In this document: in pieces, positions 1 through 64,000 of the stretch
How positions within the stretch are numbered: position 1 is the first letter of the stretch
Layout of the letters: each line of letters starts with the position of its first letter
Assembly: GCA_050010215.1 (NCBI GenBank)
Contig: JBEKLL010000003.1
Span: 19,888-83,887, forward strand
Length of the DNA: 64,000 nucleotides
Source: Gaiellaceae bacterium
GTDB taxonomy: Bacteria; Actinomycetota; Thermoleophilia; Gaiellales; Gaiellaceae
Reading direction: 5' to 3'
The notes under the pieces: model-generated
Told to the model about the DNA's origin: nothing
The model's input: only the letters and a program-made list of their open reading frames with translations
The model's database searches: none
Made by a program: the position numbers and the translations under genes

Positions 1-26
1 CGATTCGAGCTCGGGCAAGGACGAAG

Positions 27-248
27 ATGGCGCGGCGTAAGCTCGTTGCCGGATTGATCCTCGCCGCAGGGTCGATTGCCGGCGCCTTCTACATCCGCCA
101 GCAGCTGAGCGCGAGCCCGGGCGAACGGGTAGATCTCTACTTCGCGGACGGCACGCTGCTAGAACTCGAACCCGAAGCAGCCGTTACCGAGGAGCTGCTG
201 ACACTGGGCCGAGAACTTCTCGCCAGCGCCCATCCGGAGGGGTCGTGA
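27..248 (+). CDS. small hypothetical protein with one N-terminal TM helix
   Basis: 73-aa ORF. Hydrophobic segment LVAGLILAAGSIAGAFYI. Stop overlaps the pyrE GTG start (GTGA), suggesting coupling. No recognisable family. Confidence 0.4.
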   Translation: MARRKLVAGLILAAGSIAGAFYIRQQLSASPGERVDLYFADGTLLELEPEAAVTEELLTLGRELLASAHPEGS

Positions 249-802
249 ACGAGCAGGTGTTGAAGAGAGAGCTGGTCGCGCACGCCTATCTCGAGGGAGA
301 TTTCGTGCTTCGCTCGGGTCGGCGCTCTCGTTATTACCTCGACAAGTACCGCTTCGAGACCGTGCCCGAGCTACTCGGGGCGATCGGCGAGAGAATCGCC
401 ATCGCCGTTGCCGAGCACGAGCCGAATGCCATCCGGCTGGCGGCTCCCGAGCTGGGGGCCGTGGCCCTTGCCGCCGCCGCCTCACTTGCCTCTCAACTTC
501 CTTTTTTGATCGTGCGCAAGGAGGCAAAGCGGTACGGCACCTCGAACAAGCTCGAAGGTGTAAGCAATCCAGGGGAGTTGGTCTGTCTGGTTGAGGACGT
601 AGTGACTTCGGGCGGAGCCGCCCTACAGGCCGTCGAGGCGGTCCGGGAGGCCGGTCTCATCTGCTCTACGGCCATCTGCGTCGTCGACCGCGAGGAGGGT
701 GGATACGACGCGCTCGCGCGTCACGGAGTGCGGTTGTGGCCGCTATTCCGCGCAAGTGATCTTCGAGAGCAAGCAAAAAGCGCCGCAAACCCGCATGGTT
801 GA
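245..802 (+). CDS. pyrE: orotate phosphoribosyltransferase
   Basis: PRPP-binding motif LVEDVVTSGGA. Typical PyrE N-terminus (GDFVLRSGRRSRYYLD). Length 185 aa. Confidence 0.9.
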   Translation: MNEQVLKRELVAHAYLEGDFVLRSGRRSRYYLDKYRFETVPELLGAIGERIAIAVAEHEPNAIRLAAPELGAVALAAAASLASQLPFLIVRKEAKRYGTSNKLEGVSNPGELVCLVEDVVTSGGAALQAVEAVREAGLICSTAICVVDREEGGYDALARHGVRLWPLFRASDLREQAKSAANPHG

Positions 803-864
803 GCGAAATGCGTTCGCCTGTTAGGGTCTGACGGTAGAAAAGATGTCGATGAGGAGGAGAGCAC

Positions 865-1137
865 GTGACGAAGCAGGAGTTCGTTGATCTGGTCGCCTCG
901 AAGAGTGGTATGTCGAAACGAGATGCCGGTGAAGCTGTGGATGCCGTGCTCGGATCGATCGAGGCCGCTCTCAGGGATGGCAAGGACGTGACCTTCACCG
1001 GGTTCGGGAAGTTCTCCGTTGCCCACCGCGCTGCGCGAACGGGAGTGAATCCCCGGACCGGCGAGCGGCTGATGATTGCCGCCTCCAAGGTGCCCAAGTT
1101 CTCGCCCGGTAGTGCACTCAAGCAGGCGGTCCGCTAG
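865..1137 (+). CDS. hup: HU family nucleoid-associated DNA-binding protein
   Basis: 90 aa with the HU signature GFGKFSV..R.ARTGVNPRTGE. GAGGAGGAG SD upstream of the GTG start. Confidence 0.9.
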   Translation: MTKQEFVDLVASKSGMSKRDAGEAVDAVLGSIEAALRDGKDVTFTGFGKFSVAHRAARTGVNPRTGERLMIAASKVPKFSPGSALKQAVR

Positions 1138-1169
1138 GGATCACCAGTCACCTGCGCGAAGGTTTGGAT

Positions 1170-1200
1170 GAGGGCTGCCGCAAGCGGCCCTCATTCGTTT
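1170..1200 (+). terminator. putative intrinsic terminator after hup
   Basis: Hairpin GAGGGCTGC-cgcaa-GCGGCCCTC followed by a T-rich tract (attcgttt). Confidence 0.45.
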
Positions 1201-1240
1201 CCGCACGCGGTCGCCGGTCTGTGTAATAGCCTAACCGGCG

Positions 1241-2179
1241 ATGGAAGATCAAAGGGAGAGCGTCCCCGAACGAGAACTGGCGTTGCCCACCTTCGGCGAT
1301 CGGCTGGCGGAGGCCGTAGAGCAGAAACGAAGCCAACTCGTCGTCGGGCTCGATCCACGCCTAGAGCTGCTTCCGTTGGAGCTGCGCGGAGAGGCCCAGC
1401 ACAGCTCCGAGGGGATCGCCGACGCCTTCTCTCGCTTTTGCCGCGCCGTCGTCGATGCGGTCGCTCCCTACGTGGTCTGCGTAAAGCCGCAGCTCGCGTT
1501 CTTCGAGCTCTACGGCTCCGCCGGCCTACGCGCGCTCGAGGAGGTCTGCGCGCACGCCCGTGACTCCGGCCTGCTCGTGATCGCGGACGCAAAGCGCAGT
1601 GACATCGGCTCGACGGCGCGGGCTTATGCGGGCGCCTACCTCGAGCCGCGCGGTACGAACCCACCGCTGGCGGATGCGCTGACGGTAAATCCCTACCTGG
1701 GGCGCGACGCACTCGAGCCCTTCCTGCTGGCTTGCCAGCGTCACGGCGGTGGCGTCTTCACCTTGCTCAAGACCTCGAACCCGGGCAGTAGCGATCTGCA
1801 GGATCTGATGCTCTCGGACGGACGGCCGGTCTGGCACCACCTGGCTCTGCTCTTGCAGGAGCCGGCCGAGACGCTGGTCGGCTCGAGCGGACTCTCCAGC
1901 CTCGGTGTCGTTGTCGGAGCCACCTATCCGCGGGTGATCGGAGAGGCCAGGCGCTTGCTTCCGCGTTCAATCATCCTGCTGCCCGGCATCGGCGCGCAGG
2001 GGGCGAGCCCGGCGGACGTGGCCCGTGCTTTCACCAGCGGTCCCGCGAGCGCGCTCGTCAACGCCTCGCGTTCGGTCATCTTCGCCTACCGTGCCGCCGA
2101 GGAGATCGACTGGCGCGAGGCGTCCGGTCGCGAGGCGGCGCGGCTGCGCGATGAGATCTGGGCGGCCTCGGGCTGGTAG
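1241..2179 (+). CDS. pyrF: orotidine 5'-phosphate decarboxylase (type 2)
   Basis: Motifs VVGLDP and DAKRSDIGSTA. About 310 aa, the long actinobacterial type. Confidence 0.9.
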   Translation: MEDQRESVPERELALPTFGDRLAEAVEQKRSQLVVGLDPRLELLPLELRGEAQHSSEGIADAFSRFCRAVVDAVAPYVVCVKPQLAFFELYGSAGLRALEEVCAHARDSGLLVIADAKRSDIGSTARAYAGAYLEPRGTNPPLADALTVNPYLGRDALEPFLLACQRHGGGVFTLLKTSNPGSSDLQDLMLSDGRPVWHHLALLLQEPAETLVGSSGLSSLGVVVGATYPRVIGEARRLLPRSIILLPGIGAQGASPADVARAFTSGPASALVNASRSVIFAYRAAEEIDWREASGREAARLRDEIWAASGW

Positions 2180-2192
2180 CGAGGAACGAGCC

Positions 2193-2537
2193 ATGGGCCG
2201 CCAGCAGCGAAAGCTCACGCACTTCGGCGCCCCCGTCGCGTTCCTGCTCGCAGTGACGATCGTTGTGCTCATTCTCCATGGTGGCTTCGGCGGTACGACC
2301 TCGAAGCGCTCCAGCACGCAATCGAGCTCGAACACGACCACGACGAAAGCTGCCACAACCTCGCACGTGACCGTCAAGAAACAGGTCTATGTCATCCGCT
2401 CCGGTGACACTCTCGGCGCCATTGCCATACATTTCGGCATCACGGTGGACGATATTCTCGCCCTCAACCGCGGTATCAACCCGACGGCGCTCCGCGTTGG
2501 TCAAAAGATCTACGTCAGGGCGCGAAAGACCAAGTGA
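2193..2537 (+). CDS. membrane-anchored LysM domain protein
   Basis: Internal ATG of ORF 2025-2537. TM helix (VAFLLAVTIVVLIL), Ser/Thr-rich linker, C-terminal LysM (YVIRSGDTLGAIAIHFGITVDDILALN). Confidence 0.7.
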   Translation: MGRQQRKLTHFGAPVAFLLAVTIVVLILHGGFGGTTSKRSSTQSSSNTTTTKAATTSHVTVKKQVYVIRSGDTLGAIAIHFGITVDDILALNRGINPTALRVGQKIYVRARKTK

Positions 2538-3679
2538 AACGAGCGCTACTGCTGGCGGCGCTTGCGCTCACGCTGGCGCTCGCCGGCGCGAGGTCATCGT
2601 CTCTGGCTGCGGGTCGCGCGCCAGGTCGCCCGCTGGTCGACGCCAAGGCCTACTTCGTCGTGAACGCCGCCACAGGCGATGTACTGATGAGCAAGAACGC
2701 GGACGCCCGCCTGCCAATGGCGAGTCTGACCAAGCTGATGACCGTAGTCGTAGCTCTGCAGCGCCTGGCGCTCGACCAGCTGGTCACCGTCTCGAAGTGG
2801 GCTACCCAAGCCGGCGAGGAGAGCGCCTATCTCCGTGCCGGCGAGGAAATCTCCGTTGCCGATCTCGTCAAGGCCGCGCTGATCCAGAGCGCCAACGACG
2901 CCGCCGATGCGCTCGCCGACGCAGCCTCGGGCGGCGATCACAAGCTGTTCGTCTCGTGGATGAACCGCGAGGCAAAGCTGATCGGGCTCGAGAACACTCA
3001 CTTCGTGCGCCCCGACGGCTTGGACACGCCCGGTCACTACTCGAGCGCCAGGGATATCACGCTCCTCGCGCAGTGGGCCGTGAACCTCCCGGTGGTTCGC
3101 GAAGACGTGCGCATGCGGACCGCAATCATCTCCGGCGGGCGCCGGCTCACCACCTGGGACGACCTGCTCGGCGTTTTCCGCGGGGTAGTCGGGGTCAAGA
3201 CCGGGCACACCAACAAGGCGGGCTGGTGCCAGGTCGCGCTCCTGCGCCGCAACGGGCTGCAGATCTACGCCACCATTCTCGGCTCGCCCTCACGCTCGCA
3301 GAGGGACCACGATCTGGCCGCCATGCTGCGCTATGCGCTCTCGAGCTACCAGGTGGTGCCGATCGCCGCGGCCGGCGATTCGCTGTTGAAGGTGGAGACC
3401 GCGTACGGCCAGGGAGCCGTTCCCGTGACCGTCTCGCACTCACTCGAGCTGCCGGTGCGAGTCGACCGCCCGTTGGTTGAGAGGCTGATCGTGCCGCGCA
3501 CTCTTTCGCTTCCGGTCAGGCGGGGCCAGCACGTTGGTGTGGTACGCATCTACTCCGGCGCCGAGCTTCTCAGTACTCGCGATCTTGTCGCGATGCGTTC
3601 CGTCGGCAAGGCGGGCTTTTTCGGCAAGGCGGGCTGGTACGGCAAGCAGACGATCCACGAGCTCTTCGCCTGGGCCTGA
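2534..3679 (+). CDS. D-alanyl-D-alanine carboxypeptidase (peptidase S11, PBP5-like)
   Basis: Signal peptide. SxxK (ASLTK), SxN (SAND), KTG (KTGHT) motifs in the correct order. GTGA overlap with the upstream gene. Confidence 0.85.
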   Translation: MKRALLLAALALTLALAGARSSSLAAGRAPGRPLVDAKAYFVVNAATGDVLMSKNADARLPMASLTKLMTVVVALQRLALDQLVTVSKWATQAGEESAYLRAGEEISVADLVKAALIQSANDAADALADAASGGDHKLFVSWMNREAKLIGLENTHFVRPDGLDTPGHYSSARDITLLAQWAVNLPVVREDVRMRTAIISGGRRLTTWDDLLGVFRGVVGVKTGHTNKAGWCQVALLRRNGLQIYATILGSPSRSQRDHDLAAMLRYALSSYQVVPIAAAGDSLLKVETAYGQGAVPVTVSHSLELPVRVDRPLVERLIVPRTLSLPVRRGQHVGVVRIYSGAELLSTRDLVAMRSVGKAGFFGKAGWYGKQTIHELFAWA

Positions 3680-3806
3680 CGGCAGCTGGATCGAACGGCG
3701 GTCGGCCGGCGCGGAGAACGTACGGCGCCCCGGCGCGGCGGACCGTCTACTCTTGCGGGCGCACGTTTCCGCTTGGCGAACGCCCACCGGATGAGGAGGG
3801 CAACAG

Positions 3807-4763
3807 ATGCTCGTCACCGTAACTCTCAACGCCGCCGTCGATCGCACTCTCACCGTCCCCAACTTCCAGCGCGGGCTACGCCACCGTGCCAGCCAGGCGC
3901 TGACGCTGGCGGGGGGCAAGGGCATCAACATCGCGCGCGCGCTCAAGGCGCTTGGAGTACCGGTCGTGGCGACCGGGCTCGCGGGCGGGCGCACGGGTAC
4001 GCGCATCGTCGAGGAGTTGACGCACGAGTCGATCCTGAACGACTTCGTTCGCATCGAGGGCGAGTCGCGCACCTCGACGGCGGTAGTCGACCCGATGACG
4101 GGCTCGCAAACCGAGATCAACGAATGGGGACCGCACGTCGAGCCGGAAGAGCTTCAGATCCTGCTCGAGAAGCTCCTCTACCTGTCGGCCGACGCCGAGT
4201 GGGTCATATTCGCGGGCACGCTCCCGCGCGGAGTCGGCGATTCCTTCTATGCGGAGGCAATCAAGGAGCTCTCGCGTCGCCACGTACAGAGCGTGCTCGA
4301 CTCCGAGGGAACGGCTTTGCGCCTGGGCGTCGAGGCCGAGCCCTACCTCGTCAGCCCCAACCAGCACGAGGCCGAGAGTCTGATCGGGCAGGAGTTCTCC
4401 GACGAGGAGGATTTCGTCATGGCGCTGGAGACGATCGCCGAGATGGGCGCCCGCAACATCCTTATCAGCCACGAAGGCGGCTGTTACGCCCTGCTCAAAG
4501 AGGAGCGCAAGCTGCGCCGCTACCGGGTCGCGGTCGCGCGCGTGGATCCGGTCTCACCGGTCGGCTCGGGCGACGTGCTTCTGGCCGGTTTCTTGGCCGC
4601 GCGCAGAAGCGGCCGGTCGCTCGAGGAGGCGCTTCGCCTGGCGGTCGGTGCCGCTACCGCTTCGACGCTCGAGACCGGCGCCGGGCGCTTCGACGCCGAG
4701 CAGGCGGCCGAGTTCGCTCGCCGGATCGAGATAACCGAGCTGCAGCCCGTTGCAACACCCTGA
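3807..4763 (+). CDS. PfkB-family sugar-phosphate kinase (1-phosphofructokinase / tagatose-6-P kinase like)
   Basis: N-terminus MLVTVTLNAAVDRT..GGKGINIA and C-terminal GSGD motif typical of the FruK/LacC subfamily. SD GAGGAGG upstream. Confidence 0.8.
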   Translation: MLVTVTLNAAVDRTLTVPNFQRGLRHRASQALTLAGGKGINIARALKALGVPVVATGLAGGRTGTRIVEELTHESILNDFVRIEGESRTSTAVVDPMTGSQTEINEWGPHVEPEELQILLEKLLYLSADAEWVIFAGTLPRGVGDSFYAEAIKELSRRHVQSVLDSEGTALRLGVEAEPYLVSPNQHEAESLIGQEFSDEEDFVMALETIAEMGARNILISHEGGCYALLKEERKLRRYRVAVARVDPVSPVGSGDVLLAGFLAARRSGRSLEEALRLAVGAATASTLETGAGRFDAEQAAEFARRIEITELQPVATP

Positions 4764-4899
4764 AGCAATCGCTTCGCGGTGGAGCCCGAGACGCAACGGC
4801 GATCTGGCTTGCTACGATAGATCGCCACTTGAAAGATCTTGGTGGCATCCGGTTTTCTCGGCCCAGGCGACCTTCAGGCGCCTGGGTTTGTTGCATTGA

Positions 4900-6534
<1,635 letters not shown>

Positions 6535-6577
6535 TGATGGCCAAAACGGCACGACCGAGCGGAGACAGTTGAGCGAA

Positions 6578-8149
6578 GCCCGACCGCTCCCGGCGCCCGA
6601 GCAGACGCCCGAGGAGCGCCCTGTACTCGTCCTCGATCTCGGCGGTCAGTACTCGCAGCTGATCGCCCGGCGCGTGCGCGAGGCGCACGTCTACTCGGAG
6701 CTTGTCTCCTACCGACTCTCGGCCGAGCAGGTGGCGACTCGAAACCCGCGCGCCCTGATCCTCTCGGGCGGCCCGGCCTCGGTCTACGTCGAGAACGCGC
6801 CCCGCATCGACACGAAGCTGTTCGAGCTGGGAGTGCCGGTGCTCGGCATCTGCTACGGAATGCACCTGATGGCGCAGGATCTGGGCGGTAAGGTCGAGCG
6901 GACGGGCGTGGGGGAGTTCGGAAAGACCCAGATGCGGATCGACGCGGGCGTCCTCTTCAGCGAGGAGCTGGCCGGCGAGCAGACCGTCTGGATGAGCCAC
7001 CGCGACTCGGTCACAGCGGTTCCGCCCGGCGCTCGTGTGGTCGCAAGCTCCGCCACGACGCCGCTCGCCGCCTTCGAGGATCCCCAGCGCGGCCTCTATG
7101 CCGTTCAGTTCCATCCCGAGGTCGTCCACACGACGAACGGCCAGCGCATGCTAGAGCGCTTCCTGCATCACGTGGTCGGGATCGAGCCCAGCTGGACGCC
7201 GGCGGCGGTGATCGACGAGCAAGTGGCGCGAATCCGCGCCCAGGTCGGCGCCGAGCGGGTGATCTGCGGACTCTCCGGCGGTGTCGACTCCGCGGTGGCG
7301 GCGCTGCTCGTCTACAGGGCGATCGGCGAGCAGCTCACCTGCGTGCTCGTCGACCATGGCTTCATGCGCAAGGGCGAGGCCGAGCAGGTGGTCGAGGCCT
7401 TCCGCGATCACTTCAAGGTTCCGCTTGTACACGTGCAGGCGCAGGATCGCTTCCTCGCCCGTCTGGAGGGAGTCGAAGAGCCCGAGGCCAAGCGCCACGT
7501 GATAGGCGAGGAGTTCATCCGCGTCTTCGAGGAGCAGGCGGCCAAGCTAGGTGAGATCCACTTCCTCGTGCAGGGCACGATCTACCCCGACGTGATCGAG
7601 TCGGGCGGCGGTACCGCGGGTGTGGCGGCCAAGATCAAGTCGCATCACAACGTCGGCGGCCTGCCCGAGGAGATGGAGATGGAGCTGGTCGAGCCCCTGC
7701 GGCTGCTCTTCAAGGACGAGGTGCGCCGCGTGGGCGAGGAGCTGGGAATGCCGGAGCGCCTGGTCTGGCGGCAGCCCTTCCCGGGCCCCGGACTGGCCAT
7801 CCGCATCATCGGCGAGGTCACGCGCGAGCGCCTCGAGATCCTGCGCGAGGCCGACGCGATCCTCCAGGACGAGATTCGTAACGCCGGCTGGTACCGGAAG
7901 CTCTGGCAGTCCTTCGCCGTCTTGCCGGCCATTCGCTCGGTCGGCGTCCAGGGCGACGAGCGTACCTACGCCTATCCGATCGTGCTGCGCGCCGTCACTT
8001 CCGACGACGCCATGACCGCCGACTGGGCGCGCCTGCCCCACGAGCTGCTGGAGAGAATCTCGAGCCGCATCATCGCCGAGATCCGCGGCGTCAATCGCGT
8101 CGTCTACGACCTCAGCTCGAAGCCACCCGCGACGATCGAGTGGGAGTAA
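6578..8149 (+). CDS. guaA: GMP synthase (glutamine-hydrolysing)
   Basis: GATase (GICYGMH), ATP-PPase SGGVDS motif, C-terminal dimerisation domain ending ATIEWE. Start uncertain: TTG 6578, or ATG 6467 overlapping guaB. Confidence 0.88.
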
Positions 8150-8205
8150 CCCGTCGGTAGTCGGGCCGCGGAGCGCTGGTCGCCTGTGAGGCGATCGTCC
8201 CACCC

Positions 8206-8256
8206 TCGTCACAAACGCCCCTTGACACCAACCGGTGCCTGACACCGTTTTGGTAG
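8206..8256 (+). repeat. REP-like repeat copy A (TCGTCACAAACGCCCCTTGACACC-aacc-GGTGCCTGACACCG)
   Basis: Same sequence family as the copies flanking the RAYT gene at 30.8-31.5 kb. Confidence 0.75.
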
Positions 8257-8347
8257 AACGCGGAGCCCGCGCGCAAAAGCTCCTGCTAACACCGCGATTT
8301 GTCGACGCGATAGCCGGCTCGGCGACGGTGGAGACAAAGGCGCACTC

Positions 8348-8390
8348 TCGTCACAAACGCCCCTTGACACCCAACGGTGCCTGGCACCGT
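8348..8390 (+). repeat. REP-like repeat copy B
   Basis: TCGTCACAAACGCCCCTTGACACCCAACGGTGCCTGGCACCG. Perfect 7-1-7 dyad CGGTGCC-T-GGCACCG. Confidence 0.75.
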
Positions 8391-8448
8391 TCGAGGCCAG
8401 GATCTCTCCGCGTGGGGAGCGAGAGTAGCGGTGGCGACGCGCGCGGCG

Positions 8449-10233
8449 CTACCGAGTCATGAACCCGAGCTGGGCGCTGTTTGCGTCGGAGGAGAGCACG
8501 AGCCGGAACCTGCCGGCCGGGATGGCCGCCGACCCGAACAGTTCCTTGACCGTTAGCGTGTGCGAGCCGCGGAAGCCACCGTTTCTCCTTACATTGCGCA
8601 CCAGCAGCCAGCTGGCGCCGTTCTTGTACTCGAGCCGGTAGCTGAAGCGGGCGCTCGGCGAGGAGAAGCTGTAGACCAGCTTCACCGTGCGAGCCTGCGA
8701 GCGCTTGAAGCTCTTCCTCGTCAGGTGCACGGAGACCTTTCCGCCCGCTCGGTTGACGCCGCGAACGCGGGCAGCCGCCACAGTGATCTGCCTGGAGGCG
8801 TGCTCGCCGCCGCTGCCGGCCGACAACGTGACGGTGTAGGTTCCCGGCCGCGTGTAGAGGTGCGCCGGCGAGGTGCTCGTCGAGGTTGTCTTGTCGCCGA
8901 ACGACCACGAGTAGGGGCCGGATTTCGTGGACGTATTGGTGTAGCGAACCGTCAGCGGCGCCTGGCCGGTGAGCACGTCGGGCGCGAAGGAGAGCGTCTT
9001 TCCGGGCGGTAGCGAGCCGAGTGCGTCGAGCGTCGCCTTGGCGTCGATCAGCCCGTGGGCGGAGTTGCGGTCGGCGGTCTGGTGAGCTGTCGACTCGATC
9101 GCACCCGCGACCTGGCCGGCCGACGCCAGGGGAGCGTAGGAGCGTGCGAGTCCGGCAAGCCCGGCCACGAAAGGCGCCGCGGCCGACGTCCCGCAAAAGT
9201 AGGTGTAGCCACCGTTCGGTTGGACGGGATTCGCAGGCCAGGTCGTGTTGACGCAGCCGGGCGCGTCGACCTTGACCCAGGCGCCGTAGTTCGAGCCCCA
9301 GTTACCGAAAGGCGTGTTGCCGTTCGCGGTCGAGTAGCGAGCGCCCGTCTCGTTCACCGCGCCCACGGAGATCACACCCGGATAGGCGGCCGGGTAGTCG
9401 GGCGCCGAGGAGTTCTCGTTCCCGGCGGCGGCCACGACCACCACGTTGTGGCTCTCCGCGTAGCTGATGGCGGCGGCGACCGAACGCGAGCCGCTGGGCA
9501 GGCCGAGCGACATGTTGATCACCTTGGCGCCGTGGTTGGTCGCCCAGATCACTCCGGCTGCCACGTCGCTCCAGGTGCCGGAGTTGTCGGCGTCGAGCAC
9601 CTTGACCGGCATGATCGTGCACTTCCAGCAGACACCGGCTACGCCGATGCCGTTTCCACCCTGGGCGGCGATGATGCCGGCGACGGCGGTACCGTGACCG
9701 TTGTCGTCCCAGGGGTGGCTGTCGGAGTTGACGAAGTCGTAGCCGGCCGCGGTCGCGCCCAGATCCTCGTGCTTGCGCGCGATGCCGGTATCGAGGACGG
9801 CGACGACGGTACTTGCGCGGCCCGTGCTGAGCGACCAGGCGTCGGGGACGCGCGGGTTGGCGAGTTGCCAGTAACCGGCGTTGAGAAGGGGATCGTCGGC
9901 GCTGACGCCGGTGCCGTGGACGAGGCCGTCCGACTCGGCGTAGCCGACGAGCGGTGACGCCTCGAGCTCGCGCACGACCGTTGCGCGTGTGCGCGCCGGA
10001 ACGCCGATCACAGAGAGGCCCAGGTGATCGATGGTCTTCAGCCGGCGACCGCCCACCCGCGCGAGCAGCGTGTTCTGCGCGGCGGGCGCCGTGTGCGCGG
10101 CGAAGTGGACGATCACGCTCGCCGTTTTCGCCCTGGCCGGCGTCGCCGAGGAGGCGGCGGCTTGGCCAACGGAGCCGATCGCCGGGAGAACGGCAAGCAG
10201 CACGACGATTGAACAGGGCGGCCGCAGCATCAC
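8449..10233 (-). CDS. secreted subtilisin-like serine protease (peptidase S8) with PKD domain
   Basis: Signal peptide and inhibitor-I9-like propeptide. Catalytic D (VLDTGI), H (HGTAVAG), S (GTSAAAP). PKD-like segment (YSWSFGD...GTYTVTL). Extra C-terminal beta-rich domain. Confidence 0.85.
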   Translation of the reverse strand: MMLRPPCSIVVLLAVLPAIGSVGQAAASSATPARAKTASVIVHFAAHTAPAAQNTLLARVGGRRLKTIDHLGLSVIGVPARTRATVVRELEASPLVGYAESDGLVHGTGVSADDPLLNAGYWQLANPRVPDAWSLSTGRASTVVAVLDTGIARKHEDLGATAAGYDFVNSDSHPWDDNGHGTAVAGIIAAQGGNGIGVAGVCWKCTIMPVKVLDADNSGTWSDVAAGVIWATNHGAKVINMSLGLPSGSRSVAAAISYAESHNVVVVAAAGNENSSAPDYPAAYPGVISVGAVNETGARYSTANGNTPFGNWGSNYGAWVKVDAPGCVNTTWPANPVQPNGGYTYFCGTSAAAPFVAGLAGLARSYAPLASAGQVAGAIESTAHQTADRNSAHGLIDAKATLDALGSLPPGKTLSFAPDVLTGQAPLTVRYTNTSTKSGPYSWSFGDKTTSTSTSPAHLYTRPGTYTVTLSAGSGGEHASRQITVAAARVRGVNRAGGKVSVHLTRKSFKRSQARTVKLVYSFSSPSARFSYRLEYKNGASWLLVRNVRRNGGFRGSHTLTVKELFGSAAIPAGRFRLVLSSDANSAQLGFMTR

Positions 10234-10544
10234 CCTGGAAATCGACCGAGGTAGCGCTGAGTGGGCTAGTCGAGACGCTCTCGCTGTCTACTCGCAGCGA
10301 ACTCGTGCGCTATACACCGGCCAGAAAGGTCGTACCAATTCCGGGGATGGCGGCGCCCAAAAAAAACCGTGAACCCCGCGAGTCGATGAGGAGCCGAATT
10401 AAGAGCGGAACGATCCCTCGATCCGTCTGTGCCGAAAGGGCTTCGCGGCGCGCGAGACCTGGATCTACTCCTTCGAGGATCGCGTCGTCCGGGCGGCGAG
10501 AGGAAAAGATCGGTTAAGTTGCTCCAGGAAACTGCCGAGAAATC

Positions 10545-11585
10545 GTGAAAAGCTTTGGCACCAACATGCAGCTCGGCGACAGCAAGAAACCGACCCCAGC
10601 CTCAGCGGAGCGCTCCCTTCGCAGCAAGGTGAGCGAAAACAAGCGCTCGCTCATCCGCCTCGCGGTGGTGCTCGCACTCGCGCTGATCGCCGGCCTCGTT
10701 GCCTGGCTCGTCGTGGGTGGCGGCGGTAACTCCTCGAAGTCGAGTAGCTCTACTACGGCGGTCGTCTCCGAGCAGGGGCTACAGACGCTGGTTACCGCCC
10801 TCAATGAGCCGGTCTTCTGGGTCGGGCCCGCGCAAGGAGTTCGCTACGCAGTCGAGCAGAGCTCCGGCGGGCAAGTCTACGTGCGCTATCTCAGCGGCAA
10901 GATGAAGCCGGACACGACCACGACCCTGACGGTCGGCACCTATCCGATGGCGAACGCTTACGCGACGACGGTCGCACTCGGTAAGAAAAGCGGTTGGAAG
11001 CGACTTGCGACCGGCACGGGCGGAGTGGCAGCCTTCACCAGTAGCGCCTTCCCGCGTAACGTCTACTTCGCGCAACCGGGCCTCGGCTACCAGATCGAGG
11101 TCTACGATCCGACGCTCGGTCGTGCCGCCGCGCTTGTGCAGGCCGGGCGGGTTCTTCCGGTTACGCAAGGGGAGCGTCTGGGCCTCACGCTTGCTGAGCT
11201 GAAAGCGAAGGTGGCAACGCTCGGGACGACCGTCTACTGGACCGGCCCGAAGCCAGGAGTGACCTACGAGTACACGCGCAGTCCGGGCGGAAACATCTAT
11301 CTACGCTATCTGTCGAGGGGCGTAGCGGTCGGGACCAGCGATACCTACCCGACCGTGGGCACCTACCCGATGTCGAAGGCAACCGCCACCACGCGGGCGG
11401 CGGCCGGGCGAGCCGGTGACGTGCGAGTAAAGCTGGCCGGCGCAGAGGCCTTCTACTCCAAGTCCAAGCCCACGAGCGTTTATGTTGCCTTCGCCGGCTC
11501 CGACTACCAGATCGAGGTCTACGATCCCGTCTCGGCTCGGGCTCTCGCCGCCGTCAAGTCGGGTCAGGTCAGGCCGGTCGGCTGA
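10545..11585 (+). CDS. membrane-anchored protein with two tandem copies of an uncharacterised ~130-aa domain (module protein A1)
   Basis: N-terminal TM anchor, Ser-rich linker, internal duplication (VFWVGP..YVRYL..TVGTYPM..YQIEVYDP occurs twice). Paralog of 19758-20741. Confidence 0.7.
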   Translation: MKSFGTNMQLGDSKKPTPASAERSLRSKVSENKRSLIRLAVVLALALIAGLVAWLVVGGGGNSSKSSSSTTAVVSEQGLQTLVTALNEPVFWVGPAQGVRYAVEQSSGGQVYVRYLSGKMKPDTTTTLTVGTYPMANAYATTVALGKKSGWKRLATGTGGVAAFTSSAFPRNVYFAQPGLGYQIEVYDPTLGRAAALVQAGRVLPVTQGERLGLTLAELKAKVATLGTTVYWTGPKPGVTYEYTRSPGGNIYLRYLSRGVAVGTSDTYPTVGTYPMSKATATTRAAAGRAGDVRVKLAGAEAFYSKSKPTSVYVAFAGSDYQIEVYDPVSARALAAVKSGQVRPVG

Positions 11586-11618
11586 GCGGGAGTCGGCACC
11601 GCCGCTAGCTCCTGGCCG

Positions 11619-14000
11619 ATGAACCTCTGTATCCCCTGGCTCGTCTTTCCGCTCCTTCTCGCCTTGCTCACGATCGGCTGCGGACTGCTGGTCGAGACGG
11701 TCGCCGGGCGCCGTCTGCCCGCCCCGCTCGTGTTGCCGGTCGGCCTGGCGATGCTGATCGTCGCCGCCAGCTTCGCGACCGAGTGGGCGGCCAGCGCCCG
11801 GCTGGCCGTGCCGCTCGTGATCGTCCTGACCGTCGCCGGCTTCGGTCTGAGTGACCGCTGGCATAAGAGCTATAGACGAGGTCGCAGCGCCTGGGCGTTT
11901 CTGGTGGCGCTTGCCTCCTACGCCGTCTATAGCGCCCCGGTCGTGCTATCAGGACAGGCCAGTTTCGCCGGCTACATGAAGCTCGATGACACCGCGACCT
12001 ACCTGGCGCTGGTCGATCGGGCGATGGAGCACGGGCGTAGTCTGGCCGGGCTGGCACCCTCCACCTACGAGGCAACGCTCTCGATCAGCCTGGCCATCGG
12101 CTACCCGCTGGGATCGCTGCTGCCGCTCGGGATCGGGCACGAGCTGCTGCGCACCGACTCGGCCTGGCTCTGGCAGCCCCAGCTCTCGTTCCTCGCCGCC
12201 ATGCTCGCGCTCGCCCTCTATGTGCTGGCCGCGCCGCTCGTGCGCCCGCGGCCACTGCGCGCGCTCGTCGCCTTCGTTGCGGCGCAGCCCGCGATCCTAT
12301 TCGGCTACGCGCTCTGGGGAGGAGTCAAGGAGCTGACAGCCGCCGTGCTCCTACCCACGCTGGCCGTGCTCGTGGTGGCGATCCTGCGCCAGGGAGGAGG
12401 CTTGCGCGAGTTGCTGGCGCCGGCCGTCGTCTGCGCGGCTCTGCTCGACGCGCTCAGCCTGCCGGCCGCCGTCTGGCTCTTGCCCGTAGTTGGGCTTGCC
12501 GTCGCGATGGCGATCGTGCGCGTCGGCTGGCGCCGCGCCGCCGTCCGGACGACCGTGCTCGGAGCCGCCGCCGCGGCGCTCGCGATTCCGGCGATCGTCG
12601 CGGCCTTCGACTGGCTTGGTCACACGCAAGCCTTCACCTCGACGGGCGAGCTGGGCAATCTGCTCGGTCCGCTCAGCCGGCTGCAGGTCTTCGGGATCTG
12701 GCTGCACGGCGACTTCCGCACGCCTCCCGCTTCGCGCGGCCCGACCTACATCTTGATCGGGATCGCCGCCGCCGCCGCGCTGCTCGGGCTCGTGCTCGCC
12801 TGGCGCAAGCGGGCACTGAAGCTGCTCCTGTACGTGCTCGGAGCGCTGGTCGCCTGCGCCGTCTTCGTCGAGGCCGGCTCGCCCTGGATCGGCGCCAAGG
12901 GGCTGGCGACGGCCGCGCCGGCGCTGCTCCTCGTCGCGCTCGCCGGCTGCACGGCGCTCGGCGTGGCCGGCTGGCGGAGCGGAGGCTGGCACGTCGGCGC
13001 CTTCATCGTCCTGGCCGCGATCGGCGGTGGTGTCGTCTGGTCGAACGTGCTCGCCTACCGTGACGTCTGGCTGGCGCCGCGCGCGCGGCTGAGCGAGCTG
13101 GTGACGATCGGCGATCGCTTCGCCGGCCAGGGCCCGGCGCTGATGACCGAGTACGAGCCCTTCGGCGCGCGCCACTTCCTGCGCACACTCGACGCCGAGG
13201 CCGTATCGTCGTTGCGCTGGCACACCATCCCGCTGAGGAACGGAAAGACGGTTGCGCCCTGGCAATCCGCCGACCTCGACGCTCTCCGCCTGAGTGGCGT
13301 CCTCTACTACAGAACGCTCGTGCTGCGCCGCTCGCCGGTGGCCAGCCGGCCGCCCTCGGTTTACCGGCTTGTCTGGCAGGGGCGCTTCTACGAGGTCTGG
13401 CAGCGGCCGCTGCTACCGGCGAAGATCATCGAGCACCTCTCGCTCGGCGACGCGCTCTCGCCCGGCGCGGTTCCGAGCTGTGCGGACGTGCTGGCGCTGG
13501 CACGGCGCGTGCCGGCGGGTGGGACGCTTGCGACCGTCGTCCGCAGTAAGCCGAACGTCGTCTCTTTGGCCGACGTCGCCGGCTGGAGGCCTTTCCCTCC
13601 GATCCCGGGCTCCGCCTACCCGCTCGACTCGCGCACGCTGGAAGAGAGAGTCTCGGTTCCGGCCGCGGGACGCTACGGCGTCTGGCTCGGTAACAGCTTC
13701 GCGGGCAGCGTGAGCATCGTCGTGGACGGGCGAGCGCTCGGCTCCGAGCACGAGCAGCTGAGCTGGAGCGGGCAGTACCAACCCTTCGCCGAGGTCACGC
13801 TCGAGGCGGGCACGCACACGGTCACGCTCGCCTATCGCCGCGGCGGCCCGCGCCCGGGCGCCGACTCCGTGCCCGTCTATCCGCTGGGGCCGCTCGTGCT
13901 GGCCCGGGAAACGGCCGCGCGCCCGGTCGAGCTGGTCGCACCCGAGGATGCGCGCTCGCTCTGCGGGCGTACACTCGACTGGGTCGAGGCAGTTTCGTAG
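11619..14000 (+). CDS. large polytopic membrane protein, putative GT-C-type glycosyltransferase with C-terminal soluble beta-rich domain (module protein B1)
   Basis: About 480 aa of hydrophobic helices. Loop motif YMKLDDTATYLA after the first helices. About 300-aa C-terminal non-membrane domain. Paralog of 17298-19658. Confidence 0.7.
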   Translation: MNLCIPWLVFPLLLALLTIGCGLLVETVAGRRLPAPLVLPVGLAMLIVAASFATEWAASARLAVPLVIVLTVAGFGLSDRWHKSYRRGRSAWAFLVALASYAVYSAPVVLSGQASFAGYMKLDDTATYLALVDRAMEHGRSLAGLAPSTYEATLSISLAIGYPLGSLLPLGIGHELLRTDSAWLWQPQLSFLAAMLALALYVLAAPLVRPRPLRALVAFVAAQPAILFGYALWGGVKELTAAVLLPTLAVLVVAILRQGGGLRELLAPAVVCAALLDALSLPAAVWLLPVVGLAVAMAIVRVGWRRAAVRTTVLGAAAAALAIPAIVAAFDWLGHTQAFTSTGELGNLLGPLSRLQVFGIWLHGDFRTPPASRGPTYILIGIAAAAALLGLVLAWRKRALKLLLYVLGALVACAVFVEAGSPWIGAKGLATAAPALLLVALAGCTALGVAGWRSGGWHVGAFIVLAAIGGGVVWSNVLAYRDVWLAPRARLSELVTIGDRFAGQGPALMTEYEPFGARHFLRTLDAEAVSSLRWHTIPLRNGKTVAPWQSADLDALRLSGVLYYRTLVLRRSPVASRPPSVYRLVWQGRFYEVWQRPLLPAKIIEHLSLGDALSPGAVPSCADVLALARRVPAGGTLATVVRSKPNVVSLADVAGWRPFPPIPGSAYPLDSRTLEERVSVPAAGRYGVWLGNSFAGSVSIVVDGRALGSEHEQLSWSGQYQPFAEVTLEAGTHTVTLAYRRGGPRPGADSVPVYPLGPLVLARETAARPVELVAPEDARSLCGRTLDWVEAVS

Positions 14001-14212
14001 CTACCCGCGAAACGAAGCCGTCGCTCTTTCGTTGATTCGGCTGCCAAATCGATGAACCGGCTATGCACTACTACTCCGAGGGCGAATCGACGGCGATCTC
14101 GGAGTGCATGTCGTGAAGCTTCTTCCAGCCGATGATCCACCGTAGATCGAAGAGCCCCCAGCGCGCCTCCGCCCGATCGTCATACTGCGGGCGAAAACGA
14201 CAGGAGGTGATT

Positions 14213-15433
14213 GTGGGATCGGCCAAGCAACGCGGCCCCCGATCGAGCTCGTCGCGAGAACCTGCCTCGCGGATGCGCATTTGTATCGTCTACGACTGCC
14301 TCTACCCGTGGACGGTGGGCGGGGCAGAGCGTTGGTATCGCAACCTCGCCGATGAGTTCGTGCGCGCCGGTCACGAGGTCGTCTATGCAACACGCCGTCA
14401 GTGGCAGCCCGGCGAGGAGCCGCGTATTAAGGGGGTAGACGTCATAGCCGTCTCTCCTGGCGGCGAGCTATACCGGGCGATCGGCAGCCGCCGCATCTGG
14501 CCGGCGTTGCGCTTCGGCCTCGGCGTTTTCCTCCACCTTGCGCGCAGGCGCCGAGCATACGACGTCGTGCACGTGTGCGCGTCACCGATTTTCGGGGTCC
14601 TGGCGGCACGGATCGCGCTTGTCGGCGCTCCGACCGTGATCGGGGTCGACTGGCACGAGGTCTGGACGCGCGACTACTGGATCACCTATCTCGGTCGACT
14701 GCGCGGACGCGTCGGCTACGCCCTCCAGCGCCTGTGCGTCAGGGCGACGCCGCATGCCTTCGTGTTCTCGCAGCTCCACGCGCGACGCCTCGACGAGGAG
14801 AAGCTGCGGCGTCCCGCAATACGTCTTGCCGGGGAGTACACGGGCGGTTCCAAGCGAATCGTGACGCCTCAGACAGAACACACTGGACATACCGTCGTTT
14901 TCGCAGGGCGCCTCATCCCCGAGAAGCAGGCGCCAGCGGTCGTCCCGGCGGTTGCGGCTGCTCGCAGGCAAATACCCGAGATGCGCGGGCTCATCCTCGG
15001 CGACGGTCCGCAGCGCGGCGCGGTTCTCGCAGCAATCGAGCGCGAAGGTCTCGTGGGCGTCGTCGAAGCCACCGGCTTCGTCGAGCCCGAGGCGGTACAG
15101 CGTGCGCTTGCCGATGCCCTCTGCCTGTTGCAGCCGTCGACGCGTGAGGGCTACGGCCTGATCGTGATCGAGGCGGCTGCCCTGGGAACACCCTCGATCG
15201 TGGTTGCGGGGAGCGACAACGCGGCGGTTGAGCTCATCGATGATGGTGTTAACGGCTTTGTTGCGTCCTCCGCGGAAGCGCAGGTTCTCGCCGAGGCGAT
15301 CATCCGGGTAGAAAAGGGCGGGGCGAAGCTGCGGGTCAGTACGCTCGAGTGGTTCGAGCGCGAAGGCTCCCGGCTGACCGCGTCGGCCTCGGCCGCAGCC
15401 GTGCTCGAGTGCTACGCGCAGGCCCGCCTATAG
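14213..15433 (+). CDS. GT4-family glycosyltransferase
   Basis: C-terminal GT-B motif EGYGLIVIEAAALGTP (E-x7-E). GTG start 5 nt after AGGAGG; alternative ATG at 14273 (MRICIVYD). Confidence 0.8.
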   Translation: MGSAKQRGPRSSSSREPASRMRICIVYDCLYPWTVGGAERWYRNLADEFVRAGHEVVYATRRQWQPGEEPRIKGVDVIAVSPGGELYRAIGSRRIWPALRFGLGVFLHLARRRRAYDVVHVCASPIFGVLAARIALVGAPTVIGVDWHEVWTRDYWITYLGRLRGRVGYALQRLCVRATPHAFVFSQLHARRLDEEKLRRPAIRLAGEYTGGSKRIVTPQTEHTGHTVVFAGRLIPEKQAPAVVPAVAAARRQIPEMRGLILGDGPQRGAVLAAIEREGLVGVVEATGFVEPEAVQRALADALCLLQPSTREGYGLIVIEAAALGTPSIVVAGSDNAAVELIDDGVNGFVASSAEAQVLAEAIIRVEKGGAKLRVSTLEWFEREGSRLTASASAAAVLECYAQARL

Positions 15434-15533
15434 AGCCGTTCCCAGTTAGTCCTCGAGGGCCACGACTGAACCGATCGGGGCACGTGACGACCGGGCAACT
15501 TGGGTCGAACTCGACACCTATGATTCGGTTAAC

Positions 15534-16124
15534 GTGGTCGACGTCAACGATCGTGAGTACACCGAACGACTCATTCGCCTGCAGCGGGCGCGGTGGAAGA
15601 GACTGCTTCACGTCCAGGCTCCGTATCGATGGAATCTCAGGAGATTGCGGCTCGGGTTCACTCTCGACGTGGGTTGCGGTATCGGCCGGAACCTCGCGCA
15701 CCTCGATGGCAACGCCGTGGGACTCGATACGAATGTCTATTCGGTAACGGAGGCTCGGAATAGGGGATTCCGGGCCTACACGCCGGTGGAGTTCGCCGCT
15801 TCGGAGTGGAACCGCCACGGCGTCTTCGACGCGCTACTGCTGGCGCACGTGGCCGAGCACATGCGTCGCGACCAGGTCGTCGAGCTCCTAAGCCAGTACA
15901 TTCCCACAGTTCACTCGGGCGGGCGCGTTGTTCTCATCACTCCTCAGGAGGTGTGTTTCTCTCGCGATTCCACTCACGTTGAGTTCATGGATCTAGCCCG
16001 TCTCCGGGGTATCGCGGACGAGCTAGGTTTGCTTCGAGAGCGAGACTCTTCCTTCCCGCTACCGAGGTCATTCGGCCGGGTGTTTGTTTACAACGAGTTC
16101 GTCTCCGTAAGCCGCATGCCATAG
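15534..16124 (+). CDS. class I SAM-dependent methyltransferase
   Basis: Motif I LDVGCGIGRN and acidic post-I residue. About 196 aa. Confidence 0.75.
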   Translation: MVDVNDREYTERLIRLQRARWKRLLHVQAPYRWNLRRLRLGFTLDVGCGIGRNLAHLDGNAVGLDTNVYSVTEARNRGFRAYTPVEFAASEWNRHGVFDALLLAHVAEHMRRDQVVELLSQYIPTVHSGGRVVLITPQEVCFSRDSTHVEFMDLARLRGIADELGLLRERDSSFPLPRSFGRVFVYNEFVSVSRMP

Positions 16125-16219
16125 CTCGGTTTGACCTGTTGGAGACAATCAGCCCGGTAATCGCCAGCACACACGGGCCAAGCGGTAAATACAAACCCGA
16201 TTCCGAAATACTCTGCGAG

Positions 16220-17203
16220 CTAGTCGCTAAGCGGTGTCGGTGCCGTTTCTCGTACCCCGGAAGAGCCGCCGCGGAGCAGAACTAGTAAGCCGGGCAGGCT
16301 CGCTAGTGCTACGGCGAGCCCGTTTAGCAGCGAGAAGACTGTCGCCTCGGTGGCACTCACCCCGGCTTGACCGAGCAGAACGACGTACCCTCCCTCCCTG
16401 ATCCCGAGCCCGCCGATCGAGAAGGGAAGGAACGAGAGCACGAGGACGAGCGGAAGCGACGTGACGAGCGTCGAAGCGGGAACTGGAAGGTCGATCGAGC
16501 GACCGATTAACCAGGCAGCCAGAACACCGAGAGCCTGGAAGAGGATCCCGATCGAAAGTGTCTTGAGTAATACCTCGCTTTTGATCGATGACCTCAGGGC
16601 CGAGAGCGTCTCCCCGGCGAAGGAACGGAGCCGTTCGGGCAAGCGTCGCCGAATCGAATCCCGAAACCTGATAATGCCGAGCACCACGACCACGAACATC
16701 GCAAAGACGGAGCTGACGACGACCAGCGTTACGAGGAGCGAGCGCGGAATGTCCCCCGGATTAGCTGCCACGAATACCCATGTGACGACGATCAGACAGG
16801 CGAGCCCCGTAACGCGGTCGATCACGACGGTCGTGAAGGCTCGGATACGGGTTCCGCGCTTTCCAACGATGAGCGCGCGGGCAACGTCGCCGCCCACCTG
16901 GCTCGGGAGGAAGTTGCTCGTGAACGTGCCGACGAAGTAGGCGCGCAAGGCCTGTCGCCAGCCGCGATGATCGACATCACAGGCCTCGAGATACAGGTGC
17001 CAGCGGAACGAGGCAATCGCGGAGGTAGCGATGATAACGACGGTTGCGAGGGCGAACCACTCCCAGCGGCCGTCGGCCAGCCGGTGCACGCCGCGGCTGA
17101 AATCAACCTGGGTTGCGATCAGCGCAAGCAGTCCAACGCTGACAAGACCGCGCGCCCAGAACGAGCCGGCGAGCTTCCTGAGGAATCTCACAGAGCGCAG
17201 CAT
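16220..17203 (-). CDS. flippase-like / lysylphosphatidylglycerol-synthase-TM-region family (UPF0104) membrane protein
   Basis: Internal ATG (MLRSVRFLRK). 8 or more hydrophobic helices. Motif FLPSQVGGDVAR typical of the family. The upstream 129 codons of the ORF are Arg/Ala-rich and non-coding-like. Confidence 0.65.
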   Translation of the reverse strand: MLRSVRFLRKLAGSFWARGLVSVGLLALIATQVDFSRGVHRLADGRWEWFALATVVIIATSAIASFRWHLYLEACDVDHRGWRQALRAYFVGTFTSNFLPSQVGGDVARALIVGKRGTRIRAFTTVVIDRVTGLACLIVVTWVFVAANPGDIPRSLLVTLVVVSSVFAMFVVVVLGIIRFRDSIRRRLPERLRSFAGETLSALRSSIKSEVLLKTLSIGILFQALGVLAAWLIGRSIDLPVPASTLVTSLPLVLVLSFLPFSIGGLGIREGGYVVLLGQAGVSATEATVFSLLNGLAVALASLPGLLVLLRGGSSGVRETAPTPLSD

Positions 17204-17297
17204 AGTTGCCTCTATTGGCGCGCAGACTGTCCGGCCGGTTCTTTTTAGACGCGGAAGATCGCCCCCCGGTGCCGCTGTCAGAATACGGCGCACACCG

Positions 17298-19658
17298 ATG
17301 GCTCTACTCGCTGCCTGGATTCTCTTCCCCTTGGTGCTCGCTCTGCTTGCCTGCGGCTGCGGCTTGCTCGTCCAGAACGTAAGCGGCGATCGTCTACCGC
17401 CGGGCCTGCTTCTTCCATCCGGACTCGCGCTGATGATCGTCGCTGCCGACCTCACGACTGCCTCGGCGCGGACGGCGCCCATCACCATCCCGCTCGTTAT
17501 CGCGCTCGCCGTCGCGGGGTTTGGACTCGCTTTTCCTTGGCGCCCCGGGCGAGGTGATCTCTGGCTATCGGCTGCGGCGCTCGCGGTCATCGCGGTCTAC
17601 GCGGCGCCGGTCGTCTTATCCGGGCAGGCAACCTTCGCCGGCTACATCAAGCTCGACGACACCGCGACGTTTCTTGCCTTTACCGATCGCGTCATGCAGC
17701 ACGGGCGCAGTCTCGCCGGTCTCGCGCCGTCCAGCTACCAAGCAACCCTCGCGGCCAATATCCCCTCGGGCTATCCCCTTGGAGCCTTCTTTCCACTCGG
17801 CATCGGCGGTCACCTCGTCGGAGTCGATCTGGCTTGGCTCTATCAGCCTTGCATCGCCTTCTTTGCTGCCATGCTCGTTTTCCCGTTCGGCTCATTGCTG
17901 GCTCCGCTCGTTCGCTTACACCGGCTGCGGGCGCTCGCTGCGTTCATCGCCGCCCAGGCGGCGCTCCTCTACGGTTACGCACTCTGGGGCGGCGTAAAGG
18001 AGCTCGCCGCCGCCTTCCTGATCGCGAGCGCGGCCGCGCTCGCTCCGATCGCCCGCGAGGAGCTGGGCTCGATCCGGCGGCTGGTCCCGTTCGCGCTCGC
18101 CTGCGCCGCTCTGCTCGCGACGCTGAACGTCAGCGCCGGACTCTGGCTGCTGCCGCTCGGACTGCCGGCGATCGTCGTCGCGCTTCGCCATCGCGCCAAG
18201 CGCCTGCTGCTCACGATCGTCGCGGGGATCGGCCTGATTGCCGTCTTATCGCTGCCCACGCTCATCATCGCCCGCAGTTTCTTACGCAGCGTTCCCACCG
18301 GACCTCAGGAGCTCGGTAACCTGGTACGGCCGCTCAGCCTCCTGCAGCTCTTCGGTCTCTGGCCGTCCGGCGACTTTCGTTTTTGGCCGCACCAGCACGC
18401 GGCGACCGAGCTTCTCGTGGCCGCCGCTGCTGCCGCCGCCGCTCTGTCTTTGCTGGTTGCCTTGAGACGCAGGTGCTGGCGGTTGCCTTTACTCGTCTTC
18501 GCGGTCGTGGCCGTGGCGCTCCTGATCGAGCGCACGTCTTCGCCGTGGCTCGCCGGCAAGGTGTATGCGGACGCCTCGCCCGTGCTCGTGCTCGCGGCGC
18601 TTGCGCTTGTGGCGATGCTGATCGAGCGGGGCTTCCGGATCGAAGCTCTCCTGCTCGGAGCCTTGATCGTGGGCGGTGTTCTCTGGTCGAACGTGCTTGC
18701 CTATCACGACGTCTGGCTCGCTCCGCGAGCCCAGCTCCACGAGCTCGAGTGGATCGGGAATCGCTACGCCGGCCAGGGGCCGGCCCTGATGACGGAGTAC
18801 CAACCCTACGGCGTGCGTCATTTCCTGCGCAGGCTCGATGCGGAGGGCGCGTCGGAGCTACGCGCACGTCCTGTTCTGCTCAATAACGGGACGATGCTCG
18901 GGAAGGCCGAGTTCGCTGACCTCGACCGCTTTGCAATCAGCAGCCTGCTTGTCTATCGCACGATCGTGCTGCACACCTCGCCGGTGGAGAGCCGCCCGCC
19001 GGCGCCCTACTCGCTCGTTTGGCAGGGACGCTACTACGAGGTCTGGCAGCGGCCCGACCCGTCCGCACCGCAGGTGCTCGAGCACCTCGGGCTCGGCGAT
19101 GCGCTGCACGCCGCGGCGGTGCCGGCGTGCGCCGATATCCTGCGCCTGGGCACCGTTGCGGCGCGGGCGGGCGGGCGGCTCGTCGCGGTGCCGCGCGCGA
19201 ACGGCGTTTTGCTCCCGCTTGCCCGGACTGAGCACCCCGCGGGCTGGTCTTCCGACTCGACCGGTCAGATGGTTGTCCCGACGAGCGCCGGCGTACTCAC
19301 AGGAAGCATCGCCGTCCCGGTAAGCGGTCGTTACACGGTCTGGGTCGGAGGCTCGTTCGTCCGAACGGTCACGATCTCGATCGACGGGCGCCGCGTCGGC
19401 TCGCTCGGGAACATGTTGACCGAGACAAGCCAGTGGACCCCCTTCGGCTCGCTCCGTCTCGTTCCGGGCGGCCACACCGTGACCCTGCGCTACGGCGGAT
19501 CGGAGCTTGTGCCCGGAACCGGTGCGGGCCCGTTCGCGCTCGGCCCGCTCGCGCTCAGCCCGACGCAGCCCGGCGAGAACCTTGTCAGCGTCTCGCCCAC
19601 CGACGCGCGCTCGCTCTGCGATGAAAGTCTTGACTGGGTCGAGGCCGTTGGGCCGTAG
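17298..19658 (+). CDS. large polytopic membrane protein, putative GT-C-type glycosyltransferase (module protein B2)
   Basis: Start at MALLAAWILFPLVLALLACGCGLL, aligned to the B1 N-terminus. Shares YIKLDDTATFLA, WGGVKEL and GQGPALMTEY..LVWQGRYYEVWQRP with B1. Confidence 0.7.
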   Translation: MALLAAWILFPLVLALLACGCGLLVQNVSGDRLPPGLLLPSGLALMIVAADLTTASARTAPITIPLVIALAVAGFGLAFPWRPGRGDLWLSAAALAVIAVYAAPVVLSGQATFAGYIKLDDTATFLAFTDRVMQHGRSLAGLAPSSYQATLAANIPSGYPLGAFFPLGIGGHLVGVDLAWLYQPCIAFFAAMLVFPFGSLLAPLVRLHRLRALAAFIAAQAALLYGYALWGGVKELAAAFLIASAAALAPIAREELGSIRRLVPFALACAALLATLNVSAGLWLLPLGLPAIVVALRHRAKRLLLTIVAGIGLIAVLSLPTLIIARSFLRSVPTGPQELGNLVRPLSLLQLFGLWPSGDFRFWPHQHAATELLVAAAAAAAALSLLVALRRRCWRLPLLVFAVVAVALLIERTSSPWLAGKVYADASPVLVLAALALVAMLIERGFRIEALLLGALIVGGVLWSNVLAYHDVWLAPRAQLHELEWIGNRYAGQGPALMTEYQPYGVRHFLRRLDAEGASELRARPVLLNNGTMLGKAEFADLDRFAISSLLVYRTIVLHTSPVESRPPAPYSLVWQGRYYEVWQRPDPSAPQVLEHLGLGDALHAAAVPACADILRLGTVAARAGGRLVAVPRANGVLLPLARTEHPAGWSSDSTGQMVVPTSAGVLTGSIAVPVSGRYTVWVGGSFVRTVTISIDGRRVGSLGNMLTETSQWTPFGSLRLVPGGHTVTLRYGGSELVPGTGAGPFALGPLALSPTQPGENLVSVSPTDARSLCDESLDWVEAVGP

Positions 19659-19757
19659 CGCGCGTTTTGTCGGCGCTGGACAGCGTCAAAGAATTCTGAG
19701 AGGCTTCATGCCGGTGTTGAGTCCAGCAGCGATACGTTCAAGTCTCCTGCGGTCACG

Positions 19758-20741
19758 GTGAATTCCTTGCCGGGTCAGACAAGCCCAGGGAAGTACGCCC
19801 AGCTTCGGCCGGCGATTCGGCTCGTGGCTGTGCTTGGCCTGGCCGTGGTCGTCGGCGTCTTGGTCTGGCTCGTCGGGAACAACGGCAGTAAATCTTCGGC
19901 GCCGAGTCCCGGCACGACCAAGGTCGTCTCCCAAGAGGGGCTGGTGGCTCTGGTGAGCGCAGTGAACCAACCGGTCTTCTGGGTCGGCCCGGAGCAGGGC
20001 GCACGCTACACGTTCGAGCGGCGATCGAACGGGCAATCCTACGTTCGCTATCTCTCCAGCCAGATGAAGTCGGACACGACCGACACCCTGACGATCGGCA
20101 CCTACCAGATGCGTAACGCCTACTCGGTGACGCTCGCGCTGGGCAGGCGAAGCGGCTGGACACAGGTCGCTACCGGCGCCGGTGGAGTGAGCGCCTTCGT
20201 TTACGAGACCCATCCCAAAAGCGTCTACCTCGCCCTGCCCGGCCTCGACTATCAGATCGAGGTCTACGATCCGAAGCCGGGCGGCGCTGCCGCGCTCGTA
20301 CGCAGCGGTCGGGTGATCGAGGTGCAGCAGGGCGAGCGTCTCGGTCTCACCCTGGCTGAGCTCGAGACGACGGTCGCCGCCTCCGGCAAACCGGTCTACT
20401 GGATCGGCCCGAAGCCCGGAACGATCTACGAGTACACGCGTTCTCCGGCCGGAAACGTCTACATCCGCTACGTGCCCACGGGTGTGGCGGTCGGTACGGC
20501 CAGCTCGTACCTGACGATCGGGACGTATCCGATGAAAGATGCCTTTACGACCACCGAGCGGGCTGCCGCCGCGGCCGGCGCGGTTCGGCTGTCGCTGACC
20601 GGCGCTGTGGTTTTCTACAACACGGCCAAGCCTACGAGCGTCTACATCGCCTTCAAGAACGCCGACTACCAGATCGAGATCTACGACCCCGTACCGGAAC
20701 GAGCGCGCAACCTCGTCCCCGTCGTCAAGGCTCTTCGCTAA
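19758..20741 (+). CDS. membrane-anchored tandem-domain protein (module protein A2)
   Basis: Roughly 55-60% identical by eye to A1 over the whole ectodomain. Same internal duplication. Confidence 0.7.
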   Translation: MNSLPGQTSPGKYAQLRPAIRLVAVLGLAVVVGVLVWLVGNNGSKSSAPSPGTTKVVSQEGLVALVSAVNQPVFWVGPEQGARYTFERRSNGQSYVRYLSSQMKSDTTDTLTIGTYQMRNAYSVTLALGRRSGWTQVATGAGGVSAFVYETHPKSVYLALPGLDYQIEVYDPKPGGAAALVRSGRVIEVQQGERLGLTLAELETTVAASGKPVYWIGPKPGTIYEYTRSPAGNVYIRYVPTGVAVGTASSYLTIGTYPMKDAFTTTERAAAAAGAVRLSLTGAVVFYNTAKPTSVYIAFKNADYQIEIYDPVPERARNLVPVVKALR

Positions 20742-20867
20742 ACGGCGGGCGCTCGGCGCTACGACTCAGAGTTGTTTCCGCGGGTATAGGTTGGATGTCC
20801 CGTGCGAGGCCTCCAACCTCGAGTTGGGACTGCCCAGGCTTACGTGGCTAGCTGCCGGCGAAGTTGG

Positions 20868-21287
20868 CTACCCACGCCATCTGAGTTGCGGCCGGCCGCT
20901 TGGAACTACGCTTTTAAGGAGATTGTCGCCCGCGGCGAGTGTGGCCGAGTCGGTGCTGTCTGTGCAGGACGTGACGGCCTCCGAGATCGAACATGCTACG
21001 TCGGTATCCGCTCCATTCTTCAGAACCGTCAGAGTCCGAGCCTGAGTCCCGTCGCCGCTATCCGGAGCCGTAGTCACGTTGGCGCGGGCGGCTGATTACG
21101 CCGGTAGCCCGTCTATTCCGTTGCTTCCGGCCGCACCGGTCGGACCTTGAGTACCGACGCCGGTTGCTTCGGCCGCACCGGTCGGACTTGTGGCTCCGGT
21201 CTCACCGGTCGCACCTGTGGCGCCGGCTTCGTTTCGGCGCCGAGTCGACGTAACGAGGTGGGCGAAAAGACTCCGGCTTCGCTTCGC
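20868..21287 (-). pseudogene. decayed collagen-like gene fragment
   Basis: Minus-strand frame reads ..[86 protein letters not shown]. No start codon upstream, and an in-frame TAA at 21096-21098. Confidence 0.5.
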
Positions 21288-21381
21288 TTATGCTCACGTG
21301 ACGTCGTTTCCAGGCCGATACGTACTGGCGACGGGAACACGGCCAACAAGCTCGAGTCTGGTGCGTGGCAATGTGACGAGA

Positions 21382-22065
21382 ATGCATCCAGAGGTTTACG
21401 TAGTCATCCCGGTGTATAACGAAGCACCCGTTATTCGGCGCGTTGTTACGGAGGTTCTGGCGGTTTTCTCGAACGTGGTGTGCGTGAACGACGGCAGCAC
21501 CGACAACAGTGCCGCAGAGATATCGACAACGGCCGCGGTCTTGATCAACCATCCCATCAATCTGGGTCAGGGCGCCGCGTTGCAGACCGGCCTGGAGTAT
21601 GCGCTCAGCGATCCGAAGGCGGAGTGCTTCGTCACCTTCGACTCGGACGGCCAGCACCGGGTCGAGGACGCCGTGACGATGCTCGAGATCTTGAAGAAAG
21701 GGGACTACGACGTCGTGCTCGGGTCGCGCTTCCTGGGCAAGGCGGAGAACATGCCGCTCCTGAAGAGGCTCGTGCTGAAGGCCGCCGTCGCCTTCTCCAA
21801 CGCGACCTCGGGGATACGCCTCACCGACGCGCACAACGGCCTACGGGCGTTCAACCGGGCCTTCGCCGAGGACCTGGAGATCACGATTCCGCAGATGGCC
21901 CACGCCACCGAGATAACCCATTGCATCGCCGAGAAGCACTACCGCTACCTCGAGGTTCCGGTCACCATCCGCTATACGGACTACTCGCTCTCGAAAGGCC
22001 AGTCGGCGCTCAACGCTGTCAACATCAGCTTCGACCTGCTCATGAACAGGATCACGCGGCGATGA
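21382..22065 (+). CDS. GT2-family glycosyltransferase, polyprenol-phosphate sugar synthase-like (GtrB/ArnC/DPM1-like)
   Basis: VVIPVYNE N-terminus, NDGSTD, DSDGQH (DxD). About 228 aa from the internal ATG. The upstream part of the ORF overlaps the collagen-like remnant. Confidence 0.85.
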   Translation: MHPEVYVVIPVYNEAPVIRRVVTEVLAVFSNVVCVNDGSTDNSAAEISTTAAVLINHPINLGQGAALQTGLEYALSDPKAECFVTFDSDGQHRVEDAVTMLEILKKGDYDVVLGSRFLGKAENMPLLKRLVLKAAVAFSNATSGIRLTDAHNGLRAFNRAFAEDLEITIPQMAHATEITHCIAEKHYRYLEVPVTIRYTDYSLSKGQSALNAVNISFDLLMNRITRR

Positions 22066-22448
22066 TCGTCGTCCAGATACTGCTGATCGGCGGCATCGTG
22101 GCCGTGTTCGGATGGTTCCTGATCCATCCCCGCAGCTACCGCGTCAAGGCGTGGATAAAGATCCTGACGGCGCTGTTCACGGCCCTGGCCGTGGTCGTGA
22201 TCATCTCTCCTCGAACCTCGAGCGGGATAGCGCACCTGGTGGGCGTCGGCAGAGGCGCCGACCTGTTGCTCTACGTTCTCGCCGTTGCCTTCATCTTCGT
22301 GATCCTCAACCTCTACAACGGCAGCAGGGAGGACGAGAAGAAGTTCGTGGCGCTGGCCAGGAAGGTGGCCTTGCTGGAGGCGAAGCTCAACTCGCTCGGC
22401 CGGGACGAGGGCGAGAAGTCGCAGGAACCTTCGGCGACGCGGAAGTGA
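22062..22448 (+). CDS. small multi-TM protein, DUF2304-like
   Basis: ATGA start/stop overlap with the GT2 gene. 3-4 hydrophobic helices followed by a charged coiled tail. Confidence 0.65.
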   Translation: MIVVQILLIGGIVAVFGWFLIHPRSYRVKAWIKILTALFTALAVVVIISPRTSSGIAHLVGVGRGADLLLYVLAVAFIFVILNLYNGSREDEKKFVALARKVALLEAKLNSLGRDEGEKSQEPSATRK

Positions 22449-22548
22449 GCCGACAGGCGCTAGCTCTTCGGTAGGAGTTGGACTGGATCGAAGCGGTCGG
22501 GCCCTAGGGCGAGTTCGAGCCGGTTTACGATCTTACGAAAAGTGGCTC

Positions 22549-22586
22549 AAACGAACGGGGGCCTTGCGACCCCCGTTCGTTTTATT
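22549..22586. terminator. bidirectional intrinsic terminator
   Basis: AAACGAACGGGGG-ccttgcga-CCCCCGTTCGTTTT between the convergent DUF2304 and collagen-like genes. A/T runs on both sides. Confidence 0.65.
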
Positions 22587-22594
22587 GCCACACG

Positions 22595-24863
<2,269 letters not shown>

Positions 24864-25334
24864 TAGGGGGAACTCTAACCCTAATCCGAATTGGGGATAC
24901 CTCGCAAGCGCTGCGGGTACCTCGTTCGAGGGATTTTGCGTACATTAACGGGCTCCGGACCGCGGTCTGAATAGCGGGTCATACGCCGGCGGACGCCTCT
25001 GCCGTCGGGATATATCGCTCCGATATTCGTATCTATTTCAGATCGAGATCTCGAACGGCGATCTCCATTGCCGGCGCGATATCGGCGCCACTCGGCGTCG
25101 CTCGAACGAGGTTGGAACGATCGCCGCGACGGGCTGGCGCGAGGAGGCTCGCCTCGCTACGAGCGAGCGGACGCGCTGACTCAGGCGCAGGGCCGAGCGG
25201 GTGCTCTGTCATCCTGCCTGGCGGGTTGGCCCCGAGCTCCGCGCCCGCGTCGGTGCCGATCACGGCGTCTCTGCGCTCGAACGATTGTCTGCGACAGGCA
25301 TCAGGACGCTGCCGGACTGCTACAATCCGCGCCC

Positions 25335-25361
25335 GGCGGACGGCCTGGTCCGCCGCTTTTT
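25335..25361 (+). promoter_or_regulatory. terminator-like leader hairpin 7 nt upstream of the rplM start
   Basis: GGCGGAC-ggcctg-GTCCGCC followed by GCTTTTT. A TACAAT hexamer lies 9 nt upstream of the hairpin. No SD before the rplM ATG. Confidence 0.35.
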
Positions 25362-25367
25362 CGTGTG

Positions 25368-25802
25368 ATGAAGACATACAACGCAAAACCGAACGAGATC
25401 GCGCACGACTGGTACGTCGTGGACGCCGAGGGTAAGAACCTGGGCCGCCTCGCGGTGCGCATCGCCGACACGCTGCGCGGCAAGAACAAGCCGCAGTTCA
25501 CCCCTCACGTCGACACGGGCGACTTCGTCGTCGTGATCAACGCGGGCAAGGTCGCGGTGACCGGCAACAAGCTCGACAAGAAGATCTACTACCGGCATTC
25601 CGGCTATCCGGGCGGTCTGCGCGAGCGAACGCTGCGCGAGCAGCTCGAGCGCCGGCCAACCGAGGTGCTGCGCAAGGCGGTCAAGGGGATGCTGCCGCGC
25701 AACCGCTTGGGCCGGGCACAGATTCGCAAGCTCAAGATCTATGCGAGCGCCGAGCACCCGCACGGCGCGCAGCAGCCCAAGCAACTCAAACTCGAGGACT
25801 AG
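25368..25802 (+). CDS. rplM: 50S ribosomal protein L13
   Basis: [26 protein letters not shown]. 144 aa. Confidence 0.93.
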
Positions 25803-25812
25803 GATCCAACCC

Positions 25813-26211
25813 GTGGCAGAGCAATTGCTTCAGTACCTTGGCACCGGAAAGCGCAAGACCTCGGTGGCGCGCGTCATTCTGCGTCCCGGCGACGGCAAGA
25901 CCTGGATCAACGGTCGCACGATCGAGGACTACTTCCCCCGCCCGACCCATCGTCAGACGGCGCTTTCGCCGCTCGTTCTGGCCGGCGTCGAGGGGCGCTA
26001 CGACCTGCGTGTGCGGGTGCGCGGCGGCGGCTCCAGCGGCCAGGCGGGCGCGCTTCGGCACGGCATCGCCCGGGCGCTGATCGAGGCCGATCCCGAGCTG
26101 CGCATTCAGCTCAAGCGCGCCGGTTTCTTGGCCCGCGATGCTCGCATCGTCGAGCGCAAGAAGGCCGGACTACACAAGGCGCGCAAGGCGCCGCAGTTCT
26201 CGAAACGGTAG
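25813..26211 (+). CDS. rpsI: 30S ribosomal protein S9
   Basis: [12 protein letters not shown]...[19 protein letters not shown]...[11 protein letters not shown] start. Confidence 0.93.
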
Positions 26212-26323
26212 TACCGCTCCTCGCCTCGGCTCTTGAAAGCTCCTAGAATGCGCCTGCTCGATTGGCGACCGAAGGTCGAGACCGCACCGCCTCGCCGAGG
26301 TGCGGAAGGAGGATCCGGTTTCG

Positions 26324-27622
26324 ATGAAAGGTGAAGCGCAGGTCGGGACGGTTGTTACGCGCCGCTACTTCGGTACAGACGGGGTGCGCGGAATCGTCGG
26401 CGAGGATCTCACCGTCGAGCTGGTCGAGAGGCTTGCCAGGGCCGCGACCATCTGGTCCGGCAGTGGTCGCGTGTTCGTCGGCCGTGACACTCGCGCGTCG
26501 GGCGCCGAGCTCGAAGAGGCGTTTGCGCGCGGCGTCGTCGAGGCGGGCGGCGTCGCCGTGCTCGGCGGTGTGCTGCCGACGCCGGCGGTGGCTCTGCTGG
26601 CGCTCGATCTGGGCGTCGTGATCACCGCTTCGCACAACCCGCCCGAGTACAACGGGGTCAAGTTCTTCGATCATCACGGTCGCAAGCTCTCCGACGCCGC
26701 CGAGCTGGAGATCGAGGCGCTGATGGACACCAAGACATCGGGCGGCGGCGTGATCGATCACGTCGAGGTGGCGACCGACAGCTATCTCGAGCACATCCTC
26801 GAGCGCTTCGGCTCCGACTTGAGCGGCCTTCGCATCGCCGTCGACTGCGCCAACGGCGCCTACTCGGGAATCGCGCCCGCCGCCTTCACTCGCAGCGGCG
26901 CCGAGGTGATCGCGGTCGCCGATCAACCCGACGGCGTCAACATCAACGCCGGCTGCGGAGCGACCGATCTCTCATTGCTGACGCGCACTGTGCTCGAGAA
27001 CGGCTGCGATCTAGGCGTCGCCTTCGACGGCGACGGCGATCGGATGCTGGCGGTGACCGCCGCGGGCGAGCCGGTCGACGGCGACCAGATCCTGGCGATT
27101 CTCGCTCTGCACCTCGGCGTCGAGCTGGTGGTGGTCACCAAGATGACCAACCTCGGCTTCCACAACCTCATGCGTGAGCACGGCATCCGCGTCTTGACCA
27201 CCGATGTCGGTGACCGCTACGTGCTCGAGGCGCTCTGGCGCGAGGAAGGCCTGTTGGGCGGCGAGCAGTCGGGCCACATCATCTATCTAAGAGACCACGT
27301 CACCGGCGACGGCCTGGCTGCCGCGCTGATGCTCTGCGGCGCGCTCGGCGGTCGCACACTCGCCGAGGCCGCGGCGGTCATGCCTCGTTATGCGCAGATA
27401 AAGCGCAACCTCGCCGTCGACAGGGAGCTTTCGGAGGACGTCGCGACCGAGGTCGAGCGACTCAACTGCGAGCTCGACGGCCGGGCCCGCGTGCTCGTTC
27501 GCCCTTCAGGAACCGAGCCGGTCGTGCGCCTTTTGGCAGAGGCCGAGACACTTGCTGAGGCGGAGGATCTCTGTGGTAGGATCGAGGCGCTAGTAAGACG
27601 AGAGCTCGGCCAGTCGTCCTGA
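26324..27622 (+). CDS. glmM: phosphoglucosamine mutase
   Basis: RYFGTDGVRG, active-site TASHNPPEYNG, Mg site DGDGDR. GGAAGGAGG SD 10 nt before the ATG. Confidence 0.9.
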   Translation: MKGEAQVGTVVTRRYFGTDGVRGIVGEDLTVELVERLARAATIWSGSGRVFVGRDTRASGAELEEAFARGVVEAGGVAVLGGVLPTPAVALLALDLGVVITASHNPPEYNGVKFFDHHGRKLSDAAELEIEALMDTKTSGGGVIDHVEVATDSYLEHILERFGSDLSGLRIAVDCANGAYSGIAPAAFTRSGAEVIAVADQPDGVNINAGCGATDLSLLTRTVLENGCDLGVAFDGDGDRMLAVTAAGEPVDGDQILAILALHLGVELVVVTKMTNLGFHNLMREHGIRVLTTDVGDRYVLEALWREEGLLGGEQSGHIIYLRDHVTGDGLAAALMLCGALGGRTLAEAAAVMPRYAQIKRNLAVDRELSEDVATEVERLNCELDGRARVLVRPSGTEPVVRLLAEAETLAEAEDLCGRIEALVRRELGQSS

Positions 27623-27748
27623 CCGGGACGGCTAAAGCGCCGGGCTCTGTGCTTTTCTGAAGTGCAGGCCGTATATTCCGTAGAACGAGAGACGCAAGGC
27701 TTCACTCTGGGGATTTGAGAAGCGCTATAAGCGGGGAAGGAGCTCCAG

Positions 27749-29593
27749 GTGTGCGGGATCATCGGGTACGTCGGGAAGAGAGCCTGTAAACCGCTTCTTC
27801 TCGGAGCTCTGCAGCGTCTCGAATACCGTGGCTACGACTCTGCCGGGATCGTCCTGCGCGAAGAGGAGGGGCTCGACTACATCCGCGCGGTCGGCAATCT
27901 CCAGCACCTGATCGAGGCGGCCGGCGGGAACGGCTCGGAGGCCACGCACGGACTGGGGCACACACGCTGGGCGACACACGGCAAGGTCGTGGTCGAGAAC
28001 GCCCATCCACTCACCGGCTGCGACGAGCGCGAGATAGCCGTCGTCCTCAACGGCATCATCGAGAACTACCGCGAGCTGCGCGCCACGCTCATCGAGGAAG
28101 GCCATCGGTTCACTACCGAGACCGACGCCGAGACGGTCGCCCATCTGATCGAGAGCCATTACGACGGCGATCTCGTCGAAGCGGTGCGGCAGACCTACCG
28201 GCAGATCGAAGGCCACTTCGCCTTCGTCGTCATCCATCGCGACAATCCCGAGCTGCTGGTGGGAACGAGGCGCCAATGCCCGCTCGTCGTCGGCGTGGGC
28301 GACGGCGAGGGCTTCATCGCCTCCAACACGGTCGCTTTTCTCTCCGAGACCCGTAACGTGCAGTTTCCCGACGACGGCGACATCGCCGCCGTCACTCCCG
28401 CCGGTGTCACTTACTCGAGCGCCCTCGACGACGATCGCGAGATCGAGCATGAGACGATCTCGATCGACTGGGACGAGGAGCAGGCCGAGAAGGGTGGCTA
28501 CGAGACCTTCATGCTCAAGGAGATCTACGAGCAGTCGACAGCCGTGCGCGAGACGATTGCCGAGCGCATCCGCTACGGCGAGCTCGCCCTCGAGGGGCTT
28601 GGCCTCTCGGACGACGAGCTGCGCAACCTCCGCCGCATCGTGATCCTGGCCTGCGGCACCGCCTATCACGCCGGCGTCGCCGGTCGCTATGTGATCGAGG
28701 AGTGGGCGCGTGTCCCGGTCGAGCACGACATCGCCAGCGAGTGGCGCTACCGCAATCCCGTGCTCGACAAGAACACGCTCGTGATCGGGATCTCGCAGTC
28801 GGGCGAGACGCGCGACACGCTCGACGCCATGGCGCTGGCGCGCCAGCACGGCGCCCGCACGCTGGCGATCACGAACATGATGGGCGCTCAGATCACGCGC
28901 GAGGTCGACTACGTTCTCTACACGCGCGCCGGTCTCGAGATGGGCGTCGCCGCCTCCAAGACCTTCACCGCTCAGGTCGCCCTCCTGTACCTGATAGCGC
29001 TCAAGCTGGCGCAGGTTCGCGGCACCTTGCCCGAGGGCGAGGTCGAGTCGCTGATCGCCGAGGTGCAGAAGCTGCCCGAGAAAATCGCTCAGTTCCTGCA
29101 GGACGCCGACGACGGCATCCACCCGATCGAGGAGATCGCCGAGCGTCACTTCGACAAGCCCTTCTTCCTCTACCTCGGGCGCAACATCGGCCTGCCGATC
29201 TGCCTCGAGGGCGCGCTCAAGTTGAAGGAGATCGCCTACATCCCGACCGAGGCCTACTCCGCCGGCGAGATGAAGCACGGTCCGATCGCGCTGCTGGACT
29301 CCGAGACCCCGGTCGTCTGTATCGCCACCGACTCGCACGTCTACGACAAGGTCGTTTCGAACATCCAGGAGACTCGCGCCCGCGGCGCCCAGGTGATCGC
29401 CATCGCCACCGACGGCAACGAGGACATCCAGCACCACGCCGACGACGTCATCTACGTCCCCAAGACGAACGAGTACCTGCAGGCGGTGCTGGCGGTGCTC
29501 CCGCTGCAGCTGCTCGCCTATCGCATCGCGCGCCTGCGCGGCCTCAACGTCGACCAGCCGCGCAACCTGGCCAAGACCGTCACCGTCGAGTAG
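27749..29593 (+). CDS. glmS: glutamine--fructose-6-phosphate aminotransferase
   Basis: N-terminal MCGIIGYVG (Cys2 nucleophile), two SIS domains, C-terminal NLAKTVTVE. Confidence 0.95.
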   Translation: MCGIIGYVGKRACKPLLLGALQRLEYRGYDSAGIVLREEEGLDYIRAVGNLQHLIEAAGGNGSEATHGLGHTRWATHGKVVVENAHPLTGCDEREIAVVLNGIIENYRELRATLIEEGHRFTTETDAETVAHLIESHYDGDLVEAVRQTYRQIEGHFAFVVIHRDNPELLVGTRRQCPLVVGVGDGEGFIASNTVAFLSETRNVQFPDDGDIAAVTPAGVTYSSALDDDREIEHETISIDWDEEQAEKGGYETFMLKEIYEQSTAVRETIAERIRYGELALEGLGLSDDELRNLRRIVILACGTAYHAGVAGRYVIEEWARVPVEHDIASEWRYRNPVLDKNTLVIGISQSGETRDTLDAMALARQHGARTLAITNMMGAQITREVDYVLYTRAGLEMGVAASKTFTAQVALLYLIALKLAQVRGTLPEGEVESLIAEVQKLPEKIAQFLQDADDGIHPIEEIAERHFDKPFFLYLGRNIGLPICLEGALKLKEIAYIPTEAYSAGEMKHGPIALLDSETPVVCIATDSHVYDKVVSNIQETRARGAQVIAIATDGNEDIQHHADDVIYVPKTNEYLQAVLAVLPLQLLAYRIARLRGLNVDQPRNLAKTVTVE

Positions 29594-29641
29594 GAGCAGC
29601 GGTTGTGACGACCCGCCGCCGGCCGTTGGGAGTCTGAGCCG

Positions 29642-30691
29642 GTGCGCGTCCTAGCTGCCTTGGCCGGGGCGACCGTGATCGTCTTCACCCTGGCCGAGTT
29701 CTTCGTCGCCTTCCTGCTGCCACGCCGTGTGAGGCACGAACCACGCGTCGCACGCATGATCCTCGTTGCCGGTTGGCGCGTCTGGCGCTTCCTCGCTCGC
29801 CGCCTTCCGGCTCGCTCCGGCGACACCATGCTCGGCTTCTACGGGCCGGTGCTGCTGCTCTTCGCCATCGCTCTCTGGGCGGTGGCTCTGATCTTCGGCT
29901 TCGCCCTGCTGCAGTGGGCCGGTGGGTCGCACGTCGTGCGCGGAGGCGGCGGCGGCTTTGACGACGACCTCTTCTTCAGCGCCGGCGGATTTCTTAGCGC
30001 CTCGATGCAGCTCTCTCCCTCGACCTCGCTCGCCCGCGTGCTCTTCCTGGCCGAGGCGGCCTGCGGCTTCGGTGTGCTCTTCGTCGCGATCGGTTACCTG
30101 CCGGCGATCTACCAGGCCTTCTCGCGGCGCGAGGTGGCGGTGGCGCAGCTGGCGCCGCGCGCCGGAACACCGCCGACCGCCGGAGCACTCTTGACACGTT
30201 CGGGCCGGCGCGGAGGCTGGCCCGATCTCGACCTCTATCTGGCCGAGTGGGAGGGCTGGGCCGCCGAGTTGATGGAGACCCATCTCTCCTATCCGGCGCT
30301 TGCCTATTTCCGCTCACAGCACGTCGATCAGAACTGGCTCGCCGCCCTGACGAGCGTTCTCGACGCCTGCGTTTTCGCTATTGCGGCAGCACCGGAGAAG
30401 CCCGAAGTCGAGGCGGCCGAGATCACGCTCGCAATCGGCCGTCATGCGCTTGCCGACCTCTCGCACGTGCTGCGCGCGAGGCCTGGCCGCTTCGATCCGC
30501 CGCGCCTCGGCAGTGACGACTTCGCCGCTCTCTGGGAGCTCGCCGCCCGTAGCGGGCTCGATCTGATGGCGAAGGAGGAGGTCGAGCCGCGGTTGAGCGA
30601 GCTGCGAGACGGCTATGAGCCGCTTGTTGCCGGTCTCTCGCGGGCGCTCGAGCTGGCACCGCCCTCCTGGCTGCCGCCCGCAGAGTCGTAG
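29642..30691 (+). CDS. hypothetical integral membrane protein
   Basis: 4-5 hydrophobic helices in the N-terminal 170 aa, then a soluble C-terminal half. No family recognised. Confidence 0.5.
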   Translation: MRVLAALAGATVIVFTLAEFFVAFLLPRRVRHEPRVARMILVAGWRVWRFLARRLPARSGDTMLGFYGPVLLLFAIALWAVALIFGFALLQWAGGSHVVRGGGGGFDDDLFFSAGGFLSASMQLSPSTSLARVLFLAEAACGFGVLFVAIGYLPAIYQAFSRREVAVAQLAPRAGTPPTAGALLTRSGRRGGWPDLDLYLAEWEGWAAELMETHLSYPALAYFRSQHVDQNWLAALTSVLDACVFAIAAAPEKPEVEAAEITLAIGRHALADLSHVLRARPGRFDPPRLGSDDFAALWELAARSGLDLMAKEEVEPRLSELRDGYEPLVAGLSRALELAPPSWLPPAES

Positions 30692-30771
30692 CGGGCCAGT
30701 CGCAGACGTGCGGATGGCGACTTTCGCCGCGCGTACGGGTGCTTTGGGGGAGCCTCGCGAAAGTCACTTTT

Positions 30772-30824
30772 TCGTCACAAACACCCCTTGACACCCCCCG
30801 GTGTCAGACACCGTTTGGTGTCAA
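30772..30824 (+). repeat. REP-like repeat copy C (downstream flank of RAYT)
   Basis: TCGTCACAAACACCCCTTGACACC-cccc-GGTGTCAGACACC-gttt-GGTGTCAA. Two hairpins or a nested dyad. Lies 12 nt from the RAYT stop. Confidence 0.8.
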
Positions 30825-30836
30825 GTCTATGTCGCG

Positions 30837-31421
30837 TTAAGAGTGCAACTCTTTGTGCCCGAGCGGGGTTGTGACCGGGCTCTGGGACTCGATGAACTCG
30901 CGGTAGCGAGCGCGCCATTCGGCGCCTCCTCCAAAGGCATTTCGTAGTTCTTCCTCGCTCAGGAAGGCCGGGCTCGGCTCAACTCCGGCGCTGGCTCGGT
31001 AGCTATTCCACGGCCAGTCGGAAGGCCGATCGCATAAGCCGGCTCGGACAGGGTTGTGTGCGACGTAACGGCAGGCGGTGAGCAGGTAGGAATCCGAATC
31101 GATTGGCTGTGCCAGAAACCGATTTAGAAATAGATGAGCACTTCGTCCATGGACGTGGTTGAAGTGCCTCGAGTAGCCGCCGTGCAGCTCTCTTAGCGCT
31201 GCCGAAAGGTGGGCGTCCGGTGTCTGAACAATCAGGTGATAGTGATTGCCCATCAGGCAGTAAGCGAGGCAGGGAAGCTGGTAGCGCTCCATGGTTTGCT
31301 CGAGTCGCTCGAGGAACTCGTCACGGTCACTGTCGAGGAGGAAGAGCGGTCGCCGATCACTGCCTCGTGAGGCAACGTGGTAGATACCGTCAGGGACGAA
31401 TATGCGCGGCGGTCGGCCCAC
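30837..31421 (-). CDS. REP-associated tyrosine transposase (RAYT; IS200/IS605-like Y1 HUH transposase)
   Basis: HUH motif GNHYHLIV. Catalytic-Tyr helix ACRYVAHNPVRAG. About 194 aa, single gene with no tnpB. Flanked by REP copies. Confidence 0.85.
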   Translation of the reverse strand: MGRPPRIFVPDGIYHVASRGSDRRPLFLLDSDRDEFLERLEQTMERYQLPCLAYCLMGNHYHLIVQTPDAHLSAALRELHGGYSRHFNHVHGRSAHLFLNRFLAQPIDSDSYLLTACRYVAHNPVRAGLCDRPSDWPWNSYRASAGVEPSPAFLSEEELRNAFGGGAEWRARYREFIESQSPVTTPLGHKELHS

Positions 31422-31480
31422 GCATCAAGCCTAGATCTGGCTCCCGCTCCAGATGGGCTCGTGAGATAAACGCTCCACTT

Positions 31481-31529
31481 TCGTAACGCATTTTTCTTGA
31501 CACCACCCGGTGTCTGACACCGGGTGGGG
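31481..31529 (+). repeat. REP-like repeat copy D (upstream flank of RAYT)
   Basis: TCGTAACGCATTTTTCTTGACACC-accc-GGTGTCTGACACCGGGTGGGG. Confidence 0.75.
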
Positions 31530-31698
31530 ACGTGGCGCCAGGCACCGCGCCGAGATGCCGAACGCCCGCTTCTGCGCGACGAGATTCGCTGATGTTTCGA
31601 CAGACTCGGCGACGGAAACGGTGGAAGCGTACGTCGGGCGAAAAATCCGGCCCCGAGGCGGTCGGGATGACCGCGAGCGACGACCGAGGAGGTACTCC

Positions 31699-32355
31699 AT
31701 GACAACGATCGAGGAGCCCGAGACCAGGGTGGGACTTCCACGCCTGAACGAGCCCGCGCCCGCTTTCGAGGCTGTGACCACGCATGGCCCGCTTCGACTC
31801 TCCGATTACGAGGGAAGCTGGCTGATCCTCTTCTCCCATCCGGCCGACTTCACGCCGGTCTGCACGACCGAGTTCATGGCTTTTGCCGAGATCTACCCCG
31901 AGCTGCAGAAGCGCGGCTGCGAGCTGCTCGGCCTCTCCATCGACAGCGTCTTCTCGCACATCGCCTGGGTTCGTAACATCGAGGAGAAAACGGGAGTGAA
32001 GATTCCTTTTCCGGTCATCGCCGACCTCGATCGCAAGGTCGCGACCGCTTACGGGATGGTGATGCCCGGCGAGAGCAAGACCGAGGCCAGCCGCTGCGTC
32101 TTCGTCATCGATCCGAAGGGGATCCTGCGGGCGATGATCTACTACCCGCTCTCGACCGGTCGCAACATGGACGAGATCCTGCGCCTGATCGACGCGCTGC
32201 AGACCGCAGATGCGAACAAGGTCGCGACGCCGGCGAACTGGCGACCGGGCGACAAGGTCGTCGTGCCGGCTCCGACCACGGCCGAGCTCGCAGACGAGCG
32301 AGTTGGCGAAGGTTTGGAGTGCGTCGACTGGTATCTCTGCAAGAAGTCGCTCTAG
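31699..32355 (+). CDS. peroxiredoxin (1-Cys/Prx6-like)
   Basis: FSHPADFTPVCTTE peroxidatic Cys motif. GAGGAGG SD. Internal ATG of ORF 31510-32355. Confidence 0.9.
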   Translation: MTTIEEPETRVGLPRLNEPAPAFEAVTTHGPLRLSDYEGSWLILFSHPADFTPVCTTEFMAFAEIYPELQKRGCELLGLSIDSVFSHIAWVRNIEEKTGVKIPFPVIADLDRKVATAYGMVMPGESKTEASRCVFVIDPKGILRAMIYYPLSTGRNMDEILRLIDALQTADANKVATPANWRPGDKVVVPAPTTAELADERVGEGLECVDWYLCKKSL

Positions 32356-32368
32356 GAGGTGCTCGATC

Positions 32369-32599
32369 GTGCCTTGCGTAAGACCGGATGGGACTCTCAG
32401 CGGCTCGGGCCGCGTGATGCTCAGGGCGGTGCGGAAGGACGCGACTCCGGACGAGGTGGCGGCTGAAACCGGTATGCCACTGTTTCGGGTTCGCAGCGCC
32501 CTGCGTGAGCTGGTCGAGGCCGGGTTCGTCAGTAAGGACGGCGAGCGCTTCCGCCAGACCGAGCAGGGAGCCGCGAAGGAGCAGTCGAGCGACCGATGA
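32369..32599 (+). CDS. small putative winged-helix DNA-binding protein
   Basis: GTG start 9 nt after AGGAGG. Segment TPDEVAAETGMPLFRVRSALRELVEAGFV resembles a wHTH. 76 aa. Confidence 0.45.
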   Translation: MPCVRPDGTLSGSGRVMLRAVRKDATPDEVAAETGMPLFRVRSALRELVEAGFVSKDGERFRQTEQGAAKEQSSDR

Positions 32600-32662
32600 G
32601 CCGGTCCGGCAGAGGGCAGCGGCGACTCCCGCTTCCGGGTCCCGATCAATAGACTCGCGTTC

Positions 32663-33439
32663 GTGGCCGCCATCCTGATCGATATCGACGGCGTCCTGCA
32701 CGTCTCCAACGAGCCGATCTCCGGTGCTACGGGCGCCGTTCGCCGCCTGCGCGAGGCAGGGCATCGACTGCGCTTTCTCACCAACAACACCACTCGTCCG
32801 CGCTCGCGGCTGATCGAGGAGCTGCGGGCGATGGGCTTCGAGATCGACGAGAACGAGCTGCAGACCACGCCGCGGGCGGCGGCCCGGGTACTTGCCGGCC
32901 GGCGTGTGCTGGCGCTGACCATGTCGGCGATCGTCGAGGATCTGGAAGGGATCGAGCTGGTCGGCGAGGGCGCCGATGCCGTCCTGCTCGGCGGCGCCGA
33001 CGAGACCGAGGAGTCGGGCCGGGTCTTCTCGTACATGAATCTGGCCCGCGCGTTCGCCGAGCTCGAGGCGGGCGCGGAGCTCTTCTGCCTGCACCGGAAT
33101 CGCTGGTGGCAGACCAAGCACGGGCCACTGCTCGACTCGGGCGCCTTCGTGGCCGGGCTCGAATACGCCGCCGAGACTCACGCCACGGTGCTCGGCAAGC
33201 CCAGCTCGTTGTATTTCGCCGCGGCGCTCGAGACGCTCGACTCCGATCCGGGCCAGGCCCTGATGGTCGGCGATGACATCGAGTCGGACATCCGCGGCGC
33301 CCAGCTCCACGGCATGCGCACCGTGCTCGTGCGCACCGGCAAGTTCCGGCCCGATACCTTCGAGCGCTCGGGTATCCGCCCGACCGCGCTCCTCTCTTCG
33401 ATCGCAGACTTCCCCGAATGGCTGGCGACGGCGCGCTGA
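32663..33439 (+). CDS. HAD-superfamily subfamily IIA hydrolase (NagD-like)
   Basis: DIDGVL motif I, LTNNT motif II, GDDIESD motif IV. Confidence 0.8.
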   Translation: MAAILIDIDGVLHVSNEPISGATGAVRRLREAGHRLRFLTNNTTRPRSRLIEELRAMGFEIDENELQTTPRAAARVLAGRRVLALTMSAIVEDLEGIELVGEGADAVLLGGADETEESGRVFSYMNLARAFAELEAGAELFCLHRNRWWQTKHGPLLDSGAFVAGLEYAAETHATVLGKPSSLYFAAALETLDSDPGQALMVGDDIESDIRGAQLHGMRTVLVRTGKFRPDTFERSGIRPTALLSSIADFPEWLATAR

Positions 33440-33801
33440 GGGTCGGCCTCGACCTGATCGAGATCGGGCGCATCCGCTTCGCGCTCGAGCGACCTCGCTT
33501 CCGCGAGCGCTGCTTCACCGACAGTGAGCAAGCCTACTGCGAGTCGCGCGCGAATCCGGCCCAGAGCTATGCCGCCCGCTTCGCCGGCAAGGAGGCCGTT
33601 GGCAAGGCGCTCGGCTGCGGCGTAGGTTTCACCTGGAAGGAGATCGAGATAGCCGGCCATCCGAAACCGAGCGTCTCGCTGACCGGGAAGACGCTTTCCT
33701 GGGCCGAACGCTTGGGAGTAGGGGAGATCGATCTCTCGATGACGCACTCGAAAGGAGTGGCCGCGGCGGTTGCCGTTCTGGTGCTGGAGGACGAGCGATG
33801 A
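33418..33801 (+). CDS. acpS: holo-[acyl-carrier-protein] synthase
   Basis: VGLDLIEI, FAGKEAVGKALG, SMTHS motifs. 127 aa. Confidence 0.88.
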   Translation: MAGDGALRVGLDLIEIGRIRFALERPRFRERCFTDSEQAYCESRANPAQSYAARFAGKEAVGKALGCGVGFTWKEIEIAGHPKPSVSLTGKTLSWAERLGVGEIDLSMTHSKGVAAAVAVLVLEDER

Positions 33802-35216
33802 GCAGCAAGCCCTACTTCGAGCCACTCTTCAGCGCCGCCGAGATGCGCGTCGTCGAGGAGGCCTACCCGGGCTACCCGAGTTCGATGCGCGAGTTGATGC
33901 TGCGGGCGGGGACGGCTGCGGCCGAGGCGGCAATACGCCGTTTCCCCGAGGCGCGTTCCTACACCGTCGTCTGTGGCGGCGGCTCGAACGGCGGCGACGG
34001 CCTGGTCGCGGCCGACGTGTTACGCGCCCAGGGCCGGGAGGTACTGATCGTCGAGGCGAAGAGCGGCGAGAAGGAGCTGGGCAGTCCGGACGTGATCGTC
34101 GACGCCCTCTTCGGCACCGGTTTTTCGGGCGAGCCGCGGGCGGATGCCGCCTCCTTGATCGAGAAGATGAACGCCGCCGGCGCGCCGGTCGTCTCGGTCG
34201 ACATCGCCTCCGGCGTGGATGCCTCGAACGGCGAGATCGCCGGGCCGGCTGTCAAGGCGGCGCTCACAGTCACTTTCTACGCTCGCAAGGTCGGCCACGT
34301 CGTGGCGCCTGGACGCTTTCAGCGCGGTGAGCTGGAGATCGCCGATATCGGTCTGGCAGGCGGGACAACCGCCGCGCGTCTGGCAACGCTCGAGCTGCTC
34401 TCGGCGATCCCTAGGCGGAAGGAGTCGGACACGAAGTTCAGCGCCGGTTCGGTGCTGGTCGTCGGCGGCTCACCCGGTTTTTCCGGCGCCGTCTGCCTGG
34501 CCGGCGAGGCCGCCTTTCGCGCCGATGCCGGTTACGTCACCGTGGTCGTGCCGCGCTCCGTCCTTCCTCCGCTCGAGCTGCGACTGCTCGAGGCGGTCAA
34601 GCGCCCGGCACCCGAGGACGAAGCCGGGCACCTGACGGCCGAGGCGCTGGCGCTCGTTAGCGAGCTGGAGCCACGAGCGCAGTCGCTGGCGCTCGGTCCG
34701 GGGATCGGGCGCACGGAGGGAACACGGGAGTTCGTACGCGAGCTTCTATTCAGGACATCGTTGCCTGCAGTGGTCGACGCCGATGCCCTCTTCGGGCTCG
34801 AGCCCGGGAGATGGGCGGCGCCGGTCGTGCTCACTCCGCATGCGGGCGAGCTGGCGCGCCTGCTCGGCAAGGAATCGGCCTGGGTCAACGCCCATCGTCT
34901 GGCCGCAGCGCGTGAGTGTGCGGAGCGCTTCTTGGCCGTAACACTGCTCAAGGGCGCCGACACCATCGTTGTTTCACCCTCGGGCGAGGCACTCGTCTGC
35001 GAGCAGGGAACTCCGGCCCTGGCGACCGCCGGCTCCGGCGATGTGCTCACGGGCGTGATCGCCGCCTTCCTGGCCAAGGGCCTCGAGCCCGTTCTGGCCG
35101 CCGCGGCAGCAGCCGTCGCTCACGGCCGGGCCGCCCAGCTGCTCGAGCACCAGGTTGGGGTCGTCGCCGGCGACGTGACGCGGATGCTGCCAGAGGCGAT
35201 CTGCGAAGGGCGCTAG
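33798..35216 (+). CDS. nnr: bifunctional NAD(P)H-hydrate epimerase / ADP-dependent dehydratase
   Basis: YjeF-N (GGGSNGGDG) and YjeF-C (GSGDVLTG) domains. ATGA overlap with acpS. Confidence 0.88.
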   Translation: MSSKPYFEPLFSAAEMRVVEEAYPGYPSSMRELMLRAGTAAAEAAIRRFPEARSYTVVCGGGSNGGDGLVAADVLRAQGREVLIVEAKSGEKELGSPDVIVDALFGTGFSGEPRADAASLIEKMNAAGAPVVSVDIASGVDASNGEIAGPAVKAALTVTFYARKVGHVVAPGRFQRGELEIADIGLAGGTTAARLATLELLSAIPRRKESDTKFSAGSVLVVGGSPGFSGAVCLAGEAAFRADAGYVTVVVPRSVLPPLELRLLEAVKRPAPEDEAGHLTAEALALVSELEPRAQSLALGPGIGRTEGTREFVRELLFRTSLPAVVDADALFGLEPGRWAAPVVLTPHAGELARLLGKESAWVNAHRLAAARECAERFLAVTLLKGADTIVVSPSGEALVCEQGTPALATAGSGDVLTGVIAAFLAKGLEPVLAAAAAAVAHGRAAQLLEHQVGVVAGDVTRMLPEAICEGR

Positions 35217-35728
35217 AGCTTCGGCTTGAGCTGATCGAGAAGACCGATCGCCCAGGCTTCGACCGCTTGCCAGTCGCGAACGTCGGTGATCGGGAAGAAC
35301 CTCTTCAGCGGCGGCGAGTACTTGTCGGGGAAGCGGAGCTTGCTCTGGTCGATGACGCCGCCGAAGAGCGCCGTCGACAGCGGCCGAATCCCGGCATGCC
35401 GCCCGATCGCGCGGTCGAACTGCTTCTCCGGGGTCTTGACGTTCTTCTCTCCGTAGCCGAGCGGTCCGAGGGCGAACACGGCCACCGGCATCTCGGTCAG
35501 TGCTCCGCGGTGCCTCGAAAGAAAGCGTCGTTCCGCTCTGAGCATGCGGGCGTTGTAGAGCGGCGCTCCGAACACGACGGCGCGATAGTCGCGAAGATCC
35601 CGCACCGAACGAACATCGAGGAGCTCGGTCGAGACGCCTTCCTGCTCGAGCGTCTTCGCTATCGCCGCGGCCACCTCCGCGGTCGAGCCGTACTTCGTCG
35701 CATAGGCGATCAAGACCGTGTTCGGCAT
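35213..35728 (-). CDS. flavodoxin-domain protein (HemG/flavodoxin-like)
   Basis: VLIAYATKYGSTAEVA FMN-binding N-terminus. Internal ATG of a longer artefactual ORF. Confidence 0.75.
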   Translation of the reverse strand: MPNTVLIAYATKYGSTAEVAAAIAKTLEQEGVSTELLDVRSVRDLRDYRAVVFGAPLYNARMLRAERRFLSRHRGALTEMPVAVFALGPLGYGEKNVKTPEKQFDRAIGRHAGIRPLSTALFGGVIDQSKLRFPDKYSPPLKRFFPITDVRDWQAVEAWAIGLLDQLKPKL

Positions 35729-35800
35729 CCGGCTGCCATCATCGCAAACGAATCGACCGGAAGCCGCGCGCGAACGCACCCGGCCTTCTACGATGGAGCG

Positions 35801-36823
35801 ATGCACCGCTCGGAGATCACGATCGATCTCGGCGCCGCTCGCCGCAACGTCAAGCGCCTGATCGCCGCGCTTGACGGCGCCGACCTCTGGGTTGTCGTCA
35901 AGGCAGACGGCTACGGGCACGGGGCGGTGGACGTGGCCGCTGCGGCGCTCGGAGCCGGCGCCCGCGTCCTCTGCGTCGTGACGCTCGCCGAGGGACTCGA
36001 AATGCGCGCCGAGTATCCGACGGCTCGCATTCTCGTCATGGGCCCGCTGGTGCCCGGCGAGGTTGCACGGGCGCGCGACGCGGGACTGGAGATCGCGGTC
36101 GCGGACGCCGACATCCCCGAGGATGTTCGTGTCCACATCAAGCTGGACACCGGCATGGGGCGCTTCGGCCTCTCGGAGCTTCTCTCTCCACCGGGCCGGA
36201 ACGTCGTCGGCCTGATGAGCCACCTCGCCACCGCCGACCGCGACCTCGACTTCGCCCGCGCCCAGGTCGAGCGCTTCCGCGAGCTCACCGAGCCCCATTC
36301 GCAGCTGACGCGCCACATCGCGAGCAGTGCCGCCGTACTGCGTCTTCCCGAGTCGCACTTCGACGCCGCTCGCTGCGGCATCGCCGTCTACGGTCTCTCT
36401 CCCTTCGGCGAGGATCCGGCCGGCGACGGATTGGAGCCGGTGCTGCGCTGGGAGAGCCGCCTCGCCCAGGTGAAGTTGCTCCAGCCGGGCGAGAGCACGG
36501 GCTACGGGCGCCGCTTCATAGCCGACAAGCCGACCTGGATCGGGCTCGTTCCGGTGGGCTACGCGGACGGCTTTCGACGCGACATGACCGGCACCGAGGT
36601 GCTCGTCGACGGGGAGCGCCGACCGGTAGTCGGGACGATCTCGATGGATTCCTTCGCCGTGAAGCTCGAACGCGAGCTGCTGGTCGGAACGCCGGTCGTC
36701 ATCGTCGGCGACGGGCTACTTGTCGAGGAGCATGCGCGTGTGGCGGACACGATCAACTACGAGATCAGCTGCGGTATCTGCTCCGATCGCCGCCGCGCCC
36801 GCCGTGTCATCGTCGACGCTTGA
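35801..36823 (+). CDS. alr: alanine racemase
   Basis: PLP Lys motif VVKADGYGHG. C-terminal YEI.C motif. 340 aa from the internal ATG. Confidence 0.9.
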   Translation: MHRSEITIDLGAARRNVKRLIAALDGADLWVVVKADGYGHGAVDVAAAALGAGARVLCVVTLAEGLEMRAEYPTARILVMGPLVPGEVARARDAGLEIAVADADIPEDVRVHIKLDTGMGRFGLSELLSPPGRNVVGLMSHLATADRDLDFARAQVERFRELTEPHSQLTRHIASSAAVLRLPESHFDAARCGIAVYGLSPFGEDPAGDGLEPVLRWESRLAQVKLLQPGESTGYGRRFIADKPTWIGLVPVGYADGFRRDMTGTEVLVDGERRPVVGTISMDSFAVKLERELLVGTPVVIVGDGLLVEEHARVADTINYEISCGICSDRRRARRVIVDA

Positions 36824-37853
36824 TCTCGTACGTCAGGTGCTGGCCGGCGAGGACGCCTATCTCGTCGGCGGCGCGGTGCGGGACGAGCTGCTCGGGCGCG
36901 AGCTCGTCGATCTCGACATCGTCTGCGCCGATCCCCGCAAGGCGGCGCGCGCATTCGCGGCGCGAAGCGGCGGCGCTCCCTTCGCTCTCTCGGAGCGCCA
37001 CGGCGCCTGGCGCGTCACCTTCACGAGCGGCGAGTGCGTCGATTTCACGCCTCTGCGCGGAACCCTCGCCGAGGATCTGGCGCTGCGCGACTTCAGCATC
37101 AACGCGATCGCCGAGCCGCTCGCGGGCGGCGATGTTGTCGATCCGTTCAACGGTCGTGGCGATCTCGGCGAGCGAAGGCTGCGCGCGGTCTCCGAACAGA
37201 TCTTCGACGACGATCCGCTGCGCCTGCTGCGCGCCGTTCGGCTGGAGGAAGAGCTCGGACTACGTCTCGACCAGCAGAGCGAAGAGCTCGTTCGTTCCCA
37301 CGCGGCGCTCGTTGCCCGACCCGCCGGCGAACGCATCCTGGCCGAGCTCGAGCGGCTTGACTGGTTCGCCTACGAGCGGCTGGACGAGCTCGGTCTGCTC
37401 GCTCAGCTCGGGGGCTCGCTCGCGCTCTTCGCTCGGGTTGATCGCTCGCTGGTCGACTCGTCGCGGCTTCGATTGGTGACCGTCTTCGGCGAGAGCCTGC
37501 GCCGGCTTCCGATCTCAGGCGAGCTCGATCGCTACCTCGCCGCCCTACTCCGTGCTCGGTCGCCCGCCGACGGCTCGCCGCGCCAGATCCATCGCTTCCG
37601 CCGGACCAACGAGCCCTGGACGCTCGACGCTCTCGCCTATCTCGGAACCGGCGAGTACGCGAGTGCCGTGCGCCTGGCCCGTGAGACCGAGCCCGACGAG
37701 CCGCTCTTACGTGGCGACGAGCTCGGTATAGCGCCCGGGCCGCTAGTCGGCGAGCTGCTGGAGCTGATCGCCGAGGAGCATGCGGCCGGGACGATCTCGA
37801 CTCGCGAGGATGCGCTCGCGCTTGTGCGTGAGCGGCTGACGCGGGATCCCTAG
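36804..37853 (+). CDS. CCA-adding tRNA nucleotidyltransferase / poly(A) polymerase family protein
   Basis: LVGGAVRDELLGR..DLDIV nucleotidyltransferase motif. Start uncertain (GTG 36804 overlapping the alr end). Confidence 0.75.
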   Translation: MSSSTLDLVRQVLAGEDAYLVGGAVRDELLGRELVDLDIVCADPRKAARAFAARSGGAPFALSERHGAWRVTFTSGECVDFTPLRGTLAEDLALRDFSINAIAEPLAGGDVVDPFNGRGDLGERRLRAVSEQIFDDDPLRLLRAVRLEEELGLRLDQQSEELVRSHAALVARPAGERILAELERLDWFAYERLDELGLLAQLGGSLALFARVDRSLVDSSRLRLVTVFGESLRRLPISGELDRYLAALLRARSPADGSPRQIHRFRRTNEPWTLDALAYLGTGEYASAVRLARETEPDEPLLRGDELGIAPGPLVGELLELIAEEHAAGTISTREDALALVRERLTRDP

Positions 37854-38081
37854 ACCGAGCGCGCCGTTCTTGCTGGCAAGCCGCTTCCCTGCAGGCGGGA
37901 CAGGCGCGGGCGCGAATTCGGTGCAAAAACGGGACAAAGACGTGTGCGTCGGGCAGGTACCGTGTCACGACCCCGCGGGTGGGTGGATCTTGGCGGGGGG
38001 CAGCGAAACGTGGTGCCCGCGGCGCACCGGTCGAGCGCGAAGTCGCGACCCGAGGCGACTAGACGAGTGCCGGCGAGCCGC

Positions 38082-38516
38082 CTAGCGCTGCGACAGCGGG
38101 CAGGCCGCATTCCCGCAGGCGGGGCAGACGCGGGCTCGGATGTCGATCGAGCCGAGCAGGAGGCAGAGCCAGAAACCGGCGAGCGCGAGCGGGACGCGCC
38201 AGAGCCAGACCTGCGGAAGCAGGAAGGTCAGGGCCAGCGCGATCGATGTCATTGCCAGCTCTGAACGCGTGTACGAGTCCGGTCTCTGCTCTCTCCTCAT
38301 GACCCGGGCGACCGGGCCGAAAACGACGTGGCCGCATCGATCGCGGTCGGAGCACTTGGTGCAGAAGAGAGCGGTGATCGCGATGAGCGAGACAAGCACC
38401 AGCGCCGCGTAGGCCAGTCCGAGCAAGGTGGACTGTCGCCAGGCGACGAATAGCGCGAGCATGACGGCGACCCCGGCCGCGATCAGGCTGAGGACTCCGA
38501 AGATCCTGGCCGGCAT
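38082..38516 (-). CDS. hypothetical 4-TM membrane protein with two Cys pairs
   Basis: Internal ATG (MPARIFG). CTKCSDRDRC and CPACGNAAC motifs. Confidence 0.4.
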   Translation of the reverse strand: MPARIFGVLSLIAAGVAVMLALFVAWRQSTLLGLAYAALVLVSLIAITALFCTKCSDRDRCGHVVFGPVARVMRREQRPDSYTRSELAMTSIALALTFLLPQVWLWRVPLALAGFWLCLLLGSIDIRARVCPACGNAACPLSQR

Positions 38517-38642
38517 TAGCTCCTTCTGTCCTCGGCGTCGATCGTGTCGCTGGGCTCTAGGCACACCCAACCTCCTCCCCGAGGCGATCGTATCGGCGAA
38601 AATCACCTCTGTGTGTGCCAGATTCGCAACCGAAGGATCACG

Positions 38643-39398
38643 ATGACTCCAAACGAGCCGTCCGGAGAGGCGAAGAAAGGCGCGAAGCGGAACGACGTCG
38701 TTCGCGCCCGTTTCGCCACGGCGACGGAGCACTTCGCCGAGCGGACGCGTGAGCAAGCGCCGCTGATCGCCCAGCGCGCCGCGCGCCTGCTGGCGCCGCT
38801 TCGCGGCGACGAGCGTGCGCTCGACGCGGGCACCGGCGCCGGTGCTCTGGCGCTCGCGCTGGCTACACTCGTGGGCGAGGTCGTGGGCTGTGACGTCGTG
38901 CCCGAGATGCTGGCCACGGCGAGAAAGCTGGGCGCCGACCTACCGAACCTGCGCTTCGTCGAAGGTGACATCTTCGCGCTCCCGTTCGAGACGGCGAGCT
39001 TCGACATCGTCGGCACGATTCGTACGCTGCACCACCTCGAGCGCCCCGAGAAGGCGCTGCCCGAGCTTGTCCGCGTCACCAGGCCGAACGGCCGCCTGCT
39101 CATCATCGATCAACTGGCGCCACTCGATCCGCTGCGCGCGCTCGAGATCGACCGCTTCGAGCAGGCGCGCGATCCCTCCCATACGCGCACCCTCTCCGAC
39201 CAGGACATGCGCGGGCTCTTCGACATGAATGGGCTCACGCTCCTGCGCCAGGAGATCGTCTCGGAGCAACGCGACCTCGAGCAGTTCCTGGACGGAGCCG
39301 GTTGCGAGGGCGAGCAGCGCGAGCGCGTACGGCGGCTGGCTCCGGGCCAGCGCTTTACCGTCGAGCTGGGCTGGTACGTGCTCGAGCGCCGCGTCTAG
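38643..39398 (+). CDS. class I SAM-dependent methyltransferase
   Basis: LDAGTGAGALALAL motif I. Methyltransf_11-like spacing. Confidence 0.75.
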   Translation: MTPNEPSGEAKKGAKRNDVVRARFATATEHFAERTREQAPLIAQRAARLLAPLRGDERALDAGTGAGALALALATLVGEVVGCDVVPEMLATARKLGADLPNLRFVEGDIFALPFETASFDIVGTIRTLHHLERPEKALPELVRVTRPNGRLLIIDQLAPLDPLRALEIDRFEQARDPSHTRTLSDQDMRGLFDMNGLTLLRQEIVSEQRDLEQFLDGAGCEGEQRERVRRLAPGQRFTVELGWYVLERRV

Positions 39399-39450
39399 CT
39401 CTGTCAGGAGCGAGCGCTCAGGTCCCGCCGGCTCGCGCTCAGGTGCGCCT

Positions 39451-39981
39451 TTACTGCTTCCACTTGACCGTGCAGCCGACTGCCGGTGTCTCGGCCACGG
39501 GCGGTTCGTCTCCGCTCAGGAGCGCTTCGATCGCATCGCGCAAGTAGTTCTGTTTCACTTCGTTCTCATCGCGGGAGTCGTCGATCGCGCCGTGGTAGCG
39601 GAGTCGGCGCTCTGCGTCGAAGAGGAAGACCTCGGGGGTGTGCTCGGCGCCGAGTGCGTGCGCGAGCGACTGGTCCTCGTCGAATAGATAGTCGAAGGGA
39701 AAGTCGCGTTTCTCGGCCCTCGCCTTCATCTGCTCGAACGAATCCTCGGGATAGCGAGAGACGTCGTTGGAGTTGACCGCGACGACGCGCACGCCTTCGT
39801 GCGAGTGCTCTTGCGCGATCGCCATCAGCCGGTCCTCCCAGGCCAGTACGTAGGGACAGTGGTTGCAGGACTGAACGAGGATGAGCAGCGTGGCGTCACC
39901 GTACTCATCCAGCGAGTGGTCGTAGCCGTCGACGCCGGGGAGCTCGAAAAAGGGGGCTTCAGTGCCTAGCTCGATACTCAT
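39451..39981 (-). CDS. thioredoxin-fold thiol-disulfide oxidoreductase (redoxin/AhpC-TSA family)
   Basis: CNHCPY CxxC motif in the expected position. 176 aa. Confidence 0.8.
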   Translation of the reverse strand: MSIELGTEAPFFELPGVDGYDHSLDEYGDATLLILVQSCNHCPYVLAWEDRLMAIAQEHSHEGVRVVAVNSNDVSRYPEDSFEQMKARAEKRDFPFDYLFDEDQSLAHALGAEHTPEVFLFDAERRLRYHGAIDDSRDENEVKQNYLRDAIEALLSGDEPPVAETPAVGCTVKWKQ

Positions 39982-40277
39982 CTGAGTGCTGCCTCCAGTT
40001 GGTCGCGTGAGGGAATGGGTGAGACTCGGCCGTCGGGAAGGTGGTAGATGCGGCAGCTGAGAGAGGGACGCGCCTTCGCGCCTTCGGGATCGACGTCACG
40101 ACCGTCGACGCGAATCGTCGGTGAGCCCGGGAAACGTAGGCGCTCGGCTTCCTCGTCACTGGTGATCTCCATCAAGAGTATTTCATCGTCGCGGCCGAGC
40201 TCGGCCAGAATCTGCTCAACGAGGGATTTGGCCTCGGGGTGCGAGGGGCAGCCCTCCCAGTAGAGAAGCTCGATCAC
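39978..40277 (-). CDS. small thioredoxin-fold-like protein (GCPSH motif)
   Basis: GTG start overlapping the SDR stop (GTGA); stop overlaps the redoxin start. YWEGCPSH N-terminal motif. Confidence 0.5.
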   Translation of the reverse strand: MIELLYWEGCPSHPEAKSLVEQILAELGRDDEILLMEITSDEEAERLRFPGSPTIRVDGRDVDPEGAKARPSLSCRIYHLPDGRVSPIPSRDQLEAALR

Positions 40278-41065
40278 TCGCCCGCCTTTCGGTCGGGGAT
40301 CTCTCTTTCCGGGTCGCGTTTGGCGACCACCCGCGTCACCGAGTTCGGAAAGAGCGCCGTCGAGATGCCGGCTATCCGCATCCATGCGGGGAATACGACC
40401 TCGCTTCTGCCGTGCTCGATCGCTCTGACGATCTTCTTGGCTATTCGCTCCGGCGTGAGCACGGACCAGGCCATCGAACGCCGGCTCGTAAGTCTCGTCT
40501 GCGGGAATCCTTCGGTCGCGACCGGCCCCGGATTGACCGAGAGAACGGATATGCCATGCGGCCTGAGCTCGGCGCGGAGCGCGCGCGAGAAGGCGAGCTG
40601 GGCGTGCTTCGAGGCGGAGTAGGGGCCGGAGCCGGGGACGACGGTCGTTCCGGCGACCGAGGCGATGTTGACCACGCGGGCAGAGGCGGCGCGTTCGAGT
40701 CCCGGCAAGAAAGCCCGCAGGCACCAGACCGAGCCGAGGTAGTTGGTGCGGATCACCTGCTCGATTCGCTCCGAGCCGGCGCCGAGGAAGCTGCCGTACG
40801 AAGGGATGCCGGCGTTGTTCACGAGCAGGTCGACGGCCGGATGGCGCGAGAGCACGCGGGCCGCCACGGCGTCGACCTCGTCCTTGCTGGAGACGTCGCA
40901 GGCCTCTGCCTCGCCGCCGATCTCCGCTGCCAGTTGCTGTAGCCGGTCCAGTCGTCGCGCCAGCAGCACGCAGTGCCAGCCACGTTCGGCGAGTGCGCGC
41001 GCGAGGGCCGCTCCAATGCCGCTCGAGGCGCCGGTGATCACGGCCAGACGCTGTTCGGTGCTCAT
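40274..41065 (-). CDS. short-chain dehydrogenase/reductase (SDR)
   Basis: TGASSGIG cofactor motif, NNAG, YSASK catalytic motif. Start at the internal ATG (MSTEQRLAVITG). Confidence 0.85.
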   Translation of the reverse strand: MSTEQRLAVITGASSGIGAALARALAERGWHCVLLARRLDRLQQLAAEIGGEAEACDVSSKDEVDAVAARVLSRHPAVDLLVNNAGIPSYGSFLGAGSERIEQVIRTNYLGSVWCLRAFLPGLERAASARVVNIASVAGTTVVPGSGPYSASKHAQLAFSRALRAELRPHGISVLSVNPGPVATEGFPQTRLTSRRSMAWSVLTPERIAKKIVRAIEHGRSEVVFPAWMRIAGISTALFPNSVTRVVAKRDPEREIPDRKAGE

Positions 41066-41267
41066 CACTTGGCTCTCAGAAGCCACTCGCTCGGAGCGTA
41101 TCGAAACACTCTCGCCCGCGCCCACGAAAAGCGACCCTTCGGCCGGCGGCGATCTGGACTTCTCAGCGTCCGGTGTGTCGAGCTTTCCTACGCCGCCGAG
41201 TCGTTTGAGCGGCTCGGCGCTCCGTTTCGCAGGGCGCCCCGAGGATCAGCCCGATAGACTCGCGCCC

Positions 41268-42041
41268 ATGCCGGGCAGATTCGAGGGCAAACGCGGGTTG
41301 ATTCTCGGCGTCGCCAACAAGCGCTCGATCGCCTGGGCAATCGCGCGCAGGCTCGCCGACGAGGGAGCGGCGCTGGCCTTCACCTTCCAGGGCGAGCGCA
41401 TCGAGACGAACGTGCGCGAGCTGGCGGAATCGGTCTCGAGTCCGCTCGTCACCGCCTGCGACGTGCGCCAGGAGGAGGATTGCAGGCGCGCTGTGAGCGA
41501 GGCCGCATCCGCACTCGGCGGTCTCGATTTCGTCGTGCACTCGGTCGCCTTCGCGGCCGCCGAGGATCTCGAAGGGCGCTTCGTCGACACGCCGCGCGAG
41601 CGCTTCTGGATGGCGCTCGACGTCAGCGCCTACTCGCTGGTGGCGATCGCCCGCGCGGCCGAGCCCTATCTCGCCGAGACCAGTGGCTCGATCGTGACCA
41701 TGACCTACCTTGGCGGTGAGCGCGCGGTTCCGCACTACAACGTCATGGGCGTGGCCAAGGCGACGCTCGAGGCCTCGATGCGCTACCTCGCCTGGGATCT
41801 CGGCGTCGAGGGTATCCGCGTCAACGCGGTCTCGGCCGGTCCCGTTCGCACGCTCGCCGCGCGCTCGATTGCGGGCTTCCCGACCATGGAGGCGATCGTC
41901 GGCGAGCGCGCTCCACTTCGGCGTCAGATAGACGCCGAGGATGTCGCCGCCGCCAGCGCCTTCCTGCTCTCCGACGACGCCCGCAATGTCAGCGGCACGA
42001 TCCTCTACGTGGACTCCGGCTACCACGCCATGGGCATGTAG
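41268..42041 (+). CDS. fabI: enoyl-[acyl-carrier-protein] reductase (NADH)
   Basis: GKRGLILGVANKRSIAW, Y..MGVAK catalytic motif. 257 aa. Confidence 0.9.
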   Translation: MPGRFEGKRGLILGVANKRSIAWAIARRLADEGAALAFTFQGERIETNVRELAESVSSPLVTACDVRQEEDCRRAVSEAASALGGLDFVVHSVAFAAAEDLEGRFVDTPRERFWMALDVSAYSLVAIARAAEPYLAETSGSIVTMTYLGGERAVPHYNVMGVAKATLEASMRYLAWDLGVEGIRVNAVSAGPVRTLAARSIAGFPTMEAIVGERAPLRRQIDAEDVAAASAFLLSDDARNVSGTILYVDSGYHAMGM

Positions 42042-42191
42042 CTCGCGCTCTCGGCCGGCGGCTCCGTCCGGCGAGGCGCGACTCGCCTCCCGGGGCCGCC
42101 TGACACCGCTGAGCGCACTTCGCTCTACGGCGCCGTGCGAAGCACTGTCTCCTCCGGCGAAGCACACTCAGCGGCGCCCCGAGAGCGCGAG
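42042..42191 (+). repeat. 150-nt structured repeat (same family as the tRNA-trailer elements), directly after the fabI stop
   Basis: P1 CTCGCGCTCTCGG / CCGAGAGCGCGAG (13 bp perfect). Hairpin GGCGAG-gcgcga-CTCGCC. P2 CGCTGAG/CTCAGCG. Core CACTGTCTCCTCCGG. Confidence 0.7.
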
Positions 42192-42573
42192 CGGCGACTC
42201 GGTGTTGTTCGGACTTGGCCGGTAGCTCTGTGAGGCCGGGCGCGACGGAACTCCCTAAGAAGCTGGTCGAGATCGCTTGCGAACAGCCTATTTGCAGGTA
42301 TTTACCAACCTTCGCGGCGTCCCGGCGTCGTAGAGGGTGGTTGGCAAGAGCGGGCGCTTGACTTGAGGGGAAGCCGAGCACGCAACGCAAGTCGTGCTCA
42401 CAGGTCTGAGCCGTTCTTGTCTCCGAGAGCGTGCGAGCGGGGTGCGGCGCCCCGCCCGCACGCCGCTATCGTCGGCTTCGCCCGCGATCGCTCAGCTAGG
42501 CTGCTCGATCGTGAGCGGCGGTTCCACGAAGACGTTGGGCCGACCGTGACGACCTTTCAATGAAGACGGATAG

Positions 42574-43107
42574 ATGAAGCTCTTCCTTCCGCTCGCGGCC
42601 TTTTATCTGGGGCTGGTCGTGCTCGCCAACTGGCTCGCGAGCGCCTACGTCGTCGGCGTGCCGCTGACGCCATACCAGGCGCCGGCGGGAGTTTTCTGCA
42701 TCGGTGGCGTGCTCGTACTGCGCGACTGGATTCAGCAGCTCCGCGGTCTCGTCTGGACGATGCCGCTCGTCTACGCGGCCGGGCTGATCTCGTGGGGCGC
42801 CGGCGATCTCGCCGGCTGGACCTCGCTCGAGAAGATCGCGGTCGCCAGCGTCATCGCCTTCACGGTCTCGGAGACGGTCGAGGCGGTCGTCTTCACGCCG
42901 ATCAGGAAGCGCAATCTGAGCCTGGGGGTCGCCCTCTCCGGAACGGTCGGCAATGCGATCGACTCCTACCTCTTCCTGACGATCGCGTTCGCCTCGACGA
43001 GCTTCTTCTGGGGCCAGTTCTGGGGCAAGAGCGAGATGATCGCGATCGGAACGCTGCTGACGATGACGCGCCGTCGCCTCGTCCCGATCACGGTCGGCGG
43101 TCAGTAG
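42574..43107 (+). CDS. VUT-family (YhhQ/DUF165) queuosine-precursor transporter-like membrane protein
   Basis: 6 hydrophobic helices. GNAIDSYLF motif typical of YhhQ. Confidence 0.7.
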   Translation: MKLFLPLAAFYLGLVVLANWLASAYVVGVPLTPYQAPAGVFCIGGVLVLRDWIQQLRGLVWTMPLVYAAGLISWGAGDLAGWTSLEKIAVASVIAFTVSETVEAVVFTPIRKRNLSLGVALSGTVGNAIDSYLFLTIAFASTSFFWGQFWGKSEMIAIGTLLTMTRRRLVPITVGGQ

Positions 43108-43135
43108 CGCGTCTCACGGGTCTATCCTCCGCGGC

Positions 43136-43651
43136 ATGAGCGAGCTGCACGGCTGGCGTTTCTGCCCGCGCTGCGGCGCTGAGCTTGCGATCGAACGCAC
43201 GCAAGCGACGTGCCCGGCTTGTGGTTCGCAGTACTACGCGAACTCGGCACCGGCGGTGGGCGCTATCTGCGAGGACGAGCTCGGCCGGTTGATGCTGGTA
43301 CGGCGAGCACTGGAGCCGAGGAAGGACAAGTGGGACACCCCCGGCGGCTTCCTCGAGGAGGGGGAGCTGCCGCTCGAAGGTCTCAAACGCGAACTGCTGG
43401 AGGAGACCGGCGTGGTGATTGAGCCGGGCGAGTTCTTCGCTGCCTTCACCGATCTCTACGGCGACGCCGCCGAAGCCCAGACGATCCTGAGCCTGAACTG
43501 GAAAGCCCGTATCGTGAGCGGGGAACCCAAGGCGGCCGACGACATCTCCGAGATTCGCTGGTTCGGGCCCGACGAGTTACCCGCTCCGACCGAGATCGCT
43601 TTTCCGAGCGTCGCCGAGGCGGTCGAGCTCTGGCGCGCGCAGCACAGCTGA
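43136..43651 (+). CDS. NUDIX hydrolase with N-terminal zinc ribbon
   Basis: CPRCG..CPACG zinc ribbon. Nudix box GGFLEEGELPLEGLKRELLEETG. Confidence 0.8.
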   Translation: MSELHGWRFCPRCGAELAIERTQATCPACGSQYYANSAPAVGAICEDELGRLMLVRRALEPRKDKWDTPGGFLEEGELPLEGLKRELLEETGVVIEPGEFFAAFTDLYGDAAEAQTILSLNWKARIVSGEPKAADDISEIRWFGPDELPAPTEIAFPSVAEAVELWRAQHS

Positions 43652-43664
43652 TGTCATCGAGGCG

Positions 43665-45026
43665 CTAGTGGTCGCGCTCGCTGCGCGTACGCCGGACAGT
43701 ACCCTGCCACTCGATCTCGAGTGCGTGGGCCAGAACGCGAGCGGCGCCCTCTCCGTCCCCGTTCTGCCGAAGCAACTCCGCCCAGCCGTGGCAAGCCTGC
43801 ACGGCCTCGCGCCATTCGCCCGGACTCGCTGCGATTCTTTCGACTGCGCGCTCGTAGTAGGAGATCGCCTCGTCGCTCTCCCCGCGGGCGGTGTGGGCGC
43901 GGGCGAGACCATGCCAGGCGCTGCCCATGAAGCTGGGCTCCACTTCGAGCAGGCTCGTGGCCTCGAGACCACGCTCGAGCGCCTCGTCGCCCTGATCGAG
44001 CTTCGCAAGCGCTTTCGCCTGCTCGGCGCGGATCAGGCCGAGGTCGATCCTGTCGATACCGGGGCCGAACAACTCCTCGGCGAGCGCTAAGTGCTTGAGC
44101 GCCAGCTCGGGCTGGTCGTCGAGATTGAAGACGTGCGCGCACAGCTGCTGCGCCCTGGCGCGATGGAAGTTGTCCTCACTCGACTCCAATAGCGCGACCG
44201 AATGGCGCAGGTGCTTGAGCGCGGCCGGAAGCTTGCCCTCCATCGTGGCGAGTCGCGCCAGCGACCAGTGCAATCGCGCCTGGCCGTAGAGGTCCGCGCC
44301 CTGCTCTTGCTCCTCGTGGATACGCACTAGCAGCTCGCGTGCGCGTTCGAACTCACCCAGCGATGAGAGCGCGTAGCTGAGATAGGTCATGAGCGTCGCG
44401 CGGGCGGCGGCTACCTCCTCCGGCGGCTGAGTCTCCAGTTGCTTCAGTGCGTCCTCGAGGAACTCCGCTGCCCGCTCGTACTCGTCGAGCAGCCAGTACA
44501 TGCGCCCGAGAGTGACGAAGACGTCCGGATGAGTGGCCGGGTCGAGATCGCCCGCCTCGACCGCCTGCTCGAGAAAGCGGGCGGCTTCGGCGTGGTTGCC
44601 GCGCGTCGTGGCGACGAGTCCGAGCCCCACGAGCGCGCGTGCAGCCAGCGCCTGCTCGCCCGCCCGGCTGGCTTCGGCGTGAACGCTCAGAAGCGTCCGG
44701 AACGCCGAGTCGAGGTCGTCTCCGAGGCGAACCTGGACCTCGGCCTCCGTCAGGCGCAGCTCGAGCGAGTCGGACGGGTGCATCTCGCTTCCGGTCTCGA
44801 GGTACTGGGAAGAGACACCCAGTCCGCGTGCGAGCAAACGGATGGCCTTCACCGAGGGCTGACGGGTGCCGGACTCGATGCGCGAGATGTGGGCCGTCGA
44901 GATGCCGGGGCCCGCGAGGTCGAGTTGAGACACGCCTTTTTCGTGGCGCAGGCGTAACAACCGCTCGCCGATCGACTCCTGCCGTGTTGCTTCGTCAGCC
45001 ACAGGTTCCCATCTTGCACTTCCCAA
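43665..45026 (-). CDS. XRE-family HTH transcriptional regulator fused to a TPR-repeat domain
   Basis: N-terminal HTH (IGERLLRLRHEKGVSQLDLA..ISRIESG). About 380 aa of TPR-like helical repeats. Confidence 0.8.
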   Translation of the reverse strand: MGSARWEPVADEATRQESIGERLLRLRHEKGVSQLDLAGPGISTAHISRIESGTRQPSVKAIRLLARGLGVSSQYLETGSEMHPSDSLELRLTEAEVQVRLGDDLDSAFRTLLSVHAEASRAGEQALAARALVGLGLVATTRGNHAEAARFLEQAVEAGDLDPATHPDVFVTLGRMYWLLDEYERAAEFLEDALKQLETQPPEEVAAARATLMTYLSYALSSLGEFERARELLVRIHEEQEQGADLYGQARLHWSLARLATMEGKLPAALKHLRHSVALLESSEDNFHRARAQQLCAHVFNLDDQPELALKHLALAEELFGPGIDRIDLGLIRAEQAKALAKLDQGDEALERGLEATSLLEVEPSFMGSAWHGLARAHTARGESDEAISYYERAVERIAASPGEWREAVQACHGWAELLRQNGDGEGAARVLAHALEIEWQGTVRRTRSERDH

Positions 45027-45339
45027 TTGGCACGGTCAACCCGAAGGGGTAGAAGAAGATCACCTTGCCTAGAGGTAAGGCAGTTCGTATCGTCCGGAGT
45101 AGTCGCCTTCGATCCGAGACGGCGACGAGGGAGTCCCCCCGAGAGAAGGAGGAGTGCGGCAGCCGCGCGGCATCACGCGTCTCCGCGAGCACGGCCACGA
45201 CTCGCCATCCGGGCGCGCCCTTTTTCGGCTGCGCGCTGGTTTGAAGGGAGGTGAGATCGATGCGTAACAAGTTTCCGTGGTGGTAGTCGCTAGACCGGAC
45301 GGAGCCGGGGCGACGCTCGTTCCGGCTCCGTCTCGATTC

Positions 45340-45660
45340 CTATTCCTCGCTCAGACCTAGTAGTCGCTCCAATGAGCCCTTTGGGTGGGCGCCGATCGCG
45401 ACCTTCGCGGGCTGGCCGTCGCGGAAGAGCACGATCGTGGGGATCGAGGAGATGCTGAAGCGCTGCGCCAGCTCCATCTCCTCGTCGATGTTCACCTTGA
45501 CCAGCTTGAGGTCACCGGCGCGCTCCTCGACGATCTTGTCCAGAACCGGCGCGACCGCGTGGCAAGGTCCGCACCATTCGGCCCAGAAATCCACTATTAC
45601 CGGCTTCTGGCTCTTCAAGACCTCCTGCTCGAAGGTCGCTCCCGTAACGGCCTCTGACAC
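45340..45660 (-). CDS. trxA: thioredoxin
   Basis: WAEWCGPC active site. GTG start after GGAAGGG gives 106 aa. Longer ORF start at 45717 is possible. Confidence 0.88.
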   Translation of the reverse strand: MSEAVTGATFEQEVLKSQKPVIVDFWAEWCGPCHAVAPVLDKIVEERAGDLKLVKVNIDEEMELAQRFSISSIPTIVLFRDGQPAKVAIGAHPKGSLERLLGLSEE

Positions 45661-45750
45661 TTCGCTCACCCTTCCTACGAGTCGTTTTCTGTCTGCTTCT
45701 ATAGAACGCTGGAGCACGCGTTAAACATCCCGGCCTAGAATCTCGCCCGC

Positions 45751-48700
45751 GTGGACAGCATTTTTACACCCCTGTCGGCCAAGCCCGACCATAGCGCGCT
45801 CGAGCTCGCTGTGCTCGCACGCTGGGGGAGCGAGCGTACTTTCGAGCGCCTGCGCGAAAAGAACCGTGGCGGGGAGAGCTGGAGCTTCATCGACGGGCCG
45901 ATCACGGCCAACAAGAAGATGGGCGTGCATCACATGTGGGGCCGAACGCTCAAGGACGTCTTCGTCCGCTTCCGCGCCATGCAGGGCTTCGACCAGCGCT
46001 ACCAGAACGGCTACGACTGCCAGGGGCTCTGGATCGAGGTCGGAGTGGAGCAAGAGCTGGGGCTCAACTCCAAGCGCGAGATCGAGGAGTACGGGCTCGA
46101 GGCGTTTGCCCGGCACTGCCGCGACAAGGTCATCTGGTCGGCGAGCGAGATCACTCGCCAGTCGAAACGGCTTGGGCAGTGGCTCGATTTCGGTGCCGAC
46201 TACTTCACCTTCTCCGACACCAACATCGAGTACATCTGGCGCTTCCTGAAGACGCTGTACGAGCGCGGCTGGCTCTACCTCGGCCACCGCGCCACCGAGT
46301 GGTGCCCCCGCTGCGGTACCTCGATCTCGGCCCACGAGCTGACGACGGGAGACGCCTACCGCGACAAGATCGACCCGTCGCTCTTTGTTCGCTTCCCCTT
46401 GCTCGAGCGCCCGGGCGAGGCGCTCGCCGTCTGGACGACGACGCCCTGGACGTTGCCGGCCAACGTCGCGGCGGCGGTCGATCCGAATTCCGCTTACGTC
46501 AAGGTGCGGACCGACGGGGATGCGCTCTGGCTCGCCAAGCCGCTGCTCGAGCTCGTTCCCGTTTCGGGCGAACTGGTGGACGAGCAGCCGGGCGAGCAGC
46601 TCGTGGGCTGGCGCTACCGCGGCCCCTTCTCCGATCTGCCCGCGGCGGACGGGGTCGAGTACCGGGTCGTCGCCTGGGACGAGGTCTCGATGGAAGAGGG
46701 AACCGGCATCGTCCACATCGCGCCGGGTTGCGGTAACGAGGACTTCGAGCTCGGCAAGCGTGAGGAACTACCGGTGCTCGCGCCCATCGACGAGGACGGG
46801 AAGATCCTGCCGGGGTACGGCTGGCTGGCCGGCAAGGGCGCGCACGAGGCAGCCTCGGAGATCATCGCCGACCTCGAGAAGCGCGGCATCCTCATCCAGG
46901 CCGGCACCATCCACCACCGCTATCCGCACTGCTGGCGCTGCGAGACTCCGCTCGTCTTCCGCATCACCGACGACTGGTTCATCGCCGTCGACGAGCTGCG
47001 CCAGCAGCTGCTCGACGCCAACGCCTCGGTCAAGTGGACGCCGGACTACTTCGGCAAGCGCATGGACGACTGGCTACGCAACATGGGCGACTGGAACATC
47101 TCACGGCGCCGCTACTTCGGGCTGCCGCTGCCCTTCTTCCCCTGCAAGTGCGGGCACCTGACCGTGGTCGGCTCCAAGGCCGAGCTGGCCGAGCTGGCTA
47201 CGGAGGGGATCGAGCAGCTGGAAGAGCTACACAGGCCCTGGATCGACGGCGTCTCGATTCGCTGCGAGGAATGTGGCGACGAGACGGTAAAGCGGGTCAG
47301 CGAAGTAGGCGATGTCTGGCTCGACGCCGGCATCGTCCCCTTCTCGACGCTGGGCTGGCAGAACCCGGAGTGGAAGGATCAGGGCTACGCGACCGGCGCC
47401 TCCAGGGGACTCTCGACCGCCGACCTGCCCGACCACGCCTACTGGGAGAAGTGGTTCCCGGCCGACTGGGTCTGCGAGATGCGCGAGCAGATCAGGCTCT
47501 GGTTCTACTCGCTGCTCTTCATGTCGGTGGCGCTGGACGGGCGGGCGCCGTACAAGGAGGTGCTCTCCTACGAGAAGCTGCTGGACGAGCACGGTGACGA
47601 GATGCACGGCTCGCGCGGTAACGCGATCGACGCCGACGAAGCCTTCGAGCGAATGGGCGCCGACGCCATGCGCTGGCTCTACTGCGCGCAGCCGCCGACC
47701 CAGAACATCCGCTTCGGCTTCGGCCCCGCCGACGAGGTACGGCGCAAACTTCTGACGCTCTGGAACTCCGCCTCCTTCCTCGTCACCTACGCCAACATCG
47801 AGGGCTTCCGCCCCAGCTTCGAGGACATCGCCGGCGGGCCGCAAGGGGTGGAGCTGAAGCCGCTCGATCGCTGGCTGGTCGAGCGCACGCACGCACTGGT
47901 GGCCGAGGCGACCGAGGCGCTCGAGTCGTCGCTGACCGTCGGTGTGATCCGCGCCTTCGACAGCTTCGTGGACGACCTCTCGAACTGGTACATCCGCCGC
48001 TCGCGGCGGCGCTTCTACTCGCTCGACGAGGCGGCCTTCCGCACGCTCTGGTTCGCGCTCGTCCAGGGGATAAGGGTCATCTCTCCGGTGCTTCCCTTCC
48101 TGACCGACCAGCTCTGGAAGATCCTCGTCGCCGGTCCTTGCGCCGGGGCGCCCGATTCGGTTTTCCTGGCCGGCTGGCCTGAGGCGCCCGTCGCCGACTC
48201 CGAGCTACTGGAGGAGGTTGCCGAGCTACGGCGCGTTGTCGAGCTGGCCCGATCGGCCCGCTCGCAGGCGGAGATCAAGCTGCGTCAGCCCGTGCGCCGG
48301 ATCGTCGTCCAGGGCGCGTCGCGCGCGGAGGACCACACCGACGAGATCGCCGACGAGCTGCGCGCCAAGGAGGTCGTCTTCGCCGATATCGAGGCAGTCG
48401 AGCTCAAGGTCAAGCCGGAGTTGCGCTCGCTCGGTCCGAAGCTGGGCAAGGAGCTTCCGGTCGTGCGCGCCGCGCTCGAGCGGGGCGAGTTCGAGCAGCT
48501 CGATGGCGGCCGCTTCCGCGTGCTCGGGCACGAGCTCGAGCCCGAGGAGGTGCTGGTGGAGACGATCACCCGCGCCGGCTGGTCGCTGGCCGAGGAGGGC
48601 GGCGTCACGGTCGCCGTCTCGACAGAGCTCGACGAGGAACTGCTGCGCGAGGGCCGCGTGCTCGATCTCACCCATAAGATCAACACGCTGCGCAAGGAGC

Positions 48701-48858
48701 AGGGCCTGGAGTTGACCGACCGCATCAAGCTCACGCTGCCCGAATCGGAGCGCGATCTCGAGCCCTACACCGAGCAGATCAAAGGCGAGACGCTGGCGCT
48801 CGAGCTCGATTTCGACGGGTCGCTCACAGGTCCGAAGCTCGAGCGCGTCGAGCGCTGA
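45751..48858 (+). CDS. ileS: isoleucine--tRNA ligase (type 2)
   Basis: HIGH-like HHMWGR, editing CP1 domain, Zn-binding CxxC pairs. 1035 aa. Confidence 0.95.
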   Translation: MDSIFTPLSAKPDHSALELAVLARWGSERTFERLREKNRGGESWSFIDGPITANKKMGVHHMWGRTLKDVFVRFRAMQGFDQRYQNGYDCQGLWIEVGVEQELGLNSKREIEEYGLEAFARHCRDKVIWSASEITRQSKRLGQWLDFGADYFTFSDTNIEYIWRFLKTLYERGWLYLGHRATEWCPRCGTSISAHELTTGDAYRDKIDPSLFVRFPLLERPGEALAVWTTTPWTLPANVAAAVDPNSAYVKVRTDGDALWLAKPLLELVPVSGELVDEQPGEQLVGWRYRGPFSDLPAADGVEYRVVAWDEVSMEEGTGIVHIAPGCGNEDFELGKREELPVLAPIDEDGKILPGYGWLAGKGAHEAASEIIADLEKRGILIQAGTIHHRYPHCWRCETPLVFRITDDWFIAVDELRQQLLDANASVKWTPDYFGKRMDDWLRNMGDWNISRRRYFGLPLPFFPCKCGHLTVVGSKAELAELATEGIEQLEELHRPWIDGVSIRCEECGDETVKRVSEVGDVWLDAGIVPFSTLGWQNPEWKDQGYATGASRGLSTADLPDHAYWEKWFPADWVCEMREQIRLWFYSLLFMSVALDGRAPYKEVLSYEKLLDEHGDEMHGSRGNAIDADEAFERMGADAMRWLYCAQPPTQNIRFGFGPADEVRRKLLTLWNSASFLVTYANIEGFRPSFEDIAGGPQGVELKPLDRWLVERTHALVAEATEALESSLTVGVIRAFDSFVDDLSNWYIRRSRRRFYSLDEAAFRTLWFALVQGIRVISPVLPFLTDQLWKILVAGPCAGAPDSVFLAGWPEAPVADSELLEEVAELRRVVELARSARSQAEIKLRQPVRRIVVQGASRAEDHTDEIADELRAKEVVFADIEAVELKVKPELRSLGPKLGKELPVVRAALERGEFEQLDGGRFRVLGHELEPEEVLVETITRAGWSLAEEGGVTVAVSTELDEELLREGRVLDLTHKINTLRKEQGLELTDRIKLTLPESERDLEPYTEQIKGETLALELDFDGSLTGPKLERVER

Positions 48859-48882
48859 GCGGCGCTCTCAACCCGGTTTGGC

Positions 48883-49224
48883 TCACCTGCTTCTGGTTCG
48901 CGCCGTCGCCGCCCGATACCAGGCGCAGATCTTCTTCGCGGCGAGCCGGTCGAGCGCCGGGTTGCCGGCGAGTCCTATGTCCTCGACCCGCACCCGGCCG
49001 AGGTAGTCGCTCAATTCGTCGATCGCGCAACCGTGCTCGAGCATCGCCGCGATCGGGCCGAGGTAGCGGTCGTACTCATCGGCCGTGTCGCTTATTCCCC
49101 GCACATCGATCGGATCCCACCAGAGCATCAGCAGATCGCTCAACTCGTCCGACCCTTCGCGTCGCCACCAGATACGCCACTCAGCGAGATCCATACTCGC
49201 ACCGTACATTCGATTCGAAGCCAT
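48883..49224 (-). CDS. hypothetical small Trp/Asp-rich protein
   Basis: ORF 48883-49374. Only the C-terminal ~110 aa look protein-like (MDLAEWRIWWRREGSDELSDLLMLWWDPIDV). Start uncertain. Confidence 0.35.
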   Translation of the reverse strand: MASNRMYGASMDLAEWRIWWRREGSDELSDLLMLWWDPIDVRGISDTADEYDRYLGPIAAMLEHGCAIDELSDYLGRVRVEDIGLAGNPALDRLAAKKICAWYRAATARTRSR

Positions 49225-49540
49225 GGCGAGCCTTTGAGCATTTGGCTCATCTCGATCAGAGGAAGTCGAACGACTGCTCGCCCGACTGGCGCACCTGGAA
49301 CTGGAGTCGCTCGCGGGCGCGTGACCTCTACTGCGGCACTCACGCGGCAGGGCGACCGTAGAGCGCTCGTTCACCCGTGCTGATTCGGCGGGAATCCGGC
49401 ACAGACGTGTGCGCTTTTAAGAGCTAGACTCGAACTGGGGACGGGAGGCGGGGAACCCGCCTCACCCGGGCGCCGCTCACGAGCAACTAGCCGGCCGCAT
49501 CAGGCTTCTGTCAGTGGTTCGACAGCGTTACCGCAGCAAC

Positions 49541-50179
49541 CTATGCCTGCCGGATCAGCGTGATCCCGTCCCGCACGCTCAGGATCACGCAGCGCACGCG
49601 TGGATCGCTCCGCACCCGTTCGTTGAAGGCGCGTATCGCTCTCGTCCCCTCACCGGCATCGGAGTCGTCGAGCACCGCTCCGTGCCGGAGCGTGTTATCG
49701 ACCGCGATCAGACCGCGCGGCGAGAGCTTGGGCAGCACCGCCTCGTAGTAGTCGAGATAGCCGGTCTTGTCGGCGTCGATGAAGACGAAGTCGAACAGGC
49801 CGGGCAGGCGCTCGAGCGACTCCAGAGCCGGGCCGAGCATGATCTCGATCTTCTCCGCGTGGGGACTGGCGGCGATCGCACGACTCGCGAGCTCGGCATG
49901 GGCCGCGTCGACCTCGAGCGTGACGATGTGCCCTTCGGGCGGAAGCCCTTCGGCCATGGACAGCGCCGAGTAGCCCGAAAAGGTGCCGATTTCGAGCACC
50001 GAGCGTGCCGCAAGCGCGAAGACCAGGAACTCGAGCAGGCGTCCGACCACCGGCCCTGAGAGCATGCCCGGCGAGTCGAGCCGACGGTAGGTCTCGCGAC
50101 GCAGCTCCTCGAGCTGGGGCGCGCTCGGAGTCGTCATCTGCTCGACGTAGGCCAGGATCTCTGCGGGCGTCAGCTGCAC
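49541..50179 (-). CDS. class I SAM-dependent O-methyltransferase (caffeoyl-CoA OMT-like)
   Basis: VLEIGTFSGYSAL motif I. FDFVFIDADK metal/SAM motif. Confidence 0.8.
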   Translation of the reverse strand: MQLTPAEILAYVEQMTTPSAPQLEELRRETYRRLDSPGMLSGPVVGRLLEFLVFALAARSVLEIGTFSGYSALSMAEGLPPEGHIVTLEVDAAHAELASRAIAASPHAEKIEIMLGPALESLERLPGLFDFVFIDADKTGYLDYYEAVLPKLSPRGLIAVDNTLRHGAVLDDSDAGEGTRAIRAFNERVRSDPRVRCVILSVRDGITLIRQA

Positions 50180-50208
50180 GAAGGGGATCTACCCGGTGGT
50201 GATGAGGT

Positions 50209-51159
50209 TCATTCGCCGGCGCCTGCGTCGATCTTGCGGCGCAGCTCGACAGGAAGCCGGAACTCCACGTGTTCTTCGACAAGACGCGCCTGCTCTATCT
50301 GCTCGACGCCGCGTTCGCGGAACCAGTCGCAGACGCCCTCGACGAGGCGCTCGGGGGCCGAGGCGCCGGATGTGATCCCGACCGTGTCTACGCCTTCGAG
50401 CCAGCGCTCCTCGATCGCGTCGGCGTCCTCGATCAGGTGCGCCTCGATACCGCCGGCCCTGGCCACGTCGACCAGGCGGTTGGAGTTGGAGCTGTTCTGC
50501 GAGCCGATCACGAGCAGAAGCTGGATCTGCGGCAGCATCTCCTTGACCGCCTGCTGGCGGTTGGAGGTCGCGTAGCAGATGTCCTCGCGCTTGGGCGAGC
50601 GGATCGCGGGGAAGCGGCGGCGCAGCACCGCGATGATCTCGGCCGTCTCCTCGACCGAGAGCGTCGTTTGGGTGACGTAGGCCAGCTTCGTCTCGGCCGG
50701 GAAGGAGAGCGCCTCGGCGTCGGCGAGCGATTCGACCAGGACGATCGCCTCGGGCGCCTCACCCATCGTGCCGACCACCTCCTCGTGACCGGCGTGGCCG
50801 ATCAGCACTATCCGGTAGCCCTCCTGTGCGAAGCGCCGCGCCTGCACGTGCACCTTGCTCACGAGCGGGCAGGTGGCGTCGATCGTCTTCTGCCCCAGCT
50901 CCCGGCTGCGTAGATACACCTCCGGGGCGACCCCGTGCGCCGACAGGACGAGCGTGGAGCCGGACGGCGCTTCCCGTTCCTCCTGCACGAAGATCGCGCC
51001 GCGTCCCTGTAGATCGCTGACGACGTGACGGTTGTGGACGATCTCCTTACGGACGTAGACGGCGCCGTGGCGATCGAGTGCGCGCGCGACCGTCTCGACG
51101 GCACGCTCCACCCCGGCGCAGTAGCCGCGCGGTGAAGCGAGAAGCACGCGTCGCACCAC
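50209..51159 (-). CDS. ispH: 4-hydroxy-3-methylbut-2-enyl diphosphate reductase
   Basis: PRGYCAGVERAV, conserved Cys triad context, HNRHV motif. 316 aa. Confidence 0.92.
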   Translation of the reverse strand: MVRRVLLASPRGYCAGVERAVETVARALDRHGAVYVRKEIVHNRHVVSDLQGRGAIFVQEEREAPSGSTLVLSAHGVAPEVYLRSRELGQKTIDATCPLVSKVHVQARRFAQEGYRIVLIGHAGHEEVVGTMGEAPEAIVLVESLADAEALSFPAETKLAYVTQTTLSVEETAEIIAVLRRRFPAIRSPKREDICYATSNRQQAVKEMLPQIQLLLVIGSQNSSNSNRLVDVARAGGIEAHLIEDADAIEERWLEGVDTVGITSGASAPERLVEGVCDWFRERGVEQIEQARLVEEHVEFRLPVELRRKIDAGAGE

Positions 51160-51258
51160 TTAAGCATCGTAGCTTCAGCCTCTTGCACCCCGGCGCCGCG
51201 AGAGGACATTGCTCGCGCCGGTTTTCAGCGGGGGAGCAGGGGTATCATCCGTTTCCGA

Positions 51259-54060
51259 ATGGCTGTAGGCGCGACAGCGCTGATCTACCGGCTGGCGGCG
51301 CTACCCGGCGCCGCGGTGTTCGGCAGCGTTCTCGAAGATGTTGCGGTCGTCCTTGCCGCTGTCCTCATCGCCCATCTCTTGCTCGACCTCTTCGTTCTTC
51401 GCCGCCGCCGCGCCAGGCGAGAGCTGAGGAGACGTGAGCAGAACATGGCAGCCGTTGCCGAGCTTTCGGCGGCACTCGCTCGAGCCGAGAGTAACGAGGA
51501 GATTGCGCGCATCGTTCTCGACACGCTCAACGATCTGACGGGTTTCGAGTATTCCGGGCTGATGCTTATCGACGAGGAGAGCGGCGTTGCGCGAGGGCTC
51601 GCCGCGCGCACCGGCGGCGAGGACGTGGACTGGTATCCATCGGCCCGTCTCGATCTCAAACACGAGGCCTCGGGCGCCAGACGTGTTTACGAGACACGTC
51701 AGCACTTCGTCGTCACGGACATGCTTTCCTCAGCGGATGTGAATTCTCAGATGGCGCGGAGGATGGGACTGAAGAGCGCCGTCTTCCTGCCACTCGAGAG
51801 TGAGCGCGGGATCGTCGGCCTGGTAGTCGCCGGCTCGACGAGCCGGATTCGCCGCTTCGAGCCCGAGCAGCTCTCGCTGGCCAGGATGCTCGCCGGCGAA
51901 AGCAGCCTCGCGTTCGAGCGAGCTCGCTCGGTCTTGGCCCTGGCGCAGGCGCTGGAGCGTGAGCGTCTGGTGGCGCAGATCTCGAGGCAAGCTCGCTCCG
52001 AGCTCGACGTCGACGGAGTGATCGAGGTCGCGCTGGCCGAGACGGCGAAAGCCTTGGGTGTCTCGCGCTGTTTCCTCCGCCTGGGCGAGCCGAGCGCCGC
52101 GACGCCGCTACGAGCCGAGTGGCACCAAGAGGGGCTCGCGCCCGTTCCCGCCGACGTGACGCCGTTTCTCTCGGTCTCGAACCTGGCTCTGCGCACGCTC
52201 CGAACGGTCGCGGTCGCCGACGTCGAGAAGGATCCCGAACTGGAGGACGAGTCGCTGGGAGGACGCGAAGTGCTGCTCGAGCTCGGGAGCCGGGCGGTCC
52301 TGGCCACGCCCATCGTTCTCTTCGACAAGGTGATCGGCTCCCTTGGCGTGCACGCGTCACAGCCAAGACGCTGGTCGGACGGGGACATCGCCTTCACCGA
52401 GGCGATCGCGCGCGAGCTGGGCATCGCTCTCCACACCGCCGGCCTGCTCGAGGAGAACGAGCAACGGCTCGAGCAGCAGGAGCAGCTGCTGACTGCGGCA
52501 GAGACGATGACGGGAGAGCTCGAGCTCGACACGGTGCTCGCGCAGAGACTAGCCAGCGGCCGCGCCGGCTTGATCAGCGCTCTCGGCTCGCAGGACGTGG
52601 TGGCCGAGACAGTCCGTCAGGCGGTCACTTTGCTCGATGCCGACGCGGCGCTCTTACTCGAGCTCGAGGGGAGTGAGCTGGTCGCCCGCGAGGGCGCCGG
52701 CGAAGGCATCGAATCGATGCTCGGCCGGCACTTTCCGGCGGCGATCTCACTGGCCGGCGACATCGTTCATTCGCGTCGGCCGCTGGCCATCAACGACCTG
52801 ACACGCGAGTGGGAGCGTGTGGAGCAACTCGATCCGATCGTCGCGCCCGGCTTTCAGGCGCTGGCCGGTGTTCCTCTCATCGGCCCGGGTGATGCAAGCG
52901 ATGGCGTGCTGCTCGTCTACTCGCGTCAGCCTAGAGCCTGGCGCGTCAGGGAAATCGAGGCGCTGGAAGCACTGGCGGCGAACACGGTCGCTGCTCTGGC
53001 CAACGCGGAGCTTTACCTGGGCGTCTCGCTTGAACGGGAACGAAGCTTCGCGATTCTCGCCAGCGTTGCCGACGGTATCGTCGCGGTCGATCGCGAGGGC
53101 AAGATCGTGCTCTGGAATGCAGCGGTCGAGAGGATCACCGGTCTTGGTGGTGGCGAGGTGTTGGGGCGAACGATCGCCGAGGCGCTACAGGTCGAGCTCG
53201 ACTGGGGAGGGGAGACGGGAGAGCGACCGATCTCGATCAAGCGTGGCGGTAGTGAGCTCTGGCTGCTGGTGACCGAGGCGATCATGCGCGATCCCTCCGA
53301 GCAGGTTGCCGGCAAGATCTACACGCTTCGCGATGTCTCCGCCGATCGCCTTATCGAGCAGGCGAAATCCGACTTCGTCTCGTCGGTATCGCACGAGCTG
53401 CGAGCGCCGCTCACCTCGATCTACGGTTTTGCCGAGACGCTTCTGCGTCGCGGAGAGCTCTTCGACGAGGCGCAGAGGCATACGTTCCTCTCCTATATCG
53501 CCTCCGAGTCCGAGCGCCTGACCGGGATCGTCGATGCTCTGCTCGACGTCGCCGAGCTAGATTCGGGCGACTTGCGGGTCGATCTGGAGAAGACTGACGT
53601 CGGTCACGTCGTGCGCGAGGTTGTCGAGAGCGCGAGTCTGGGCGAAGGTGGCAGCAACGGCCACGATTTCGTGATCGATCTCCCAGAAGAGCCGCTCGGC
53701 GCCGAGGCCGACCGCGACAAGCTCCGCCGCGTGCTGACCAACCTGGTCGACAACGCGATCAGGTTCTCGCCCGCTGGCGGCACCGTCACCGTGGCCGGGC
53801 AGAAGCACGCGGGTGTCGTCGAGCTACGCGTCGCGGACGAGGGGGTCGGGATTCCCGAGCAGGAGAAGGAACGCATCTTCCGCAAGTTCTACCGGGGCTC
53901 TTCCTCGGTTATGAGCGGCGGTACAGGGTTGGGACTGTTTATTACGCGCGGCCTCGTAATGGCTATGGGCGGACGTATCTGGGTGGATTCGGTCGAGGGC
54001 GAGGGCTCGACCTTCGTCTTCGAGCTGCCGGCCGGCGACTATTTGGAGCAGCAGGAGTAA
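51259..54060 (+). CDS. multi-GAF / PAS sensor histidine kinase
   Basis: N-terminal TM segments and several GAF-like blocks. PAS (GIVAVDREGKIVLWN). H-box SHELRAPLTSI. N, G1 (DEGVGI) and G2 (GGTGLGL) boxes. Confidence 0.85.
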   Translation: MAVGATALIYRLAALPGAAVFGSVLEDVAVVLAAVLIAHLLLDLFVLRRRRARRELRRREQNMAAVAELSAALARAESNEEIARIVLDTLNDLTGFEYSGLMLIDEESGVARGLAARTGGEDVDWYPSARLDLKHEASGARRVYETRQHFVVTDMLSSADVNSQMARRMGLKSAVFLPLESERGIVGLVVAGSTSRIRRFEPEQLSLARMLAGESSLAFERARSVLALAQALERERLVAQISRQARSELDVDGVIEVALAETAKALGVSRCFLRLGEPSAATPLRAEWHQEGLAPVPADVTPFLSVSNLALRTLRTVAVADVEKDPELEDESLGGREVLLELGSRAVLATPIVLFDKVIGSLGVHASQPRRWSDGDIAFTEAIARELGIALHTAGLLEENEQRLEQQEQLLTAAETMTGELELDTVLAQRLASGRAGLISALGSQDVVAETVRQAVTLLDADAALLLELEGSELVAREGAGEGIESMLGRHFPAAISLAGDIVHSRRPLAINDLTREWERVEQLDPIVAPGFQALAGVPLIGPGDASDGVLLVYSRQPRAWRVREIEALEALAANTVAALANAELYLGVSLERERSFAILASVADGIVAVDREGKIVLWNAAVERITGLGGGEVLGRTIAEALQVELDWGGETGERPISIKRGGSELWLLVTEAIMRDPSEQVAGKIYTLRDVSADRLIEQAKSDFVSSVSHELRAPLTSIYGFAETLLRRGELFDEAQRHTFLSYIASESERLTGIVDALLDVAELDSGDLRVDLEKTDVGHVVREVVESASLGEGGSNGHDFVIDLPEEPLGAEADRDKLRRVLTNLVDNAIRFSPAGGTVTVAGQKHAGVVELRVADEGVGIPEQEKERIFRKFYRGSSSVMSGGTGLGLFITRGLVMAMGGRIWVDSVEGEGSTFVFELPAGDYLEQQE

Positions 54061-54097
54061 GTAACGGGCGGCCTGGGTATAGACAGCGAATAGCTCG

Positions 54098-54532
54098 ATG
54101 ACGCGAGTGCTCATTATCGACGACGAAGCGCCGATCAGGCTGCTTTGCCGTGTCAATCTCGAGGCCGAGGGCATGGAGGTGGTCGAGGCGGCCGACGGAG
54201 CAGCCGGGATCGCGCAGGCGCGCAGCGAGCGCCCGGACGTGGTTCTGCTCGATGTGATGATGCCGCGGCTCGACGGTTGGGAAGTAGCGGATGCCCTGCT
54301 CCGCGACGAGCTCACCAAGGAGATACCGATCATCTTCTTAACTGCTCGAGCCGAGGTGCGGGATCGTGCTCGTGGACTCGATATCGGCGGCGTCGAGTAC
54401 ATCACCAAGCCGTTCAACCCGCTCGAGCTGGCTCCTCTGGTCGAGGATCTCATCGCGAGGATCCAGCGCGACGGGATCGATCTCTTGCGTAGCGAGAAGC
54501 TGGCCGAGCTACGCGCCCTCTCCCGCGAATAG
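54098..54532 (+). CDS. single-domain response regulator (receiver only)
   Basis: IDDE acidic pocket, phospho-acceptor LLDVMMP, conserved T and K (ITKPF). Confidence 0.85.
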   Translation: MTRVLIIDDEAPIRLLCRVNLEAEGMEVVEAADGAAGIAQARSERPDVVLLDVMMPRLDGWEVADALLRDELTKEIPIIFLTARAEVRDRARGLDIGGVEYITKPFNPLELAPLVEDLIARIQRDGIDLLRSEKLAELRALSRE

Positions 54533-54661
54533 TCCCGCCGGTAGAACCGGCGCAGACTTCTCGCGGCGGCGGAGGCAGGCGAATGAGCCGCGCCCGCGTA
54601 GGTCGGTCGGGGCGGCTACCGAATGCAGGGGCGAGCCGCCGGGGGCGTAGACTTCTGACGG

Positions 54662-54735
54662 CGGGACGTGGCGCAGCCTGGTAGCGCGCCTGCTTTGGGA
54701 GCAGGAGGCCCCCGGTTCGAATCCGGGCGTCCCGA
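54662..54735 (+). tRNA. tRNA-Pro (anticodon UGG)
   Basis: Hand-folded cloverleaf: acceptor CGGGACG/CGTCCCG, anticodon loop TTTGGGA, T-arm CCCGG-TTCGAAT-CCGGG. No encoded CCA. Confidence 0.9.
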
Positions 54736-54898
54736 CCTCGCTTACTCGGTCTGCGGCTTCGTGCGGCCAAGCAGGCGGGTCTTCCGGGGCCGCCTGGCAC
54801 CGCTGGCCGCACGTCGCTCTACGGATCTGTGCCGGATGCACTAACCCCTCCGGCGCCGCACGGCCAGCGGTATCCCGAAATAGCGAGAAGCTTTAGTA
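54736..54898 (+). repeat. tRNA-trailer structured repeat (copy at tRNA-Pro)
   Basis: P1 CTCGCTTACTCGG / CCGAAATAGCGAG. Hairpin GCGGCC...GGCCGC. P2 CCGCTGGCCG / CGGCCAGCGG. Core CACTAACCCCTCCGG. Confidence 0.7.
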
Positions 54899-54917
54899 CG
54901 AATCCGGGTGTCCCGAC
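54899..54917 (+). repeat. displaced duplicate of the tRNA-Pro 3' end (att-like direct repeat)
   Basis: CGAATCCGGGTGTCCCGAC versus tRNA 54718-54736 CGAATCCGGGCGTCCCGAC (18/19). Followed by TTTTCTTCGG. Confidence 0.7.
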
Positions 54918-54941
54918 TTTTCTTCGGACGTTCGCTGGCGC

Positions 54942-54966
54942 GGTAGAAACGGTGTTTGACACCGGG
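54942..54966 (-). repeat. partial REP-like copy E
   Basis: Reverse complement CCCCGGTGTCAAACACCGTTTCTACC matches the dyad part of REP copies A-D. Confidence 0.5.
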
Positions 54967-54996
54967 GCCGGACGGTCGTGGGATATCCTGCTCCGG

Positions 54997-55587
54997 ATGG
55001 CTCACGACGACTGGCGAATTCACGTCGAGCTCGCGGGAGAATCCGAGCCGGCCGGTTTTCTCGAGCGCCTCAGAAGCGGTCTCGGCGACGAGGCTGAAGA
55101 GCTTGCGAAGACGCTCGAGGGCGATCGCCTTGCGATTTCCCGTGACGGCAGCGAGCTCTTCGCCTACGCCTCGAGCTATCTCCAGGCCGAAAGCGCGCAC
55201 GCCGTGATCGAGGCCGAGCTCCGGCGCCACGGCTTCGAGGCGAAGGTCAGCCGCGTCGAGCACTGGCTCGAAAGCGAGGAGCGCTGGGACGATGAGCCGA
55301 AAGGCGAGACCTGGGAAGAGGAAGAGGCCGAGCACGGCCGGGCTCCCTGGGAGGTTCGCGTACAGTGCGAATCCCACTCCGCGGCCCGTGACCTGGCGGA
55401 GCGGCTCGAGGGCGAGGGCTACCGGCCGGTCAGGCGCTGGCGCTACCTGATTGTGGGGGCCGACACGCGCGAGGATGCCGAGAAGCTTGCCCGGCGCCTG
55501 CACGGCGATGTCGAGGCGGGCGGCGACGTGGCTTGGGAGGAAGCCGCCGACGCCGGCGTCATCAGTCCCTTTCGGATCTTTGGCTAG
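54997..55587 (+). CDS. hypothetical acidic cytoplasmic protein
   Basis: Start moved to the internal ATG because the 5' 168 nt of the ORF cover repeat sequences. Glu/Asp/Arg-rich, 196 aa. Confidence 0.5.
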   Translation: MAHDDWRIHVELAGESEPAGFLERLRSGLGDEAEELAKTLEGDRLAISRDGSELFAYASSYLQAESAHAVIEAELRRHGFEAKVSRVEHWLESEERWDDEPKGETWEEEEAEHGRAPWEVRVQCESHSAARDLAERLEGEGYRPVRRWRYLIVGADTREDAEKLARRLHGDVEAGGDVAWEEAADAGVISPFRIFG

Positions 55588-55599
55588 CGGATCCCGGCG

Positions 55600-55728
55600 G
55601 GCGAATTCGCGAAGTCACACGGCTCCGTAGAGTGACGTGCCGCCGAGGGCGTCAGGAAGGCCCGCCGGCCTGGCGCACCGGCGAGTAGCAACGGCGAGCG
55701 GGAGGAGCCGGGGTAATAACGAATCGCC
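55600..55728 (-). repeat. partial second (tandem) copy of the tRNA-trailer repeat
   Basis: Reverse complement aligns to the Pro copy through GCCAGGCCGGCGGGCCTTCC...GGCACGTCACTCTACGGAGCCGTG, then truncates. Confidence 0.4.
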
Positions 55729-55878
55729 CTCGCTTCCTCGGGACGCCGCTAAGCGTGCGAGCCCGGAGAGGACAGTGTTTCCACACGAACTCGAAGAGGA
55801 TCGTGCCGCCAGCGGCGCCAGGCGGATCCGGGAGGCCGGGCTCCCCGGCCGCACGGAGCCGCCGACCGAGCAAGCGAG
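55729..55878 (-). repeat. tRNA-trailer structured repeat (copy at tRNA-Gly)
   Basis: P1 CTCGCTTGCTCGG / CCGAGGAAGCGAG. Hairpin GGCCGGG-gag-CCCGGCC. Core CACTGTCCTCTCCGGGCTCGCAC identical to the Arg-UCG copy. Confidence 0.75.
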
Positions 55879-55879
55879 A

Positions 55880-55950
55880 AAGCGGGTGACGGGAATCGAA
55901 CCCGTATAGCCAGCTTGGAAGGCTGGAGCTCTACCGTTGAGCTACACCCG
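55880..55950 (-). tRNA. tRNA-Gly (anticodon UCC)
   Basis: Cloverleaf: GCGGGTG acceptor, anticodon loop CTTCCAA, T-arm ACGGG-TTCGATT-CCCGT. No CCA. Confidence 0.9.
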
Positions 55951-56075
55951 CGGGCACCGGTAGCCTAGCGTCCGGCGATGCCGGGGTGAGCTCCCGGTGT
56001 AATCCCCTTTTCGAGGGGCCTTTTCCTCACTTCGGAGGATTAACAGAGGCCGGAAAAAGGTCGATCCTGCCTTTT

Positions 56076-56621
56076 GTGGTCTTCCGGAAGTCGGGACGAG
56101 TCGTTGCGTGCGCCTTCGGCGTTGTTCTCGTCTGCCTGCTCGCGGCACCGGTTGCCGGTTCGGCGCCGGCAAGTGGCCGAACGGTCTCCGCTACAGCGCT
56201 GAGCAATCAGATCCTGCGCGAGGTGAACCGCGTCCGCGCACAACACGGCCTGCGGCCGCTCGCGGCGTCGCCTCAACTGGCCGGCGCTGCCGCAAGCCAT
56301 TCCCGCTCGATGGCACTGCGCGGATACTTCGCGCACGAGTCGGCTGACGGCTCGGTCTTCTGGCATCGAATCCAGCACTATTACGGCGGGAGCGGATTCC
56401 ACTACTGGGCGGTGGGCGAGAACCTTGTTTGGGCGTCGCCGAGCCTGAGCGCAAAACAAGCGGTACAGATGTGGATCAAGAGTCCTCCGCACCGCGCGAA
56501 CTTGCTGAGTACGCGCTGGCAACAAATCGGCCTGTCGGCAGTGCATTCGCCCAGTGCGTCGGGCACCTATCAGGGTCGTGCAGTAACGATCGTGACGGCC
56601 GATTTCGGCGTTCGTCGCTAG
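56076..56621 (+). CDS. secreted CAP/SCP-domain protein
   Basis: Signal-like N-terminus from GTG 56076. CAP motifs (REVNRVRAQHGLRPL, GENL, SPPHRANLL). Confidence 0.75.
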   Translation: MVFRKSGRVVACAFGVVLVCLLAAPVAGSAPASGRTVSATALSNQILREVNRVRAQHGLRPLAASPQLAGAAASHSRSMALRGYFAHESADGSVFWHRIQHYYGGSGFHYWAVGENLVWASPSLSAKQAVQMWIKSPPHRANLLSTRWQQIGLSAVHSPSASGTYQGRAVTIVTADFGVRR

Positions 56622-56622
56622 C

Positions 56623-56656
56623 AAAGGCCTGATCGATACCGATAGATCGGCCTTTG
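56623..56656 (+). terminator. hairpin immediately after the CAP gene stop
   Basis: AAAGGCCTGATCGAT-accg-ATAGATCGGCCTTT. Confidence 0.4.
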
Positions 56657-57099
56657 AGCCCGCAGACGGCCGTCTCGAGATGGGATCGAGCGGCCCCGAC
56701 CGGTGTGAAGCCGGGAGCGAGTTGGGCGCTCATCGCTACGGAGGAGTGGCCGTCACACATTGCGCTCGACTTTCGCTCCAAAGACGGGATTCGTACTCCA
56801 GGCGTCTAGTCAACGGGCGTTCTCCGTCCTAGCTTCTGAGTATGAGGCTAGAACCGATTCCCCTCGCTCTGGCTGTTCTTTTCGCGCCTAGGGGGAGTCG
56901 TGCGCAGCCAGCACCAGCGCAAGCCTAAGCGTGGGATAGTTGCAAGCGCGAGCTCGAGCGGTTGAGTTCGCGCCTATCCCTGGACCGCCAAGCAACATGC
57001 GCATACCGGCACAGAGAAGGCACATTTGCTGCGCTTTTCCCCGCTACCGTGCGACTACCCCGCGGGCGGGTGGTTTTGGAGGCGGGCGCAGAACGTGGT

Positions 57100-57146
57100 C
57101 AGGAGGCCGTACGTATCGGCCGGGCGGAGTAGCCGACCGAGCGAAG
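57100..57146 (-). repeat. 5' portion of a tRNA-trailer repeat (copy at tRNA-His)
   Basis: In tRNA sense CCTTCGCTCGGTCGGCTACTCCGCCCGGCCG-atacgta-CGGCCTCC, versus the Gly copy TTTCTCGCTTGCTCGGTCGGCGGCTCCGTGCGGCCGGG. Confidence 0.45.
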
Positions 57147-57220
57147 GGTGACCGGTGGGATTCGAACCCACGACCACCGGGACCACAACCCGGGGCTCTA
57201 CCAACTGAGCTACGGCCACC
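57147..57220 (-). tRNA. tRNA-His (anticodon GUG) with encoded G-1
   Basis: Cloverleaf: extra 5' G opposite discriminator C, anticodon loop TTGTGGT, T-arm GTGGG-TTCGAAT-CCCAC. Confidence 0.9.
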
Positions 57221-57339
57221 GCGCGCCAGAAAGTCTAGCGGCGCGGACTGCCGAGCTTTCTCTGGTCGGGGGTCGATCCGTTCTACGGACGGCGAGATCG
57301 CCGAGACCTCGGATTCAGCTGGATAGTGCTTCTCGTAAA

Positions 57340-57906
57340 ATGCCCTCTGAGGCAGCCATGAACCGCGTTACTCCGGACGGCTCGCGAATGGTCGAACTGC
57401 TCGCCGCATCGGGCCCGTTCGAGGCCTATGCCGACCAGCTCATGCTCTTCGGCCAGTTCGTCGGTTCCTGGGATGTGGAGGCCTCGTACTTTGACGAATC
57501 GGGAGCGCTGACACGGACGCGACGAGGAGAGTGGCATTTCGGCTGGGTGCTAGAAGGCAGGGCGATCCAGGACGTGCTTCTCACCCCTCCACTGGCAGAG
57601 CGGGGCAGCCCGGGCGCTCGTTCCGACGAATACGGCACGACAGTACGTTTCTACGACCCGAAAACAGATAGTTGGCAAGTCACCTGGCTGGGACCGGTTT
57701 TCGGACTGAGCGTCAGCCTGATCGCGCGCCGGGTTGGCGAGGAGATCTGGCTGGAAGGAAGGTCACCGGACGGGAATCTCTGCCGCTGGACCTTCTCGGA
57801 GATTCGTCCCGACAGCTTTCGTTGGCGCGGCTTCGACTCGTCGGATGAGGGCAGGTCATGGTTCCTGAGCGAAGAGATGCAGGTTCGCCGAAGAGCCGCC
57901 GTCTGA
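57340..57906 (+). CDS. hypothetical protein
   Basis: The 5' end of ORF 57148-57906 overlaps tRNA-His. Internal ATGs at 57340 and 57358. Globular composition, no family recognised. Confidence 0.5.
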   Translation: MPSEAAMNRVTPDGSRMVELLAASGPFEAYADQLMLFGQFVGSWDVEASYFDESGALTRTRRGEWHFGWVLEGRAIQDVLLTPPLAERGSPGARSDEYGTTVRFYDPKTDSWQVTWLGPVFGLSVSLIARRVGEEIWLEGRSPDGNLCRWTFSEIRPDSFRWRGFDSSDEGRSWFLSEEMQVRRRAAV

Positions 57907-58006
57907 CGTCAGCTCCCGTTTCCGGCCGTTCTAGAGGTCAGGTTCGAATCCCTCCGGTCGGGTGCATCGGAGTGGCAGTTCGACCGAGGCGTTACCCTTG
58001 TCGAGA

Positions 58007-58078
58007 GCGCCTGTAGCTCAGTGGAAGAGCGGCGGCCTTCTAAGCCGCGGGTCGGGGGTTCGAATCCCTCCAGGCGCG
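58007..58078 (+). tRNA. tRNA-Arg (anticodon UCU)
   Basis: Cloverleaf: GCGCCTG/CAGGCGC acceptor, anticodon loop CTTCTAA, T-arm GGGGG-TTCGAAT-CCCTC. Confidence 0.9.
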
Positions 58079-58123
58079 TTCTCGATGCGCTGGTCGCCGG
58101 GGCGCTCCCGGGCCGACCCGGGA

Positions 58124-58150
58124 AATCACTCAGCCGAGTGATTACTTTTT
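58124..58150 (+). terminator. intrinsic terminator after tRNA-Arg(UCU)
   Basis: AATCACTC-agcc-GAGTGATT followed by ACTTTTT. Confidence 0.6.
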
Positions 58151-58203
58151 GGCAAGATCGGGCGATCGTCTGGGATACCGCCGGCCAGCCGCCAGATCCT
58201 CCA

Positions 58204-59253
58204 GTGGAAACCTCGCCGTCTTCCAACCGTTATTACTCTTCCCTTGGGGCTCGATCCGAGCGCTCCGCGGACGTACCGATCGGCGCGACGATCGAGGAGC
58301 GTCGCTCGCGCGCCCGTAGCTCGCACGATTTCCTAACCCGGCCGGGTGCGATCGTCTGGGAAGCCGATCCGCTCGATTTCAGGACGATCTTCGTGAGTCA
58401 CCAGGCCGAAGAGATCCTGGGCTATCCGCTGCAGGCCTGGCTCGATGATGCTTCGTTTCTCGAGCGCAGGCTCGATCCGGCGCGCAGCGAGGAAACGATG
58501 GCGCAGCTCCGCCGGGCTGTCGACGAAGGCGGTGACCACGTCTTCCCGTTACGCATGGTCGCAAGCGATGGAAACCCGGTCTTGTTGCGCGTTTTCCTGC
58601 ACTCGGAGTGCGACTGGCAGGGCCGGCCCCGGAGTCTCCACGGCGTGATGATCGACGCCAGCTCTCAACGTCTGGAATCGCAGCCGATCGTTATCCAACG
58701 GTCGTGTCTAGACACTCCCTCGAGCGAGACTCCGGTGTCTCCTTCCTCCAGCCGCGGCGGTCTCCCCCTTTCGCCGCGGCTGGAGGTGCCGGCAGAAGAG
58801 GGCGTCGATCTGAATCGACTCGTGCGCTCGCTCGAGCCCTCGCTCCGTCTCGAGCTTGGGCGTGCCGTCATATTGCGGCTCTCGCTCGAGGCCGACAAGG
58901 CTGTCGTCCCCATCATGCCGAGCTCGCTGGAGCGGGTGCTCCTTTGCCTTGCTCGCTACGCTCGCCGCTCGCTGCTTCAAGGCGGCGAGCTGGCGATCGA
59001 GACCTCGCTCGAAGAGAACGCGGACGGCTCGCGCTCGCTACTTCTGAGCTGTGCGGATACGGGCTTCGGGCTCGACGCGGTGCGCCGAGCCAGCGTCTTT
59101 GCCACACTCTTCGCCGGCCGATCGACCGAGCAGGAGGCGCAGGGTCTGCTCAGAGCGGTCGAGGAGATCATCGGTAACGCGGGCGGCTCGCTTTCGATCC
59201 ACGACGAGCCGTTTGGCGGCACACGTTTCGAGATCGTCTTCCCCGTTTCCTGA
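58204..59253 (+). CDS. PAS domain plus HATPase_c-like protein lacking a recognisable H-box (possibly 5'-truncated)
   Basis: PAS-like region (IVWEADPLDFRTIFVSHQAEEILGYP). C-terminal ATPase-like G-boxes (DTGFGL; GGTRFEIVFP). No ATG and only weak GTG candidates. The ORF's annotated 5' end lies inside the tRNA. Confidence 0.45.
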   Translation: METSPSSNRYYSSLGARSERSADVPIGATIEERRSRARSSHDFLTRPGAIVWEADPLDFRTIFVSHQAEEILGYPLQAWLDDASFLERRLDPARSEETMAQLRRAVDEGGDHVFPLRMVASDGNPVLLRVFLHSECDWQGRPRSLHGVMIDASSQRLESQPIVIQRSCLDTPSSETPVSPSSSRGGLPLSPRLEVPAEEGVDLNRLVRSLEPSLRLELGRAVILRLSLEADKAVVPIMPSSLERVLLCLARYARRSLLQGGELAIETSLEENADGSRSLLLSCADTGFGLDAVRRASVFATLFAGRSTEQEAQGLLRAVEEIIGNAGGSLSIHDEPFGGTRFEIVFPVS

Positions 59254-59311
59254 GCGGCGATCGAAGCTGTCTGCGAGCGCTGCACGCGACTCCGTCTATC
59301 CTTCGAGAGCC

Positions 59312-59396
59312 GCGGGCGTGGCGGAACTGGTAGACGCGACGGGTTTAGGTCCCGTTGGGCCGAGTGCCTGTGGAGGTTCGAGTCCTCTCGCCCGCA
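59312..59396 (+). tRNA. tRNA-Leu (anticodon UAG)
   Basis: Type II tRNA with long variable arm. Anticodon loop TTTAGGT. Acceptor GCGGGCG/CGCCCGC. Confidence 0.9.
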
Positions 59397-59553
59397 TCCT
59401 CGGCGCACTGACCGTGGGTCGGCTTTGTGGCCGACCCGCTGACGGTTCTGGACTGCAGGATGCTGCGCATGCCTCGCTTGTCCGTACCGGGCGTACTGTC
59501 CTGCGCTCGGCATCCTTGCCTCCTTTGCCAGAACCGTCTCAGTGCGCCGAGGA
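59397..59553 (+). repeat. tRNA-trailer structured repeat (divergent copy at tRNA-Leu)
   Basis: P1 TCCTCGGCGCACTGA / TCAGTGCGCCGAGGA (15 bp). Hairpin GGGTCGGC-tttgtg-GCCGACCC. P2 GACGGTTCTGG / CCAGAACCGTC. Core TACTGTCCTGCGCTCGG. Confidence 0.65.
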
Positions 59554-59650
59554 AGCGCCGCGTTGATGTGAGAATCGAATTAGCGCTGCGCTCTTGCCAC
59601 CTCCTTTGCTAGCGCCGCTCCAGCACGCCGAGAAGCGATTCTGTGAATAT

Positions 59651-60310
59651 CTAGACGCTCTCGGGCTCTGTCGGGCCGGTGTCGAGTCGGAAGGGCGGGT
59701 ACTCGTCGCGCATCAACGCCGCGTAGGCGGTCACGCGCAGCACCCAGCGGTTCAAGCCCATGACGAAGTCGAACAGCTCAGGCGGGTAGCGCTTACGGAA
59801 GAGCAGGACGATGCCGGCGATCAGGACGAGCAGTCCGATCAGGCCCGGCCCCCAGATGTGGAAGCCGCCCCCGCCCAGGAACACGGCGAGAATCAGATAC
59901 TGGGGAATCGCCAGCAGCCACCACTTGACCAGCACCAGCCCACGCGAGAGACGCTCCGGGTGGTCGATCTCGAGCCCGGCCGGATAGTCGGGCGCCTCGC
60001 CGAGCGTGAAGGGCGGGTAGCGATCGGTGCCGAGCGCCCGGTAGGAGTAGAAGCAGACCCGCCAGGTCCAGCGCAGCACGCCGACGTTGAAGTCGAATAT
60101 TCCCCGCGGGTAGCGCCCTGTGAACAGGATCGCGAAGAACGCGAAGACGCTCATGAGGATGAAGGCGAGCCAGAGGAAGATGAGCACGACGTAGTGCGGG
60201 ATTAGGAGAAACCACTTGACCAGCCAGAGCCAGCGGCTGAGCTCACCGTCGAGCTCACCTCTGACCCGGACGTGACGAGCGAGGTCGGAACGAGTAGCGG
60301 GCGCTTCCAT
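59651..60310 (-). CDS. DUF4389-family membrane protein
   Basis: Two repeats of the YP..IFDF..G..RW..RV..Y......D.YPPF motif with intervening TM helices. Confidence 0.75.
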
Positions 60311-60434
60311 GCTTCCTCCTCTACGAAGAATCCATACGAGCTTGCTCGATTATCAGCGCGGAAAACGCCTTTGTCGGTACGGGAAGCCGAACGCCGGGGT
60401 TCGGTGATCTCCCGATCATCGGATTGATGACGAA

Positions 60435-60596
60435 GCGCTCTCTCGCTTGCTAGGGGCGCCGCTGGCGGTGCGAGCCCGGAGAGGACAGTGGACACCACCA
60501 CGGCCTCGGAGAGGATCGTGCCGCCAGCGGGGTCAGACGGCTCCGGGCGACCGGTCGCGCCCGGGCGGTCGGAGCCGCCTGCCGAGAGCGCGGGAG
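60435..60596 (-). repeat. tRNA-trailer structured repeat (copy at tRNA-Arg UCG)
   Basis: P1 GCGCTCTC/GAGAGCGC. Hairpin CCGGGCG-cgaccggt-CGCCCGG nested in GGCTCCG/CGGAGCC. P2 CCGCTGGCGG/CCGCCAGCGG. Core CACTGTCCTCTCCGGGCTCGCAC. Confidence 0.75.
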
Positions 60597-60668
60597 CGGC
60601 CCCGGGAGGAATCGAACCTCCGCACGCGGATTCGAAGTCCGCCGCTCTATCCACTGAGCTACGGGGCC
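60597..60668 (-). tRNA. tRNA-Arg (anticodon UCG)
   Basis: Cloverleaf: GGCCCCG/CGGGGCC acceptor, anticodon loop CTTCGAA, T-arm GGAGG-TTCGATT-CCTCC. Confidence 0.88.
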
Positions 60669-60946
60669 CGGATGGGAGTATGCCCGAGCCGCGATCGAGC
60701 CGGAACGGACAGGGTCCCCAGCCCTCCTCTCCAAGGGCTCCGCCGGAAGCCGGAGATCCGCGGCAGCGCCTTGATCCCTCGAAGTGAGTAAAACAGGCCG
60801 GATTTCCCTCTGCCAGGTCGGATCACCACTCGAACGGGGGAGCATGGAAACGTTCTCGGAGCGGTACTTTCGAAGCACAAGTCGCAGCGAGTAATCGGCC
60901 CCCAACCCAGAACCCTCGCTGCGGTCGTCTGCGGAGAGGAGTAGCC

Positions 60947-62698
60947 GTGTACACGGACTGCGATAGAGGAAACACGCCTAGAGTCGCTCTCGATCTGCGC
61001 TGTCGCCTCGTGAAGACAGCCGGTCTGCTCGCCGTTTGCCTCGTTGCGCTGGTTTGTATAGGCAACGCAAGCGCAGCGACGAGCCCAGTCGACCCGACCC
61101 TCCTCGCCGACGCGGCATCGAGCCCGGCAAAGTCCGAGAAAGTCATCATTCTCAGCGACAAGGCTGTGGCCGGCGCGACCGATGCCTTCAACAAGGCCAG
61201 TGCGGTCAAGGACGGCTATGGAGCCGGGACTCTGCGGAGTCAGCTTCCGCTCGTCGGAGGGGTAGCCGTGACTCTGCCCGCCGCGCGCATGACGACGCTG
61301 GCGAAGATGTCCGGCTTGACGGTCAGCCCAGATTCCACGCTCAGGCAGACCGCCTTCGACAACTACTCCAACGTCCAACTCTGGCCGTACTTGAGCGGGA
61401 TCGCCCATCTGTGGACCTACCAGTGGAATCCGGCGCCGCCGACGCCGACCATCGCCGTCGTCGACTCGGGCGTCAGTACGAGCGTGCCCGATATGGCGAA
61501 TCGCCTACTCATTCCGCAGGTAAACCTCTGCACTTTGGCGCCAAACTCCGCGGGCGACGGCGACGGTCACGGCACCTTCGTCAGCTCGATCCTGGCCGGC
61601 GTCGGTAGCGGCCACGTCGGCGCTGCGCCGAACGGGAAGTTGATCTCGCTGGACGTCATCAACGATCAGGGCATGGCAACTACGAGCGACGTGATCGCCG
61701 CCGCGCAGTGGATCGTCGACCATCGATATCAGTACAACATCAAGGTCGCCAACTTCTCCTTGCAGTCGACGACGCCAAGCCACTTCGTCAACGATCCACT
61801 CGACAAAGCGGTCGAGAAACTCTGGCTCTCCGGAGTAGTGGTCGTAACCGCCGCCGGCAACTACGACGTCAACGGTCAATCGACCGCGGTACGCTACGCC
61901 CCCGCTAACGACCCCTTCGTGATCACGGTCGGCGCACTCGACAACAAAGGAACGCTCAACCGCTCCGACGACATCGCCGCTCCCTGGTCGACCTGGGGCT
62001 ACACGCTTGACGGATTCGCCAAGCCCGATATCGGCGCCTCCGGTCGCTACATGATCGGCGCCGTGCCGGCCGGCTCGACGCTCCTGAGCACCTTTCCCAA
62101 CAACGTCTACGCCCCCGGGTACCTGCAGCTCTCGGGCACCTCGTTCGCCGCGCCCGTCGTGGCCGGCGCGGCCGCTCAGCTACTGGCGCTGCATCCCGAG
62201 CTAACGCCTGACCAGGTCAAAGGCGCGCTCATGCTCGGCGCGGACCAGACACCGGCCGCCACACCCGGCTCGCTTGGAGTTGGCGAGCTCAACGTCGCCA
62301 AGTCGGCCAGTCTGCTCGGCGGTACGCTTCCGAACCCGAACGCGGCACTCGAGAACTACCTCGTTTACAACTGGACGGTCAGCACGATCCCCTATTTCGA
62401 CGGTAACTCGTGGGAGACGACGATCGCGAGCAACCCGAGCGGCTGGGACTCGTCGAGCTGGGAGACGAAGTGGTGGACGTCCGCTTCGCAGGAGACCAAG
62501 TGGTGGACATCGGTGGCCTGGGAAACGAAGTGGTGGACGTCTACATCGACAATCGACGTGGCCTGGGCGGCGCAAAGCCAGACCGATTTGACCAACGAAG
62601 TGGCGGCCCAGGGAGAGAAGAGCTCAAACCCCGATCTGCTCACGAACTCGGACTTCAAAGCTCTGCTTATCGACCCGCTGCTCGCTCCGGCGCCCTGA
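60947..62698 (+). CDS. secreted subtilisin-like serine protease (peptidase S8) with Trp-rich C-terminal repeats
   Basis: GGAGAGGAG SD before the GTG start. Signal peptide. Catalytic D (AVVDSGV), H (GHGTFV), S (SGTSFAAP). C-terminal WETKWWTS x3. Confidence 0.85.
   Translation: MYTDCDRGNTPRVALDLRCRLVKTAGLLAVCLVALVCIGNASAATSPVDPTLLADAASSPAKSEKVIILSDKAVAGATDAFNKASAVKDGYGAGTLRSQLPLVGGVAVTLPAARMTTLAKMSGLTVSPDSTLRQTAFDNYSNVQLWPYLSGIAHLWTYQWNPAPPTPTIAVVDSGVSTSVPDMANRLLIPQVNLCTLAPNSAGDGDGHGTFVSSILAGVGSGHVGAAPNGKLISLDVINDQGMATTSDVIAAAQWIVDHRYQYNIKVANFSLQSTTPSHFVNDPLDKAVEKLWLSGVVVVTAAGNYDVNGQSTAVRYAPANDPFVITVGALDNKGTLNRSDDIAAPWSTWGYTLDGFAKPDIGASGRYMIGAVPAGSTLLSTFPNNVYAPGYLQLSGTSFAAPVVAGAAAQLLALHPELTPDQVKGALMLGADQTPAATPGSLGVGELNVAKSASLLGGTLPNPNAALENYLVYNWTVSTIPYFDGNSWETTIASNPSGWDSSSWETKWWTSASQETKWWTSVAWETKWWTSTSTIDVAWAAQSQTDLTNEVAAQGEKSSNPDLLTNSDFKALLIDPLLAPAP
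62459..62548 (+). repeat. 3 x 30-bp coding tandem repeat (WETKWWTS...)
   Basis: TGGGAGACGAAGTGGTGGACGTC-type unit repeated three times in frame. Confidence 0.75.
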
Positions 62699-62732
62699 GT
62701 CTAAGCTAAAGGGATAACGCTAGCCGACGACG

Positions 62733-64000
62733 ATGAATCGTATGAACGGCCGTAGCGATGCGGCAGGCGAAATAACCCGCGCGTGGCTACCGCCGCGCGC
62801 GGCGCTTTTCTTCTTCCTGGTCCTGAGCGGAACGATCGTCGGGCTGGCGCCCTATTTGAGCAGGCTCGGTTCCAGGCACCACGAGCCCTGGCTGACCTTC
62901 GCCATCCTGGCTGCCTGCGCCGGCGTCGCGCACCTGCTTGTCGTCGTCACTCCCAAGAATCAGGGCTACGCGATCGACATGGTCTTCATCATCGCGGCGG
63001 TGCTGCTCTTGTCGCCGGAGTTGGCCGTGCTAGTGGCGGTGGCTCAGTTCGTCCCCGACTGGCTAAAAGAGCGGCGACCCTGGTACATACAGATCTTCAA
63101 CACCTGCGACTCGATGATCTCGATTCTGATTGCGAGCGCCGTTTTCCGCTACCTCCCCGGGAGCTCGCTGGCGGGGTCGCGGCACCTGCACTTCGCGCTC
63201 GCTGCGGCGGCAGCCAGCCTGGTCTTCGTCGCAGTCAATCACCTGCTCCTCGACGAGATCGTGCATCTGGCGCGCGCGCACTCCTTCCGCGATCTCGGCG
63301 TCTTCTCGCCCTCCAACTACGCGCCCGACCTGGTGCTCGTATCGGTCGGAATCGCGGTGGCCGCCTTCTGGCGCTACAACCCCATGCTCGTCCCGTTCGC
63401 TCTCGTTCCGTTGACGCTGATCCAGCGCTCGCTGTCGGTTCCGGCGCTCGAGGCCGAGGTTCGAGTCGATCCCAAGACGGGTCTCTACAACGCCCGCTAC
63501 TTCGGCGGCGTTTTCGCCGAGGCGCTCGAGCGCGCGCGGCGGCGGCACCGGCCGCTGGCGCTGATGATGGTTGATCTCGACCTCCTGCGGGAGATCAACA
63601 ACACCTACGGCCATCTCGCCGGCGACAGCGTGATCAGAGGCGTGGCCGAGGTCTTCCGCGCCCACCTACGCATCGAGGATGTACCGGCTCGCTTCGGCGG
63701 CGAGGAGTACAGCGTGCTTTTACCTGACACGCCGCTCGCTGAGGCGCTCGAGATCGCCGAGCGGATCCGGCGCGAAGTGGCGGCACGACCCATCCACCTC
63801 GAGACGACCGCCGAGCCGATCCGGGCGACCGTGTCGATCGGGGTCGCCTGCTTCCCGACCGACGGCACGAGCCAGACCGAGCTGGTTCATCAAGCCGACC
63901 TGGCCGTCTATCGGGCCAAGCTCCAGGGCCGAAACCGCGTCGTTGCAGCCTCGGCCGAGCTCGGTCTACTCATCGAGCCCGCAAAGGCGGCCACGGTCAT
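62733..64000 (+). CDS. membrane-anchored diguanylate cyclase (GGDEF), 3'-partial at the window edge
   Basis: Hand-translated frame: MNRMNGRSD.. with about 6 TM helices, then DPKTGLYNARYF..DLDLLREINNTYGHLAGD..RFGGEEYSVLL. No stop before 64000, so it is absent from the ORF track. Confidence 0.8.
   Translation, partial: MNRMNGRSDAAGEITRAWLPPRAALFFFLVLSGTIVGLAPYLSRLGSRHHEPWLTFAILAACAGVAHLLVVVTPKNQGYAIDMVFIIAAVLLLSPELAVLVAVAQFVPDWLKERRPWYIQIFNTCDSMISILIASAVFRYLPGSSLAGSRHLHFALAAAAASLVFVAVNHLLLDEIVHLARAHSFRDLGVFSPSNYAPDLVLVSVGIAVAAFWRYNPMLVPFALVPLTLIQRSLSVPALEAEVRVDPKTGLYNARYFGGVFAEALERARRRHRPLALMMVDLDLLREINNTYGHLAGDSVIRGVAEVFRAHLRIEDVPARFGGEEYSVLLPDTPLAEALEIAERIRREVAARPIHLETTAEPIRATVSIGVACFPTDGTSQTELVHQADLAVYRAKLQGRNRVVAASAELGLLIEPAKAATV

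Follow-up and report, generated by a model that had tools for sequence, protein, structure and literature searches.

In a Gaiellaceae bacterium, a tRNA-Pro gene is followed by a structured, gene-less repeat of about 155 nt and then by a second copy of the tRNA's own 3' end, and copies of the same repeat are joined to the 3' ends of other tRNA, tmRNA and protein genes in this genome and in related ones. We read the repeat as a mobile, non-autonomous element whose insertion at the 3' boundary of a gene duplicates the target, an explanation in which our confidence is evenly balanced. The window, that is, the whole stretch of DNA analysed, comprises 64,000 nt of assembly GCA_050010215.1 (contig JBEKLL010000003.1, positions 19,888-83,887, forward strand). 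Its tRNA-Pro region lies on JGI metagenome contig Ga0427963_0000741.

A repeat separates tRNA-Pro from a second copy of its 3' end

The tRNA-Pro locus consists of the following features, in window coordinates:

54662-54736, plus strand: tRNA-Pro(TGG) (ARAGORN end 54737, Rfam end 54735; Rfam tRNA score 68.1 bits)
54714-54736, plus strand: proximal duplicated segment, from the T-stem/T-loop to the tRNA-Pro end (19-mer at 54718-54736)
54737-54893, plus strand: copy A of the repeat, about 157 nt between the two tRNA-Pro end copies (covariance model R1, 154.8 bits)
54888-54894, plus strand: short 3' tail of copy A, AAGCTTT; tails of this short class are associated with tRNA fragments elsewhere too, in other genomes
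54895-54917, plus strand: distal, apparently drifting copy of the tRNA-Pro end (18/19 over 54899-54917, 20/23 over 54895-54917)
54918-54927, plus strand: T-rich TTTTCTTCGG, directly 3' of the distal fragment and without similarity to the repeat

The tRNA-Pro gene has its discriminator A at 54735 followed by one extra C at 54736, and its sequence is identical in three relatives (loci L071, L153 and L156; numbers with the prefix L denote loci fetched from other genomes). The sequence-only reading had claimed a duplication of the last 19 nt of this gene, and the claim was borne out: the final 19 nt, CGAATCCGGGCGTCCCGAC, recur downstream as CGAATCCGGGTGTCCCGAC with a single difference, and a longer alignment pairs GGTTCGAATCCGGGCGTCCCGAC with AGTACGAATCCGGGTGTCCCGAC, the extended copies opening with GGTTCG (54714) and AGTACG (54895), respectively. 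At up to three mismatches, 0.08 matches to the 19-mer would be expected by chance in the whole 64-kb window; the sole further match, at 41866 with three mismatches, lies within the coding sequence of an SDR gene. A search of ~1.1 Mb of related loci found no orphan copies of this tRNA-Pro end elsewhere. The T-rich sequence that had been said to follow the second copy is likewise present, and TTTTCTTCGG is presumed to be the original tRNA-Pro trailer. An nhmmer search of positions 54918-55000 returned nothing, leaving the sequence beyond the fragment without trace of a second element. Tandem duplication of fragment and element together was rejected as the source of the fragment, no element remnant being present 3' of it. 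The proposal that the second 19-mer is a displaced tRNA 3' end, made in connection with the inserted repeat, is supported.

The repeat recurs in the window and folds into a Y

The covariance model recovered at least five copies of the repeat in the window, four of them strong and one diverged. Besides copy A, the window holds:

42042-42197, plus strand: copy D, immediately behind the TAG stop (42039-42041) of an SDR (adh_short_C2) gene; covariance model 155.4 bits
55615-55674: degenerate partial copy beyond copy B
55723-55878, minus strand: copy B, 2-3 nt past tRNA-Gly(TCC) (55881-55951, minus strand); covariance model 146.9 bits
57100-57145, minus strand: weak 5' remnant adjoining tRNA-His (57146-57219, minus strand); model positions 9-49, nhmmer E 0.14 in a 450-nt search
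59399-59557, plus strand: copy E, strongly diverged, 3 nt past tRNA-Leu(TAG) (59312-59396); covariance model 31.9 bits, E 4e-5
60436-60594, minus strand: copy C, 2 nt past tRNA-Arg(TCG) (60596-60668, minus strand); covariance model 140 bits

The unit of about 155 nt contains no open reading frame and is bounded by 13-bp terminal inverted repeats (CTCGCGCTCTCGG / CCGAGAGCGCGAG). These form the outer stem of a fold that, in the four good copies, has the shape of a Y, with CTCGC..CTCGG paired with CCGAG..GCGAG and two arms enclosed. In copy A, the outer stem pairs CTCGCTTACTCGG (54737-54749) with CCCGAAATAGCGAG (54874-54887), arm 1 occupies about 54752-54794 and arm 2, the match to the search pattern, 54800-54870. 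No family in Rfam 15 matches the repeat: only tRNAs reach gathering scores, and a search of 54500-56100 at E values up to 10 likewise yielded no hit to the repeat. A full-text literature search found no account of such a repeat in Gaiellales, nor of MITE-like elements at tRNA 3' ends. Copy D has a possible 7-nt flank repeat, GTAGCTC, 24 nt past the model end.

A second footprint near tRNA-His had also been suggested from a recurring junction word. The recurrence holds, with AGTACGAATCC found again on the minus strand (56787-56797) at a distance of 349 nt downstream from tRNA-His; the footprint is not convincing, since only the T-loop part of the site resembles tRNA-His (11/13) and the acceptor strand does not (3/11). 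The AGTRCGAA motif also occurs in element tail variants elsewhere, and AGTACGAATCC itself matches the tail variant GTAGTGCGAAC.

A conserved family in Gaiellales

Scanning GTDB species genomes with the arm-2 pattern yielded at least 116 loci, and all of the matches listed lie in MAGs whose labels read Gaiellaceae, Gaiellales or unclassified Actinomycetota. The covariance model aligned 111 full-length copies, drawn from the window and from the first 99 scanned loci. Standard pairs fill 92.8% of the pair cells of this alignment, compared with 37-48% after sliding the partners by 1-3 columns, figures to be read with the caution that the alignment was fitted to the model. Double changes occur in 36 of 50 pairs, and the observed covariation was reached by no shuffle. 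The invariance of CCGCTG, GCAC, CTCT, CTCCGG and AGCGG among the 111 copies is in part an artefact, as the scan pattern demanded these motifs. The fold, for which this covariation is strong support, is under selection, be it as RNA or as DNA. Selection at the level of a sense-strand RNA had been hinted at by G:U pairs in the four copies; the idea was dropped because A:C combinations outnumber G:U at the paired positions of all 111 copies (148 versus 90, one invariant U:G pair left out).

Paralogous copies inside one genome are 92-94% identical, which suggests a fairly recent spread of the family; the best paralogue of copy A in the sample is only 78% identical. Beyond the closing GCGAG, standard copies carry a tail of 20-25 nt that is T-rich to a moderate degree (TTCGTTGTTGT), whereas copies with a tRNA fragment have tails of 7-10 nt. 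That copies B and C end in decayed tRNA fragments was considered and rejected, the shared GGCRATTCGTTGTTGTCCGG being the element's own tail, which is found at non-tRNA copies too. No autonomous parent, sought as 5' and 3' partial matches enclosing an open reading frame, was detected in the 1.1 Mb of loci.

The repeat adjoins gene 3' ends in one orientation

Across all fetched loci (~1.1 Mb), an element lies within 40 nt of 36 of the 118 tRNA and tmRNA genes. Every one of these 36 copies lies 3' of its gene and shares its strand, and the gap is 0-4 nt in 35 of them; at least 14 tRNA species are occupied, and one copy follows a tmRNA gene. About 22 more copies start within a few nucleotides of a stop codon on their own strand, and a frequent form of this junction is TGA, one base and CTCGC. 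NTCA flanks both ends of a second subfamily, which starts with CGCGCGYCCCTCGCC and is found where stop and start codons of operon genes on the opposite strand overlap. The constant NTCA flank is confined to the CGCGCG subfamily, and the left flanks of the tRNA-associated subfamily are heterogeneous. Because the 0-4-nt gap and the single orientation exceed what selection against gene disruption alone would give, the gene end is targeted by the element.

Such placement is also what would be seen if the repeat were retained at gene 3' ends for a function, as a terminator or a stabiliser of transcript ends, the tRNA duplication then being a neutral by-product. This explanation, which we hold as a tentative possibility, is complementary to the other readings. 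It would account for the invariable sense-strand position directly after tRNA and tmRNA genes, and the T-rich standard tails beyond a GC-rich stem are consistent with it. So is the sequence found where the repeat is missing: tRNA-Arg-TCT, the only tRNA of the window without it, has instead a canonical hairpin and T-run 45 nt downstream, and the repeat-free tRNA-Pro genes of relatives precede canonical terminators. A simple terminator scan, however, flags none of the elements, the excess of A:C over G:U lacks the signature of selection on a sense RNA, and the arrival of copies at the exact gene end would be left unexplained.

Duplicated gene ends at other copies

The sequence-only reading predicted tRNA-end duplications at other copies of the repeat, and these were found, at tRNA-Ala, tRNA-Thr and tRNA-Leu genes, in a minority. 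Roughly a tenth of all copies lie between two versions of the local gene end, 11-28 nt long, and direct repeats anchored at the 5' junction exceed any shuffle in 10 of 107 copies. The loci concerned include, with identical positions over length:

L092, tRNA-Thr: 28/28
L013, tRNA-Ala(GGC): 24/24 and 21/22
L052, tRNA-Ala(CGC): 24/24
L118, orphan tRNA-like 3' end: 23/23
Window copy A, tRNA-Pro: 18/19
L020, tRNA-Leu: 10/11
L064, protein-gene junction: 14/15
L080, protein-gene junction: 14/16

The duplication is not confined to tRNA genes. Most clearly at L064, the overlapping stop/start (RTGA) of a permease gene and the next gene is duplicated, with one copy serving as the stop and the other as the start, so that both genes are intact. 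Two distinct element variants are present at L013, each with its own 22-nt tRNA-Ala fragment; the proximal fragment is perfect and the distal one has a single change, an order that would be expected from successive insertions at one tRNA end. Short tails starting with AAG carry 19-24-nt tRNA fragments that begin in the T-stem/T-loop in copy A, both L013 copies, L052, L073 and L118.

Exact junction-anchored repeats of at least 6 nt, located 10-36 nt past the model end, occur in 16 of 103 copies, compared with 2-3 of 103 in farther windows and 5.4 (maximum 11) when flanks were randomly paired. The flanking repeats range from about 4 to 28 nt, follow no single ruler and are undetectable at many copies. 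Counting against duplicative insertion, the tail is no closer to its own tRNA than to other tRNAs in 27 of the 32 full copies at tRNA ends; because of this, the long duplication is either an exception or quickly lost. Fragments that do not derive from the adjoining gene also count against it; there are two, one of tRNA-Ala behind a tRNA-Leu copy (L105) and another in L021, and they could reflect recombination between copies or misassembly of MAGs at repeats. The L105 fragment has a possible decayed counterpart in window copy E.

An alternative source of the fragments is slippage after insertion. The element would have landed without duplication, and a nascent strand on which tRNA and element had been copied would have re-annealed its tail to the T-loop by microhomology, copied the final ~20 nt of the tRNA a second time and jumped over the hairpin base. 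Microhomologies of 3-5 nt do connect standard tails with T-arms at the tail/fragment junctions, namely CGAA in copy A (compare the tail variant GTAGTGCGAAC), GGT in L013 and CGGT in L118, and both the shortened tails of fragment-bearing copies and the presence of fragments in only a minority of copies at tRNA ends would follow. We nevertheless consider slippage unlikely. L064 and L080 each have one element at a protein-gene junction, with repeats of 15-16 nt on either side, L013 would need two independent rare events at one locus, and junction-anchored repeats are enriched at a fixed offset throughout the family. Nearly all short-tail copies, moreover, carry fragments, which looks like an insertion property of a subfamily rather than an accident. 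Creation of the duplicate at insertion is therefore favoured over later slippage, on the grounds of the two-fragment order at L013, the bracketed single elements at protein-gene junctions and the lack of a remnant after the tRNA-Pro fragment.

Occupancy of the tRNA-Pro site in relatives

A metagenome scan with the exact tRNA-Pro 3' half returned 34 loci, of which four have a full copy of the element, three a partial or miniature copy and 27 none. The empty sites that the sequence-only reading called for thus exist in relatives, and many of the 27 element-free loci carry an ordinary terminator hairpin at the tRNA end. None of the element-free relatives carries both 19-mers, and the claim of a duplication tied to the repeat survives this check. 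The exact empty-site allele, with the tRNA end GGGCGTCCCGAC joined straight to TTTTCTTCGG, is absent from all fetched loci, the nearest relative in the databases having 81-87% protein identity.

Syntenic relatives, defined by the gene order response regulator, tRNA-Pro and a common downstream gene, differ in what follows the tRNA. The closest of them, L152 (87% and 81% protein identity), has the element and a further partial copy; L156 has three tandem copies; L071, L123 and L144 have the element and lack the fragment; and L153, L105 and L110 have a terminator and no element at tRNA-Pro. At L158-160, tRNA-Pro and a miniature copy are inverted between the same two genes. The tail of L152 was considered as an orthologue of the tRNA-Pro fragment and discarded, its 13/20 match being insignificant once offsets are allowed for. 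L066, which is more distantly related, shows at its tRNA-Pro a footprint of its own that looks classical: a diverged partial tRNA of 60 nt lies ~190 nt downstream.

The locus had originally been interpreted as the attL/attR footprint of a tyrosine integrase. On that interpretation, the repeat would be a miniature cis-mobilisable element carrying a tRNA-Pro identity segment, with the integrase encoded elsewhere. The layout is canonical, with the insert lying between an intact tRNA and a directly oriented, displaced copy of its 3' part, and it shares with integrase islands and their cis-mobilisable derivatives a variable occupancy in relatives, where empty sites exist. The 3' ends of tRNA-Pro genes are classical integrase targets, and the L066 footprint at tRNA-Pro is of the classical kind. 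The integrase mechanism was nonetheless not borne out, and we regard it as very unlikely. Whereas islands bring a constant, element-borne identity segment, each duplication here fits its own local target and no identity segment travels with the family; because the duplicated segment differs from locus to locus and matches the local target, the repeat is made at the target and not borne by the element. Most copies have no duplication at all, and the family occupies not one tRNA but at least 14 tRNA species, a tmRNA gene and stop codons. Crossover in the T-loop would give chimeric tRNAs at non-cognate targets, and none was seen. The Pfam tables covering 1.6-64 kb of the window hold no integrase. 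The related suggestion that the repeat is the remnant of a deleted island is rejected, as a unit of ~155 nt with constant ends recurs more than 110 times.

A proposed model of insertion at the gene boundary

The repeat looks like a small mobile element rather than the scar of an integrase-borne island, and we infer that the gene end is duplicated as the element inserts. The element would land with its 5' end 0-4 nt past the end of a gene, be it for a tRNA, a tmRNA or a protein, and would always point the same way as that gene. Opening the target strands apart, followed by fill-in, would leave an intact gene end proximally and a spare copy distally; for short-tailed copies at tRNA genes, the strand-opening distance would be about 22-24 nt, from the T-stem/T-loop to the gene end. 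At tRNA-Pro, the proximal copy would stay under selection and the distal copy at 54895-54917 would be free to drift, with one to three changes so far.

A gene-less element would need to be driven in trans, and the proposal that the repeat is moved in this way is supported by the absence of an open reading frame from the ~155-nt unit. The mobilising enzyme would presumably be encoded elsewhere. Among the genes in precomputed Pfam tables for 1.6-64 kb of the window there is no integrase, DDE transposase, reverse transcriptase or Cas1. The only transposase-like gene there is a RAYT homologue at ~30.84-31.41 kb, whose flanking repeat is another one, the GGTGTCNGACACC palindrome. A link of the Y-shaped element to this gene or palindrome was considered and set aside, no association being found.

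Comparison with known elements

Casposon integration offers an instructive comparison. The casposase of Aciduliprofundum boonei directs integration to the 3' end of a tRNA-Pro gene, depends on the segment encoding the T-loop and produces a 15-bp duplication, and its off-target duplications in vitro measure 4, 16 and 22 bp (PMC5137440). Common to both systems are the aim at a tRNA(-Pro) 3' end, the T-loop region within the target and a long duplication that spares the gene end. The casposon duplication, however, lies mostly downstream of the tRNA, with a 5-bp overlap (PMC5137440), whereas that of the Y-shaped element lies inside the tRNA. Casposons are also multi-kb elements with their own Cas1 and family B polymerase genes between terminal inverted repeats, in contrast to a gene-less 155 nt. 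Casposon integration is the nearest parallel in working rather than in membership; because it is gene-less and its duplication falls inside the tRNA, the Y-shaped element is not itself a casposon.

Among small repeats, the REP/BIME/REPIN-RAYT system is comparable in being gene-less, conserved in structure, post-genic, numerous and moved in trans, with compensatory changes in its stems. REP elements are hairpins or hairpin pairs of 20-40 nt, not known to have a fixed gene-end junction or a target duplication; the Y-shaped element differs in its single-base junction with the gene end, its fixed orientation and its long, variable duplications. Palindrome-associated elements of the IS200/IS605 type use a fixed tetra- or pentanucleotide and make no duplication, unlike the tRNA-associated subfamily with its heterogeneous left flanks and long duplications.

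MITEs of DDE transposons share with the Y-shaped element, which has terminal inverted repeats of 13 bp, its size, such terminal repeats, flanking direct repeats and non-autonomy. Their duplications are normally fixed and short and their interiors are not known to be under structural selection, and long, variable duplications are made by the IS4-family members IS1634 and IS1549. The repeats flanking the Y-shaped element, by contrast, vary from ~4 to 28 nt or are undetectable, and the 1.1 Mb of loci contain no parent IS with such ends. No MITE known to us is tied so strictly to the final base of tRNA genes and to a single orientation. Class C group II introns insert in the sense orientation just after the stem-loop at the end of a transcription unit, and SINEs are small, structured, RNA-derived elements with target duplications of variable length. 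The Y-shaped element differs from both in that no ribozyme domains, reverse transcriptase, poly(A)-type tail or sign of an RNA intermediate were seen.

A more far-reaching reading, which we regard as doubtful, is that the family represents a new bacterial class of non-autonomous elements. Its members would home to exact gene 3' boundaries through a feature of the gene end, for example the T-arm/acceptor region or a stop/start junction, and leave long, variable duplications, driven by a Cas1-like integrase, a SINE-like reverse transcriptase or another enzyme.

Significance

Bacteria commonly contain small structured repeats, the non-autonomous ones are a known kind of element, and the phenomenon described here is more general than one tRNA-Pro locus. 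To our knowledge, a small repeat that abuts the final base of tRNA, tmRNA and protein genes, always in one orientation, has not been described before, and neither has a repeat that in some cases copies 15-28 nt of the gene end and thereby leaves the gene intact. If the insertion model is true, orphan tRNA fragments and assembly breaks beside tRNA genes in Gaiellaceae MAGs would be explained for annotators. The targeting problem of integrases and casposases would then be solved with a cargo of 155 nt, which would be of interest for site-specific insertion tools. Were the repeats also to terminate or stabilise transcripts, they would provide a case of mobile 3'-end modules. Ultimately, the insertion model would mean that the Gaiellaceae, abundant and little-studied soil actinobacteria, possess a means of targeting gene ends with single-nucleotide precision.

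A RAYT homologue and a second repeat family

The only transposase-like gene in the gene tables covering window 1.6-64 kb encodes a homologue of the REP-associated tyrosine transposases (RAYT), and lies between copies of a palindrome-based repeat family different from the Y-shaped repeat, the gene-less folded repeat of about 155 nt.

Window 30837-31415, minus strand: RAYT homologue, matching Pfam Y1_Tnp and NCBIfam REP_Tyr_transpos
Window 8175-8249, 8317-8391, 30741-30815 and 31450-31524: second repeat family; the last two are 75-nt repeats flanking the RAYT gene
Window 54951-54963: single palindrome of the second family

The homologue scored 28.8 bits against Y1_Tnp and 68 bits against REP_Tyr_transpos, under the latter model's 80-bit cut-off, and its gene call is truncated, with the N-terminus missing. 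Both flanking repeats contain CTTGACACC and the palindrome GGTGTCNGACACC, and the family core, GGTGYCNGRCACC, gave seven matches against 0.67 expected. The single palindrome sits 34 nt past the tRNA-Pro fragment (the distal second copy of the tRNA-Pro 3' end), within the downstream gene's promoter region. Across the 1.1 Mb of related loci, no association of the GGTGYCNGRCACC family with the Y-shaped element was found.

Other repeated sequence in the window

Window 22595-24829, minus strand: 744-aa ORF
Window 10.6-13.4 kb and 17.6-20.5 kb: duplicated paralogous gene block

The ORF encodes a collagen-like Gly-X-Y protein and consists mostly of repeats with a 9-nt period (CCGGTNGNN on the plus strand); both JGI contigs covering the window terminate within this region. 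Copies of the gene block share approximately 71-79% nucleotide identity, with their segments spaced 5646-5670 nt and 9162 nt apart.

The tRNA-Pro locus in relatives

L066 2239-2540: tRNA-Pro and displaced tRNA-Pro 3' part
L158-L160 2209-2500: inverted tRNA-Pro gene with miniature repeat copy

L066, from a more distant relative, carries a diverged 60-nt tRNA-Pro 3' part about 190 nt downstream of tRNA-Pro, a classical-looking integrase-type footprint, the insert being unrelated to the Y-shaped repeat. L158-L160 come from relatives sharing 75% identity at the protein level; there tRNA-Pro, together with its promoter and a miniature Y-shaped repeat copy, is inverted between the same flanking genes, a response-regulator gene and the downstream gene.

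Y-shaped repeats at other gene ends

L064 1000-1155, with some 20 loci like it (e.g. L009, L061, L062, L070): subfamily beginning CGCGCGYCCCTCGCC
L088 5808-6307: tmRNA gene (Rfam, 173.6 bits) and repeat copy
L105 3478-3720 and window 59399-59600: tRNA-Leu-associated copies

Members of the CGCGCGYCCCTCGCC subfamily have NTCA at either flank and sit at junctions where stop and start codons overlap (RTGA) in opposite-strand operons; there the junction-adjacent base completes the downstream gene's start, GTG or ATG. In L088, the copy lies directly 3' of the tmRNA gene, the same arrangement as with tRNA genes. The L105 copy behind tRNA-Leu terminates in a fragment of tRNA-Ala(GGC) rather than of tRNA-Leu, and copy E, the window's strongly diverged copy after tRNA-Leu(TAG), may carry a decayed counterpart of that fragment (AATCGAATTAGCGCTGCGCTC).

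Follow-up and report, generated by a model that had tools for sequence, protein, structure and literature searches.

Folded elements of about 155 nt downstream of tRNA genes belong to an undescribed repeat family of Gaiellales

The window, as the whole 64,000-nt stretch of the Gaiellaceae contig that was analysed is called here, includes a region in which ARAGORN and Rfam identified six tRNA genes, none of them encoding CCA (Table 1), in agreement with an earlier note made from the sequence. A covariance model built from the element copies (R1) was used for an unfiltered scan of the 64 kb and recovered four strong copies and no more, with scores of 141-155 bits and E-values of 6e-32 to 6e-29. 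A 25-base composite motif matched the same four copies against an expectation of 0. Three of them, after tRNA-Pro, tRNA-Gly and tRNA-Arg-UCG, had been proposed before (141-150.7 bits). The fourth, which had been missed, follows an ORF identified as PF13561 (FabI-like) and was also detected as an inverted-repeat match to the Arg copy; its location makes the proposed exclusive fusion to tRNAs too narrow a description. The tail motif downstream of this copy is, as judged by eye, common to most copies of its subfamily (A) and resembles loci L115 and L083.

Table 1. Repeat elements and tRNA genes in the window (positions are those of the 64,000-nt stretch)
Feature	Position	Strand	Evidence
Full element copy, subfamily A, from the TAG stop of the FabI-like enoyl-ACP reductase gene	42041..42196	+	R1 154.8 bits, E 6e-32
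U/T-rich tail (ACTCGGTGTTGTTCGGAC) and apparently degenerate second unit	42197..42265	+	By eye, without model score
tRNA-Pro (TGG), without encoded CCA	54662..54737	+	ARAGORN, Rfam
Full copy directly 3' of tRNA-Pro	54736..54892	+	R1 150.7 bits, E 4.7e-31; R2 118 bits
tRNA-Pro 3'-end duplicate (T-loop to discriminator), 4-5 nt past the element	54897..54918	+	Identity
Partial degenerate tandem copy downstream of the Gly copy, profile positions 44-98	55615..55669	-	nhmmer, A5 profile
Full copy directly 3' of tRNA-Gly	55724..55879	-	R1 147.3 bits, E 2.5e-30; R2 130.6 bits
tRNA-Gly (TCC)	55881..55951	-	ARAGORN, Rfam
Probable decayed 5' remnant of an element, TTCGCTCGGTCGGC...GGCCG-ATACGTA-CGGCC-TCCTGAC	57095..57145	-	Resemblance by eye
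tRNA-His (GTG)	57146..57219	-	ARAGORN
tRNA-Arg (TCT)	58007..58078	+	ARAGORN
tRNA-Leu (TAG)	59312..59396	+	ARAGORN
Divergent copy after tRNA-Leu, Leu-type subfamily	59398..59556	+	R1 33.5 bits, E 1.6e-5; R2 (broader model) 36.1 bits, E 3e-6
Full copy directly 3' of tRNA-Arg-TCG	60437..60595	-	R1 141 bits, E 5.9e-29
tRNA-Arg (TCG)	60596..60668	-	ARAGORN

The remaining copies in the tRNA region are weaker. The one after tRNA-Leu, also proposed earlier, is divergent and is supported by the covariance model; it has the three-helix layout of the others with a different core (GTACTGTCCTGCGCTCGG), a fold z-score of -6.7, and an 89% match to a copy after tRNA-Glu in L095. The partial tandem copy downstream of the Gly copy was recovered with a sequence profile (E 3.4e-4 searched alone, 4.8e-3 among all loci). 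The truncated copy after tRNA-His fared less well: it resembles the 5' part of the element by eye and full copies are present at the orthologous tRNA-His genes in L098, L110 and L106, but no significant match was obtained with R1, R2 or nhmmer. The 3' flank of tRNA-Arg (TCT) begins with TTCTCG, by eye a possible element stub, and a canonical terminator lies at 58124-58150, 3' of both the gene and the stub. The duplicate of the tRNA-Pro 3' end shares 18 of 20 nucleotides with positions 54715-54734 (16 of 18 in a second comparison).

A search of the tRNA region against Rfam 15 returned tRNAs only, and the elements had no match at E<=1, so the description of the family as unmatched held. Over the whole window nothing besides tRNAs reached the gathering score, and in the loci of relatives only tRNAs and the tmRNA of L008 and L079 were found. 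A pattern scan matched at least 115 stretches in about 69 MAGs, each representing a species; the pattern scan together with the covariance model yielded at least 137 copies from about 69 species-level MAGs. The hosts among the matches listed are nearly all Gaiellaceae, Gaiellales or Thermoleophilia. The folded elements of about 155 nt found after tRNAs are real, and they are members of an undescribed repeat family across Gaiellales (Actinomycetota). Subfamily A, the window type, has the outer-stem motif CTCGG/CCGAG and was located at 29 RNA-gene ends, after seven protein genes in sense orientation, after four csp terminators and once in antisense; its sites away from tRNAs amount to about seven independent sense cases versus one antisense. 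Copies of the other subfamilies lie in operon spacers and face either way; for B, 18 are sense and 11 antisense. A U-rich tail is found 3' of the outer stem, beginning 4-5 nt after it.

In the element an outer stem, a GC-rich hairpin and a long inner arm, which contains a conserved core, meet in a three-way junction. RNAalifold recovered the architecture that had been described from the window copies: outer stem, GC hairpin, and an inner stem that encloses CACTGTCCYCTCCGG. Conservation of the core sequence is overstated because the loci were collected with a motif taken from it. Pairing in the outer stem (YCTCGCNNNCTCGG / CCGAGNNNGCGAGR) reaches 90-97% over 115 copies, and the strands of this stem double as terminal inverted repeats (YCTCGC...GCGAGR) of the kind that mark MITEs. 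The earlier observation that pairing is kept while the sequence drifts was borne out across the family. Covariation extends over all eight helices, with 93% of the cells paired versus about 40% when the partners are slid, double changes at 38 of 51 pairs of the family alignment, and 847 double-change cells versus 262 in shuffles. A sense-strand U.G pair is conserved in 100 of the 115 copies. With two special positions excluded, A.C mismatches (140, concentrated in few columns) are more numerous than G.U pairs (63), and wobble use therefore gives no clear sense-strand RNA signature. Orthologous copies at the same locus in different species show 58 double changes that keep pairing and 14 that break it, a sum over seven groups, none of them adjoining tRNA or tmRNA genes. 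These pairing-keeping changes suggest that gene conversion, constraint in situ or template switching that corrects palindromes is at work rather than simple decay of dead copies, and their excess sits uneasily with mobility.

Linkage to tRNA 3' ends is pronounced. Among the matches listed, 33 of 137 copies abut a tRNA or tmRNA 3' end on the same strand, at -2 to +3 nt, when by our own reckoning, which takes 69 tRNAs per about 0.87 Mb, about 0.03 would be expected by chance; the tRNA-linked copies among these matches involve more than 16 tRNA species. Near-identical elements follow the Asp, Val, Lys and Gly tRNAs of a single genome (CAVXWH01). The linkage is not exclusive: most copies are located away from RNA genes, and the majority of these are between protein genes, in either orientation. 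Protein-gene contexts were assigned with a crude, purpose-made GC3 frame caller; for many copies it places the upstream stop at 0, -1, -3 or -5 and the following start codon 1-16 nt beyond the element. The upstream flanks of the copies share no common motif.

The family includes two independent insertions within protein genes that are read in frame by translation. In an AddA/UvrD-like helicase (L035, L077 and L076; ORFs of 1146-1404 aa) the element is read through in one frame, which is kept in L076 despite a 24-nt deletion. The linker between motifs II and III is short in 115 of 120 related helicase proteins, and reads DLLATNDLFF in one of 88% identity (P0001). The other insertion splits the GAF domain of a histidine kinase at the insertion point (L044).

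Comparison of orthologous sites in genomes that share synteny revealed signs of mobility. At tRNA-Pro an element is present in the window, L108 and L064 and missing from L110, and L106 has about 85 nt of wreckage. At tRNA-Gly the copy in L110 is truncated at its 3' side, and the tRNA-Leu orthologs of L106 and L098 are element-free. The best copy of a tandem array usually adjoins the tRNA, and nearly all partial matches are followers in arrays. Of 36 RNA-gene copies, 8 are closely followed by a duplicate of the tRNA 3' end, versus 1 of 96 others; in the remaining 28 RNA-gene copies the duplicate is absent or decayed. In six of the eight cases, the interval between tRNA and duplicate equals the element of about 155 nt plus 4-8 nt; in the other two the added stretch is 35 and 70 nt. 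The duplications are long and variable, 20-31 nt at tRNA ends and 62 nt at tRNA-Glu in L095 and L037. A consistent fixed-length target-site duplication was absent, and direct repeats at the boundaries did not exceed mismatched-flank controls once palindromic artefacts were set aside; the few of 6-8 nt include ATGCCTGA in L088 and L022 and CTCCTC in L035. In about 0.9 Mb of loci no copy carried internal cargo or was split by it, no transposase, integrase or reverse transcriptase recurred adjacent to copies in the loci examined, and viral contigs contained no match. These absences, of a consistent target-site duplication, cargo, a recurrent mobilising enzyme and viral matches, count against a mobile repeat.

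Taking the evidence together, we consider it somewhat probable that the element is a mobile repeat, non-autonomous and dependent on its structure, and that its window-type subfamily targets the 3' ends of tDNA. Since it is found at tRNA and tmRNA ends and also between and inside protein genes, it looks more like targeted selfish DNA than like a dedicated tRNA-processing RNA. The earlier note had offered a trailer-processing or termination module, a stable sRNA, and a MITE targeting tRNA 3' flanks; the last fits best because of the presence and absence at orthologous tRNAs, the tandem arrays, the decayed stubs and the in-frame insertions, with the reservation that neither a consistent target-site duplication nor an autonomous partner was found in the loci examined. 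The family would have spread, and would still be turning over, as selfish DNA in Gaiellales and Thermoleophilia. The window-type subfamily would target tRNA and tmRNA genes, inserting exactly at the nucleotide that follows the discriminator and in the same orientation as the gene, with newer copies displacing older ones outward into tandem arrays that subsequently decay. More rarely, it would land right after protein-gene stops or terminators. The sister subfamilies would settle in operon spacers in either orientation and occasionally be translated in frame within genes. A trans-acting enzyme may recognize the folded element together with the conserved T-arm/acceptor geometry of tDNA. Recognition of this kind would account for an insertion point and an orientation that do not vary, and for targets that include tmRNA and more than 16 tRNA species. 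The fold would be maintained as a requirement for mobilization.

A host-functional RNA is an unlikely alternative, and the one that survives best. The element would form the 3' trailer of tRNA, tmRNA and some mRNA transcripts and would either serve in cis, in processing, termination or stability, or be set free by RNase Z as a stable, structured sRNA; its spread would be secondary. Such a role is possible for the tRNA-linked, almost always sense, window-type subfamily, as far as sequence can indicate. Its start coincides with the exact cut site expected of RNase Z on CCA-less tRNAs, the tRNA-proximal 5' parts persist where the remainder is deleted, and the outer stem is followed by the U-rich tail. 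The covariation, the conserved U.G pair and the compensatory changes in same-locus copies agree with this role, but covariation is equally expected of any repeat with fold-dependent propagation, and the wobble counts do not favour the sense strand. In subfamily A nearly every copy has the orientation of its upstream gene, also away from tRNAs, and lies at a transcription-unit end; an RNA-level role predicts this likewise, and it tells against mobility. The other subfamilies, however, occur in both orientations in operons and are translated in ORFs, the element is freely missing at orthologous tRNAs, and arrays and wrecks are common. Canonical terminators are used elsewhere, as a consensus scan found after tRNA-Arg-TCT, whereas no intrinsic terminator was predicted at element ends.

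Spread through RNA is improbable. In this pathway a trailer RNA released by RNase Z would be joined, or template-switched, to the 3' end of another pre-tRNA, reverse-transcribed and recombined into the tRNA gene. This would account for the exact junction at discriminator+1, for insertion strictly in sense, for the range of tRNAs used in addition to tmRNA and for target duplications that are long and of variable length, and mitochondrial retroplasmid reverse transcriptases, which switch to tRNA 3' ends, offer a precedent. This pathway is speculative throughout: CCA is found at no junction, no reverse transcriptase was seen near copies, and the antisense and in-ORF copies of the sister subfamilies need another route. 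Least probable is that the elements are attL-proximal ends of integrase islands from which the interior was lost afterwards, with a tRNA, the element and a displaced tRNA fragment staying behind. Classic targets of tyrosine integrases are tRNA and tmRNA genes (Islander, PMC4383910), eight of 36 RNA-gene copies are bracketed by a tRNA 3' end and its duplicate, and in L021 an integrase island is flanked by tRNA-Tyr on one side and, on the other, by a degenerate tRNA-Tyr end with two elements behind it. That island, however, was inserted upstream of a pre-existing element array; near-identical elements at different tRNAs of CAVXWH01 are impossible for an island with a tRNA-specific attP; independent deletions would not be expected to place the duplicate at a distance of 4-8 nt from the element in six of eight cases; most copies are not at tDNA, and viral contigs contain no match.

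As a mobile repeat, the family can be compared with several known systems. REP, BIME and REPIN sequences, which RAYT transposases mobilize, are likewise extragenic structured repeats that are maintained as hairpins, form arrays, show compensatory changes and lie 3' of genes, and for both a mobilization that depends on the single-stranded fold is plausible. REPs are hairpins of 20-40 nt and REPINs simple long hairpins, whereas the Gaiellales element is a branched fold of 155 nt; copies inside ORFs and targeting of tRNAs are not REP traits. MIRUs (mycobacterial interspersed repetitive units) are actinobacterial repeats of operon spacers whose ends overlap the flanking stop and start codons, and Gaiellales copies also fill operon spacers with stops and starts close to the repeat ends. 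MIRUs are tandem units of 40-100 bp, operon-oriented and not strongly folded, unlike a family found in both orientations and at tRNA ends. A putative element RNA would resemble the tRNA 3'ETS sRNAs, such as the 3'ETS of glyW-cysT-leuZ in E. coli, which are co-transcribed with tRNAs and freed by 3' processing; those are single-locus unstructured sponge RNAs, and the Gaiellales family is multi-copy and covarying. Derivatives of the IS200/IS605 type (PATEs, omega-RNA ends) were rejected on the lack of an upstream motif, the presence of terminal inverted repeats and the lack of an Rfam match. Integron attC sites were rejected as well, the ends being YCTCGC/GCGAGR and not R''/R' (RYYYAAC ... GTTRRRY); the neighbouring genes have housekeeping functions and a conserved order, unlike cassette ORFs.

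Like MITEs, the elements are small and non-coding, have terminal inverted repeats of 13-15 bp in their outer stem and many copies per genome, and show polymorphism and decay. They differ in having no fixed-length target-site duplication and no related autonomous IS in about 0.9 Mb of loci, in an exact tDNA insertion point, and in internal helices that covary, which recognition of terminal repeats alone does not need. The family is not a textbook MITE. Islands in tDNA share with it the tRNA and tmRNA targets, the intact gene on one side and the displaced 3' fragment on the other, a regenerated gene and displaced fragment being marks of island ends (Islander, PMC4383910); here the 'island' would be about 160 bp, it has no integrase, and many tRNAs are used by a single type of element. 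Rickettsia palindromic elements are interspersed palindromic repeats of 100-150 bp that abound in protein-coding as well as intergenic regions and have proliferated in particular lineages (PMC1779305). The Gaiellales family is likewise a palindromic repeat of intergenic and coding regions, in frame when coding, with copies translated inside conserved proteins and persisting across species. Homology to RPE-1 to RPE-8 is very unlikely given the host, a GC-rich, free-living actinobacterial order rather than Rickettsia, and the base composition. The Gaiellales element is further set apart by its three-way junction and by one subfamily with a precise, oriented preference for tRNA and tmRNA 3' ends.

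Six tRNA genes lie at 54.6-60.7 kb of the window according to ARAGORN and Rfam: tRNA-Pro-TGG (+), Gly-TCC (-), His-GTG (-), Arg-TCT (+), Leu-TAG (+) and Arg-TCG (-). As the earlier note claimed, CCA is absent after all of them. The flanks of tRNA-Pro, tRNA-Gly and tRNA-Arg-TCG and a fourth sequence at 42042-42191, which a repeat finder paired with the Arg copy, align with a mean column identity of 81%. This fourth copy, absent from the earlier note, begins where an enoyl-ACP reductase gene (PF13561) has its TAG stop. A covariance model, R1, was built from the four sequences and run unfiltered on both strands of the entire window. Scores of 141-155 bits confirmed the elements described after the three tRNAs, and the strong matches in the whole window were exactly the four source copies; the rest was antisense echo or noise, except for the tRNA-Leu flank. 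The copy proposed there was detected (R1, 33.5 bits, E 1.6e-5; the broader model R2, 36 bits, E 3e-6), but it is divergent and represents a further subfamily with a different core, whose relatives occur in L095, one of the loci taken from MAGs of relatives. Over the window, R2 gave the same picture as R1. The partial tandem copy reported after the Gly element is matched by a sequence profile, while the truncated copy after tRNA-His is a stub visible by eye, with full copies at orthologous tRNA-His genes, but was not detected statistically. A 25-base composite of the conserved core matches the four window copies, with 0 matches expected, and comparison with Rfam, also at a permissive threshold, left the element without a match, in line with its description as an unmatched family.

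Other repeats were observed in the window. A dense tract with a 9-nt period, made of dozens of CCGGTNGNN-like units, presumably encodes, on one strand, a repetitive Gly/Pro-rich sequence. A repeat of ~75 nt with four copies, two of them inverted, contains TCGTCACAAACGCCCCTTGACACC..CGGTG.C.GACACCG, in which a TTGACA box and a short palindrome occur, and could be a repeated promoter or operator. Two paralogous gene blocks share about 70-79% identity at an offset of roughly 5.6-9.2 kb.

RNAalifold fitted a single fold to the four window copies, consisting of a two-segment outer stem, a long GC-rich hairpin and an inner arm that encloses GCAC...CUCU...CACUGUCCYCUCCGG...GCAC. The claim that pairing is kept despite sequence drift was borne out in the 115-copy alignment A5, which was fitted to the model and has many orthologues among its rows: 93.1% of the pair cells are standard pairs, compared with 77% after column shuffles and 38-44% when the partners were slid by 1-3 columns. 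Both sides have changed in 38 of the 51 pairs (847 such cells vs 262 ± 14), and covariation is found in all eight helices. The core of the inner arm served as the search motif, so its sequence invariance results partly from how the loci were found. A U.G pair is kept on the sense strand in 100 of the 115 copies; otherwise, A.C mismatches (140) outnumber G.U pairs (63) and are clustered in few columns, and therefore wobble use does not assign the folding strand.

Scanning one genome per GTDB species with the core composite produced at least 115 stretches from about 69 assemblies, and nearly all of the matches listed are MAGs labelled Gaiellaceae, Gaiellales, Thermoleophilia or unclassified Actinomycetes. 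Among these listed matches, R1 identified 115 clean copies in 100 sources at E<1e-9 (alignment A5), and 137 copies when weaker and tandem ones were included. The match to the core pattern in a locus labelled 'Rubrivivax' (L041) was discarded as chance, as the model found nothing there. Loci syntenic with the window share 70-85% nucleotide identity with it, and this synteny places the window among Gaiellales-like MAGs. A window protein is present in a Logan assembly of SRR13021960. The core-motif scan of viral contigs yielded 0 matches, and full-text searches of the literature on repeats of Gaiellales or downstream of tRNAs, together with the Gaiella occulta genome paper, yielded no account of such a repeat.

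For the placement counts, custom scripts were used, and protein genes were called by a crude frame caller based on GC3. Fusion to tRNA 3′ ends, which the earlier note gave as the hallmark of the family, applies to a part of it: in 33 of the 137 copies, the start lies -2 to +3 nt from the end of a tRNA or tmRNA on the same strand, but most of the others lie between protein genes. More than 16 tRNA species carry the element at their 3′ end, and the tmRNA cases are L008 and L079. Two of the 137 copies come after tRNA-like fragments, and 10 are second or third members of arrays, 7-27 nt apart. Subfamily A, the window type (outer-stem motif CTCGG), has 29 copies at RNA-gene 3′ ends, 7 after a sense protein gene, 1 in antisense, 9 at non-coding flanks (4 after cold-shock gene terminators) and 2 that are tandem followers. 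In the sister subfamilies, the copies at RNA-gene 3′ ends, after a sense protein gene and in antisense number 4, 18 and 11 for B (CCTGG), with 8 elsewhere; 2, 12 and 2 for C (CCTGA), with none elsewhere; and 0, 1 and 3 for D (CCTCG), with 6 between divergent genes and 4 elsewhere. The interval from a stop codon to the next start is often occupied exactly by a copy of B, C or D. One array can serve two convergent tRNAs. An internally deleted element of 66 nt in L097 adjoins both convergent tRNA-Arg-TCT and tRNA-His and, owing to the palindromic outer stem, offers a TCTCG-type start to both 3′ ends; in L098, the array of tRNA-His reaches as far as tRNA-Arg-TCT, to which its distal end lies antisense. 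Replication direction was ruled out as the determinant of orientation, as elements follow tRNAs on both strands within 6 kb.

Seven loci are syntenic with the tRNA cluster of the window, and element occupancy varies among them. The tRNA-Pro site is filled in the window, L108 and L064, holds about 85 nt of wreckage in L106 and is empty in L110, where the tRNA adjoins the stop codon of a convergent response-regulator gene. The tRNA-Pro gene was also observed to be inverted between lineages, being convergent with the response-regulator gene in L110 and L106 and co-directional and element-bearing in the window, L064 and L108. At tRNA-Gly the element is present in five genomes, and in L110 it ends after the hairpin. 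The tRNA-His site is filled in L098, L110 and L106, and holds a stub in the window and a 68-nt deletion derivative in L097. Filled tRNA-Leu sites are those of L097 and, with the other subfamily, the window; in L106 and L098 they are empty, with ordinary hairpins instead. The tRNA-Arg-TCG site is filled in the window only and is empty or decayed in the other syntenic genomes. Where one tRNA carries copies in different genomes, these differ in their inner-arm variant, and both variants coexist inside genomes, a sequence pattern that suggests replacement or re-insertion at one spot. In the arrays, the top score usually belongs to the tRNA-proximal copy (e.g., 157 vs 121 bits, 143/113/30 and 152/36), and these scores fit a process in which fresh insertions at the tRNA junction would displace older copies outward. 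A second, unrelated repeat of ~250 nt was observed 3′ of tRNA-Leu-TAG and tRNA-Arg-TCG in L098, with a hairpin CCGCGAAGAGTC...GACTCTTCGCGG followed by ...CTCTGTGCACGAGTCACCGCGCC...; more than one repeat family thus gathers at tRNA 3′ flanks in these genomes.

Copies are also found inside protein genes. An AddA/UvrD-like protein in L035, L077 and L076 has the element between its helicase motifs II (DEFQDTN) and III (VGDEFQSIY), and the helicase ORFs (1146-1404 aa) read through it in one frame, which is kept in L076 with its 24-nt deletion. The motif II-III linker has 17-25 residues in 115 of 120 related proteins; the site reads DLLATNDLFF in P0001 (88% identity), and contains decayed in-frame remnants of the element in P0072 and P0115. 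The empty-site DNA of the helicase gene, ...CTGCTCGCG|ACC..., is similar to the 5′ end of the element, CTCGCG. In L044 and L093, a histidine kinase has its GAF domain split by a second, independent in-frame insertion, which is read in the same frame of the element. A protein search with the element-encoded peptide, limited to 17 candidates, returned 6 tiny spurious ORFs. The public gene calls P0121-P0126 (52-79 aa) are mere translations of the element, and the family is a source of such spurious ORFs when MAGs are annotated.

Comparison of the boundaries of the copies gave no consistent signal of a target-site duplication. A few copies have 6-8-nt direct repeats that overlap the outer stem in its first 5 nt, such as ATGCCTGA/GTGCCTGA at an overlapping stop/start in L088 and L022, and in several protein contexts the outermost pairs include the stop codon of the upstream gene, paired with its complement at the opposite end. 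These cases hint at a target that is similar to the element terminus or supplies part of it. A duplicate of the 3′ end of the gene itself, running from T-loop to discriminator with 14 or more of 18 bases matching, was found downstream of 8 of 36 RNA-gene copies, that of the window tRNA-Pro included, and of 1 of 96 other copies, and it starts 4-8 nt past the element in 6 of the 8 cases. The order in L007 is tRNA-Ala, element 1, fragment, element 2, fragment; the elements are divergent from each other and the fragments nearly identical. In L097, a tRNA-Ala fragment is located 3′ of the tRNA-Leu element despite intact downstream synteny, so the fragment can travel with the element. The tail common in subfamily A, ATTCGNTNTTGTCCGGGC, resembles a decayed half of the tRNA-Pro T-arm. 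In L095 and L037, a copy follows nucleotide 37 (anticodon loop) of a duplicated tRNA-Glu-CTC 5′ half, and the element is flanked on both sides by a 62-nt direct duplication, which takes in some upstream sequence; the intact tRNA-Glu comes next, with a Leu-type copy directly after it in L095. No recurrent mobilising gene was found near the copies, and a profile search for element halves split by cargo, as in an autonomous version, returned array fragments only. A 431-aa tyrosine-integrase-like ORF in L021 lies between tRNA-Tyr and a degenerate tRNA-Tyr 3′ end, which is directly followed by two elements. It was ruled out as the mobiliser, being part of a separate island upstream of the displaced tRNA-Tyr end and the older array; the locus looks like an island integrated upstream of a pre-existing element array.

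Positions of features in the window and in loci from relatives
Feature	Sequence	Positions	Strand
Copy at enoyl-ACP reductase gene	window	42041-42196	
Partial tandem copy after tRNA-Gly	window	55615-55669	
tRNA-Pro region compared	window	54532-54737	
tRNA-Pro region compared	L110	3361-3449	
tRNA-Pro region compared	L106	4046-4200	
Duplicated tRNA-Pro 3′ end	window	54897-54918	
Internally deleted element	L097	4336-4401	
Copy in duplicated tRNA-Glu-CTC	L095	4757-5120	-
Copy in duplicated tRNA-Glu-CTC	L037	2960-3307	+
Integrase-like ORF and tRNA-Tyr ends	L021	5150-7557	-
Second repeat	L098	5600-5790	-
Second repeat	L098	6837-7100	+
9-nt-periodic tract	window	22850-24600	
~75-nt repeat	window	8175-8249, 8317-8391, 30741-30825, 31450-31527	
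Paralogous gene blocks	window	10650-13410, 17570-20690	

We lean towards reading the element as a structure-dependent repeat mobilised in trans, whose A subfamily targets tDNA 3′ ends. Selfishness at the DNA level is supported by the occurrence of both operon orientations, the translated copies inside ORFs, the insertion polymorphism, and the arrays and wrecks, and the choice came from weighing this evidence against the points for an RNA role. The main rival, that the element is an RNA module, is possible but unlikely. In favour of a role at the RNA or structure level, subfamily A is found in sense, with few exceptions, where transcription units end, and it starts at the exact RNase Z site of CCA-less tRNAs; however, no canonical terminator is predicted at the element ends. 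Also in favour, when same-locus copies were compared across species, double changes kept the pairing 58 times and broke it 14 times, with 107 single breaks, these sums covering same-locus groups away from tRNA and tmRNA genes and leaving out a 24-member 'orthologous' cluster that was an array artefact. The pairing-preserving bias could reflect host selection, gene conversion between copies or a known mutational route in which template switching during replication 'corrects' quasi-palindromes. We consider it very unlikely that the window-type subfamily is a structured RNA trailer of most tRNAs and tmRNA, freed by RNase Z at its first base and then serving a cellular role in trans or in cis, or spreading by way of an RNA intermediate directed back to the 3′ ends of pre-tRNAs. 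If this were true, bacteria would have a tRNA-coupled RNA that is either retro-mobile or domesticated, and the 'selfish' DNA copies in operons and ORFs would be its offshoots.

Small structured repeats are common in bacteria, and the mode of movement is known for very few of them. Three traits that are rarely combined occur together here: an all-helix covarying branched fold, base-exact placement, oriented after the discriminator of many tRNAs and of tmRNA, and in-frame insertions into conserved proteins, like those of Rickettsia palindromic elements. Their combination, in a free-living GC-rich soil lineage, offers a tractable case of how a 155-nt non-coding element finds tDNA ends, and bears on the possible host co-option of such elements as tRNA trailers. 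Besides seeding small ORFs, the family splits domains and could break MAG assemblies at tRNA clusters. Its covariance model would improve the annotation of the Gaiellales, which are abundant in soils and peat.

The element belongs to none of the named families that were tested by defining features; attC sites, IS200/605 ends, group II intron fragments and canonical terminators were each ruled out on this basis. A study of tDNA island integration describes a regenerated gene and a displaced fragment as the marks of island ends (PMC4383910). The long, variable duplications at tRNA genes are reminiscent of this, but an 'island' of about 160 bp without an integrase, one type of which is found at many tRNAs, is unlike tDNA islands. 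The closest kinds are Rickettsia palindromic elements, which measure 100-150 bp and occur in intergenic and coding regions (PMC1779305), MITEs, REP/REPIN elements and MIRUs. The unusual features of the element are its base-exact, oriented targeting of tRNA and tmRNA genes and its covarying branched fold.
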